From Promethearchaeota archaeon (GTDB lineage: Archaea > Asgardarchaeota > Lokiarchaeia > Sigyniarchaeales > SOKP01), in NCBI GenBank assembly GCA_019057795.1, contig JAHLWS010000082.1:161538-185537 (forward strand): a stretch of DNA of 24,000 nucleotides. The letters are read 5' to 3'. The position numbers were made by a program, and so were the translations under genes. Of this stretch, positions 1 to 24,000 are shown piece after piece (position 1 is the stretch's first letter; every line of letters starts with the position of its first letter). The notes under the pieces were generated by a model. That model worked only from the letters and a program-made list of their open reading frames with translations, searched no databases and was not told the DNA's origin.

Positions 1-1
1 A

Positions 2-2962
2 CAAGCATTAAAGGACAATAAATTAAAGCAGAGTGAAAGATCATTCAAAAATGCGTTATATATAGCAAATGCATTAGAAAATAAAGATGTAAGAGCAGAT
101 TTATATCTAAAACTTAAAGAAGTTTATATTAAAAGTGATAATGAAGAAATTGCTAAAAATTTCCAAGGAAAATACGAGGAAATAAAAGATTCAGTAAAGT
201 ATTTACCGAAAGAATTTTGGACTAATGATTATTATAGGAAAAAATATTCGTTACCCGACGAGTATAATAAAATTCTAAATGAAATATTAGAGAATCCAGA
301 AGATTTTCTAGATATACCTATCATAGTTTTACCAATTGAAAAGATATATCAATTAAAGCGGTTTGAAAAATTAATTATAGCTAAAAATTTCAAGATATAT
401 CAAGAGGAAGAAAAAATAATTTTATATTATAAGCAAATAATATCCAAGGACCACGAAAAATCTTATTGGGCACACGAAAGATTTGAGTTTAATAAAAATG
501 CTGAATATTTATGCCGTTTTCCATTTATAGACGATTCAGGTGTTATTTTTTTAACTAATTCTAAAAATTTTTTCGCTAAATGGTTTTTATCTTGGAGAGA
601 AATTAGGAATATTATTCAGAATTCTGGAATAAATTACATATTTTTACAACGATATATAGATTATTTGATTGATATAGAACTTGAGAAAGAAATAAATCTT
701 GAAGTCTTTAATAGAATGCGAGTTATTAAGGATTTAGAGTCATTAACTTATTCAATTAAAGGTCCGGAAGAAATAAATCATCACTTTTATGGTTTAAAAA
801 ATATTCTAGAACCAATACTCGAGATCTCAACATTTCCAAGGCTTAAATTAGTAATAGATTTAAAGAATGATATGCATTATGTAAAAACTCATATTATTGA
901 GCCGTTTTTAAAGGAAAAATTCAAAGGATTGAAGTGGTTTTCATTTGCACTTAAAATTGTTCTATATATATCCATTACAGGTAATGAACAAATTATTAAA
1001 AACATAAATGATTCAAAATTAATCGAACTCAATAGAATTTGTAAAATTATTGAAGGTAAATCTGTTTCAAAAGACTTTTTTGAAGAATTTTTCAAATTTT
1101 GTGATGAATATATTCAAGATTATATCTCAAATCGGGTTGATCCGAAATATAAAATAGCATGGTACAATAAAGGTACCTCCTCCTATATCCTAGAGCAATA
1201 TAATGAAGCTATAGATCACTTTGATATGGCTCTTGCGATAGATCCGAATGATAAACCTTCTTGGTTTTATAGAGGGATATGTTACTTCAAAATCGATAAA
1301 TTTGAAGATTCTATTCAGAGTTATCAAAGAGTTCTTGAGATTGACCCAAATGATAAAGAAGTGTGGTTCTATAAAGGAATATCCTTCTATAGATTAAAAC
1401 AATATCAAGATTCCATTGAATGTTTTAAGAATGCACTTGAAAATAAACCTGAGGATTCTCAAATTTGGTTTTATAAAGGAATTTCATATCACCTTTTAAA
1501 AAATTATGAAATGGCAATAAAATGCTTTGATAATGTTATTGAATATGATCCCGAATTCATAGATGCATGGAATAAAAAGGCAGTTGTTTATTATGATTTA
1601 GATGAATTTCAACAAACAATTGATTGTAGTGAAAAAGTGATTAAGATTGAACCAAATAACAAGCAAGCATTATATAATATTGGTATCTCATTGTTGAATT
1701 TAGAAAAATACAACCAAGCAAATCAATTCTTTGAAAAAATATTAACTTTTTATCCTGAATTTAAGCAAGCTAAGATTAAATTAGGATTTTCGTTATGTAA
1801 AATAGAAGATTTCAATAAAGCGCTGAAAATATTCAAAGAATTAATAGAAATTGATCCTAATGATAGTGTAGCGTTGAATAATATGGGAAATTGCTTACAT
1901 AGCCTAAATCAAGATGAGAATGCTTTAGAATGTTACGAAAAAGTTCTGGAAATTGACAAAAATTACAAAATTGCTTGGTATAATAAAGGACTCTCATTAT
2001 ATAATTTAGGACGATTTCATCAAGCATTAGAATGTTATGCTAATGCACTCAATATTGATCCACATTATATTGATGCTTTAATCAATAAAGGTAATACGAA
2101 TTGTGCCTTACATAAATATATGTTGGGAATTCAAGATTATGATAAAGCCCTTGAGATAAATCCAGATAATAAGAGAGCATTATATAATAAAGGTAAAGCT
2201 TTAGCAAGATTGGAAAAATATGAAGATGCATTAAAATATTATAATCAATTTCTAAGTCATGATCAAAACGATAAGATTGTATGGTTTGAGGTTGGAACTA
2301 TATATCATCGTTTAAAAAAAAATAAGGGAGCTCTTAAGTGTTATAAGGAAGTACTTAAGATAGATCCTCAATACACAGAAGCTTTAAATAATATTGGAGT
2401 TGCTTATGGAGAATTAAATAAATATGAAAAAGCAATCCAACAGTATGAAAAAGCCCTCAATTTAAAACCAAAATCAAAAGGGGTCTTATATAATAAAAGC
2501 ATTGCATTAGAAAAATTAGAAAAATTCACAGAAGCTATCGAAAATCTTGATTATGTCATTAATTTAGATCCAAATTATAAAGAAGTTTGGAATAGAAAAG
2601 GCGTGCTATTGAGTAAAATAGAAAACTTCAAAGAGTCTATTAAATGCTTTGATGAGGCTTTAAGAATTGATCCAAATAACATCCCTGCTTTAAATAATAA
2701 AGCTATATCTTATTTGAAATCAGGACTATATGATGAGGCTTATACTTTATTTAAAAAAGTTTATCAGCTTGACCAAGATGATGGTAACTTTAATTACAAT
2801 CAAGCTTGCATAGCTGCTCTTAAAAATGAAACATATAAAGCTTTAAAACTTTTAAATATAGCAGTTGATTATGATGAAAAATATATAGAAATTGCTAAAG
2901 ATGATCAAGATTTTAAGAATATTAAAGATTTAGATGATTTTAAGAACCTGATTAATAAATAA
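2..2962 (+). CDS. TPR-repeat protein (about 17 tandem 34-aa TPR units), 5'-partial; reading frame open to the window edge
   Basis: The track ORF 665..2962 starts at an in-frame TTG. Translating upstream, the same frame (positions 2,5,8...) has no stop and no ATG from nt 2 to 665 (QALKDNKLKQSERSFKNALYIANALENKDVRADLYLKLKEVY...), so the gene probably starts upstream of the window. From about nt 1150 to 2900 the protein is a regular 34-aa repeat array with the TPR signature, e.g. AWYNKGTSSYILEQYNEAIDHFDMALAIDPNDKP / SWFYRGICYFKIDKFEDSIQSYQRVLEIDPNDKE. Confidence 0.9.
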   Translation, partial: QALKDNKLKQSERSFKNALYIANALENKDVRADLYLKLKEVYIKSDNEEIAKNFQGKYEEIKDSVKYLPKEFWTNDYYRKKYSLPDEYNKILNEILENPEDFLDIPIIVLPIEKIYQLKRFEKLIIAKNFKIYQEEEKIILYYKQIISKDHEKSYWAHERFEFNKNAEYLCRFPFIDDSGVIFLTNSKNFFAKWFLSWREIRNIIQNSGINYIFLQRYIDYLIDIELEKEINLEVFNRMRVIKDLESLTYSIKGPEEINHHFYGLKNILEPILEISTFPRLKLVIDLKNDMHYVKTHIIEPFLKEKFKGLKWFSFALKIVLYISITGNEQIIKNINDSKLIELNRICKIIEGKSVSKDFFEEFFKFCDEYIQDYISNRVDPKYKIAWYNKGTSSYILEQYNEAIDHFDMALAIDPNDKPSWFYRGICYFKIDKFEDSIQSYQRVLEIDPNDKEVWFYKGISFYRLKQYQDSIECFKNALENKPEDSQIWFYKGISYHLLKNYEMAIKCFDNVIEYDPEFIDAWNKKAVVYYDLDEFQQTIDCSEKVIKIEPNNKQALYNIGISLLNLEKYNQANQFFEKILTFYPEFKQAKIKLGFSLCKIEDFNKALKIFKELIEIDPNDSVALNNMGNCLHSLNQDENALECYEKVLEIDKNYKIAWYNKGLSLYNLGRFHQALECYANALNIDPHYIDALINKGNTNCALHKYMLGIQDYDKALEINPDNKRALYNKGKALARLEKYEDALKYYNQFLSHDQNDKIVWFEVGTIYHRLKKNKGALKCYKEVLKIDPQYTEALNNIGVAYGELNKYEKAIQQYEKALNLKPKSKGVLYNKSIALEKLEKFTEAIENLDYVINLDPNYKEVWNRKGVLLSKIENFKESIKCFDEALRIDPNNIPALNNKAISYLKSGLYDEAYTLFKKVYQLDQDDGNFNYNQACIAALKNETYKALKLLNIAVDYDEKYIEIAKDDQDFKNIKDLDDFKNLINK

Positions 2963-3298
2963 ATCTAATGTTCCACCAATGATCATTAATTACTTTTATA
3001 ATCCAAATACAAGAAAAAGGACTATGCGCCACTACTCCTCTAATAACTCTGATAATGCTGGTAAATAATGGTATAATTCAGAAACTAATAATCAAATTTT
3101 AATTTGATTCAAGTAAACTAGAATTAATGTTATTTTGGCTCCCCTACATATGTAGCCATTATCGTGATTCTTTCCTTTTCTGGATCAATTCCTAATTCTC
3201 TAAAAGTTTTATGACTTGGCAGGAATTTTCCCTTATACATAAAAGATACACTTGCTAAATTCTTATTTACTTAACTAAATTATAATATCTAGAAACTT

Positions 3299-3628
3299 AT
3301 GTCTTTTCCTGAATTTAGTACCCAATCAAATTTTAAATTTCATTTAAAGAACATTAAAGAATTACTAAATGATACCAATATTCTTAATCGAATTCCAAAC
3401 TTTTCTCTCTCTAACCCAAATCACTTTTATAAGAGGGAAGATAAGCGAGGTTGGTGGATGGCTACAAAGCAAATTGTAATTAGACATTATATAAATGAGT
3501 ATTTGACTATTTTAGGTAGAGATCGTCGGAAGTTTATAAATCTCTATTTTATTGATCTATTAAGCAGTTTTGGGATGAATAAAATAACAAAAAGTGGGGG
3601 TAAAGATGATATTATAAAAATACAATAA
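3299..3628 (+). CDS. Short ORF (109 aa) resembling only the N-terminal part of TcmP-like (three-Cys-motif partner) proteins; probable truncated remnant
   Basis: The segment GWWMATKQIVIRHYINEYLTILGRDRRKFINLYFIDLLSSFGMN resembles, from memory, the TcmP N-terminal pattern (W-T-x-x-K-x...Y-L-x-x-Y...Y-I-D-x-F-A-G-x-G). The glycine motif is degenerate here (LLSSFG). The ORF stops after 109 aa, whereas the family is roughly 2-3 times longer. No continuation is seen in other frames downstream. Confidence 0.35.
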   Translation: MSFPEFSTQSNFKFHLKNIKELLNDTNILNRIPNFSLSNPNHFYKREDKRGWWMATKQIVIRHYINEYLTILGRDRRKFINLYFIDLLSSFGMNKITKSGGKDDIIKIQ

Positions 3629-3745
3629 TTAAAATATTCAATGTATTAATAAAATAACAAGCTAAATAAAATTAAAAATAAAAACCCTCTAATTAGGAGA
3701 TGAGAATAAAAAGGAAAATTTTTGAGAAAAAGTTTTGTTATGAGG

Positions 3746-4816
3746 TTAAGGATTATTCCTTCTAATAGTAACTTTCCCTGTCGCCCATAAATTATCTCTA
3801 GTGTGGATTTTTAGGCAATTTTTACAGACAATTTGAGTAATATGGGGGGGAAAATATACTTCATGAACTTCTCCACATGAACATGTAAGTATTATAACAG
3901 ATTTTTGGTCATGTTTTCTTAAATGAAAATATAAATCAAGATATAATGCAAATACATCTATTCCACGGTCTAAGACAATCAACTTGTGGAAGAATTTCCA
4001 TAAATCCTCCATAGGAATTGTTTTATCATATGAAAGAGATCCATCATGTTTTCTATCTCTAATACGAACGTTATTGTCGTCAACAGGAATGATCCCGCAT
4101 GTATCCTTATGTGAGGGAGCGTTTCTAACATGTATAAGTTCGATTAGGGTATTTTTTACAATATCTGGGGGGGTTCTATTATTATTCGCATTTAATTGAA
4201 AAATTAAGTATAAGTAGTTCCCATATGTCTTATTCTCATGTTTTCCCCATTCATCACCTAGATGCTTGCACCTAGATAGAAAAAGTGGATAATGATTACC
4301 ATAATTCAGTTCAAAGGCATTTATTATGTCGATAATATCTGATTCGCTAGAATCATAAGCATCCATAAGACTTTGTTCTGAATAAATCTTATTCAATTTT
4401 TTAATTTGAGCATTGTATGCAGGTACATCCGAAACAGGTGCCATCGTATGCAGTAATGTGCAAAAATTTTCTGGAAGGAGTTGTAGGTAAGTGTTTGTCC
4501 TAGATATTAAATATTTAAACCATTCAGTAGATAGTTGAAGAATAGCATCAGGAAATTTTCCTACTTTATTCAAAATTATGTGAGTAAGCACTTCCTTAAT
4601 CAAACGAATAAATAAAAATTCCCATGGATAAAGATGAATCTTTTTCTTGTTTATAACCGACCATAATTTTTGTAACAATGGATCTACTTCAATCCAATCA
4701 AATAAATCTTTAAATGAAAGCACCAACTTAGATGCATGATCATTTATAAAATCATTAATCTTGTTTGGATCTAAATTATCCCACCATATTTTAAATATAT
4801 AATCTAATTCTGACAT
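3746..4816 (-). CDS. Hypothetical protein with putative HEPN-type R-x4-H motif and C-terminal 4-Cys zinc ribbon
   Basis: 356-aa ORF. The motif LIELIHVRNAPSHKD (R231-N-A-P-S-H236, nt 4109-4126, verified by reverse-complementing) fits the HEPN Rx4-6H signature, with the typical polar residue after R, in a helical context. The C-terminus CSCGEVHEVYFPPHITQIVCKNC (nt 3815-3883) is a CxC...CxxC zinc ribbon. Confidence 0.7.
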   Translation of the reverse strand: MSELDYIFKIWWDNLDPNKINDFINDHASKLVLSFKDLFDWIEVDPLLQKLWSVINKKKIHLYPWEFLFIRLIKEVLTHIILNKVGKFPDAILQLSTEWFKYLISRTNTYLQLLPENFCTLLHTMAPVSDVPAYNAQIKKLNKIYSEQSLMDAYDSSESDIIDIINAFELNYGNHYPLFLSRCKHLGDEWGKHENKTYGNYLYLIFQLNANNNRTPPDIVKNTLIELIHVRNAPSHKDTCGIIPVDDNNVRIRDRKHDGSLSYDKTIPMEDLWKFFHKLIVLDRGIDVFALYLDLYFHLRKHDQKSVIILTCSCGEVHEVYFPPHITQIVCKNCLKIHTRDNLWATGKVTIRRNNP

Positions 4817-5080
4817 AATTGCATTTGAATCTGAATTTACGTTCTTAATTATAATTTAGTGTTGTCAAATATAAATAATTAATGCAGAGAAATGGAATCT
4901 GATGAGTATTATTAATATATTGTTTTCTTTCATTTTATGGCAAATCCGCCCATACGTCATATTGGATAGTATGTATTTGTTTGTTCTGATTGTTATATCC
5001 TTATATAAAGTCTATGCTTTTTGGAAAATAGGAAATCTCAAGACATTTTGAATTAGAATTTATAATATACCCCGAATTTT

Positions 5081-5112
5081 GTTTTGATTTTAACCAAAAC
5101 AAAGCAAAACAA
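5081..5112. repeat. Same GTTTTGATTT unit followed by inverted, related copies (AAAACAAAGCAAAACAA)
   Basis: gttttgattt lies at 5081-5090. After taacc comes aaaacaaagcaaaacaa at 5096-5112, whose reverse complement is ttgttttgctttgtttt. The element sits in the divergent promoter region upstream of the gene at 5198. Confidence 0.6.
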
Positions 5113-5197
5113 TGCTATGTATAGTAATCTGCTATCTTTTTAACAAAAACCTTTATTAAGGTGGATATCTTTAATTATTATAAAAAATATAATTTTT

Positions 5198-6814
5198 ATG
5201 GAGATCATTATATTAATAATAGCATTATCAGATTGGAGAGTTCAAAATATTGGACTTTTTCTTGATTATTTAGAAGAATTAGAGGAAAAACCAGATGTTA
5301 TAGTCTATGCTGGCGATGATATAGAACGATTTAATCGAGTGGAATACAGATTTTTGCCAAATGAAGAAAAAAAAGAACGAAGGAATCGATTTATTGAGAA
5401 GAATCAATCATTTAAAGCATTAGATAAAAAATCCTTAGAAGATAATATCCAAAAATATGAAAATGAAACCAAGAGTGATGTAAATAAATTTGAAAAAATA
5501 GCGAACTATTCAAAATATGGTTTGTGTGCAGTTGCAGGAAACGACGATCCTCCTTATTATAAAAATGCAATAAATGGAAAAAACGTGCATAATATACACG
5601 ATAACCCAATCGTTATCGACAACTTTGCATTAATTGGGATAGAAGGAACTGTTAGTGAAATAGGTACACTTTTACATACTGAAAAAGAAGTGAAGACTCA
5701 TTTGAAAAATATGGTAAATCGAGTTGGTAATAAGCAATTAATTATCGTTTCACATTCCCCACCATTTAAAATCCTTGATTTCGCTATGAGATTTGGCAAA
5801 AGTCATATAGGTTCTACTTCGTTAAGAAATTTTATTGATAAGTATACTGATAGAACAAGAATGGTAATTTCAGGGCATGTTCACTTACAGGGAGGAAAAT
5901 CCGAGAAATTTAAAGACACATTAGTTGTAAATTGTGCGTCTCATGATTTTCCTGGATCTCCCGGAAAGGTAGCTATTATAGATATCTCTCCTAGTAGTGT
6001 TGATATAAAATGGAAAACCCATTATGGTTTAATGGATGTTCCTTTCGTTGCAGAAAAAAGGGCTGAAGTATTAAAAGAAAATGGAATTAGACGTATGAAA
6101 CAACTGGCAGCATTATCTTTCGATGACCCTTTATCCAAAAAAATCGGGTCCTTTCCTTTAATCGTTACTTATGCGAAAGCAATAATTTCTAATAAAATCA
6201 TAGTTAAAAAAGGTATCAAGTCTGCTTTTGATACCATTGAAAGCGAAAATATCTACTTCTTTGATGCGGAGTATAACACAGCGACTACACGCTCTGGACC
6301 ATACGGTATTTTTCTTTTAGGATGGATGGATATAAATGGAAAAATACAACAATTATTTCTTGATAATCCTCAGGATGAGAAGAAAATGTTAAAAAACTTC
6401 TCAGAATGGGTAGAGAGAGAAAATCCATTATTTATAGCGTACGGTTCGAAAACTGCTGATGTTCCCCATTTGCGTAATTGTTTTTCTAGGTTTGAAATGT
6501 CCTTTAAGCATATAGAAAATTCATTTTTCGATCTCTATGGTGATTTACTCTATACTCAAAGTTATAAGAAACAAAAATATTTTTTACCCATACCAACTCC
6601 TTGCGGGCTTAAAGATGTCTCTAAGTTTTTAGGTTTTCCCCCATCAGATTTGAAATTGTCTATTGGTATTGAAGCTCCATTGGAATATGAAAAGTTCTTA
6701 AGAAAAAGAAATAAATCTGCTAAGGAAAAAATTAAAAACGATCTAATGAGTTATAATCAGGACGATCTGAAAAGAACCAAATATATTTATGACTGTATGA
6801 AGAAAAAAATCTGA
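5198..6814 (+). CDS. Three-domain protein: calcineurin-like metallophosphoesterase + helix-hairpin-helix + YprB-type RNase H-like (DEDD-like) exonuclease
   Basis: Metallophosphoesterase motifs appear in order: ALSDW, YAGDDIERF (GDxxD), VAGNDDPP (GNHD-like), IIVSHSPP, ISGHVHLQGG (GHxH), covering residues 1-272. An HhH-like segment VPFVAEKRAEVLKENGIRRMKQLAAL covers residues 281-306. The C-terminal part has IYFFDAEYNT (DxE, nt 6263), FIAYGSKTADVPHLR, FFDLY...GLKDVSKFLG and SYNQDDLKRTKYIY (YN-x-x-D), matching the YprB/RNase_H_2 exonuclease pattern. Confidence 0.85.
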   Translation: MEIIILIIALSDWRVQNIGLFLDYLEELEEKPDVIVYAGDDIERFNRVEYRFLPNEEKKERRNRFIEKNQSFKALDKKSLEDNIQKYENETKSDVNKFEKIANYSKYGLCAVAGNDDPPYYKNAINGKNVHNIHDNPIVIDNFALIGIEGTVSEIGTLLHTEKEVKTHLKNMVNRVGNKQLIIVSHSPPFKILDFAMRFGKSHIGSTSLRNFIDKYTDRTRMVISGHVHLQGGKSEKFKDTLVVNCASHDFPGSPGKVAIIDISPSSVDIKWKTHYGLMDVPFVAEKRAEVLKENGIRRMKQLAALSFDDPLSKKIGSFPLIVTYAKAIISNKIIVKKGIKSAFDTIESENIYFFDAEYNTATTRSGPYGIFLLGWMDINGKIQQLFLDNPQDEKKMLKNFSEWVERENPLFIAYGSKTADVPHLRNCFSRFEMSFKHIENSFFDLYGDLLYTQSYKKQKYFLPIPTPCGLKDVSKFLGFPPSDLKLSIGIEAPLEYEKFLRKRNKSAKEKIKNDLMSYNQDDLKRTKYIYDCMKKKI

Positions 6815-6914
6815 AATATCTAGAAAATAAATATTCGATCGTTGAAAGCGTATTAGATGACAATAATTTTGTTGTATTTTAAATCAAATAATTGGATTCC
6901 TATTTAAACCAACT

Positions 6915-7334
6915 CTAAAGGGGAAACCATGGCAATCTACATCCTTCTAGGCAGAGTAAACTTGCTACGGAATTCGTGAATTGTGTTAAACTCAACCTTC
7001 CTTCAACATTTTCAAACAGAATGGGATATGTCCCAGGCCACTCTAAATTCTCAATTTGCTCAAAAGTAACGCTTGGATCAATCATTTGCATTACCTCAAA
7101 CAATCCATAAGGACCTTCACCGCAATACCCCCAAGTCAAACCAGACATCCACAATTGAGCATTTTCGCCAATTATAATAACATATTGATGATAAAGTTCT
7201 GGATTCAACTGCCATTCTCGCTCTGCGAAGTAAAGAACAATATATTTAACCTTATCCACCTTATTAAAATGTTCCTTAAAAAATCTCAGAGCGTCTCGAG
7301 TAGACTTTAACGAACCTTGTTTAATAATTTGCAT
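6915..7334 (-). CDS. Hypothetical protein (139 aa)
   Basis: A clean ORF convergent with the preceding gene. It has a globular-looking composition and a distinctive WGYCGEGPYGLFE segment that I cannot assign to a family. Confidence 0.55.
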   Translation of the reverse strand: MQIIKQGSLKSTRDALRFFKEHFNKVDKVKYIVLYFAEREWQLNPELYHQYVIIIGENAQLWMSGLTWGYCGEGPYGLFEVMQMIDPSVTFEQIENLEWPGTYPILFENVEGRLSLTQFTNSVASLLCLEGCRLPWFPL

Positions 7335-7640
7335 AATAGTATGTTAGAATAAAAGTATTTAAAAGAAAAAATAAATCGATCCAAAGAAAAATAATTATAA
7401 AATCTTATTTTACCGCGACTCGGTTGAAAATAGAACAAATCAGCTTAATCCCAAAAAACTGGATTGGATTATCGATAAAATTGATCCAGACATTATCATA
7501 CATGTTCATACAGAAAATTTAGATTGGTTTAAAGAATGTTATGGAGATAAAGCAAAAATTTTAAAAAAAGGAAAGAAAATAATCATATAAGAATTACACA
7601 AATTAAGTTGAGCAATTTATCATAGAATGTGTGAGAAAAG

Positions 7641-7805
7641 ATGAAGGATGAAGATAAAGTAAAATTATGGGAATATCACGAAGCTAATATGAAGCCAAAA
7701 ATGATTGCTAAAGAATTAGGTTATAGTGTTTCGACAATTAAAAGAGTTATTGAAGAATATCAAGATATAAAGGACATACAACTTGAGAGAGAAGAAGATT
7801 TATAA
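7641..7805 (+). CDS. Small helix-turn-helix protein (54 aa), below the ORF-track size cutoff
   Basis: ATG at 7641, TAA at 7803-7805. Translation: MKDEDKVKLWEYHEANMKPKMIAKELGYSVSTIKRVIEEYQDIKDIQLEREEDL. MIAKELGYSVSTIKRVI is a textbook HTH (helix, G turn, recognition helix). Confidence 0.45.
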   Translation: MKDEDKVKLWEYHEANMKPKMIAKELGYSVSTIKRVIEEYQDIKDIQLEREEDL

Positions 7806-7812
7806 TTAATAA

Positions 7813-10800
7813 TTATTCTTGAAATAGTCTCTTATTCACTTCTCTCGCATTAAAAAAACCCTTATGAAAGAGTAAATCTGCAATATCTTCATACTGAACC
7901 TTGAAATCCTGGGTCTCATGTTTTCTACTTATTTCCTTAAGAATATCTATTATAATACTTTCAGTATTAGTATATAGCCATGTTAGGGGTTTTCCTTTTA
8001 ATAATTTAATGATAATCCTAAGAACTCCAAAACTATTTAGTTCAATATAATTCAACAATATTTTTAAAATGAAATGAGGAAAAATATCTAAATTCCCTTT
8101 TGTTAGATCTAAAACTTCATCTAATAATTGGAGGTAAATATCCTCAACATCTAATTTTTCAAACAACAATCCATACCAGTGAAATTCTTTAAATTTTTCT
8201 TCAGAGGTTAAACCTTCATCAGATTTTGCTTTCCTTATCCTGAATTCCCATAATTCCATAATCCTCTCAATAATTTCATCCTTTTTATCTAATTCACTTG
8301 CACGATCAAAAACTTTTATTGTATGCCACATAGCTCTTGAACGCAATTCAGGAGTTGCGTTTGAAAAAAACAGTCTTATAATGGAACCTGCTTGTAAATC
8401 TTCGATTGCATTAACAAATAAAAGTACAATGTGATATGCTAAATTTTCTAATGCTCTTTCAGTGTATAAAGTGCTTGACATATCAACAATAGCAGTTAGG
8501 TAATGATCATACATATGGCTATATATGTATCCATTTAGATTATTATACGAAATATAACTCTCCCATGCGATTTTCCATATTTCTTTATTATCTACTGAAA
8601 AAATGATAGAAATTTTAGAAGTTGCCCAATCTTTATTTAAGTAAAAAATATCAAAAAGTCTATATGATATAATAGAATAGTCAATAATGGCAGTGTCTGT
8701 ATTTGGGTCTAGAATTTCTTCTAGTTTTTCTTTTACCTCGGGTACCATCCTATCATTTTCATTTAGACTGAAGAGTTTAGCACAATACAAAGCATATGCT
8801 AGAAAAGTTCTTAATACAGATCCTCTAAATGTATTTATAGAAAATATGACATAATCTTCATACCCTGAATCTTTAATATCAAATAAATCTAATTCTGGAA
8901 CGCTTATATCAAAGGAATAAGAAATAATTTCCCATATTTTGCTAATAATTTCTGTGTTAATTGTAAGGTCATCGCGACTGAGAATCTCTCTCAAAAACGT
9001 AAGCATTGCTTTCCAGATATCCAATTTACTAGAATCTCCGAGGTCATACTTGTATTTATTAAAAATCTCGATTATTACTTGGATGATTTCGAGTGCATTA
9101 AACTCAATTCCGTCTTTAATAGCGTGCTTATAACCTTCAATTATATATGGAATATATATTATAGGAATATCTTGAAAGTCCTTTATGAGCTGCTTATATT
9201 TTGAAGGATTTTTTGTAATCACTTTACTTATAAAGACACCTAATCCATCTTTAGAAGTAAGAAATTCATTATCACCTGGACTCCAGTCATTTAAGTATCT
9301 AATAAGTTCATGAATAGATAAATTTTCAATTTGTTCGATTGTCAATGGTGATCCTGAAAAAAATCTTGGTTGTTGTGTTAATTTTTCCTTTTCAGAAGGT
9401 TTAACCTTTATAGTTGAGGTCATTAACTCATTATAAATTTCTTTTAAATCCGAGGGAAGATGTGTTTTTAATGGTTCTAAAATACTTTTTAACCAATTTG
9501 ATCTAGTGCGTTGCTTCCACTTCTGAAATTCGGTTTCATTTGAAAAATCCTCTATTTTATAGGGGTATTTTAAAAAATCTGGTCCATCTCTTAACCAATT
9601 AAAAATTAATAATTTTTCCTCTTCAGAAAGTTTAAGAAAATGATTACATAATAGCTCATGGTATTCAATCCAATAAATATTATCTTCAAAAAATTGTTTA
9701 TTAGTAAGACTGGTGTATAAATTACTTTCTAATTGCTTAGGATATAAGTTAACCAAATATAGTTCGATTCTTCTAAAAATGGTCCATTTAAATTCAGAAA
9801 GAACTTTAAAATTAGAAATGAGAAGTACATTACTCTCTTCAGCTATTTTTTCATAATAATGTAAAATTAGATTTATTAGATAATTTTTAGTATCTTTTAT
9901 CGCATGCAAACGAGAAACAGAATCAAGTGATCTCCTCCATCTTTCAGATTTATCTTTATATGTATCATTTTCAATATAGAATTCCGAACTTAATTTTATA
10001 TCTAATGAAGAGCTGATTATTCGTATGAATCTATTTAAAGAATTTTCAATCTCAATTTCTATAATATTGGTAATGAAATCCTCGAAATCAGAGAGTAAAA
10101 AATGAAATTTGTAGTCAATATTTCTGTTTTCTACTTTTATTGCCGGTTCTTCTGTACTAAAGATAATTTTAATTAAATTATAAGCTACATCCAGTTCTTC
10201 TTCTAATATAAATTTATTAACCATTTTCTTTAAAATGACATATTCTTGAATTGAAGAATAATATTTTATCCATTTTTCAATAATTGGCAGTGCATTCTGC
10301 GAGATTTTCACAGGCATATTGTACAAACATTCGAAAAGAGGTCTAAATATTCTGTAATTCTTAGTATTTTCAAGATTTTTGATTACATTAAATACTTTTT
10401 CAGGAATAAGGTGAGATATCCTTATTAAATAATTTACAGGGGGCCAAATAGAAATCATTAAGAAGCCTTCTATTGATTCTGCTTCAGGTTCAGAAAACAA
10501 ATTCCTTTTTTCCAATAGATCAAACCATTTAGAGGAAGAAAGTCTCGTAAAGAAATATTGTGAATGAGTAGGATGATTTAATAGTTGTAGCAATTTTTTT
10601 ATATGAATTTGTTCAGGAACATCAATTTCTAATAGATCATCTAATTCTTGTAAAATTTCCTTATTCGGTTTTAATACTTCATACACAATATATTCAAATT
10701 CGGTTAGATTCTCCTCAAATTCAATATCTTTAGTAGTTATATCATGGCTTGCTAACTTAGAAAAGTATTCACAAAGATCTCTTAACTTATTAAATAATGA

Positions 10801-11583
10801 TGATATCCTTTCAAAAGCTGGTTTTGGGAGCAATTCAGTATTTTTTATGAATCCATCTTTTAAATTGCTTAACATTTTACAAATATACAAGAGTGAATTT
10901 GCTGATTGAGAAAATCTATTTACATGTTTCTCATTTTTAAAGGTTAATTTTGCACCTTTATAATTTTCTGCAGCAATATCATCTAGTTTGAGTAACCTAG
11001 AAATTAGTTTATTTTCCCTGATACCTGTTAATTCCTCGGGCTTTTCTAAGTTATCTAGTAATTTAGAAATAATATCTGCTGGTATAATTAAATCTGAATA
11101 AGTCCTCCTAATTTCGGGAAATTGATCAAGAAATCTTTTAATCTCTTCAGCACCCCAAATATGAATATTTGGAATGACTTTTTTGAACTTAGGTAATATT
11201 TCATTCTCAATTTTATCTTTTGTGCCTGTTTGATAAACTGGAGAGAGAGATACATTCGTTATAAGAATGTAATTATCACAAGGGTATTTGTATTTGTTTA
11301 TAATTTTATTTAATTCATCATCAATATCTTGTTTAATTGCCTCTCTTGCTTTTTCCATCCCAATTTGATCTATATCATGAAATTTTGCTTGAAATATCCA
11401 TTTGCCATTCCAGCGTGCAGGTTCAGAAGGATATGGTGCTTCACCTTCGAATGTGGCTTCTCGAGATCCATCCTTACCCATTCCAAATACTTTAGCGCCT
11501 GGGCCTATTACCCTTTGAACTAAGGCTTGAGATAAGAACTCAAATTCTTCTGAGCCTAATTTATTAAGATTATATTTTGGCAT
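7813..11583 (-). CDS. Large (1256 aa) protein: N-terminal Mrr-like PD-(D/E)xK restriction-endonuclease-fold domain fused to about 1050 aa of alpha-helical, repeat-like sequence; no P-loop seen
   Basis: The N-terminus EEFEFLSQALVQRVIGPGAKVFGMGKDGSREATFEG...GKWIFQAKF gives D38, E42 and Q65-x-K67 (nt 11383-11472). YILITNVSLSP follows, as in Mrr-cat type nuclease domains found at N-termini of defence proteins. The remainder is leucine/isoleucine-rich and helical, and I could find no Walker A motif. Confidence 0.85.
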   Translation of the reverse strand: MPKYNLNKLGSEEFEFLSQALVQRVIGPGAKVFGMGKDGSREATFEGEAPYPSEPARWNGKWIFQAKFHDIDQIGMEKAREAIKQDIDDELNKIINKYKYPCDNYILITNVSLSPVYQTGTKDKIENEILPKFKKVIPNIHIWGAEEIKRFLDQFPEIRRTYSDLIIPADIISKLLDNLEKPEELTGIRENKLISRLLKLDDIAAENYKGAKLTFKNEKHVNRFSQSANSLLYICKMLSNLKDGFIKNTELLPKPAFERISSLFNKLRDLCEYFSKLASHDITTKDIEFEENLTEFEYIVYEVLKPNKEILQELDDLLEIDVPEQIHIKKLLQLLNHPTHSQYFFTRLSSSKWFDLLEKRNLFSEPEAESIEGFLMISIWPPVNYLIRISHLIPEKVFNVIKNLENTKNYRIFRPLFECLYNMPVKISQNALPIIEKWIKYYSSIQEYVILKKMVNKFILEEELDVAYNLIKIIFSTEEPAIKVENRNIDYKFHFLLSDFEDFITNIIEIEIENSLNRFIRIISSSLDIKLSSEFYIENDTYKDKSERWRRSLDSVSRLHAIKDTKNYLINLILHYYEKIAEESNVLLISNFKVLSEFKWTIFRRIELYLVNLYPKQLESNLYTSLTNKQFFEDNIYWIEYHELLCNHFLKLSEEEKLLIFNWLRDGPDFLKYPYKIEDFSNETEFQKWKQRTRSNWLKSILEPLKTHLPSDLKEIYNELMTSTIKVKPSEKEKLTQQPRFFSGSPLTIEQIENLSIHELIRYLNDWSPGDNEFLTSKDGLGVFISKVITKNPSKYKQLIKDFQDIPIIYIPYIIEGYKHAIKDGIEFNALEIIQVIIEIFNKYKYDLGDSSKLDIWKAMLTFLREILSRDDLTINTEIISKIWEIISYSFDISVPELDLFDIKDSGYEDYVIFSINTFRGSVLRTFLAYALYCAKLFSLNENDRMVPEVKEKLEEILDPNTDTAIIDYSIISYRLFDIFYLNKDWATSKISIIFSVDNKEIWKIAWESYISYNNLNGYIYSHMYDHYLTAIVDMSSTLYTERALENLAYHIVLLFVNAIEDLQAGSIIRLFFSNATPELRSRAMWHTIKVFDRASELDKKDEIIERIMELWEFRIRKAKSDEGLTSEEKFKEFHWYGLLFEKLDVEDIYLQLLDEVLDLTKGNLDIFPHFILKILLNYIELNSFGVLRIIIKLLKGKPLTWLYTNTESIIIDILKEISRKHETQDFKVQYEDIADLLFHKGFFNAREVNKRLFQE

Positions 11584-11896
11584 GGGGTAATTAAGAGTGT
11601 GTTTTTAGTTAGATATCTGATTATTTTATTGACTGAGTTAATTAGATTTTTTCACATATTTAAGAATTTAGGATTATGTTATTAGGCGAAAATTTTGAAA
11701 AAGAGCAATATTATTTTAACCTTATGAAGAGAGGAGTGTTTTATGATCTCTAATCTTTCTTCTTCATTTGCATTTAATAGACGCTCTCGGAAGTGTTTTC
11801 TTCTTTCAATCGCATAATCTATCCATGCAAAATGAATTCTAACATTTTCGGGATTCCTTGATATGATAATTTGATTTCAATGATAGAAATTCAAAT

Positions 11897-12688
11897 CTAA
11901 ATAAAAGCATATTTAGAATTATTAATAAGTTTATGGAGAAAATGTGCTATACCTAAATAGCTAATTTCAACTGTTTTTTCTTTTTTATCTTTAGGATTTG
12001 GATGAATGTTCAAAGCTGAAATTTTATTTAGTTTTTGGAGATAACCATTTAAAGATCCTCTAGATAAAGACTCATTCCTTTTATTTTCTAAAGCTTGCTT
12101 AATTTCTTCTAATGAATCATACATTTTTCGATTATACAATAACGGATTATCATTAAAAGATTGTTCTTGCTTGAAGAAATCAAGACAATTTTCATAAACA
12201 CCAAAAAATAACTCTAGAAATTCGAACTGTTTAACTGATATCAGTGGAAAAGGAATGGTAGGTAAATTCATATTCGAGTAAATTCCCACTTCTTCACTTC
12301 CTTCGTATATGAAATCACCGTGAATAATCCTTGTATTAGTTATAGAACAAGCTATATATAACCAAATAACCATATATCTCAATCCTCCAGATATATTTAC
12401 CGTAACATTATCGAATCCTTGAAGTTTTTGCTGGTAAATAAAGTGTGTTAATTCTGCTATCGGTTTTGTTTGAATATGAAAGTCGAATTCAACAGTTTGA
12501 ACAAAGATTTTACGTTCCTCATAATATTTTATTAATTTATTGAGATTTTTTTTTGCTTCAGGTGTACCGGATAGAGGTTGTTTTTCCGTAATTAAGGTTA
12601 TTTTATGGATAATCTCCTTATCAATAGAATAAATAAGTTTTTCTGGTAAATGTCCCACTAAAACAATTTGATTGTAATTTCCATTCAT
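11897..12688 (-). CDS. Csa3-like regulator: N-terminal CARF (Rossmann-like) domain + C-terminal winged HTH
   Basis: The layout is collinear with Sulfolobus Csa3 as I recall it. QIVLVGHLPEKLIYSI (beta1/helix) is followed by ITLITEKQPLSGTPEAKKNL, then VTVNISGGLRYMVIWLYIACS (the CARF SGG-x-R loop, nt 12371-12397). The C-terminal wHTH is SLSRGSLNGYLQKLNKISALNIHPNPKDKKEKTVEISYLGIAHF. Confidence 0.75.
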   Translation of the reverse strand: MNGNYNQIVLVGHLPEKLIYSIDKEIIHKITLITEKQPLSGTPEAKKNLNKLIKYYEERKIFVQTVEFDFHIQTKPIAELTHFIYQQKLQGFDNVTVNISGGLRYMVIWLYIACSITNTRIIHGDFIYEGSEEVGIYSNMNLPTIPFPLISVKQFEFLELFFGVYENCLDFFKQEQSFNDNPLLYNRKMYDSLEEIKQALENKRNESLSRGSLNGYLQKLNKISALNIHPNPKDKKEKTVEISYLGIAHFLHKLINNSKYAFI

Positions 12689-13051
12689 GAGTAACTATTT
12701 TTTCTTTATATAAATCTAAGTTTATATATTTCATTAAAATTATTATTTATAAATTAATAACATTTTTTATAAACATGTTTACTTTTTTTTAGATATATAT
12801 ATGAAAAAGTATATAAACGAACAAATTCACTTTGTGACATGTATTAAGAGATAATAAAAGGCGACCGGTTATGAGTTTAGATAATTTAATAATGAGAAAA
12901 AAGGAAAGTAATTTGAAATTATTTAAAACAACTAATGGAAAAAAATTTAATGAGATAAAGGTCAGTCATGATTTAAATAATAATGAATATATAATCAAAT
13001 TAAAGACAATTTTTTTGCTTTTTCGCTATAAAATTGAAATAAGGTGTGAAA
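12689..13051. promoter_or_regulatory. Divergent intergenic/promoter region between the CARF-wHTH gene and the Cas4-HerA operon
   Basis: 363 nt and extremely AT-rich. TATA-like TTTATATAAA lies at 12705-12714 and TTTATATA at 12721-12728, close to the minus-strand ATG (12688). A perfect 10-nt palindrome AAACATGTTT lies at 12771-12780, with a second ACATGT at 12837-12842. GCTATAAAATT lies at about 13024-13034, and the SD-like AGGTG at 13042-13046 sits 5 nt before ATG 13052. Confidence 0.4.
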
Positions 13052-15667
13052 ATGGGCGCTGAAATCTCTTTTCCGTCGGGAAAAATCCCTATATCAACGT
13101 TAGAAAGGTATTCTTATTGCAAAAAACAAGGGATTCTCTCGATAAGAAAGAAAGAAATAAGAAAAAAAGACACAAAAAAAAAAGTTATAGGACGAATCCT
13201 TCACGAAGTTTTTAAGAATTTTCACGAAGAATGGACAGATATTATGTATAGCCGCCGTGAAAAACGATGTGGTATTAACCGTTTAAAATTAATCCTCGAA
13301 GCAGCTGTGGACCAAGCAAGGGTAACAATGGAAAGCGATCCATCGTATTTGGCCTATGAAGCTCCACTCAATAAAGGTTTTAAGAGGATGATGGAGGGTC
13401 GGAACGGATTTGTGTCTCAAATTAGCAACGCTGCCAGAAAACTCGCAAAAAATAATGATCTTTTTAGATCTGATGAACTACCTCGAACTTATTTCAAAGG
13501 AGAGCCGAAGTTTGAATGGGATGTAGGATTAGAACATTCTCAGCTATACGGAAGAATCGATTGTTTGGTTGAAAAAGAACAAGAACGCGAATTTTTTATA
13601 TGGGAGTTCAAAACTGGAATTGTTCCCGACGAACCTTTTGAAGGTCACGTCTTAGAAGCGGTTGGGTATGCTGTTGTATACGAACAAGAAAGCGAAATGA
13701 AGTGTATAGGACTAAAAATCCTTTATTACGGCGAAAAGGAATTTAATATAGCGTTCACCGATTTCCATAGGGATAAAGTTAATTCCCAAATCCAAGAACT
13801 GTTTGATTACGAAGAAAAAGGAGATATTCCTCACGTTTTAATGGGTAGTAAATGTAATGAATGCGATTTTTATGATGATTGCGTTAAGGAAAGCAAAGTT
13901 ATACAATTGTCTGGAGCAGAAGAAGACATCTCCGAAACAATCGATTCGGATTTAGATTTGGAGAAAGAAGAACAAGAATTAGAAAGTTTTGAAGAGACGG
14001 TAACTGAATCCGGTGAAATAGAAAAAACAACTCCAACACCAATACAAAAAGAAGTGAAATCAACAACAACTAAGAATGATAAACAAGCTATTTCTACTCC
14101 AAAAATGTTAGCAGATAAGGAATTTGTTCCTAAAGAAGCTATTGGGATCGTCATACAATCGGAACAACGCGGATACTTGTTATCTACAGAAAAGAGCAAT
14201 CTGCTCTCAGGTGCGATAAAGCAAGAATTTCAAAGGAAGTTGTATCCTGGTCAGGTTCTGATAACAGCGAACGAGAAAATAAAAGAAATGCCATCTGCCA
14301 TCGTAGAAGTGAAAGAAATAAAATCCTTTCCTAAGACGCTCTCCGCCCCGTTTCGCAAGATTGAAATGTTCAATATTTTGATCGAGACTTCTCCTTTTAT
14401 GTATTACGAAAATCAGCGGTATTCAAAAGTTTTGTTTCCAGCTAATTTTTCCAGTCATTATTTTAGACTTCCTTCTAAACCAGAATTGATGAGAATCATG
14501 AATTTGTTTGGTGAGGGGATCAATTTAGGATTAGTCACTTACGAAATGTTAGAAAATGAATTACCCGACATGGAACTTATTTATAAATACCCGTTCTCGT
14601 TTAAGGAAACGGGGTATAAAGGGATATTTGTTGTTGGTTCTCCTGGAAAGGGAAAGACTAATTTATTAAAAATTCTAATCAATGGCATATCGCAATATGT
14701 CGGAACAAGAGATGGACTGCCTCCAGCTGTTATAGTATTAGATATCACAGGGCAATTTGGTCAGCTTGATAAGCCCACTAAATATGCTACAACCTTTGAC
14801 GAGGAACTTTGGAAATTATTGGATATGAAAATAGTGAATAAATTAAAAGTATTTAAGATTATACATGATTGTGGCGATGGAACGCACACACTATCGTTAA
14901 ACGCCATAGATCCCGAACTAATTAGTTTATTGTTTCCAGAGTTGCCCCCCACTTCTTCCACGAATTTTAAACGGATGGTTAAGATGATATTCAAGGATTA
15001 TCCCGCAGTCAATTATGAGAATTTTGCTAACAAAATTAACGAAATCATACGACGAGAAAGCAGCACGCTAAACTCTCAAGTTGCTAAGGCAATACAAGGG
15101 GCAATAACTAATGGACCCATTGATATTTTTGATCAAGGAGGTAAAGTATTACAAGTAAAGGATATTTTAGTACCTGGTCAAGTATCTGTCATCCAAATCG
15201 ATCACATTGTCGATAAAATGCCGGTTTTATTATATTTACTTTTGATGATTAACAGAAAGAAGATTTACGAAAACGATCAAACACCCGTTATAATGGTACT
15301 AGACGAAGCTCACGAGCTATTTCCAAAAAGTGCTAATCCCGGAGAAAAAGAATATTTGCGACGGGTTTCCCAGAGTTTAATTCGAATCGCTCGACGCGGA
15401 AGGAAAAAGCACTTTGGTTTAATTTTTGCATCTCAACAACCCCACGACATAATACCTGAAATTATTGGAGTGTTCCAAACTAAAATTATTATGGGTTTAG
15501 AAGCAACTTCAGGGAATTGGATAAAAGATACGCTTGGTAGAGAATATGTGACTTTGATATTTAGTCTTGGTCAAGGATATGCTCGAATTTGGAACGCAGA
15601 ACTCCATAAGGGGACGTTAGTTCCGTTATTTATCCCAAAAGCACCTAATAAACACGAAGAGGATTAG
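13052..15667 (+). CDS. Fusion protein: Cas4-type (4Fe-4S, PD-(D/E)xK) nuclease + acidic linker + HerA-type (DUF87/FtsK-HerA superfamily) ATPase
   Basis: The track starts at GTG 13046. ATG 13052 with AGGTG 5 nt upstream is the more likely start. Residue numbers follow the track.
Cas4 part: YSYC25KK, GRID172CL, IWE187FK189TG, EAVGYAVVYE, and C270NEC273DFYDDC279 (nt 13853-13882).
Linker, residues about 286-360: EEDISETIDSDLDLEKEEQELESFEETVTESGEIEKTTPTP.
HerA part: barrel-like AIGIVIQSE...PGQVLITANE...AIVEVKEI, Walker A GSPGKGKT (nt 14636-14659), Walker B VIMVLDEAHELF (D at nt 15302), and ARRGRKKHFGLIFASQQPHDI. Confidence 0.9.
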   Translation: MGAEISFPSGKIPISTLERYSYCKKQGILSIRKKEIRKKDTKKKVIGRILHEVFKNFHEEWTDIMYSRREKRCGINRLKLILEAAVDQARVTMESDPSYLAYEAPLNKGFKRMMEGRNGFVSQISNAARKLAKNNDLFRSDELPRTYFKGEPKFEWDVGLEHSQLYGRIDCLVEKEQEREFFIWEFKTGIVPDEPFEGHVLEAVGYAVVYEQESEMKCIGLKILYYGEKEFNIAFTDFHRDKVNSQIQELFDYEEKGDIPHVLMGSKCNECDFYDDCVKESKVIQLSGAEEDISETIDSDLDLEKEEQELESFEETVTESGEIEKTTPTPIQKEVKSTTTKNDKQAISTPKMLADKEFVPKEAIGIVIQSEQRGYLLSTEKSNLLSGAIKQEFQRKLYPGQVLITANEKIKEMPSAIVEVKEIKSFPKTLSAPFRKIEMFNILIETSPFMYYENQRYSKVLFPANFSSHYFRLPSKPELMRIMNLFGEGINLGLVTYEMLENELPDMELIYKYPFSFKETGYKGIFVVGSPGKGKTNLLKILINGISQYVGTRDGLPPAVIVLDITGQFGQLDKPTKYATTFDEELWKLLDMKIVNKLKVFKIIHDCGDGTHTLSLNAIDPELISLLFPELPPTSSTNFKRMVKMIFKDYPAVNYENFANKINEIIRRESSTLNSQVAKAIQGAITNGPIDIFDQGGKVLQVKDILVPGQVSVIQIDHIVDKMPVLLYLLLMINRKKIYENDQTPVIMVLDEAHELFPKSANPGEKEYLRRVSQSLIRIARRGRKKHFGLIFASQQPHDIIPEIIGVFQTKIIMGLEATSGNWIKDTLGREYVTLIFSLGQGYARIWNAELHKGTLVPLFIPKAPNKHEED

Positions 15668-15681
15668 GGGAGCGACTATAT

Positions 15682-17058
15682 ATGTTAAAATTCCTGCCGC
15701 TCGGAGGAGGGAACGATATAGGAGCAAGCTCGTATCTCGTGCAGATCAATCGATTCAACTTCTTATTGGACGCAGGATTAAGACCAAGGAGCTTTAAAAA
15801 TACGCCTAAATACATTAAAATGTTTGAATTAATCGAGGATTGGTCCCAAATCGATGCGGTCTTTATAAGCCACCCCCACCTCGATCATGTGGGCTCTCTA
15901 CCTAAAGTGTTTGAAGCCAATCCAAAAGTCCCTATTTTTGTTCCTGAACAAAGTTTACCATTAATAGAAGTGCAGATATATGGATCTTTAACTTACCAAA
16001 AGCGAATCAAGAAATACGCCGAAGATTATCTAGGAGTAGAATATTCAATCGACTTAGTATCGAATTGTCTATCAAACATAAAAGAAATCGCATATAATAA
16101 GTTAACAAAAATAAAAAAGACCAATGTAACCTTTGAATTTTGGCCCGCAGGACATATTTTAGGGTCAGCGAGCATATTTATTAAAACGAGAAAGGGCAGC
16201 CTTGTATATACGGGAGACGTTTCTACCCATGAAAGGCCCTCAATTCCCGATCTATCTTATCCTTCTCGAAAGGTGGATCTATTGATTATGGAAAGCACTT
16301 ATTTAAGTTCCAATCACGAGATATCACCGCAAGAAGGGTTCGATCAATTATATTTAAAAGTAAAGGACATTACCGAAAAGGGAAACCACGTTCTGATCCC
16401 CAGTTTTGCTTTAGGTAAGGCTCAAGACATTATCAAGATGTTTATCGAGCGTAATAAAGCAGAAGATAATCCCGTTCCCATTTATTTAGACGGTTTGGTA
16501 AAGAAAATTACTCGGATTTATAGCAAAGTGTTAGGTGAATCCCTGTTTTTTAGCTTGAAGGACGGTTCGTGCAACTTTATTTCGGGTATACATAATGATG
16601 TGAATGAATATAAAAAGTTTTTAGAGCGTCATCCAGGGATAGCTATTATTTCAAGTTCTGGTATGCTCCTAGATGGGAGCAAGTCCGCTCGATGGGCAGA
16701 GGCCATCCTCCCATACGAGGGAAACGGTTTATTCTTTACTGGTTATCTCGACGAAGAATCTCCAGGAGCGAAGCTATTAAAGTGCGTCTCCGAAAAAGTA
16801 ATATCTCTTAACGGTGAAATTATCCCACTTAACGCACATATAGATAGATTCTATATTAGTACTCATTCTTCTGCGTCTGAATTGGCTAATCTCGTTGAGA
16901 TGGTAAAGCCTAAAGCCGTCGTGTTAGTACACGGAAATAATCCGGCGCAAAAAATTGCAGAATTTCAACAAGCATGTGAGAGAAAAATTAACAGAAAATT
17001 ACCAATTATAAAATCTATAAATGAAGAAATGATAGAATTAGGTGAAATGTTTGAGTGA
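15682..17058 (+). CDS. Metallo-beta-lactamase-fold nuclease of the beta-CASP family
   Basis: LLDAG (motif 1), HPHLDH (nt 15871-15888, motif 2), AGHILGSA (motif 3), YTGDVS (motif 4), LIMESTY (beta-CASP motif A), STHSSASEL (motif B His) and VLVHGN (motif C His). GGGGAG at 15667-15672 lies 9 nt upstream of the ATG. There is only a 14-nt gap after the upstream gene. Confidence 0.9.
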   Translation: MLKFLPLGGGNDIGASSYLVQINRFNFLLDAGLRPRSFKNTPKYIKMFELIEDWSQIDAVFISHPHLDHVGSLPKVFEANPKVPIFVPEQSLPLIEVQIYGSLTYQKRIKKYAEDYLGVEYSIDLVSNCLSNIKEIAYNKLTKIKKTNVTFEFWPAGHILGSASIFIKTRKGSLVYTGDVSTHERPSIPDLSYPSRKVDLLIMESTYLSSNHEISPQEGFDQLYLKVKDITEKGNHVLIPSFALGKAQDIIKMFIERNKAEDNPVPIYLDGLVKKITRIYSKVLGESLFFSLKDGSCNFISGIHNDVNEYKKFLERHPGIAIISSSGMLLDGSKSARWAEAILPYEGNGLFFTGYLDEESPGAKLLKCVSEKVISLNGEIIPLNAHIDRFYISTHSSASELANLVEMVKPKAVVLVHGNNPAQKIAEFQQACERKINRKLPIIKSINEEMIELGEMFE

Positions 17059-18229
17059 AGAGCTATTAAACCTTGTTTATGAATTGAACGCTAAATGCCT
17101 TCAAAAATTAGAAGATTTAGACGAAGAGACTAAAGATAAAAATAACCATGAATACATTATCATGAGAAATTATGTCCAGAAAAAAGATTTTTATCCTAAA
17201 GATTTGACAAAAGCTATTAATCAACCGCAAAGAGTCGTCCTTAATATGGTTCGAGATATAGGCTTTATCCATTTTAAGAATAGACGATTATATGTCCAGA
17301 GGAAATATTTAGATTGGATACGATTGGTGGTCAAGGATGTCATCATTTTCTTTAACTATCCAATAAACAAAAAAATGAACCGGGGTATCGATTATGTTAA
17401 TTCATTTATGAAAAAGAAGCAACAAATCAAAAATTATAAAATAATACTATTAAACGCCTTCGAGTCGGAAGGACTTTTATTATTCCCGATTGAGTTACTA
17501 AACGAAATGAAGGTGATACTTAAAAACGCAAGTTGGGGTGTGTGTATGTATTATTTTAAAGAATTATACGAAATTTATCTTAAAATGTACCCAGAACTCG
17601 ATTACCAAAGTGTACAATCAGACGATATGGATCTTTCTGAACCAGATGAAACTGATACTGAAGAAGTACTTGATGACAATGCAGAACAACTTGAAGCTGA
17701 AATTTCCATTAATCCAAGAGATTTGATGGAACAAAATCAGAAACTAAATAACGAACTTAGCGAATCTAGAGCGGTGTGCGATTTTCTTACTATGCAATAC
17801 GACGATCTAATGGTATCAATGGATAACTTGAAGAAGGTTTCGACCGAGCAAGATTTTAGAAAAGTGTTTTTGGCGTTTAATTCTATTGAAAATAACAATG
17901 TGCTGGACGCTTTCTTTATCGCTAAATCAACTTTAGATACATTAAAAAGTTCCGGTTGGGAGCCCTTTCCACCTGAACTTAAATCAATATTGTATATTTT
18001 TGATCTTTTTGCAGAATTCTTTAATAGACAAGCCCTTATCACTAATTATAAGTTAGGAGAAGAGGTATTAATAACCATAGAAAACATCTCTAATTTTGAA
18101 TATAAGGGTCAAGAATTAAAAAAAGGAATGGAAGTGCTAGCAAGAGTGCGATCCCCAGCTTGGTATTATCAGGGAAGATTGATTTCAAAAGCGAGCGTTT
18201 TAGAAATTAAAGGTGGAGGAAAAGAATAA
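17042..18229 (+). CDS. Hypothetical protein: wHTH-like N-terminal region, acidic linker, coiled coil and GrpE-like C-terminal domain (tentative)
   Basis: The ORF overlaps the stop of the beta-CASP gene. The start is either GTG 17042 or TTG 17051; the latter has AGGTGA (17040-17045) 5 nt upstream. Residues about 38-90 look like a wHTH (DLTKAINQPQRVVLNMVRDIGFIHFKNRRLYV). Residues 190-222 are acidic. Residues about 225-392 parallel GrpE, with a long helix (QNQKLNNELSESRAVCDFLTMQYDDLMVSMDNLKK...VLDAFFIA) followed by KKGMEVLARVRSPAWYYQGRLISKASVLEIK, compared with E. coli GrpE [29 protein letters not shown]. Confidence 0.8.
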   Translation: MKCLSEELLNLVYELNAKCLQKLEDLDEETKDKNNHEYIIMRNYVQKKDFYPKDLTKAINQPQRVVLNMVRDIGFIHFKNRRLYVQRKYLDWIRLVVKDVIIFFNYPINKKMNRGIDYVNSFMKKKQQIKNYKIILLNAFESEGLLLFPIELLNEMKVILKNASWGVCMYYFKELYEIYLKMYPELDYQSVQSDDMDLSEPDETDTEEVLDDNAEQLEAEISINPRDLMEQNQKLNNELSESRAVCDFLTMQYDDLMVSMDNLKKVSTEQDFRKVFLAFNSIENNNVLDAFFIAKSTLDTLKSSGWEPFPPELKSILYIFDLFAEFFNRQALITNYKLGEEVLITIENISNFEYKGQELKKGMEVLARVRSPAWYYQGRLISKASVLEIKGGGKE

Positions 18230-18230
18230 A

Positions 18231-20948
18231 ATGGCAGATACGACAAGAGAGTTTTATCTAGGAATCGACTTAGGTACCACCAATTCCTCCATAGCTTGGG
18301 GGAGTGTTGGAAAAAATGGAATCTTTAAACCACGGATGGTAGACATGCAATTACCAATGGCAGACGGTTCTTGGGAAGCGAAGCAACTCTTACCTTCGTT
18401 TTTTTATTTACCGAAAGATCAAAAAGATCATGAAGTCGGGTATAAAGCCAAACAAATGTTAAAGACACAACCAGGAAGAGTAATTCGATCAATCAAGACC
18501 AAAATGGGACAGGATTGGAAAAAAACTATAGACGAGAAAGAATTTACACCTGAGGATATTTCTTCTTATATCTTGAAACAATTGCTTATTGGAATAAAAA
18601 GAACTTTTCGAACAACTATAAACGATATTGTTGTTACGGTTCCAGCGTCTTTTGATAGTGAAATGAGAAGCGCTACGTTAGAGGCCGCGAGAAAAGCGGG
18701 AATAAAGGTTAAGAACGACAATGGGTCTCCAAGAAACATCCTATTGGACGAGCCGAGGGCGTGTCTCTATGATTTTGTTAATCGGCAAAAACAAGGAGAA
18801 ATCCCCGACCACATAATAGATTTTTCAACAAAAAAACGCATTTTAGTGTATGATTTGGGAGGAGGGACGTTAGATGTATCTTTACATGAAGTAAATTTTG
18901 AATCCCCAGAACATCCCTTAGTAAATATTGAAGATATCGCCATATCAAGGTATACGGACATCGGAGGAGATAATTTTGACGAAAAACTTACAGATTATTT
19001 GTTTCAGAGATATTGTGAGGAATTTAAGTTAAAACTGCAAGACTATTCCGATATTGAAATCGAATGCGCTAAGATGTCTCTTTTTTATTATGTGGAGTCT
19101 TTTAAGCGAATGATTACTAACGACGCTTTACGAAGAGAAGAGATGTTTGAAGATTACGAGCCGGAAGATGTGCGTCAATCAATAATGGCTGGATATTTGT
19201 TAGAGCAACATCCATTAAGCGTTGAATTATCTCTAAAGGAATACGAGGAGATCATGGAAGAATTTTTAGCAAAAGACATTAAATATCCCACTACATCGAA
19301 TATCGGAGAAAGAATTGGCGAAAGAAACTTGATTTCACCTGTATTAGATGTTTTAAATAAAGCGTTTAAAAAATTAAATAGGATTGTGAAACCCGATTTA
19401 ATATTACTCTCAGGAGGGATGACGAAATTGCCTATGGTTCGTAAACGATTGTCCGCTTTTTTTGGCATGGAACCTCAAACCATTCCCGATCCAGATAAAG
19501 CTGTCTCTAGAGGGGCTGCAATTTACCATTACTACTTACATCAAGGTTACCGACCTACTGCAATATTAGCCGAATCAATCATTCTTGAGATGAAAGACCA
19601 CAAAATGCTAGAACTTGTCCCCTCAGGCGTTTCTTTACCTTACGAAGAAGAGTTTATCTTTAAAATTGGAGGCAAGAAATACGTAGATATTCCGTTATAT
19701 CGAACAGATTCATCGCACCCACTTGCGCAGCCTAGATTTAGTCTTTCTAAACTTTATCCTTCTAAAACAAGAATAAAAGCAAAAATAAATGTCAATTTAC
19801 TTAAAGTAATGGAATTCCAAGCGTGGGTGAAAGAATTTCCCTCAGACAAAATTACTATTACAATTGACTTCAACAAAGACACAGAGCAGAAAAAGACTGG
19901 TGTTGAAGTAAAGCAGCGCATCGAACCTTTCGTGGAAGAAAAAATTGAAGAATCACGACAGTTCACAAAAGAAAAAGAAAGCGATTCTCGTGTAGTGCAA
20001 TATAACGAACTCGTAGAGTTTTTCCATTCGATTCCTTATACTAATAAACCTAATTATGCTAAACTTACAGAGGTAGAAATCGTTAACTCAAGGAATATTG
20101 ATCGAGTTGTCAAAGGGCTGCTTAAAATACAGAGAAAAACTCACCATAAAATAAGGGAAAAAATTATTTTGTTACTTGGAGATATTGTTTCAGAACCTCG
20201 AGTCCACGAAAATTATCCTAATGTTATCTATGGCGTTAACCAAAACATGGTTCGCTATGTGGATATGATACAAAATTTGGATAATCCAAACTCCAAAGAA
20301 ATTAATATTTCAGTAAGATACGCGATTGAAACAATAGGAAAAACAAAGACCGTAGACCTACAAAGAAACATTATAACTTCCTTAATTTCTTGGGTAAAAG
20401 AACCAATCTTTCATAAAATTAGAAGTGCGATACTCACTAGCTTGGGAAAAATGCCACCTGATAACGAAATATTGGCTTTTCTGGTAGAATTTATATCAAA
20501 ACCTCAGAAAAAGAACACTCTTATTCCTTCTTTATGGGCGTTAGGGAAACAAGGATCGAGAGATTTAACAAATCCTATCATTATAGACTATATGGGGAAT
20601 GTACACGAAACTATCTTACAAAAAATGGATTCTACAGTAGATTTTGAGATCATTCAATACATTTCCTACACACTGCTTGAAATATGCAAAATAAATCCAA
20701 ATCATCCAGAAAATTGCGTTAGCAAAGACGCTCGAGCCGGAGTAATACAAAGAATGGAGAGTAAACTTATAAATCTCGAGAAACCCTTTAAAAATAAAAA
20801 GTTTAGCCACTTAGACAAGAAATTAAAAGACTGGGGTCGTTTTTTATCAACTCAGAGGTGGATTAATCTAACAATTCAAGCGTTAAAAGGATTAGAGTTT
20901 TCAGACGAAGACATCGAACTCTTAGACGGTTTTAGAAGAAATAAATAA
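18231..20948 (+). CDS. Atypical Hsp70-family ATPase: actin-fold NBD + SBD-beta-like domain + C-terminal HEAT-like repeat region replacing the canonical lid
   Basis: The track starts at GTG 18213. ATG 18231 lies 1 nt after the upstream stop, with GGTGGAGG at 18212-18219, and gives MADTTREFYLGIDLGTTNS.
Hsp70 motifs: GIDLGTTNSS, VVTVPASFDSEMRSATLEAARKAG, LLDEPRACLYDF, ILVYDLGGGTLDVSL, GGDNFDEKL, LILLSGGMTKLPMVRKRLSAFFG and DPDKAVSRGAAIY.
Residues about 450-555 resemble SBD-beta (ILEMKDHKMLELVPSGVSLPYEEEF...ITITIDFNKD).
The tail has four R-x-x-A/I-x-x-x-L-G-type units: IREKIILLLGDIV, VRYAIETIGKTK, IRSAILTSLGKMP and LIPSLWALGKQGS. Confidence 0.9.
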   Translation: MADTTREFYLGIDLGTTNSSIAWGSVGKNGIFKPRMVDMQLPMADGSWEAKQLLPSFFYLPKDQKDHEVGYKAKQMLKTQPGRVIRSIKTKMGQDWKKTIDEKEFTPEDISSYILKQLLIGIKRTFRTTINDIVVTVPASFDSEMRSATLEAARKAGIKVKNDNGSPRNILLDEPRACLYDFVNRQKQGEIPDHIIDFSTKKRILVYDLGGGTLDVSLHEVNFESPEHPLVNIEDIAISRYTDIGGDNFDEKLTDYLFQRYCEEFKLKLQDYSDIEIECAKMSLFYYVESFKRMITNDALRREEMFEDYEPEDVRQSIMAGYLLEQHPLSVELSLKEYEEIMEEFLAKDIKYPTTSNIGERIGERNLISPVLDVLNKAFKKLNRIVKPDLILLSGGMTKLPMVRKRLSAFFGMEPQTIPDPDKAVSRGAAIYHYYLHQGYRPTAILAESIILEMKDHKMLELVPSGVSLPYEEEFIFKIGGKKYVDIPLYRTDSSHPLAQPRFSLSKLYPSKTRIKAKINVNLLKVMEFQAWVKEFPSDKITITIDFNKDTEQKKTGVEVKQRIEPFVEEKIEESRQFTKEKESDSRVVQYNELVEFFHSIPYTNKPNYAKLTEVEIVNSRNIDRVVKGLLKIQRKTHHKIREKIILLLGDIVSEPRVHENYPNVIYGVNQNMVRYVDMIQNLDNPNSKEINISVRYAIETIGKTKTVDLQRNIITSLISWVKEPIFHKIRSAILTSLGKMPPDNEILAFLVEFISKPQKKNTLIPSLWALGKQGSRDLTNPIIIDYMGNVHETILQKMDSTVDFEIIQYISYTLLEICKINPNHPENCVSKDARAGVIQRMESKLINLEKPFKNKKFSHLDKKLKDWGRFLSTQRWINLTIQALKGLEFSDEDIELLDGFRRNK

Positions 20949-20985
20949 CACTATGATAGTAAAATTCTTATCTTCACTTCTTATA

Positions 20986-20991
20986 TTTTTT
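20986..20991 (+). terminator. Possible oligo-T terminator for the four-gene operon
   Basis: A T6 run lies about 40 nt after the stop at 20948. A further T9 run lies at 21160-21168. Archaeal termination commonly uses oligo-T, but the call is weak in such AT-rich DNA. Confidence 0.25.
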
Positions 20992-21166
20992 GTCTTCCAT
21001 TCAATCTTAAAAGATTTATTATTATTATTTGCTTTGTCTTTCCCGAAAATTTATGACTCTTTTAGGATATAAATCTCATAATTTAATTTCTCATTTTGAT
21101 GAATAATAACAATAATATAAAAGCCTCATCGCTAATAATGGCACGAACGAATCAATCTCTTTTTTT

Positions 21167-21391
21167 TTATCTAAAAATCCTGAAGTATTTAATCCCAGTG
21201 TTAAGCCCACACACAGCCAAAAGTACGATGGACGCGACAATGACGCCAATCATCTTAGATCGATACCGCTGACCGCCCCAAATTAGGCAAATCATCCCAA
21301 TTAAGAACCCAAATAAGCCCATAATCGAACCAAGTGCGATTAAATACTCAACTCCTCCTAAAACCTCTTCGAAATAATCGAATACTACCAT
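21167..21391 (-). CDS. Small membrane protein (74 aa, two predicted TM helices)
   Basis: There are two hydrophobic stretches, YLIALGSIMGLFGFLIGMICLIWGG and MIGVIVASIVLLAVCGLNTGI, separated by the basic loop QRYRSK. Confidence 0.5.
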   Translation of the reverse strand: MVVFDYFEEVLGGVEYLIALGSIMGLFGFLIGMICLIWGGQRYRSKMIGVIVASIVLLAVCGLNTGIKYFRIFR

Positions 21392-21504
21392 AATGAATAG
21401 ATTTAAAAACAGGAATATTTAAAAGAAAAATTATTATTAATTTTTAAGTTGAGTTTCGGGATATTGGTAACTTTTTTTTTGTTGTTTAAGCGAAATACTA
21501 TTTG

Positions 21505-21526
21505 TTTTATTTAAAGGAAAAAACCT
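21505..21526. promoter_or_regulatory. Copy 1 of a conserved 19-nt TATA-containing motif TTTTATTTAAAGGAAAAAA
   Basis: It shares an exact 19-mer with 22082-22100. It lies about 115 nt upstream of the minus-strand gene starting at 21391. The core TATTTAAA / TTTAAATA is at 21508-21515. Orientation is ambiguous. Confidence 0.4.
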
Positions 21527-21596
21527 AAAAAATAATTGAACTACCTACCCCTAAAGGAGCCGGATTCTGCTTTAATAATGGTAAAAGTAAAAAAAT

Positions 21597-21607
21597 AAAA
21601 AAAAAAA
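21597..21607 (-). terminator. Oligo-T (T11 on the minus strand) terminator candidate
   Basis: An A11 run on the plus strand at 21597-21607 reads as T11 on the minus strand. It lies 5 nt downstream of the minus-strand stop at 21612-21614. Confidence 0.4.
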
Positions 21608-21611
21608 GAAG

Positions 21612-21992
21612 TTATTTGAAGCTCTTTTCGTAATTACTTAGCCACGACTTAATCGACTCTATTGTTTTGGAATAATCGACTACTCTGGTGTTGCCACTTG
21701 CGGTCATAGAGCCGGACACTGTTCTCTCGTTGTACATGCCTGGAATCGCTTGATATGTGGCTCGGTTACCTTGTTTTTCTGCTTCTTTCGCGATATCTAC
21801 TCCTAAATCGCGCAACGCTTTAGAGGGGAAAGCTCCGCAAGGAGCAACGATCTCTGCGAATAATTCGGCTGCTTGAACCCACGCGGGATCTTGGTATTCG
21901 TTTAAAGGTGTTTCTAATAATTCTCTAATTTTTAGAGCTATATGGTTGGAAATACCTCCTCGTACGTCAAATTTATGATCGTCACCTGCCAT
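21612..21992 (-). CDS. Hypothetical soluble protein (126 aa from ATG 21992; the track extends to ATG 22034)
   Basis: The ORF is clearly richer in GC than its flanks. The first 14 codons of the track ORF (MINIITSIKRGNKN) are AT-rich, low-complexity and lack an SD. ATG 21992 (MAGDDHKFDVRGG...) has GAGG about 11 nt upstream. No family was recognised. Confidence 0.6.
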   Translation of the reverse strand: MAGDDHKFDVRGGISNHIALKIRELLETPLNEYQDPAWVQAAELFAEIVAPCGAFPSKALRDLGVDIAKEAEKQGNRATYQAIPGMYNERTVSGSMTASGNTRVVDYSKTIESIKSWLSNYEKSFK

Positions 21993-22081
21993 ATTTTTGT
22001 TGCCTCGTTTTATACTGGTAATTATATTTATCATTCATCGTTATTAATTTTCACGTCGTAATTATTTATTCTACAATTTAA

Positions 22082-22104
22082 TTTTATTTAAAGGAAAAAA
22101 ATCT
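22082..22104. promoter_or_regulatory. Copy 2 of the conserved 19-nt TATA-containing motif TTTTATTTAAAGGAAAAAA
   Basis: It shares an exact 19-mer with 21505-21523. It lies 50-90 nt upstream of the minus-strand gene (starts 22034/21992). It could alternatively serve the plus-strand ORF at 22229. Confidence 0.4.
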
Positions 22105-22228
22105 TGAAAATTACTAACTAAGAAAAAAAAATTCCAAACAACTTAAAATCAAATACTACTCGATGAGATTGTTTTTAGTATTAATTTATATTTATAAAAG
22201 TTCAATATAATAATAAGACAAAAATAAG

Positions 22229-22447
22229 ATGGAGTTAGAATTGTTGGATCCAAAAAAAGAATTTAAAATTAACGAATATTTTAGAGCTGTATTGTATAAT
22301 AGTTCGATTCGCATTAAATTTTTAAAAGAGATAAATTTAGCTCGGAATAGGAGCCATAATATAAGCAATAACTTAATCGACATCAAAAAAAAACTAAAAC
22401 AAAAAGGCGTAATAATCAACTATGGACGGTGGAATCCTGTCTTTTAA
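22229..22447 (+). CDS. Small hypothetical protein (72 aa), possibly wHTH-like; the call is uncertain
   Basis: It overlaps an opposite-strand 75-aa ORF (22192..22419) of junk-like hydrophobic composition. The plus-strand product (…YFRAVLYNSSIRIKFLKEINLARNRSHNISNNLIDIKKKLKQKGVII…) loosely resembles small ArsR-like wHTH proteins. Confidence 0.3.
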   Translation: MELELLDPKKEFKINEYFRAVLYNSSIRIKFLKEINLARNRSHNISNNLIDIKKKLKQKGVIINYGRWNPVF

Positions 22448-22528
22448 GATCCTTGGGGATAATTTTAAAATAATAGCGCTATCCAAAAATTTTCCTTTAT
22501 ATAATTAAAAAAAAAGTAGATAGTAAGA

Positions 22529-22537
22529 TTATTTAAA
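22529..22537 (+). promoter_or_regulatory. TATA-like box (TTATTTAAA) positioned for a leaderless or near-leaderless transcript of the 22557 gene
   Basis: The centre is about 24 nt upstream of ATG 22557, and no SD lies between them. Confidence 0.35.
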
Positions 22538-22556
22538 CGAAACTACATGAATTATA

Positions 22557-23066
22557 ATGGAACGATTAGGTAAGACCTTTCTATTGGTTATTGAACCTCT
22601 TGACTTTAGTTTGAAGGAGAATGCGTTCAACTGTAGCGAATTTGGGTTCATGTTTGGGACTGAATCATCGTGGTATCTTAACAATATATTTAAATTCTGC
22701 AGGGATTATTATAGGACTCGAATCGATCATCTAAAATCAAACGCTTTAGGTTCCTTAAAGAAAGAGATCGAAGAAAGTCTGGAACAAATTATTAATAAAG
22801 ACATTAAAAACGACGAGGATTTACTTCGATTAATGGGAATATTTATTGACCTGTCTTTTTTTACCGCATATTCTCGAGATAAAACCACCTATTTAACCGT
22901 ATTTACCATGGACATTGAATCTCAACTTCTTTATTGTTGTTATGTTGGGTCTAACGAATATAAAGATCCGGAGGAGCTTTCTAAACAATTCTTTAAAAAG
23001 ATAAAGAGCACTAGCTTAAATAAAAACGATGGTTCTTGTTTTGAAATCTACCAATTCCTTGATTAA
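22557..23066 (+). CDS. Hypothetical protein (169 aa)
   Basis: A clean ORF with coding-like, GC-richer composition. No recognisable motifs. Confidence 0.6.
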   Translation: MERLGKTFLLVIEPLDFSLKENAFNCSEFGFMFGTESSWYLNNIFKFCRDYYRTRIDHLKSNALGSLKKEIEESLEQIINKDIKNDEDLLRLMGIFIDLSFFTAYSRDKTTYLTVFTMDIESQLLYCCYVGSNEYKDPEELSKQFFKKIKSTSLNKNDGSCFEIYQFLD

Positions 23067-23120
23067 CTCCTTGAAGTATGATTAGAAATTTTATTTTGGA
23101 TTTAATTTAATTTAATTTTT

Positions 23121-23160
23121 GTTTTGATTTGTTTTGATTTGTTTTGGTTTTGTTTTGATT
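23121..23160 (+). repeat. Tandem direct repeat of a 10-nt unit GTTTTGATTT (about 4 copies, one variant), preceded by (TTTAA)x3
   Basis: The sequence reads directly as gttttgattt gttttgattt gttttggttt tgttttgatt, with tttaatttaatttaa at 23101-23115. It lies 35-95 nt after the stop at 23066. Being T-rich, it may also act as a terminator. Confidence 0.8.
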
Positions 23161-23185
23161 CCGATTTTTGTATCTTATATTATTT

Positions 23186-23214
23186 ACGCAGCGTATTATT
23201 TTGATACGCTCCGT
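23186..23214. other. Imperfect palindrome / hairpin ACGCAGCGTAT-N7-ATACGCTCCGT (11-bp arms, 1 mismatch)
   Basis: Read directly from the sequence. It is a GC-rich island within an AT-rich intergenic region, about 85 nt upstream of the putative TTG start at 23297 and about 120 nt downstream of the stop at 23066. Confidence 0.6.
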
Positions 23215-23296
23215 AATTAATCCAAAAAGTTTATATAGACGATTTCAATTAGTAACATAATACTAAAAAAAATTAATCCTTGATGAAGCGAACAAT

Positions 23297-24000
23297 TTGA
23301 GTTTATCAGAATTTATTAAACAGCCAGACGTTAGGGCTAAGTTTAGACAAGAGTTTGTAAAGCTTCGAATTAATTTAGATAAACCGTTAATAGCACCTGT
23401 TATAACTTCGAACCCTCAAAAGATCGGTACCGCGTTCGATTACTTGCTGAGATTTTTCGCAAATTACCTAAACCCTAACGCGTTGTCTTATCAATGGGTT
23501 GCAGAAACGTCTTTAGAAATCTTAGATAAACTCAAGGACGACAATACGATGATAATAGATTCGAAATCTAAAATAGGTAAAGTTCGTACCTTGGATCAAT
23601 TATCTGCTAGGTATATTGAGGAGTTTAAAGAACTAAAAAACAAATCCTATTCCGAAGCGAAAAAAACTATTAAGAAAGCGAAAAAGAATCTTAGCGCTTA
23701 CTTAAATTCAGGGAAAATGAACGATAGTTTGATTGCTTCTGCGTTAAGTCTTGCTAAATTAGACGAATTAAAAAGAGCAGGTTATTTACCACCTACTGAA
23801 AAGCCGATCCCAGGTAAAAAAGATATGGAAGACTTACGAAAACTCTTTTCCATAATTAATCCAAAAACATTTAAAGCAAAGCACACTTGCGTGCTTAATC
23901 CTCACTTCGGTCCAGAAGCTTCGCAGTTATTACGCGCAGATGGCGATCTTATTCTCGACGACATGTTAATTGAAATTAAAACGGTAAAAAACTTTAAGGT
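23297..24000 (+). CDS. PD-(D/E)xK-superfamily nuclease-like protein, 3'-partial, with a probable non-ATG (TTG) start
   Basis: It is absent from the track because it runs off the window. The frame is open from 23276 (after TAA at 23273-23275) to the end. There is no in-frame ATG before the conserved-looking N-terminal region. TTG at 23297 gives LSLSEFIKQPDVRAKFRQEF...KIGTAFDYLLRF.... The catalytic-looking motif ADGDLILDDMLIEIKT (D...D-x(n)-E-I-K) lies at nt 23939-23983. Confidence 0.65.
   Translation, partial: MSLSEFIKQPDVRAKFRQEFVKLRINLDKPLIAPVITSNPQKIGTAFDYLLRFFANYLNPNALSYQWVAETSLEILDKLKDDNTMIIDSKSKIGKVRTLDQLSARYIEEFKELKNKSYSEAKKTIKKAKKNLSAYLNSGKMNDSLIASALSLAKLDELKRAGYLPPTEKPIPGKKDMEDLRKLFSIINPKTFKAKHTCVLNPHFGPEASQLLRADGDLILDDMLIEIKTVKNFK

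Follow-up and report, generated by a model that had tools for sequence, protein, structure and literature searches.

The four plus-strand genes at 13052–20948 of the window (the whole 24,000-nucleotide stretch of Promethearchaeota archaeon DNA analysed here) form the archaeal (Asgard/Promethearchaeota-type) version of a widespread three-gene module, extended by a Cas4-HerA fusion. This module, which encodes a beta-CASP nuclease (gene B), a GrpE-like protein (gene C), and an Hsp70-HEAT protein (gene D), is the evolutionary unit, rather than the four genes together. The Cas4-HerA fusion (gene A) is one of several interchangeable upstream partners, found only in archaeal-type variants among the loci recovered here. 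With moderate confidence, we read the operon as a putative Hsp70-gated RNase combined with a DNA nuclease, for which antiviral or anti-mobile-element defence would be the likeliest role.

Organization of the locus

Both the ORF listing and direct reading gave four co-directional, tightly packed genes (Table 1), as a sequence-only reading of the same DNA had claimed. Genes A and B are separated by a 14-nt gap with GGGGAG at 15668–15673, and genes B and C overlap by 17 nt, given a GTG start of C at 17042. The earlier reading had left the start of C at 17042 or 17051; the former is favoured because homologs of C start with MKxLSEELL, whereas the latter is a TTG and not an ATG. The stop codon of C (TAA, 18227–18229) lies just ahead of the ATG of D at 18231, with GGTGGAGG at 18212–18219. 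Because of its choice of starts, residue numbers in that reading are shifted (e.g., its D19 is D13 when counted from the ATG at 18231). An in-frame GTG is present at 13046, ahead of the ATG of gene A. The GC content of the operon genes is 32–38%, and that of the flanking genes is 27–32%. The intergenic region upstream of gene A is presumed to be the promoter region.

Table 1. Coordinates of genes, domains, and the upstream region in the window (aa, amino acids)
Feature	Position	Strand	Remarks	Evidence
Divergent CARF (Csa3-like) gene	11897–12688	-	C-terminal wHTH-like region	PADLOC, NCBIfam, Pfam
AT-rich divergent intergenic region	12689–13051		363 bp, between CARF gene and gene A	direct reading
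Gene A	13052–15667	+	871 aa; start ATG	
A, predicted Cas4-like nuclease domain	13052–13921	+	aa 1–290	Pfam, PADLOC, motif script, homolog alignment
A, acidic linker	13922–14116	+	aa 291–355; unalignable, length varies among homologs	
A, conserved middle region and predicted HerA-type ATPase	14117–15667	+	aa 356–871	Pfam, motif script, alignment
Gene B	15682–17058	+	458 aa	
Gene C	17042–18229	+	395 aa	
C, N-terminal winged-helix-like helical domain	17051–17605	+		AF2 model, Foldseek
C, acidic disordered linker	17612–17710	+		
C, GrpE-like coiled coil, helical bundle, beta domain	17714–18205	+		AF2, Foldseek, Pfam in family, hhalign
Gene D	18231–20948	+	905 aa; start ATG	
D, predicted Hsp70 nucleotide-binding domain	about 18231–19541	+		Pfam HSP70
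D, SBD-beta-like region	about 19542–19895	+	followed by linker	
D, predicted HEAT-like repeat domain	about 20091–20948	+		HEAT matches in relatives

Domain composition of the four proteins

All domain assignments made for the four proteins in the sequence-only reading were confirmed, and the intact catalytic motifs that it had described in A, B, and D were recovered by a scripted motif check. Gene A is predicted to encode a fusion of a Cas4-like PD-(D/E)xK Fe-S nuclease with a HerA/FtsK-type ATPase, which is itself an uncharacterised architecture. Matches to the two parts were found in Pfam (PDDEXK_1, 1e-7; DUF87, 1.2e-7; AAA, 1.4e-7; Cas_Cas4, 1.1e-4), PADLOC (HerA 'Type III coevolved', 2.8e-16; Cas4, 3.9e-12), and the PDB (HerA 8xau, 2.9e-7; Cas4 8d3l, 6e-3). 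The nuclease motifs comprise Cys23 with C268-x2-C271-x5-C277, GRID (D170), and E185-x-K187; the ATPase carries Walker A GSPGKGKT (aa 529–536; 14636–14659) and Walker B IMVLDE (aa 747–752; 15290–15307). The catalytic residues are invariant across the 11 homologs aligned, and the invariant D170, E185, K187, C23, C268, C271, and C277 provide the PD-(D/E)xK and four-Cys Fe-S signature of Cas4. The C-terminal tail, NKHEED, is also conserved. Gene A scored below the Cas4 cut-off (TIGR00372: 43.9 bits vs. 65) and had a top score of only 35.9 bits (cut-off, 850) among the NCBIfam HerA equivalogs, to which the C-terminal ATPase core alone aligns.

Based on its domains and motifs, gene B is a predicted intact beta-CASP nuclease of the RNA-cleaving CPSF73/IntS11/aCPSF1 (FttA)/Cas14 clade. 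Lactamase_B, Beta-Casp, and RMMBL were all matched in Pfam, aCPSF1 (1.3e-57) and Cas14 (3.7e-47) in NCBIfam, and CPSF73 (6e-39), IntS11, TTHA0252, FttA, and Cas14 in the PDB. The protein carries MBL motifs 1–4 and beta-CASP motifs A–C (HPHLDH at 64–69, H158, D179, H395, and H417; HxHxDH encoded at 15871–15888), and, at the positions that the alignment covers, its metal ligands are kept in 24 or 25 of the 25 sequences. It lacks the KH domains that are N-terminal in aCPSF1 and scores below both equivalogs (195 bits vs. 580 for aCPSF1 TIGR03675, over model positions 179–620 only; 161 bits vs. 800 for Cas14, over positions 5–435 of 612). The sequence-only reading had taken the operon for a two-nuclease machine; since B belongs to the RNA-cleaving clade, a combination of an RNA nuclease and a DNA nuclease is more likely than a purely DNA-directed pair.

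Gene C encodes a diverged homolog of GrpE that bears an additional winged-helix-like domain at its N-terminus. The protein from the window had no Pfam match of its own, and its GrpE-like character is established through its family, which comprises at least 143 clusters at 50% identity: PF01025 (GrpE) was matched by 23 of 60 members (best 2.1e-9), and an hhalign comparison of the C family with 43 canonical GrpE proteins gave 96.7% (E = 3.6e-10, 143 columns). Accordingly, the best Foldseek match of its AF2 model (pLDDT 73) was GrpEL1 (9blt_B; probability 0.90, E = 0.11), and the N-terminal part was matched by wHTH regulators.

Gene D is predicted to encode an Hsp70 with intact ATPase motifs in which a HEAT-like repeat domain replaces the helical lid. 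It matched Pfam HSP70 at 2e-37, and the script located DLGTT at 13, DLGGGT at 208, and GGM at 395; no substitution occurs at D13, G15, T16, T17, N18, E174, D208, G210–T213, G395, or G396 among 15 diverse members of the D family. Full-length relatives, with 31–34% identity over 99% of D, carry HEAT_2 and HEAT_PBS, and the last 285 residues of D align with their HEAT-like repeats. In one relative (P0036), the alignment to the DnaK model extends through the SBD.

Conservation of the module and exchange of its upstream partner

Synteny of genes B, C, and D holds across bacteria and archaea, and in most cases the genes overlap. Among the 29 related loci that were informative, drawn from Asgard archaea and diverse bacteria, D is preceded by C in 28 and by B in 25, and two further loci (L171 and L172) also conserve the module. 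In eight gut-metagenome contigs, B and C form a single fused protein. The upstream position is more variable, A being replaced in other loci by NERD-UvrD (matching PADLOC 'C3a187' at 1e-60), CARF-Card1, a DEDDh exonuclease, or a PHP-domain protein.

L001, L005, and L172 repeat the complete A-B-C-D order, again with genes spaced or overlapping by only a few nucleotides. It is also present in L171 and L091, where A is cut by the contig end, and L002 shows A-B-C on a contig that ends within C, with D beyond the contig end. Recurrence in these six loci indicates that the arrangement is not due to chance. The A-B-C-D loci range from 42 to 64% in GC content, and identity to the window proteins is 37–69% for A (L001, L002, L005, L171, and L172), 39–63% for B, 25–39% for C, and 32–62% for D; the four genes co-diverge. 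Thus, the neighbourhood put forward in the sequence-only reading is conserved in unrelated genomes, but not as a four-gene unit, because B-C-D is conserved and A is interchangeable.

Genomic context

In the window, the operon adjoins CARF and Dsr1-like genes (PADLOC). The divergent CARF gene matched PADLOC CARF3 (1.7e-18), NCBIfam Csa3 (1.3e-6), and Pfam HFX_2341_N (2.2e-7) and Csa3_N (2.5e-4), and its product may regulate transcription of the operon. Among other loci, the module lies inside a bacterial type III-A CRISPR-Cas locus, between CARF-Card1 and further cas genes (L006); after a type I HsdR, with a B protein that bears TPR/Sel1 repeats (L102); upstream of an NB-ARC STAND gene (L089); and near an STK-NACHT-WD40 protein (L108–L111). 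L001 adjoins a type IIG restriction-modification enzyme. At E <= 1e-8, the 123 ORFs flanking the module matched 225 PADLOC families, compared to 24 for 123 matched ORFs flanking dnaK (about nine-fold), a crude comparison because families rather than genes were counted and dnaK neighbourhoods served as the control. PADLOC-DB v2.0.0 (2023), to which the sequence-only reading had pointed as a check, has no model that matches C or D (the sole match of D was PDC-M61B at 0.0065), and it gave weak matches to B (5e-4 to 8e-4) and generic HerA and Cas4 matches to A. No description of the B-C-D module was found in the literature searched. The wide occurrence of B-C-D in bacteria, often beside immune genes, makes it a probable new system of nucleic-acid defence or surveillance under chaperone control; a defence role, judged from genomic context only, is the likeliest one.

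Other observations count against defence and bear on a rather unlikely explanation, in which B-C-D would serve housekeeping or stress-related RNA surveillance: a specialised Hsp70 would find stalled or damaged RNP or nascent-chain complexes and bring in a CPSF73/aCPSF1-type RNase that cuts their RNA, with Cas4-HerA and the other partners as lineage-specific helpers and nearness to defence genes incidental. In the Poribacteria-like L088 and L090, the module is vertically inherited at a single syntenic position with metabolic genes around it, and because it has diverged about as fast as its flanks (51–70% and 60–88% identity, respectively) it looks like a stable resident and not island cargo. 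Several loci have housekeeping neighbours, in some cases exclusively (e.g., NrdD, transporters), and no copy of the module was found on viral contigs (IMG/VR) or plasmids (PLSDB). The closest relatives of B are all cellular RNA-processing or transcription-termination enzymes, and Hsp70s associate with ribosomes and RNA (PMC11090510). Surveillance of this kind accords less well with the patchy-looking distribution across phyla, in hosts of 29 to 64% GC, with an operon GC content unlike that of its flanks, or with the variety of nuclease and helicase partners, which match PADLOC models associated with CRISPR and defence. The copy within the type III-A locus and the nine-fold excess of PADLOC families also speak against it.

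The CARF genes raise the possibility, which we consider improbable, that the module serves type III CRISPR/cyclic-oligoadenylate signalling as an ancillary effector, transcriptionally induced by the Csa3-like CARF protein in the window or partnered by CARF-Card1 in L006. The position of B-C-D in L006 and the CARF-wHTH gene 363 bp upstream in the window are consistent with such a role, as are the matches of A, NERD-UvrD, and DEDDh to PADLOC type III or CRISPR-associated accessory models and the relationship of B to Cas14 of type VII systems. However, A-D contain no CARF or SAVED domain, the window holds neither a CRISPR array nor cas genes, CARF was not detectable in the upstream genes of L001 and L002, one of which is conserved between them, and most B-C-D loci have no cas or CARF neighbour, L006 being the one locus with CRISPR linkage. 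Equally doubtful is a DNA-end processing or repair machine in the archaeal four-gene version, with Cas4-HerA as an analogue of NurA-HerA and Hsp70/GrpE aiding loading or turnover on protein-blocked ends: A joins a HerA-type motor to a 5'-3' exonuclease-type domain, as in HerA-NurA, and follows a cluster resembling Rad50 (SMC_N), Mre11 (Metallophos), and HerA (DUF87) in L001 and L002, but the bacterial module can do without A, B is RNA-type rather than SNM1/Artemis-like, the cluster occurs in only two archaeal loci with weakly scoring members, and the window neighbours are defence-like instead.

Comparison with known systems

The closest known relative, by its published description, is CnuD of type III-B/C CoCoNuT systems, a stand-alone protein with an Hsp70-like NBD/SBD and HEAT-like helical repeats (Bell, Makarova, Wolf, Koonin; eLife 2024; PMC11090510). 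CoCoNuTs are multigene conflict systems predicted to target RNA and often lie near CARF proteins or restriction systems (PMC11090510). D shares the CnuD architecture, given its HSP70 match and the HEAT_2/HEAT_PBS matches of its full-length relatives, and the Hsp70-HEAT part of the combination thus has a precedent, although the sequence-only reading had matched the combination to no named system. The partners of CnuD (McrB-like GTPase CnuB, McrC-like CnuC, and HEPN RNases) are not present in the window system: neither an McrB-like GTPase (NxD variant) nor McrC DUF2357 was found in A-D and the window neighbours (Pfam, NCBIfam, PADLOC) or among the flanking ORFs of 18 annotated related loci. Conversely, B-C-D has a GrpE-like partner and a beta-CASP nuclease, neither of which is described for CoCoNuTs, and the ATPase motifs of D are invariant, whereas the Walker A-like motif of CnuD is degenerate (PMC11090510).

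Compared to DnaK-GrpE-DnaJ, the operon likewise places an Hsp70 ATPase gene beside a gene of the GrpE family of nucleotide-exchange factors; D keeps the phosphate-1, phosphate-2, and adenosine motifs, and C keeps the GrpE core (long helix, bundle, and beta domain). The differences are the HEAT-like domain of D in place of the DnaK lid, the wHTH-like extension of C and its fusion to a nuclease in some bacteria, and the gene order (nuclease-GrpE-Hsp70). A J-domain partner is also lacking in the operon, with no HPD motif in A-D and no DnaJ family match in the window neighbours. C and D score far below the GrpE and DnaK family cut-offs (D: 128 bits vs. 648 for the DnaK equivalog NF001413), and the NCBIfam HscA model matched D far below its cut-off as well.

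Gene A resembles HerA-NurA (archaeal end resection) and Sir2-HerA and DUF4297-HerA (bacterial defence) in combining a HerA/FtsK-type ATPase with Walker A/B motifs and a nuclease or effector. In A, however, a Cas4-type Fe-S PD-(D/E)xK domain, the predicted nuclease, precedes the ATPase in one fused polypeptide and is not a separate partner, the ATPase is only distantly HerA-like (its best PDB match covers about 115 residues), and B-C-D always follows (as far as the contig reaches in L002). Gene B shares the full MBL, beta-CASP, and RMMBL core with all metal-binding motifs with CPSF73, aCPSF1 (FttA), and Cas14. Unlike these enzymes, it is tied to a GrpE-like protein through gene order and, in certain bacteria, gene fusion, and in contrast to type VII Cas14 it has neither a C-terminal extension nor Cas7/Cas5 partners.

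Proposed mechanism and significance

For a chaperone-gated defence system, D would act as an ATP-driven sensor or clamp that captures its cue or target through the SBD and the HEAT domain. By homology, and in line with the adjacency and overlap of the genes, C would dock on the nucleotide-binding domain of D as GrpE does on DnaK, and the B-C gene fusion suggests that C, so docked, would tether and gate B; we propose that RNA cleavage would thereby be coupled to the ADP/ATP cycle of D. A would form a HerA-type translocase hexamer that threads the DNA ends of that same target and digests them with its integral Cas4 exonuclease, and the conserved C-terminal NKHEE tail of A may be a handle recognised by D. 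The outcome would be destruction of foreign RNA and DNA, or abortive infection. Overall, the sequence-only reading is partly supported: its domain assignments stand and the neighbourhood is conserved, but the unit is B-C-D rather than four genes, RNA and DNA are the more likely substrates of the two nucleases, and the Hsp70-HEAT architecture has a precedent in CnuD.

Only tentatively do we regard B-C-D as a new immune or surveillance class of bacteria and Asgard archaea, in which an Hsp70 sensor and a GrpE-type adaptor would arm a CPSF73-like RNase, with Cas4-HerA added in archaea. In eukaryotes, Hsp70 and CPSF73-family RNases both play central parts in the quality control of RNA and protein. 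The module is common to bacteria, including human-gut organisms, and Asgard archaea, it is linked to type III CRISPR loci and to restriction systems, and clear predictions that can be tested follow from the natural B-C fusion and from the exchange of the upstream nuclease or motor. Should the module prove to work as a system, it would be the first example of a nuclease under the direct control of an Hsp70/GrpE nucleotide cycle and would bring a new principle of sensing and switching to prokaryotic immunity or RNA surveillance; if the Hsp70 is indeed the sensor, a chaperone cycle would have been repurposed as an immune switch.

Operon structure of the four genes

Genes A–D lie on the plus strand of the AT-rich window (25–32% GC over most of its length): B follows A after a gap of 14 nt, C overlaps the end of B by 17 nt, and a single nucleotide separates C from D. 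This packed arrangement (13052–20948), proposed in the sequence-only reading, was borne out by the ORF listing and by direct reading of the sequence; the Shine-Dalgarno-like strings and every motif named there are present, and its domain assignments for the four proteins proved right. It had offered two starts for C. The GTG at 17042 is most likely the correct one because homologs begin with MKxLSEELL, the alternative at 17051 being a TTG. Operon genes (~13000–21000) have 32–38% GC compared to 27–32% in flanking genes, consistent with horizontal acquisition.

Positions of the operon genes and of other features in the window and in related loci
Locus	Position	Strand	Feature
Window	665–2962	+	765-aa protein, nearly all TPR repeats
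Window	3746–4816	−	356-aa protein, no family match; RNAPSH (Rx4H, HEPN-like motif), C-terminal cysteine cluster (CSCG...CKNC)
Window	5198–6814	+	538-aa protein, Metallophos and RNase_H_2/TM0106 RecB-like nuclease domain; matches PADLOC candidate PDC-S10 (8.4e-16)
Window	7813–11583	−	1256-aa Dsr1-like protein
Window	13052–15667	+	A, Cas4-HerA fusion
Window	15640–15664		Conserved C-terminal tail of A
Window	15682–17058	+	B, beta-CASP nuclease
Window	17042–18229	+	C, GrpE-like protein
Window	18231–20948	+	D, Hsp70-HEAT protein
L001	1472–9829		Tight gene cluster upstream of A
L002	1–2873		Tight gene cluster upstream of A
L005	15457–18669		1070-aa protein near module
L097	4292–8032		1246-aa protein near module
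L099	5836–9065		Single B-C pair, then two tandem D paralogs (942 and 954 aa in L099 and L100)
L100	6590–12279		As in L099
L108	7303–9603		Fused B-C gene
L112	7747–8652		C and D without B; PHP-domain phosphoesterase two genes upstream
L117	1761–2666		As in L112

Protein families

Protein A (871 aa) begins with a Cas4-like PD-(D/E)xK nuclease domain, in which D170, E185-x-K187, C23, C268, C271, and C277 are invariant among 11 homologs, followed by an acidic linker of variable length, a conserved middle region, and a C-terminal HerA/FtsK-type ATPase (Walker A, GSPGKGKT; Walker B, LDEAH). The ATPase is supported by Pfam (DUF87 and AAA), the PADLOC HerA model ‘Type III coevolved’ (2.8e-16), and the PDB HerA 8xau (2.9e-7). 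Scores fall far under the curated cut-offs of the Cas4 and HerA equivalogs, and A is a distant, fused relative of both. Its AF2 model (11-sequence alignment; pLDDT 44.9) was left out of the fold search. Relatives of A are few (11 by word-indexed search, with the divergent L005, L171, and L172 added by profile searches), and every one found sits in an A-B-C(-D) array. At least two of these loci belong to Asgard genomes (L005, annotated as Promethearchaeota, and L001 from GCA_019058395.1), and the A-bearing related loci have 42 to 64% GC. The four proteins co-diverge from those of the window (identity of A: 37–69%, B: 39–63%, C: 25–39%, D: 32–62%). The C-terminus of A is also conserved (...PKAPNKHEE(D)): this tail is shared with L001, L002, L005, L171, and L172, taking the form LNKHEKG in the 37%-identical L005 protein, and may be a docking peptide.

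Protein B (458 aa) is, as first read, a nuclease, with complete MBL, beta-CASP, and RMMBL parts. Its nearest relatives all cleave RNA (aCPSF1: 1.3e-57; type VII Cas14: 3.7e-47; CPSF73: 6e-39; further, IntS11, TTHA0252, and FttA), although B lacks the KH domains of aCPSF1 and the C-terminal part of Cas14. Wherever the alignment reaches the metal ligands, they are conserved (24 or 25 of 25 sequences). This homology points to RNA as the probable substrate, which narrows the original assignment.

Protein C (395 aa) of the window, taken alone, had no match in Pfam, NCBIfam, or PADLOC. Its AF2 model (pLDDT 73) has four parts: the N-terminal domain is helical with a winged-helix-like element, a disordered acidic linker comes next, and a long helix plus helical bundle then precedes a small beta domain. 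The best Foldseek match in the PDB was human GrpEL1 (probability 0.90, E 0.11), and winged-helix regulators matched the N-terminal part. By whole-library HMMER, the C family falls into no fewer than 143 clusters (50% identity), aligned over the C-terminal 160–190 residues, and Pfam GrpE is matched by 23 of 60 members (best, 2.1e-9). Searching PDB sequences with the family profile returned mostly coiled-coil noise, with GrpE 4ani at E 0.013; the question was settled by hhalign against 43 canonical GrpE proteins drawn from dnaK loci (96.7% probability, E 3.6e-10, 143 columns). Foldseek, the Pfam matches of family members, and hhalign identify C as a diverged homolog of GrpE that has gained an N-terminal domain.

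Protein D (905 aa) carries an Hsp70 nucleotide-binding domain, whose phosphate-1, phosphate-2, adenosine, and catalytic Glu motifs show no variation across 15 diverse relatives, then a substrate-binding domain (SBD)-like region and a C-terminal region that aligns with the Pfam HEAT_2 and HEAT_PBS repeats of full-length relatives (31–34% identity). The operon encodes no J-domain or HPD motif. Relatives of D number in the thousands. A full-length D alignment run against genome contigs was swamped by canonical DnaK, pulled in through the pattern [LM]V[FY]D[LF]GGGT, and all 80 resulting loci were dnaK; these were used only as a control set and as the source of GrpE sequences. IMG/VR viral contigs yielded no member of the family, and PLSDB plasmids contained no full-length one (no place covering ≥80% of D). 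A separate family of ~930-aa Hsp70-like proteins (L118–L170; e.g., L128, L131, and L157) shares TVPASF/LLDEPR-type motifs and is often paired with a ~640-aa Hsp70 and a 210-aa upstream gene, with no B or C neighbors.

B-C-D as the conserved unit

A D-specific motif alignment was used to collect 80 metagenome loci, which were scanned with our own HMMs of the four proteins. In the 29 loci that were informative and had a strong D, the gene directly before D is C in 28 cases, and B is present upstream in 25; all contexts of bacterial D members that were inspected show B-C-D. In eight contigs, most of them labeled human-gut metagenome, B and C form a single protein of 765–794 aa (L104, L105, L107, L108, L110, L111, L114, and L115), preceded in L107, L108, L110, and L111 by a DEDDh/RNase T exonuclease. 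The C stop overlaps the D start (ATGA) in L005, L088, L090, and L172. Gene fusion, together with conserved translational coupling, speaks for a putative single complex of B, C, and D. Conserved synteny, overlapping genes, and the B-C fusion rule out four housekeeping genes brought together by chance.

Elsewhere, other nucleases or motors take the place of A. Synteny is kept across genomes as a B-C-D core, and the four-gene system first proposed, real as an operon, is better described as a widespread B-C-D module to which A is an interchangeable add-on. In L112 and L117, the PHP-domain gene lies two genes upstream with C and D present, and may substitute for the nuclease.

Occupants of the A position in related loci
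Loci	Occupant	Remark
L095, L096, L098	NERD-UvrD helicase-nuclease	PADLOC ‘C3a187’ at 1e-60
L107–L111	DEDDh/RNase T exonuclease
L112, L117	PHP-domain protein	No B
L006	CARF-Card1 (Mrr nuclease)
L088, L090	DUF402
L089	DUF7680
L102	N-terminal TPR/Sel1 repeats on B itself

Genomic neighborhoods

Several neighbors of the module point to defense. It lies inside a type III-A CRISPR-Cas locus (L006), downstream of a type I HsdR and a YgjP peptidase (L102), before an NB-ARC STAND gene (L089), near a STK-NACHT-WD40 protein (L108–L111), and next to a type IIG restriction-modification enzyme (L001); upstream in the window are a divergent Csa3-like CARF-wHTH gene, the Dsr1-like protein, and the PDC-S10-like phosphoesterase. 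As a rough check, the 123 ORFs beside B-C-D (19 loci) matched 225 PADLOC families at E ≤ 1e-8 (including type I, II, and IIG REases, Csm3, and a Cas3-like protein), compared to 24, mostly housekeeping look-alikes, for a matched 123 ORFs flanking dnaK. Against a picture of island cargo stand the absence of viral and plasmid copies in the databases searched, purely housekeeping neighbors at some loci, and two Poribacteria-like loci (L088 and L090), where the module occupies the same syntenic site among metabolic genes and has diverged like its flanks.

Residues 310–1222 of the Dsr1-like window protein match the PADLOC Dsr1 model (E 5.7e-46), its N-terminal 180 residues weakly resemble the Aga TIR-PNTD model (1.2e-6), and it has no SIR2 domain or Pfam match; BLAST found no copy of it next to the module in the other loci. 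The 356-aa window protein may be another defense-type RNase. TPR proteins, as in the window, flank the module in L093. The tight cluster that precedes A in L001 and L002 encodes SMC_N/Rad50-like (870 aa), Metallophos (472 aa), DUF87/HerA-like (798 aa), and 409-aa proteins, and could be a NurA-HerA-Mre11-Rad50-type cluster or another defense system. It also encodes a conserved 233/247-aa protein (42% identity between loci) with a wHTH-like C-terminus and no family match, for which a CARF regulator role was unsupported by hhalign, PADLOC, Pfam, and PDB profile searches. The large proteins of L005 and L097 are homologous in otherwise unrelated loci; neither has a PADLOC match, and that of L097 has no Pfam match.

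Proposed mechanism and alternative functions

The established action of the GrpE family is to bind DnaK at its nucleotide-binding domain and open that domain. In the module, the gene for the GrpE homolog lies between those for the nuclease and Hsp70, and some bacteria have it joined to the nuclease. On this basis, C would place RNase B on the ATPase domain of D, and access to B or its activity would then depend on the nucleotide state of D. The SBD and HEAT-like platform of D is the likely site for a cue or target, which could be a peptide, a protein, or RNA, the last proposed as target for CnuD (PMC11090510). A, in turn, would use ATP to thread DNA ends and degrade them as an exonuclease. For the inferred function of the module, we put the chances of an anti-mobile-element system working by this chaperone-gated nuclease mechanism at about even. 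A module for housekeeping or stress RNA surveillance seems less likely. We consider it improbable that the module is a cOA or type III ancillary. A DNA-end repair machine has in its favor the Rad50/Mre11/HerA-like genes upstream of A in L001 and L002, and is a slim prospect.

Comparison with known systems

The operon lacks defining features of DnaK-GrpE-DnaJ systems, HerA-NurA pairs, CRISPR adaptation modules, and type VII systems, and belongs to none of these. The nearest described protein is CnuD of type III-B/C CoCoNuTs, which are McrBC derivatives with HEPN RNases, and which combines Hsp70-like NBD/SBD with HEAT (PMC11090510). The Walker A-like motif of the CoCoNuT Hsp70 is described as degenerate, whereas the D motifs are invariant, and CoCoNuTs have no reported GrpE-like or beta-CASP component (PMC11090510), whereas the operon has both; McrB and McrC domains are absent here. 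Neither C nor D is modeled in PADLOC-DB 2.0.0, whose HerA and Cas4 models are matched by A. In the full-text literature searched, with incomplete coverage, Hsp70 was found in CoCoNuT, DO-GTPase, and EACC1 contexts, and no description of a beta-CASP-GrpE-Hsp70 module was found. The original claim of novelty is largely justified, although CnuD is a precedent for the Hsp70-HEAT component. Multigene NTPase-nuclease conflict systems with an Hsp70-like component are a kind already known; there is a substantial chance that the principle of a GrpE-gated nuclease is categorically new.

What the first reader, a model, noticed from the sequence alone, without database searches (positions are those of the whole stretch)
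13052..15667. Cas4-type Fe-S nuclease covalently fused to a HerA-type translocase ATPase through an acidic linker
Seen: one continuous 871-873-aa frame contains the following.
- A complete Cas4-like signature: N-terminal Cys25, GRIDCL, IWEFKTG, and a C-terminal CNECDFYDDC.
- A low-complexity acidic and Thr/Pro-rich linker of about 75 aa.
- A HerA-like barrel and P-loop ATPase: GSPGKGKT, VLDEAHE and RRGRKKHFGLIFASQQP.

Established: HerA normally partners with a separate nuclease subunit, such as NurA in archaea.

Inference: the nuclease is hard-wired here, so a hexamer would carry six Cas4 nucleases around the translocation pore. No NurA, Mre11 or Rad50 gene is present in the window, so this is not the canonical end-resection operon.
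Basis: partly seen in the sequence, partly recalled or inferred. Interest (0 to 1): 0.75.

Follow-up and report, generated by a model that had tools for sequence, protein, structure and literature searches.

The report
Cas4-like nuclease fused to HerA motor
One real, conserved gene joins an iron-sulfur Cas4-like DNA nuclease to a HerA-type DNA-pumping ATPase; it leads a four-gene cassette that moves as a unit in marine-sediment microbes (at least one is an Asgard archaeon) and is probably an undescribed defence system that degrades nucleic acids.

Summary
The fusion is not an assembly artefact. The same uninterrupted frame recurs in 16 near-identical proteins from independent assemblies, in 12 diverged clusters (49-95 % identity) and in a Promethearchaeota MAG (37 %).

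Profile and fold searches assign the N-terminus to Cas4-like PD-(D/E)xK nucleases. D172/E187/K189 are invariant and the C25...CX2CX5C cysteines are kept in 12 of 13 sequences. The C-terminus is assigned to HerA: hhalign gives 97.9 % against a canonical haloarchaeal HerA, and the top Foldseek hits are all HerA, with no VirB4 or TraG. The 69-143-aa acidic, Ser/Thr/Pro-rich linker is hypervariable but always present. The "HerA barrel" (aa 362-525) could not be verified.

The gene leads a discrete 7.9-kb cassette: the fusion, a CPSF73-like beta-CASP nuclease, a 395-aa protein with no recognisable family, and an Hsp70-HEAT ATPase. The cassette is conserved in every locus long enough to show it and sits among defence genes. 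A split version (separate cas4-like and herA-like genes) also exists.

The best reading is a self-contained translocase-nuclease effector of a new defence cassette. That makes it a new variant of the HerA-nuclease theme (NurA, DUF4297, Sir2). Function is inferred, not shown.

The parts
11897..12688 (-). Divergently transcribed 263-aa regulator, Csa3-like, with a CARF/Rossmann domain (Pfam HFX_2341_N). Homologues carry a winged-helix C-terminus. It accompanies the cassette in only some loci.
   Evidence: Pfam HFX_2341_N 2.2e-7 and Csa3_N 2.5e-4. PADLOC CARF3 1.7e-18. NCBIfam cas_HTH/Csa3 1.3e-6. Homologues lie upstream of the cassette in L003 and L006, where HFX_2341_N comes with WHD_DUF6293, and in L014, L018 and L020. 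HFX_2341 itself is a haloarchaeal repressor of cas genes (PMC11434293).
12689..13051 (.). AT-rich divergent intergenic region of 363 bp, presumably holding the promoters and operators of the regulator gene and of the cassette.
   Evidence: Sequence read. Only imperfect AT-rich palindromes were found, for example 12777-12818. An AAGGTG motif lies just upstream of the ATG at 13052. The function of this region was not tested.
13046..13891 (+). Cas4-like PD-(D/E)xK (RecB-fold) nuclease domain, aa 1-282, with four Fe-S-type cysteines.
   Evidence: PDDEXK_1 covers aa 17-275 and Cas_Cas4 aa 170-280. PADLOC Cas4 models score 4e-12 to 6e-12. H53, D172, E187, K189 and Y208 are invariant; C25, C270, C273 and C279 are present in 12 of 13 sequences. 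AlphaFold pLDDT is about 80-90 for aa 44-258. Foldseek matches Cas4 8d3l at E 8e-6.
13892..14128 (+). Disordered acidic, Ser/Thr/Pro-rich linker, aa 283-361.
   Evidence: 79 aa, 27 % D+E and 27 % S+T+P. It is 69-143 aa long in the 13 family members and has no sequence conservation. pLDDT is 23-30. This stretch drops out of nucleotide alignments with the diverged loci, which break at about 13883-14135.
14129..14620 (+). Conserved beta-rich domain, aa 362-525, in the position of HerA's N-terminal HAS barrel. Its identity is not established.
   Evidence: Many invariant residues. No Pfam hit even at E 10. Not covered by the hhalign match to canonical HerA. pLDDT is below 50.
14621..15667 (+). HerA-type RecA-like P-loop ATPase, aa 526-873, plus the stop codon. 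Contains Walker A GSPGKGKT, Walker B VLDEAHE, the RRGRKKH / ASQQP motifs and an invariant C-terminal tail PKAPNKHEED.
   Evidence: Pfam DUF87 and HerA_C. PADLOC HerA 2.8e-16 and mad8 9e-15. PDB sequence search finds the DUF4297-system HerA 8xau at 1e-7 and S. solfataricus HerA 4d2i at 5e-6. hhalign against canonical haloarchaeal HerA gives 97.9 %, E 5e-13, aa 519-855. The top Foldseek hits are all HerA. K537, T538, D753, E754, R783, R786, Q797 and Q798 are invariant.
15682..17058 (+). Beta-CASP metallo-beta-lactamase nuclease, 458 aa, of the CPSF73 / aCPSF1 / Cas14 type. It starts 14 nt after the stop of the fusion gene.
   Evidence: Pfam Lactamase_B, Beta-Casp and RMMBL. PDB: CPSF73 6e-39, INTS11 9e-35, Thermus TTHA0252 1e-33, type VII Cas14 3.5e-31. 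NCBIfam: aCPSF1 1.3e-57, Cas14 3.7e-47. The HPHLDH, AGH and GD motifs are visible in the translation. The gene follows the fusion in every locus long enough to show it.
17042..18229 (+). 395-aa protein with no recognisable family. It overlaps the beta-CASP gene by 17 nt. The model shows a helical N-half with a winged-helix-like element, an acidic disordered stretch, a long helix and a small C-terminal beta domain.
   Evidence: No hits in Pfam, NCBIfam, PADLOC or PHROGs. 30 homologous clusters, all uncharacterised. AlphaFold pLDDT 74. No significant Foldseek PDB hit, only a weak resemblance to GrpE (9blt_B, E 0.2, probability 0.89), which hhalign does not support.
18213..20948 (+). Hsp70-like ATPase, 911 aa from the GTG at 18213 or 905 aa from the ATG at 18231. 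It has an intact nucleotide-binding domain, a region resembling the substrate-binding domain, and about 400 aa at the C-terminus that is HEAT-like by homology.
   Evidence: Pfam HSP70 2e-37. DnaK structures score 8e-25, with GIDLGTTNS, DLGGGTLDVS and LLSGGMTKLP aligned. 4660 homologues at E<=1e-10; many are 880-950 aa and carry HEAT_2 or HEAT_PBS. It is the last gene of the cassette in every complete locus. Nucleotide homology with other loci ends at 20947-20950.

Best explanation
**Architecture (shown).** Window 13046/13052..15667 encodes one real polypeptide. It consists of a catalytically intact Cas4-like Fe-S PD-(D/E)xK nuclease, a flexible acidic linker of about 80 aa, a conserved beta-rich domain, and a HerA-type P-loop ATPase.

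**Context (shown).** It is the first gene of a discrete 7.9-kb operon (13052-20948) that moves as a unit. The other genes are a CPSF73-like beta-CASP nuclease, a 395-aa protein with no recognisable family, and an Hsp70-HEAT ATPase. A CARF/winged-helix regulator often sits upstream. The cassette occurs in uncultured marine and subsurface-sediment microbes, including a Promethearchaeota (Asgard) MAG, and lies among defence genes.

**Mechanism (inferred).**
- The HerA part forms a hexameric ring that translocates DNA using ATP.
- Six Cas4-like domains are tethered on the N-terminal face of the ring. That is the face where NurA, DUF4297 and Sir2 dock on HerA in solved complexes.
- These domains cut and degrade the DNA that is fed to them. 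The protein therefore carries motor and nuclease in one chain, where HerA-NurA and DUF4297-HerA use two proteins.
- The beta-CASP enzyme adds a second nuclease, most likely acting on RNA or 5' ends.
- The Hsp70-HEAT protein and the 395-aa protein most likely sense a trigger or gate the assembly and activity of the complex.
- The whole cassette most likely acts as a defence system against viruses or mobile elements.
For: **The fusion is real and conserved.**

**Domain identities**
- Pfam, PADLOC and NCBIfam searches.
- PDB sequence search.
- hhalign against canonical HerA, 97.9 %.
- Foldseek, where HerA fills the top 27 ranks and Cas4 appears at rank 28.

**Catalytic residues.** Those of the nuclease and of the ATPase are invariant in 13 of 13 sequences.

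**The nuclease-HerA link is independent of the fusion**
- In L012 a separate cas4-like gene (Cas_Cas4, 2.7e-10) overlaps the start of a 510-aa herA-like gene by 11 nt.
- About 30 of 34 HerA-like cluster representatives with an N-terminal extension of at least 100 aa carry the homologous nuclease domain.

**The cassette is a unit**
- The four genes keep the same order in the window (with L007, the same sequence), L001, L003, L004 (with L005), L006, L009, L014-L017, L019 and L028 (L016 and L019 end within the Hsp70 gene), and in part in L002, L010 and L022.
- Nucleotide homology starts at 13052 and ends at 20947-20950, with unrelated flanks.
- Gene starts and stops overlap or lie 14 nt apart.
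- GC content rises from 25-30 % upstream to 36-38 % inside the cassette.

**Defence neighbourhood**
- In the window: a Dsr1-like protein (5.7e-46) and a PDC-S10-like protein.
- In other loci: type IIG restriction-modification genes, nSTAND3, SLFN_AlbA_2, HEPN and an NYN RNase.
- A Csa3-like CARF regulator lies upstream.

**Precedent.** DUF4297-HerA is a characterised anti-phage ATPase-nuclease complex in which assembly activates both enzymes (PMC11291478). In a study of 16 nuclease-NTPase defence systems, complex formation was found in all of them (bioRxiv 10.1101/2025.07.10.664194).
Against: - No function was tested. Defence is inferred from gene neighbourhood and patchy distribution only.
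- The putative HAS barrel is unverified, so the ring architecture is extrapolated from the ATPase core.
- The full-length AlphaFold model is poor (mean pLDDT 57). No multimer model was made.
- HerA and Cas4-type 5'-3' exonucleases are also repair enzymes, and Csa3a regulates repair genes in Sulfolobus (title of PMC5587795). A repair role is therefore not excluded.
- The roles given to the beta-CASP, Hsp70-HEAT and 395-aa proteins are guesses. The GrpE resemblance of the 395-aa protein is not significant.
- The organism of the window itself is not identified, and a close relative is labelled "[bacterium]" in NCBI.
Confidence: 0.6

Rival explanations
1. It is a DNA-repair or end-resection module. 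Cas4-HerA would replace NurA-HerA as the 5'-3' resection machine for double-strand breaks, with the beta-CASP enzyme trimming ends as Artemis/SNM1 does. It would be a housekeeping function of the host rather than immunity.
For: - The ATPase core is homologous to canonical repair HerA. The tblastn hits in annotated records are HerA genes inside Mre11-Rad50-NurA-HerA operons.
- Cas4 is a 5'-3' exonuclease with an Fe-S cluster (title of PMC3466216, listed).
- The Csa3a regulator couples CRISPR and DNA-repair genes in Sulfolobus (title of PMC5587795).
Against: - Distribution is very sparse. Only 12 clusters at 90 % identity were found among 5.8 billion. Two pattern scans of one genome per species for 185,579 species found nothing.
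- The flanks differ in every locus and are full of defence genes.
- No Mre11 or Rad50 gene is nearby.
- The beta-CASP protein carries the RMMBL domain and matches CPSF73, aCPSF1 and Cas14 best, rather than the DNA-specific DRMBL type.
- An Hsp70-HEAT partner has no precedent in end resection.
Confidence: 0.2
2. It is a function of a mobile element or virus. A FtsK/HerA-type ATPase would pump DNA for packaging, conjugation or transfer, and the nuclease would act like a terminase or a nicking domain.
For: - HerA-like ATPases are common in archaeal "dark matter" islands as possible viral pumping ATPases (PMC4158269).
- There are weak hits to TrwB, VirB4, TraC, a terminase PHROG and CedD.
- The cassette behaves as a transferable unit with a GC step.
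Against: - No relatives were found in 2.9 million viral contigs or 50,697 phage records.
- No capsid, integrase, relaxase or other type IV secretion gene was found among the ORFs of 80 aa or more scanned against Pfam.
- The VirB4, TraC and TrwB scores are 14-17 bits against cut-offs of 20.5-643.
- The best structural and profile matches are HerA.
Confidence: 0.08
3. It is an accessory of CRISPR-Cas adaptation. The Cas4 domain would process prespacers, and HerA would supply DNA fragments, as RecBCD and AddAB do. The CARF regulator would tie the operon to cyclic-oligoadenylate signalling.
For: - The domain is Cas4-like.
- The best PADLOC HerA model is the "type III coevolved" HerA.
- HerA/NurA pairs are known type III neighbours (PMC6546367).
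- A Csa3-like CARF regulator lies next door.
Against: - No cas1, cas2, effector genes or CRISPR array occur in the window.
- No cas1, cas2 or other cas family appears among the genes listed for the related loci, apart from the Cas4-like domain itself.
- TIGR00372 scores below its cut-off.
- The domain fits the non-CRISPR pfam12705 "Cas4-like" group better. That group is known to fuse to helicases in defence contexts (PMC5704561).
Confidence: 0.06
4. It is an artefact: a mis-assembly, a missed stop or a frameshift that joins two separate genes.
For: The linker is of low complexity. A split two-gene version of the module exists elsewhere (L012).
Against: - The frame is open in every independent assembly that spans the linker.
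- The fusion is kept from 95 % down to 37 % identity, with linker lengths of 69-143 aa (longer still in the Promethearchaeota copy), all in frame.
Confidence: 0.01

Closest known systems
Archaeal HerA-NurA end-resection complex (for example S. solfataricus 4d2i, T. kodakarensis 9x1l/9x1m)
   Same: The ATPase core is homologous: hhalign 97.9 % against a canonical HerA, and these structures are the top Foldseek hits. The logic is the same: a ring translocase feeds DNA to a nuclease placed at its N-terminal face.
   Different: - The nuclease here is a Cas4-like PD-(D/E)xK domain, not NurA.
- It is covalently fused, which would fix a 6:6 ratio if the protein forms the usual hexamer, where HerA-NurA is 6:2.
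- There are no Mre11 or Rad50 genes.
- The HerA equivalog models score 32-33 bits against cut-offs of 800-970.
- The HAS barrel is not recognisable.
DUF4297-HerA and Sir2-HerA (Nezha) anti-phage systems
   Same: An HerA ATPase is paired with an effector enzyme, and assembly activates both in DUF4297-HerA (PMC11291478). The HerA of the DUF4297 system (8xau) is the best PDB sequence hit at 1e-7. The defence-island context is shared.
   Different: - The effector here is Cas4-like with an Fe-S cluster, not the Cap4-like DUF4297 or SIR2.
- It is fused rather than separate.
- The operon has three further genes (beta-CASP, the 395-aa protein and Hsp70-HEAT) that those two-gene systems lack.
- The PADLOC and NCBIfam anti-phage HerA models match only weakly.
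UvrD-Cas4-like fusions and other pfam12705 Cas4-like nucleases (Hudaiberdiev et al. 2017)
   Same: A non-CRISPR Cas4-like nuclease domain (PDDEXK_1) is fused to a DNA motor and encoded in defence contexts (PMC5704561).
   Different: [quoted passage not shown] That paper does not mention HerA at all (0 occurrences).
AddAB, RecBCD and Dna2 helicase-nucleases
   Same: A RecB-fold nuclease is coupled to an ATP-driven DNA motor in one machine; in AddB and Dna2 the nuclease carries a four-cysteine Fe-S cluster (from general knowledge). There is a weak Pfam Dna2 hit over aa 17-65.
   Different: The motor belongs to a different class (hexameric ring versus monomeric SF1). There is no homology outside the nuclease fold.
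CnuD, the Hsp70 NBD/SBD + HEAT protein of type III CoCoNuT (McrBC-type) systems
   Same: The last gene of the cassette has an Hsp70 nucleotide-binding domain followed by a region that is HEAT-like by homology. As with CnuD, it accompanies an NTPase-plus-nuclease restriction-like module (PMC11090510).
   Different: There is no McrB GTPase, McrC or coiled-coil nuclease. The phosphate-binding motifs look intact here, whereas the paper describes the Walker A-like motifs of CnuD as degenerate. Direct homology to CnuD was not tested.

Membership tests
Cas4 (CRISPR-associated; PF01930 / TIGR00372) | RecB-type PD-(D/E)xK catalytic motifs (D ... ExK, plus the QxxxY-type motif) | tested here: met
   D172 (GRIDCL), E187 and K189 (WEFKTG) and Y208 are invariant in 13 of 13 sequences. 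The position preceding Y208 by four residues is E in 12 sequences and Q in one.
Cas4 (CRISPR-associated; PF01930 / TIGR00372) | Four cysteines for a 4Fe-4S cluster (one N-terminal Cys plus C-terminal CX2CX5C) | tested here: met
   C25, C270, C273 and C279 are present in 12 of 13 sequences; P0012 lacks all four. Metal binding itself cannot be tested here.
Cas4 (CRISPR-associated; PF01930 / TIGR00372) | Score above the curated family thresholds | tested here: not met
   TIGR00372 scores 43.9 bits against a cut-off of 65. Pfam Cas_Cas4 scores 22.7 bits, exactly at its cut-off of 22.7, for the whole protein, and 28.8 bits for the isolated domain. PDDEXK_1 passes at 32.6-36.2 against 22. The domain is therefore Cas4-like, of the pfam12705 type.
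Cas4 (CRISPR-associated; PF01930 / TIGR00372) | Encoded with cas1/cas2 or next to a CRISPR array | tested here: not met
   No cas genes were found among the window ORFs. There is no repeat array and no Rfam hit. No other cas gene appears in the related loci.
HerA (FtsK-HerA superfamily, HerA clade) | RecA-like P-loop ATPase with Walker A, Walker B and conserved arginine and glutamine motifs | tested here: met
   GSPGKGKT, VLDEAHE, RRGRKKH and ASQQP are invariant. Pfam DUF87 and HerA_C match.
HerA (FtsK-HerA superfamily, HerA clade) | Closer to HerA than to VirB4, TraG/TrwB, FtsK or packaging ATPases | tested here: met
   hhalign against canonical HerA gives 97.9 %, E 5e-13. The three best PDB profile hits are all HerA, and no VirB4, TrwB or FtsK chain appears at E<=0.01. 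Foldseek ranks 1-27 are HerA. VirB4, TraC and TrwB score E 0.002-0.007.
HerA (FtsK-HerA superfamily, HerA clade) | N-terminal HAS beta-barrel preceding the ATPase | tested here: inconclusive
   A conserved, beta-rich segment of about 165 aa occupies the right position. It has no Pfam hit at E<=10, is not covered by the hhalign match, and has pLDDT below 50.
HerA (FtsK-HerA superfamily, HerA clade) | Orthology to named HerA families (NCBIfam equivalogs) | tested here: not met
   helicase_HerA scores 33.2 bits against 970, HerA_Thermprot 32.1 against 800, HerA_antiphage_2 35.9 against 850 and HerA_antiphage 25.9 against 800. This is a distinct HerA-like clade.
HerA (FtsK-HerA superfamily, HerA clade) | Hexameric ring that translocates DNA | not testable with these tools
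   No multimer prediction or biochemistry is available.
Canonical archaeal Mre11-Rad50-NurA-HerA operon | Adjacent nurA, mre11 and rad50 genes | tested here: not met
   None is present in the window. Compare the haloarchaeal operons in L026 and L027.
HerA-effector anti-phage systems (DUF4297-HerA, Sir2-HerA) | HerA encoded together with a DUF4297 or SIR2 effector as a two-gene system | tested here: not met
   The effector is Cas4-like and fused, and the operon has four genes. The shared principle (HerA plus an effector enzyme) is met.
HerA-effector anti-phage systems (DUF4297-HerA, Sir2-HerA) | Protects against phage or virus infection | not testable with these tools
   Only the gene context among defence genes is available.
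CoCoNuT type III (CnuD-containing McrBC-like systems) | McrB-type NxD GTPase and McrC homologue together with an Hsp70-HEAT protein | tested here: not met
   An Hsp70-HEAT-like protein is present. No McrB or McrC domain was found in any window ORF.

The most novel reading that the evidence does not exclude
The four-gene cassette is a previously undescribed immune system. Its genes are the Cas4-HerA fusion, a CPSF73-like beta-CASP nuclease, a 395-aa adaptor with no recognisable family, and an Hsp70-HEAT ATPase. It is carried by Asgard archaea and possibly other sediment microbes. In this reading, an Hsp70-type ATPase senses a viral protein or RNA and licenses a ring translocase that carries its own six Fe-S nucleases. 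The beta-CASP enzyme attacks transcripts at the same time. That would be a chaperone-gated defence against both DNA and RNA, built from parts with eukaryote-like relatives (Hsp70, CPSF73).
Probability: 0.35. Interest if true: 0.75.

Novelty: new variant of a known kind. Interest (0 to 1): 0.6.

Why it matters
HerA-centred immune complexes (Sir2-HerA, DUF4297-HerA) have been active structural targets since 2023. In the solved structures searched here, the effector is a separate protein that must assemble on the ring.

A natural single-chain version has three uses:
- It would fix the stoichiometry at one nuclease per motor subunit, if the protein forms the usual hexamer.
- It shows which face of the ring the effector works on.
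- Together with the split cas4-like plus herA-like gene pair, it provides fusion-versus-split-gene evidence that Cas4-like nucleases and HerA-like motors work together.

The conserved partnership with a CPSF73-type beta-CASP nuclease and an Hsp70-HEAT ATPase did not appear in any library searched (PADLOC 2.0, NCBIfam, Pfam, PHROGs) or in the open-access papers searched. The cassette occurs in a Promethearchaeota MAG. If it is a defence system, it adds to the poorly charted immune repertoire of Asgard archaea, and it offers a tractable four-protein system for asking how an Hsp70-type ATPase can regulate a nuclease machine.

Full report
**1. The observation**

The window has one ORF at 13046..15667 on the + strand. 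It is 873 aa from a GTG. It is 871 aa from the ATG at 13052, which follows an AAGGTG motif and is the start used by public gene calls.

Between the last cysteine and the next conserved block lie about 79 residues with 27 % Asp+Glu and 27 % Ser+Thr+Pro.

**2. Is the fusion real?**

Yes.
- The identical 871-aa protein is called on a 189,715-bp NCBI contig and on an independent Logan assembly that is 100 % identical to the window over 18 kb.
- Its 90 % cluster holds 16 members from ENA, JGI, NCBI and Logan assemblies; of the 15 listed, 11 are 871 aa, one is 869 aa and three (606-656 aa) are shorter, one of them labelled partial.
- A word-indexed search of 5.8 billion clusters found 12 relatives at 49-95 % identity, all 844-934 aa.
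- In the alignment of the 13 sequences, both halves are highly conserved (mean column identity 71 %). The linker varies freely in sequence and in length, from 69 to 143 aa.
- In nucleotide alignments with diverged loci, the match breaks exactly across 13883-14135.
- Every locus that spans the linker keeps an open frame across it.
- A copy in a Promethearchaeota MAG is 37 % identical over its full length, with an even longer linker.

**3. What the two halves are**

N-terminal half:
- Pfam PDDEXK_1 covers aa 17-275 (32.6-36.2 bits, cut-off 22) and Cas_Cas4 covers aa 170-280.
- Several PADLOC Cas4 models score around 1e-11 to 1e-12.
- Foldseek matches type I-C Cas4 (8d3l) at E 8e-6. That part of the AlphaFold model has pLDDT 80-90.
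- H53, D172, E187, K189 and Y208 are invariant. The cysteine pattern C25 ... C270-X2-C273-X5-C279 is present in 12 of 13 sequences.
- It is Cas4-like rather than an orthologue of CRISPR Cas4. TIGR00372 scores 43.9 bits against a cut-off of 65, and there are no cas genes and no array.
- It fits the non-CRISPR pfam12705 group, which Hudaiberdiev et al. found fused to UvrD helicases in defence contexts. That paper does not mention HerA (PMC5704561).

C-terminal half:
- Pfam DUF87 (HerA central domain) and HerA_C match. PADLOC HerA scores 2.8e-16.
- The three best PDB profile hits are the HerA of the DUF4297 system (1e-7), S. solfataricus HerA (5e-6) and T. kodakarensis HerA (7e-5).
- Foldseek ranks 1-27 are all HerA structures.
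- A tblastn search of annotated plasmids found only HerA genes, in canonical Mre11-Rad50-NurA-HerA operons where the hits were inspected. hhalign against one of them gives 97.9 % probability, E 5e-13, over aa 519-855.
- All ATPase motifs are invariant.
- The equivalog models for named HerA families score only 26-36 bits against cut-offs of 800-970. This is therefore a distinct HerA-like clade.

The "barrel" (aa 362-525) is strongly conserved and predicted to be beta-rich. It has no Pfam match, lies outside the hhalign match, and is modelled at pLDDT below 50.

**4.

- The fusion gene is followed after 14 nt by a 458-aa beta-CASP metallo-beta-lactamase. Its best matches are CPSF73 (6e-39), aCPSF1 (1.3e-57) and the type VII CRISPR nuclease Cas14.
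- Next comes a 395-aa protein, overlapping by 17 nt, with no hit in any family library.
- Last is a 911-aa Hsp70-like ATPase, again overlapping. Its nucleotide-binding motifs align with DnaK.
- The Hsp70-like protein belongs to a very large family (4660 hits at E<=1e-10) of roughly 850-1275-aa proteins, most of them 880-950 aa. Many of these carry HEAT_2 or HEAT_PBS after the Hsp70 domain.
- The four genes keep the same order in every related locus long enough to show them.
- Nucleotide homology between the window and other loci starts at 13052 and ends at 20947-20950, with unrelated flanks. GC content rises from 25-30 % upstream to 36-38 % inside.
- The cassette is therefore a discrete 7.9-kb unit.
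- A Csa3-like CARF/winged-helix regulator of the HFX_2341 family is divergently transcribed upstream in the window and in several loci. HFX_2341 itself is a haloarchaeal repressor of cas genes (PMC11434293).
- Other loci carry a different, co-directional 233-247-aa gene instead.

**5. Neighbourhood and host**

The flanks are defence-rich.
- In the window: a Dsr1-like 1256-aa protein (5.7e-46) and a PDC-S10-like phosphoesterase-nuclease.
- Elsewhere: type IIG restriction-modification genes, nSTAND3, SLFN_AlbA_2, HEPN and an NYN RNase.

All sources are marine, lake or subsurface sediment metagenomes. One cluster member comes from the LCGC14 marine sediment metagenome, which I recognise as the Loki's Castle data set. 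The cassette is absent from the species-representative genomes scanned by pattern, from viral contigs and from phage records.

One copy lies in a MAG labelled Promethearchaeota, near an Arf/Ras-like small GTPase gene. The organism of the window itself is not established, and a close relative is labelled only "[bacterium]".

**6. A wider family, fused and split**

- A profile search of 1.84 billion representatives gave 526 hits at E<=1e-3.
- Among the 142 HerA-like representatives that match the C-terminal model, 34 have at least 100 aa N-terminal to the HerA-like part.
- About 30 of those extensions are homologous to the nuclease domain, and about 10 keep the CX2CX5C pattern. This estimate comes from an iterative search in a small database, so it is approximate.
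- P0064 (1017 aa; Cas_Cas4 4.8e-13 plus DUF87) is followed by a MORC/GHKL-type HATPase_c_3 gene.
- In L012, a 510-aa herA-like gene without the nuclease domain is preceded by a separate cas4-like gene (Cas_Cas4 2.7e-10) that overlaps it by 11 nt. It is also followed by an HATPase_c_3 gene.
- The nuclease-motor pair therefore exists both fused and split, and it combines with different partner genes. This is good comparative evidence that the two activities work together.

**7. Most likely mechanism**

Shown: the architecture, the intact catalytic motifs, the operon, and the mobile, defence-island context.

Inferred, with confidence of about 0.6 for the whole reading:
- The HerA part forms a hexameric ring that translocates DNA.
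- The nuclease lies N-terminal to the ring-forming part. That is the side where NurA, DUF4297 and Sir2 sit on HerA in solved complexes (PMC11291478; my knowledge of the HerA-NurA and Sir2-HerA structures).
- Six flexibly tethered Cas4-like domains would therefore meet the DNA as it enters or leaves the pore and would degrade it.
- The beta-CASP enzyme is a second nuclease, probably acting on RNA or 5' ends.
- The Hsp70-HEAT protein and the 395-aa protein probably sense a trigger or gate activity. An analogy is the Hsp70-HEAT protein CnuD, which accompanies McrBC-like NTPase-nuclease pairs in type III CoCoNuT systems (PMC11090510).
- The invariant C-terminal tail PKAPNKHEED could be a docking peptide or an inter-subunit brace. 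This was not tested.

**8. Rivals**

| Rival | Confidence | Main points |
|---|---|---|
| DNA-repair or end-resection module | 0.2 | Homology to repair HerA and the known Cas4 exonuclease activity speak for it. Sparse distribution, variable defence-rich flanks, no Mre11/Rad50, and RNA-type beta-CASP and Hsp70-HEAT partners speak against it. |
| Mobile-element DNA-pumping function | 0.08 | No viral or conjugative genes or hits. |
| CRISPR-adaptation accessory | 0.06 | No cas genes or arrays. |
| Assembly artefact | 0.01 | Tested and rejected. |

**9. Novelty and score**

The principle of HerA plus a nuclease is known, from NurA-HerA and DUF4297-HerA. Cas4-like nuclease domains fused to SF1 helicases are also known. 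A Cas4-like nuclease fused to HerA, and the four-gene cassette with a beta-CASP nuclease and an Hsp70-HEAT ATPase, were not found in PADLOC 2.0, NCBIfam, Pfam or PHROGs as a dedicated family. They were also not found in the open-access literature searched. Iyer et al. 2004 could not be read.

I rate it a new variant of a known kind, with interest 0.6. The fusion itself is a logical step and is only moderately surprising. The conserved cassette and its presence in an Asgard-lineage MAG are the more interesting part.

Noticed in passing
window 7813..11583 (-): A 1256-aa protein matches PADLOC Dsr1 (5.7e-46, aa 310-1222). Its N-terminus (aa 3-178) weakly matches a TIR-type model (1.2e-6) instead of SIR2. 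No Pfam or NCBIfam family matches. It may be a TIR-headed variant of Dsr1, sitting right beside the cassette.
   Followed up: partly
window 5198..6814 (+): A 538-aa protein combines a calcineurin-like phosphoesterase with an RNase_H_2 / TM0106 RecB-like nuclease domain. It matches the PADLOC candidate PDC-S10 (8.4e-16). It is another likely defence gene of the island.
   Followed up: no
window 3299..3628 (+): This 109-aa ORF belongs to a 90 % cluster in which most other listed members are 332-335 aa. It looks like a truncated or decayed copy of a longer gene.
   Followed up: no
window 13001..20000 versus 1..13000: GC content is 25-30 % upstream and 36-38 % across most of the cassette. This fits recent horizontal acquisition of the 7.9-kb unit.
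   Followed up: partly
window 15635..15664 (aa 864-873 of the fusion): The C-terminal tail PKAPNKHEE[D/E] is almost invariant in all 13 family members and is still recognisable (LALNKHEK) in the 37 %-identical Promethearchaeota copy. It could be a partner-docking peptide or an inter-subunit brace.
   Followed up: no
window 18213..20948 (+) and homologues P0306-P0407: The Hsp70-like protein belongs to a very large family (4660 hits at E<=1e-10) of roughly 850-1275-aa Hsp70 NBD + HEAT-repeat proteins, most of them 880-950 aa. They occur in bacteria (Poribacteria, Melioribacteraceae, Oceanotoga, Psychrilyobacter) and archaea. Their genomic contexts were not examined. They resemble CnuD of CoCoNuT systems.
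   Followed up: partly
L012 2..3673 and L013 623..5207: A related Cas4-like + HerA-like module, split in L012 and fused in L013, is followed by a MORC/GHKL-type HATPase_c_3 gene instead of the beta-CASP and Hsp70 genes. In L013 Schlafen-type helicase genes follow as well. This looks like a second, different cassette built on the same nuclease-motor pair.
   Followed up: partly
L028 4607..12733 and 14565..15278: A MAG labelled Promethearchaeota (GCA_054681365.1) carries the same four-gene cassette about 2 kb from an Arf/Ras/Roc-type small GTPase gene.
   Followed up: partly
window 17042..18229 (+): The AlphaFold model of the 395-aa protein (pLDDT 74) shows a winged-helix-like element, an acidic disordered stretch (aa 191-223), a 40-residue helix and a small C-terminal beta domain. 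A weak Foldseek resemblance to the Hsp70 exchange factor GrpE (E 0.2) is intriguing given the adjacent Hsp70-like gene, but hhalign does not support it.
   Followed up: yes
L001 9128..9829 and L002 2130..2873: In two loci the CARF regulator is replaced by a co-directional 233-247-aa gene. The two copies are 42 % identical to each other, and no Pfam family matches. By eye the C-terminus looks like a winged helix.
   Followed up: partly
window 665..2962 (+): A 765-aa protein consists almost entirely of tetratricopeptide repeats (TPR_1, 9e-120, 14 repeats).
   Followed up: no

Follow-up and report, generated by a model that had tools for sequence, protein, structure and literature searches.

We found that a divergent Hsp70 encoded in a 24,000-nucleotide stretch of DNA from a Promethearchaeota archaeon (contig JAHLWS010000082.1; hereafter the window) belongs to a conserved and apparently undescribed module. 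The universal core of this module, in Bacteria and Archaea, is three co-oriented, tightly packed genes, which encode a beta-CASP nuclease, an adaptor protein and the Hsp70. No description of a beta-CASP/GrpE-like adaptor/Hsp70-HEAT module was found in the literature. The module is probably an immune system. Features of the window operon are collected in Table 1; residue numbers of the Hsp70 refer to the 911-aa ORF (subtract 6 for the 905-aa numbering).

Table 1. Position and support of the operon features in the window
Feature	Position	Strand	Support or remark
Cas4-HerA fusion, 873 aa	13046..15667	+	PDDEXK_1 1e-7, DUF87 1e-7, Cas_Cas4 1e-4 (Pfam)
beta-CASP metallo-beta-lactamase nuclease, 458 aa	15682..17058	+	Lactamase_B 2e-13, Beta-Casp 2e-8, RMMBL 3.6e-8 (Pfam)
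Adaptor ('mid') protein, 395 aa	17042..18229	+	AlphaFold2 model pLDDT 77
GrpE-like module of adaptor, aa 225-390	17714..18211	+	hhalign, Foldseek, jackhmmer
Hsp70-HEAT protein	18231..20948	+	905 aa from ATG 18231; alternative GTG 18213 gives 911 aa
Nucleotide-binding domain (NBD), aa 15-443	18255..19541	+	Pfam HSP70 2.1e-37; model pLDDT >90; Foldseek DnaK/BiP, E down to 6e-30
SBD-beta-like beta-sandwich, aa 450-552	19560..19868	+	DSSP strands, pLDDT 81-87
HEAT-like alpha-solenoid tail, aa 572-909	19926..20939	+	model pLDDT ~90-97 over 590-900

A divergent Hsp70 with a HEAT-like tail

The start and length given for the Hsp70 by the initial annotation hold: the ATG lies 12 nt downstream of a Shine-Dalgarno-like string, GGTGGAGG, and is the better start because the alternative GTG falls within that string. 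Judged by its sequence, the gene encodes a real, divergent Hsp70 with an intact ATPase domain. All the nucleotide-binding motifs that had been reported are indeed present, namely GIDLGTTNS (aa 17-25), K95, E180, DLGGGTLDVS (214-223), IGGDNFD (250-256) and SGGMTKLP (400-407). These motifs are invariant or nearly so among 70 family members, with D19, K95, E180, D214, G216-T219 and D221 invariant in the 70 sequences. The NBD is directly followed by a hydrophobic interdomain linker, AILAESIILE.

The protein matches DnaK in the PDB at 8e-25 (phmmer), and residues 394-513 align with the DnaK SBD-beta. The AlphaFold2 model (pLDDT 88.9) places a beta-sandwich after the linker, and in Foldseek it matches DnaK and BiP over 590-750 columns (E about 1e-30 to 1e-24), in agreement with the SBD-beta-like segment seen at first. 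The best low-rmsd matches of this confident model are domain-docked Hsp70 states (DnaK/BiP entries 7kzu, 6eof and 6zmd; rmsd ~5 A over ~590 columns). The heavy substitution of conserved DnaK strings was likewise confirmed: PASFDSEMRSATLEAARKAG, at aa 144-163 (nt 18642-18701), has 10 of 20 residues in common with the DnaK consensus.

The claim that HEAT-like repeats replace the Hsp70 lid is supported by the predicted structure, a solenoid conserved across the family. In the model, a disordered linker (aa 556-575) precedes a tail of ~340 aa and ~16 helices, which include five HEAT-type helix pairs and three long C-terminal helices. Four repeat units of the HEAT/PBS type had been counted; the type was right, and the number is five, with units of the form (I/V)R-x-x-(A/I)-x-x-x-(L/I)G(K/D) at aa 647, 701, 736, 770 and 814 (spacings of 54, 35, 34 and 44 aa). 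Positions G656, G709, G745, K746, W775, G778, S782, R783, Y819 and E823 are nearly invariant in the family. The tail of the window protein taken alone gave no significant Pfam match; many full-length relatives match HEAT_2 or HEAT_PBS, and an HMM of the tail picks up every family member found (E 1e-10 to 1e-120).

The protein had also been called a specialised, non-housekeeping Hsp70, and we agree. Its scores against the NCBIfam DnaK, HscA and YegD models are 5 to 16 times below the cut-offs, on which ground these three identities were rejected, and in a simple neighbour-joining analysis the family forms its own clade (bootstrap 57/100). That the gene might instead encode the housekeeping DnaK of this organism, only with an exceptionally long C-terminus, is scarcely credible and is already contradicted. 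The NBD motifs, linker and SBD-beta are all there, and the GrpE-like gene upstream recalls grpE-dnaK operons; against this, the protein reaches 128 bits where the DnaK cut-off is 648, is 25-26% identical to canonical DnaKs, which are 58% identical among themselves, and is encoded without dnaJ in an operon with nucleases. Moreover, a canonical DnaK is known in many of the bacterial lineages that carry the module, including Lachnospiraceae, Selenomonadales, Fusobacteria and Treponema.

The GrpE-like adaptor and the nucleases

The adaptor gene overlaps the end of the beta-CASP gene by 17 nt, and only 1 nt separates its own end from the ATG of the Hsp70 gene. On its own, the adaptor has no Pfam, NCBIfam or PADLOC match. 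Its model consists of a helical N-terminal domain that includes a winged helix (aa 1-187; weak MarR/MntR-type matches in Foldseek), a disordered acidic linker (190-223) and a C-terminal module composed of a helix of 42 residues, a bundle of helices (271-329) and a beta domain with seven strands (332-388), in which the motifs NS-x-EN/KYG-x-LD, Y354-x-G356 and SPxW (371-374) are conserved.

Profile and model comparisons show this C-terminal half to be a GrpE homologue. A profile of 30 adaptor sequences aligned by hhalign with 45 GrpE sequences at 96.0% probability (E 3.8e-9, 152 columns), and at 0.9% with a reversed GrpE control. The value was 94.6% for the bundle and beta domain only, 95.8% without the L003 lineage, and only 61% for an archaeal-only adaptor profile; the window's own adaptor gave no direct GrpE match. 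Pfam GrpE is matched by 5 of the 30 members (best 9.2e-6), the L003 homologue spanning model positions 16-162 of 165. Starting from E. coli GrpE, jackhmmer reached the module at 3.7e-7, and the top Foldseek match of the adaptor was GrpE (9a81_A, prob 0.96; also 1dkg_A, 9blt_B, 9bls_B and 3a6m).

The absence of co-chaperone genes implied by the initial annotation is therefore only half right, since a GrpE-like protein is encoded directly upstream of the Hsp70. The absence of a J-domain protein stands: the eight neighbouring ORFs that were checked all lack an HPD tripeptide, and none of the 14 window ORFs scanned has a DnaJ match in Pfam. The module thus resembles the canonical DnaK-GrpE-DnaJ system in its actin-fold NBD with the same catalytic residues, hydrophobic linker, beta-sandwich SBD and GrpE-type gene directly upstream. 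It differs from that system in that a ~340-aa solenoid stands instead of the alpha-helical lid, the GrpE-like protein carries an additional 190-aa winged-helix-containing domain and an acidic linker, a J-domain protein is lacking, the operon includes nucleases, and the sequences score far under the family cut-offs.

The beta-CASP nuclease is of the aCPSF1/RNase J/Cas14 type, with complete motifs (HPHLDH 64-69, AGH 156-158, TGD 177-179, ES 204-205, HSS 395-397 and VHG 416-418). Like aCPSF1, RNase J and the Cas14 of type VII CRISPR-Cas, it combines the full motif set with an RMMBL domain, and its highest scores are against the NCBIfam aCPSF1 (1.3e-57) and Cas14 (3.7e-47) models, both 3 to 5 times under the equivalog cut-offs. 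However, it lacks the KH domains of aCPSF1 and the Cas10-like C-terminal domain of Cas14, and its partner is a chaperone pair rather than Cas7/Cas5. Because of the RMMBL domain and the affinity to aCPSF1, the enzyme is most likely an RNase.

The Cas4-HerA fusion (PADLOC: HerA 2.8e-16, Cas4 3.9e-12) begins with a PD-(D/E)xK/Cas4 nuclease that has four cysteines (C25; C270-x2-C-x5-C279) and the motifs GRIDC and WEFKTG. An acidic linker separates this nuclease from a C-terminal HerA/FtsK-type ATPase with Walker A GSPGKGKT (aa 531-538) and Walker B VLDEAHE (751-757).

Conservation and genomic setting of the module

We compared 36 distinct loci of Bacteria and Archaea that encode a long Hsp70 (865-1244 aa). 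Wherever this could be assessed (35 of 35 loci), the Hsp70 gene is directly preceded by the adaptor gene (one adaptor was seen by hhalign only, at 98.9%), and in 28 of 29 assessable loci the adaptor gene is in turn preceded by the beta-CASP gene. In L013 and P0320 beta-CASP and adaptor are fused; L008 (Vulcanimicrobiota) has the GrpE-like/Hsp70 pair without beta-CASP. Genes of the window operon overlap or stand 1-14 nt apart. The arrangement was absent from ~47 canonical dnaK loci in the same scan, most of which have a canonical grpE ORF (44 by jackhmmer) just upstream of dnaK. Nuclease and translocase partners had been proposed for the Hsp70; the nuclease link is upheld by beta-CASP, whereas Cas4-HerA as a core partner is not. 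The same fusion heads the operon in L001, L002 and L088, making four archaeal loci with the window, and occurs in none of the bacterial loci; it is an archaeal add-on outside the universal core.

An Hsp70-like NBD and SBD followed by HEAT-like helical repeats has a precedent in CnuD/CnuCD of type III CoCoNuT, an McrBC-derived type IV restriction system (Bell, Makarova, Wolf, Koonin, eLife 2024; PMC11090510). Both families lie in predicted defence operons with nucleases, and both suggest use of the Hsp70 scaffold outside protein folding. We consider it very improbable that the window protein is a CnuD with partners beyond the window, and gene context already contradicts this. CnuD is accompanied by HEPN RNases, McrC/DUF2357 and an McrB-like NxD GTPase. 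The window, the annotated flanks around seven related loci and the families met most often in 146 further neighbour ORFs yielded neither an McrB-like GTPase nor DUF2357/McrC, and the partners here are invariably beta-CASP and the GrpE-like protein, with Cas4-HerA in archaea. CnuD has a degenerate Walker A-like phosphate-binding motif, and poor ATPase activity is predicted for it; in the window family, by contrast, GIDLGTTNS hardly varies and all catalytic residues are invariant. Nor has a dedicated exchange factor been reported for CnuD (PMC11090510). The protein is not a CoCoNuT CnuD, because McrBC partners are missing and its ATPase motif is intact, a separation made by description and gene context.

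About a third of the module loci lie in defence-like contexts. The window has a CARF protein and a Dsr1-like gene; the CARF/Csa3-like gene is divergent from the operon, and the module lies in an island of raised GC content (0.36-0.38; flanks 0.25-0.30). In L003 the module stands inside a type III-A locus, with a Card1-like CARF nuclease on one side and a further cas gene on the other; in L007 it directly follows Cmr2-Cmr3-Cmr6. L012 has Cad1 (1e-182) after the module, and L011 has NERD+UvrD, a type III accessory, before it. L088 adjoins SIR2-HerA, L001 a type IIG RM enzyme and L087 an IS66 transposase. Against a defence role, PADLOC models match neither the Hsp70 nor the adaptor, and only a handful of the 146 neighbour ORFs match defence models.

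These settings could mean that the module serves type III CRISPR-Cas or cyclic-oligoadenylate signalling as an ancillary effector, switched on by Cas10 products via neighbouring CARF proteins, the free-standing copies being secondary escapes. The resemblance of the beta-CASP to Cas14 of type VII, itself a derivative of type III (PMC12669027), points the same way as the four loci and the divergent CARF gene. We nevertheless judge this unlikely. Such links occur in only 5 of the 36 loci, the module proteins have no CARF, SAVED or other known cOA-sensor domain, the 24-kb window holds neither cas10 nor a CRISPR array, and neither the type III accessory surveys examined nor the 2025 CRISPR classification lists the module.

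Ordinary metabolic genes surround many loci, including those of Lachnospiraceae and Selenomonadales, most Firmicutes gut loci, L005 and L086, and many Firmicutes loci have housekeeping neighbours. L005 and L086 have flanking S-methyltransferase, DUF402 and aminotransferase genes in common, a synteny that would be expected if the gene set is a stable part of the chromosome. Searches of 72,556 plasmids and 50,697 phage records yielded no family member. This is consistent with a non-immune machine for RNA processing or RNA/protein quality control, in which an aCPSF1/RNase J-like RNase is targeted or regulated by the Hsp70/GrpE pair, for instance on ribosomes or particular transcripts, and the defence-island neighbours are incidental. 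The closeness of the beta-CASP to the housekeeping RNase aCPSF1, its RMMBL RNA-specificity domain and the reported binding of Hsp70s to RNA and ribosomes (cited in PMC11090510) also fit, and we give this explanation a modest probability, well short of even. The family, however, is rare and patchy (of 1.84 billion representatives, those that match the adaptor profile make up 363 clusters at 50% identity), and its adaptor diverges fast, only 30 word-sharing homologues being found for that of the window. The GC island and the repeated adjacency to type III CRISPR, CARF effectors, SIR2-HerA, RM and IS elements also argue against such a machine, and the archaeal Cas4-HerA, a DNA nuclease-translocase, has no obvious place in RNA housekeeping.

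A possible chaperone-gated nuclease

Other defence systems offer partial parallels. The GAP1-N2 GTPase-centric and DO-GTPase/tubulin/HSP70 systems have a predicted role in biological conflicts and include an HSP70, joined in one theme by its exchange factor GrpE, as a regulatory NTPase pair (Kaur, Burroughs, Iyer, Aravind, eLife 2020; PMC7159879). Unlike the module, they centre on GTPases and FNIII/TPR proteins, often have DnaJ fusions and come mainly from actinobacteria and firmicutes; a beta-CASP nuclease and a HEAT tail are not described there, and none of their signature genes is in the module. As in HerA-NurA and the SIR2-HerA and DUF4297-HerA anti-phage systems, the archaeal operon begins with a HerA/FtsK-type ATPase coupled to a nuclease; here, however, a PD-(D/E)xK domain of Cas4 type, fused in cis, serves as the nuclease, and the fusion is subordinate to the beta-CASP/GrpE-like/Hsp70 core. 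Chaperone-guarded sensors (toxin-antitoxin-chaperone systems with SecB-like proteins; bNACHT25 via DnaJ, PMC12169576) are a functional analogy only, in that the client-binding cycle of a chaperone may detect infection and release an effector; the proteins are unrelated, with host or SecB-like chaperones in place of a dedicated Hsp70/GrpE pair, and the effectors are different.

We somewhat favour the explanation that the Hsp70/GrpE cycle gates the nuclease in a defence system. The Hsp70 would be the ATPase subunit of a nuclease-chaperone complex, its ATP/ADP cycle reset by a private GrpE-like exchange factor. The SBD-beta and HEAT surface may hold a foreign protein or else a stretch of the nuclease or adaptor that the module itself encodes, and the HEAT tail may be the docking or sensing surface that had been proposed. 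The nucleotide state of the Hsp70 would gate the beta-CASP nuclease. The same switch might in archaea also engage the Cas4-HerA DNA end-processing motor, and some lineages may have recruited the module beside type III CRISPR-Cas. The outcome would be degradation of invader or host nucleic acid, that is, defence or abortive infection.

The four-gene operon and its surroundings

The AT-rich 24-kb window has a GC content of 0.25-0.30, but in a block at approximately 13-21 kb (positions 13000-21000) it rises to 0.36-0.38. The block is a single, tightly packed four-gene operon on the + strand, and the difference in composition from the surrounding sequence suggests that the operon was acquired horizontally. 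The spacings between its genes are +14, -17 and +1 nt, the last value assuming that the Hsp70-HEAT gene begins with the ATG at 18231. Because GGTGGAGG precedes this ATG, we prefer it as the start, which leaves unchanged the position and the length of 905 aa given in the initial annotation; residue numbers below, however, follow the 911-aa ORF. We found no CRISPR array and no tRNA gene in the window.

At a distance of 357 nt from the operon start, and divergent from it, lies a gene for a CARF/Csa3-like protein (PADLOC CARF3, 1.8e-18; Pfam HFX_2341_N, 2.2e-7). This protein may regulate the module in response to cOA, though the window contains no cas10. The product of the neighbouring Dsr1-like gene matched the PADLOC Dsr1 model over aa 309-1221 (5.7e-46). 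Its N-terminal ~180 aa are not SIR2 and have no Pfam match, the one match, to Aga_TIR-PNTD, being weak (1.3e-6); the protein may be a sensor of the Dsr1 type in which the effector domain has been exchanged. Further away, a calcineurin-like metallophosphoesterase (1.3e-6) is fused to an RNase_H_2-superfamily domain (1.9e-17), and a metallophosphoesterase gene is also found upstream of the module in L001, one of the related archaeal loci. Another protein is composed of TPR units over nearly its whole length (13 or more), and their periodicity is visible as DNA direct repeats with spacings of 204, 306 and 510 nt.

Coordinates of features in the window and in related loci
Locus	Feature	Length	Positions	Strand
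Window	TPR-repeat protein	765 aa	665-2962	+
Window	Metallophosphoesterase fused to RNase_H_2-superfamily domain	538 aa	5198-6814	+
Window	Dsr1-like protein	1256 aa	7813-11583	-
Window	CARF/Csa3-like protein	263 aa	11897-12688	-
Window	Cas4-HerA fusion	873 aa	13046-15667	+
Window	beta-CASP metallo-beta-lactamase nuclease	458 aa	15682-17058	+
Window	Adaptor, without match in any family library	395 aa	17042-18229	+
Window	Hsp70-HEAT protein	905 or 911 aa	18213 or 18231 to 20948	+
L013	beta-CASP-adaptor fusion	770 aa	7018-9330	
L008	Vulcanimicrobiota variant with short adaptor		2802-5141	
L027	Vulcanimicrobiota variant with short adaptor		287-2083	
L005	Hsp70 with DUF8426 region		10001-13735	
L005	S-methyltransferase and DUF402 genes before the module		4803-6240	
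L086	S-methyltransferase and DUF402 genes before the module		5733-7434	
L035	Umezakia ovalisporum Hsp70	1048 aa	9575-12721	
L088	Genes adjoining the four-gene module		12712-17893 and 21205-22697	

A divergent Hsp70 with a solenoid tail

The Hsp70-HEAT protein matched Pfam HSP70 at 2.1e-37 and DnaK structures at 8e-25. Among 70 aligned full-length relatives the GIDLGTTN motif is at least 90% conserved, and D19, K95, E180, D214, G216-T219, D221, G251-G252, D256 and G401-M403 are either invariant or conserved to at least 90%. The AlphaFold2 model (mean pLDDT 88.9) comprises a nucleotide-binding domain (NBD; 15-443) and a beta-sandwich (450-552); beyond a disordered stretch (556-575), approximately 16 helices extend to residue 909. 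Foldseek aligned 590-750 columns of this model to DnaK and BiP, with E-values of 1e-30 to 1e-24 (best E for the NBD, 6e-30) and the lowest rmsd, about 5 A, against the domain-docked states. A hydrophobic linker, AILAESIILE, joins the NBD to the substrate-binding domain (SBD), and strands 450-552 align to the SBD-beta of DnaK; this alignment, thus, indicates that both linker and SBD-beta are Hsp70-like. The proposal of a divergent Hsp70 with intact NBD motifs and an SBD-beta-like segment is therefore upheld; the heavily substituted DnaK string quoted for it corresponds to aa 144-163.

Like canonical DnaK, the protein has an actin-fold NBD with the catalytic Asp/Lys/Glu/Asp/Thr, the phosphate-binding loops, the linker and a beta-sandwich SBD. 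Unlike in DnaK, no helical lid (SBD-alpha, ~100 aa) directly follows SBD-beta in the model, where the disordered stretch leads into a 16-helix solenoid of ~340 aa. According to the model the solenoid appears to replace the lid, with the first tail helices (572-624) being a candidate lid remnant. That the C-terminal tail is of the HEAT type, as had been proposed, agrees with this structure and with a tail HMM that matched all family members (E 1e-10 to 1e-120), but the number of units is five (at aa 647, 701, 736, 770 and 814) rather than four. The tail of the window protein alone gave no significant Pfam match; relatives carry HEAT_2 and HEAT_PBS matches.

Two variations of this architecture were seen among related proteins. 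The L005 protein and four others (P0023, P0034, P0040 and P0050) are 1170-1250 aa long and carry an extra region of ~350 aa (Pfam DUF8426) that separates SBD-beta from the HEAT tail; the tail HMM matched aa 928-1244. A cyanobacterial Hsp70 from Umezakia ovalisporum has a weak HEAT-like tail match (2e-4), with neither an adaptor nor a beta-CASP gene upstream, and may be an independent Hsp70-solenoid fusion.

The features shared with DnaK would also be expected of a housekeeping chaperone. However, the protein scored far below the curated NCBIfam cut-offs for DnaK (PRK00290, 128.1 bits versus 648; TIGR02350, 123.9 versus 822.55), HscA (PRK05183, 118.4 versus 620; TIGR01991, 112.6 versus 708.55) and the YegD type (PRK11678, 20.2 versus 331). 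Over 527 trimmed columns it is 25% identical to canonical DnaKs, which are 58% identical to each other, identity within its own family being 49%. On these scores and identities we rejected a DnaK, HscA or YegD identity, and the reading as a housekeeping DnaK with it, which we regard as very improbable. In a neighbour-joining tree the family is monophyletic, albeit with a modest bootstrap value of 57/100. These results fit the view of a specialised, non-housekeeping Hsp70. As in the initial annotation, no J-domain protein was found nearby: the 14 ORFs of the window gave no DnaJ Pfam match, and the eight neighbouring ORFs checked contain no HPD tripeptide. PADLOC returned nothing meaningful for the Hsp70-HEAT protein (PDC-M61B at 0.0065).

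The GrpE-like adaptor and the conserved module

The apparent lack of a co-chaperone, in contrast, did not hold, because the adaptor, encoded immediately upstream, is GrpE-like. Only its last ~170 residues are conserved from archaea to bacteria. A profile of this C-terminal part from 30 sequences, compared by hhalign with a 45-sequence GrpE alignment built from ORFs upstream of canonical dnaK genes, gave a probability of 96.0% (E 3.8e-9) over 152 co-linear columns. The value was 0.9% with the reversed GrpE alignment, 94.6% with the non-coiled-coil part alone (bundle and beta domain), 95.8% without the lineage that matches GrpE directly (L003) and 61% with the six archaeal sequences alone. Jackhmmer, seeded with an E. 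coli GrpE sequence for which the retrieval of the 44 canonical GrpEs of the dnaK loci serves as validation, then reached the L003 homolog at 3.7e-7. The same homolog matched Pfam GrpE with 20.6 bits (E 3.9e-4; model positions 16-162 of 165), and 5 of the 30 adaptor homologs matched this family in all (best E 9.2e-6).

The window adaptor itself had no match to Pfam GrpE (PF01025; gathering score 25.8 bits). Its alignment found nothing by hhalign against that single E. coli sequence, the profile found only coiled-coil noise and no GrpE among PDB chain sequences, and PADLOC gave no meaningful match. Canonical GrpE was also not recovered when 1.84 billion representatives were searched with the profile. 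Any relationship is hence a remote one, resting on profile-profile and fold evidence. In the AlphaFold2 model (pLDDT 77), a 42-residue helix (225-266), a helical bundle (271-329) and a seven-strand beta domain (332-388) reproduce the GrpE layout, N-terminal to which are a helical domain with a winged helix and then a disordered acidic linker. The top Foldseek match is GrpE 9a81_A (probability 0.96), with a weak E-value of 0.02; 1dkg_A, 9blt_B, 9bls_B and 3a6m are also listed. Given the weak fold E-values and a score of the window protein below the Pfam threshold, we describe the adaptor as GrpE-like by remote homology and fold rather than as a curated GrpE member; a role as exchange factor is predicted. 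The N-terminal domain weakly resembles MarR/MntR regulators in Foldseek. A J-like function of this domain was rejected, since it has no HPD and its fold matches are winged-helix regulators.

We asked how these genes are arranged elsewhere. A scan of one genome per species yielded 80 loci, supplemented by contig look-ups for seven relatives, and the ORFs called in all of them were searched with the four window proteins and an HMM of the adaptor. An adaptor homolog lies immediately upstream of a long Hsp70 (865-1244 aa) in 35 of the 35 assessable loci, that is, those of the 36 distinct loci where upstream sequence exists; the Epulonipiscioides adaptor was detected by hhalign only (98.9%). Upstream of the adaptor, a beta-CASP gene is present in 28 of 29 assessable loci, the exception being a Vulcanimicrobiota locus, and the link to a nuclease that had been suggested is thus confirmed. 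In two lineages the beta-CASP protein and the adaptor are fused (in L013 and in P0320, a protein of 732 aa), which offers Rosetta-stone support for a putative physical link between them. None of the module partners occurs at the ~47 canonical dnaK loci from the same scan, most of which have a canonical grpE ORF (44 by jackhmmer) just upstream of dnaK. The Cas4-HerA fusion, initially taken as the defining partner, turned out to be confined to four archaeal loci: the window, L001, L002 (a Promethearchaeota MAG) and L088. Carriers of the module include Lachnospiraceae, Selenomonadales, Oscillospiraceae, Fusobacteriales, Treponema, Thermotogae, Petrotoga, Melioribacteraceae, Poribacteria and others. 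The family is rare: among the 1.84 billion representatives, the adaptor profile matched 363 clusters (50% identity), 308 of them with E <=1e-10.

In the Vulcanimicrobiota variant (L008 and L027) the adaptor has 196 aa only, corresponding to the GrpE-like part alone, and no beta-CASP gene was found within 2.8 kb upstream; the Hsp70 ORF of L008 stops at 568 aa. This variant, from one lineage, hints that the adaptor N-domain may serve the nuclease. The hint is countered by L010, where a short adaptor occurs together with a beta-CASP gene.

By their motifs, the beta-CASP, Cas4 and HerA proteins look catalytically competent. The beta-CASP protein has the Pfam domains Lactamase_B, Beta-Casp and RMMBL, and all of HPHLDH, AGH, TGD, ES, HSS and VHG (MBL motifs 1-4 and beta-CASP A, B and C); its best NCBIfam matches, aCPSF1 (1.3e-57) and Cas14 (3.7e-47), are both far below cut-offs. 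The Cas4 domain has four cysteines (C25, C270, C273 and C279) and the RecB motifs GRIDC and WEFKTG, and the HerA domain has Walker A (GSPGKGKT) and Walker B (VLDEAHE) motifs; all Cas4 and HerA model matches are far below equivalog cut-offs.

Possible function and relation to known systems

Since the NBD is intact, the linker and SBD-beta are retained and a dedicated exchange factor is predicted, we infer that the Hsp70 truly cycles; strict synteny and the two fusions suggest that the adaptor bridges it to the nuclease. A nucleotide-dependent SBD-beta clamp, extended by the HEAT surface in place of the lid, would hold a foreign protein or else a segment of the nuclease or adaptor of the module itself, for which the disordered acidic linker in the adaptor is a candidate. 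Binding by the clamp would gate the activity of the nuclease, and the archaeal Cas4-HerA fusion would add DNA end processing. We lean somewhat towards a defensive role in which the Hsp70/GrpE-like cycle gates nuclease activity. A more specific proposal is put forward tentatively: a self-contained, undescribed immune system of Bacteria and Archaea, in which a sensor-switch of Hsp70 and the GrpE-like protein detects foreign or misfolded protein via SBD-beta and the HEAT surface and licenses the beta-CASP nuclease, with Cas4-HerA added in Asgard-type archaea and with repeated recruitment beside type III CRISPR-Cas.

Roughly a third of the loci have defence-type neighbours. In addition to the CARF protein and Dsr1-like gene of the window, the module lies within a type III-A CRISPR locus that also has a Card1-like CARF nuclease (L003), directly after Cmr2-Cmr3-Cmr6 (L007), before Cad1 (L012; 1e-182), after the type III accessory NERD+UvrD (L011), and near SIR2-HerA (L088), a type IIG restriction-modification enzyme (L001), or an IS66 transposase together with an MZB-domain helicase (L087). 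The four-gene module of L088 has as neighbours an AAA_11/AAA_12 helicase, the SIR2-HerA pair and the beginning of a gene whose product, as called, has 12,641 residues.

An ancillary module that depends specifically on type III CRISPR is one alternative. By raw counts, taken without a background rate, type III cassettes contain or abut 2 of the 36 loci and CARF or type III accessory genes adjoin 3 more; the four module proteins have no CARF/SAVED cOA-sensing domain, and neither the type III accessory survey nor the 2025 CRISPR classification lists the module. We judge this dependence to be quite unlikely.

A non-immune machine for RNA processing is a further alternative. RNA is the likely substrate of the beta-CASP protein, given its RMMBL domain; the loci of gut Firmicutes, L005 and L086 have ordinary metabolic genes as neighbours, only a few of 146 neighbour ORFs matched PADLOC models, and tblastn against plasmids and phages found ordinary Hsp70/HscC-type genes only and no full-length family member. 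We consider this alternative unlikely, and retain the gating of a nuclease in defence as the favoured reading. L005 and L086, from two large bacterial genomes, share the same S-methyltransferase and DUF402 genes before the module and an aminotransferase after it, an arrangement explained either by synteny conserved among relatives or by a functional link.

Among published architectures the closest is that of CnuD of type III CoCoNuT systems, in which an Hsp70-like NBD/SBD is likewise followed by HEAT-like repeats; its partners are McrB, McrC and HEPN, and its degenerate Walker A-like motif predicts a poor ATPase (PMC11090510). In contrast, the ATPase motif is invariant or nearly so in the Hsp70-HEAT family, and neither an McrB-like NxD GTPase (CnuB) nor McrC/DUF2357 (CnuC) was found in the window ORFs, the annotated flanks of seven related loci or the commonest families among the 146 neighbour ORFs. 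Despite the common architecture, we rejected membership in CnuD, which we hold to be highly improbable, on gene context and the intact motif, as set against the published description of CnuD. In the conflict systems of Kaur et al. 2020 (PMC7159879), HSP70 and GrpE accompany GAP1-N2 GTPases, the partners are different ones and there is no HEAT tail; the DnaK-like fusions of PMC12642450 are EACC1-protease fusions, 50% identical to DnaK and distinct from Hsp70-HEAT. Full-text literature outside subscription-only sources yielded no account of a beta-CASP/GrpE-like/Hsp70-HEAT module. Hsp70-like ATPases that belong to conflict systems are a known kind; what is newly recognised here is the GrpE-like subunit, together with a conserved three-gene core.

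Few protein machines have been studied as much as Hsp70, yet a 2026 review describes prokaryotic 'DnaK derivates' as functionally unknown and poses them as an open question (PMC13580251). The Hsp70-HEAT family provides a concrete, testable 'derivate', with an intact ATPase, its own newly recognised, putative exchange factor of the GrpE type, no J-protein nearby and an obligate genetic association with a nuclease. For annotation, the label of GrpE-like adaptor can now be given to about 300 clusters of 'hypothetical proteins', and the three-gene bacterial versions of gut Firmicutes are small enough for direct testing. Should the module prove to be a defence system, it would carry the CnuD observation beyond McrBC-type systems to a second set of effectors, unrelated to the first, would add another class of companions of type III CRISPR-Cas, and would represent a new sensing principle in prokaryotic immunity, with a chaperone cycle as the switch.
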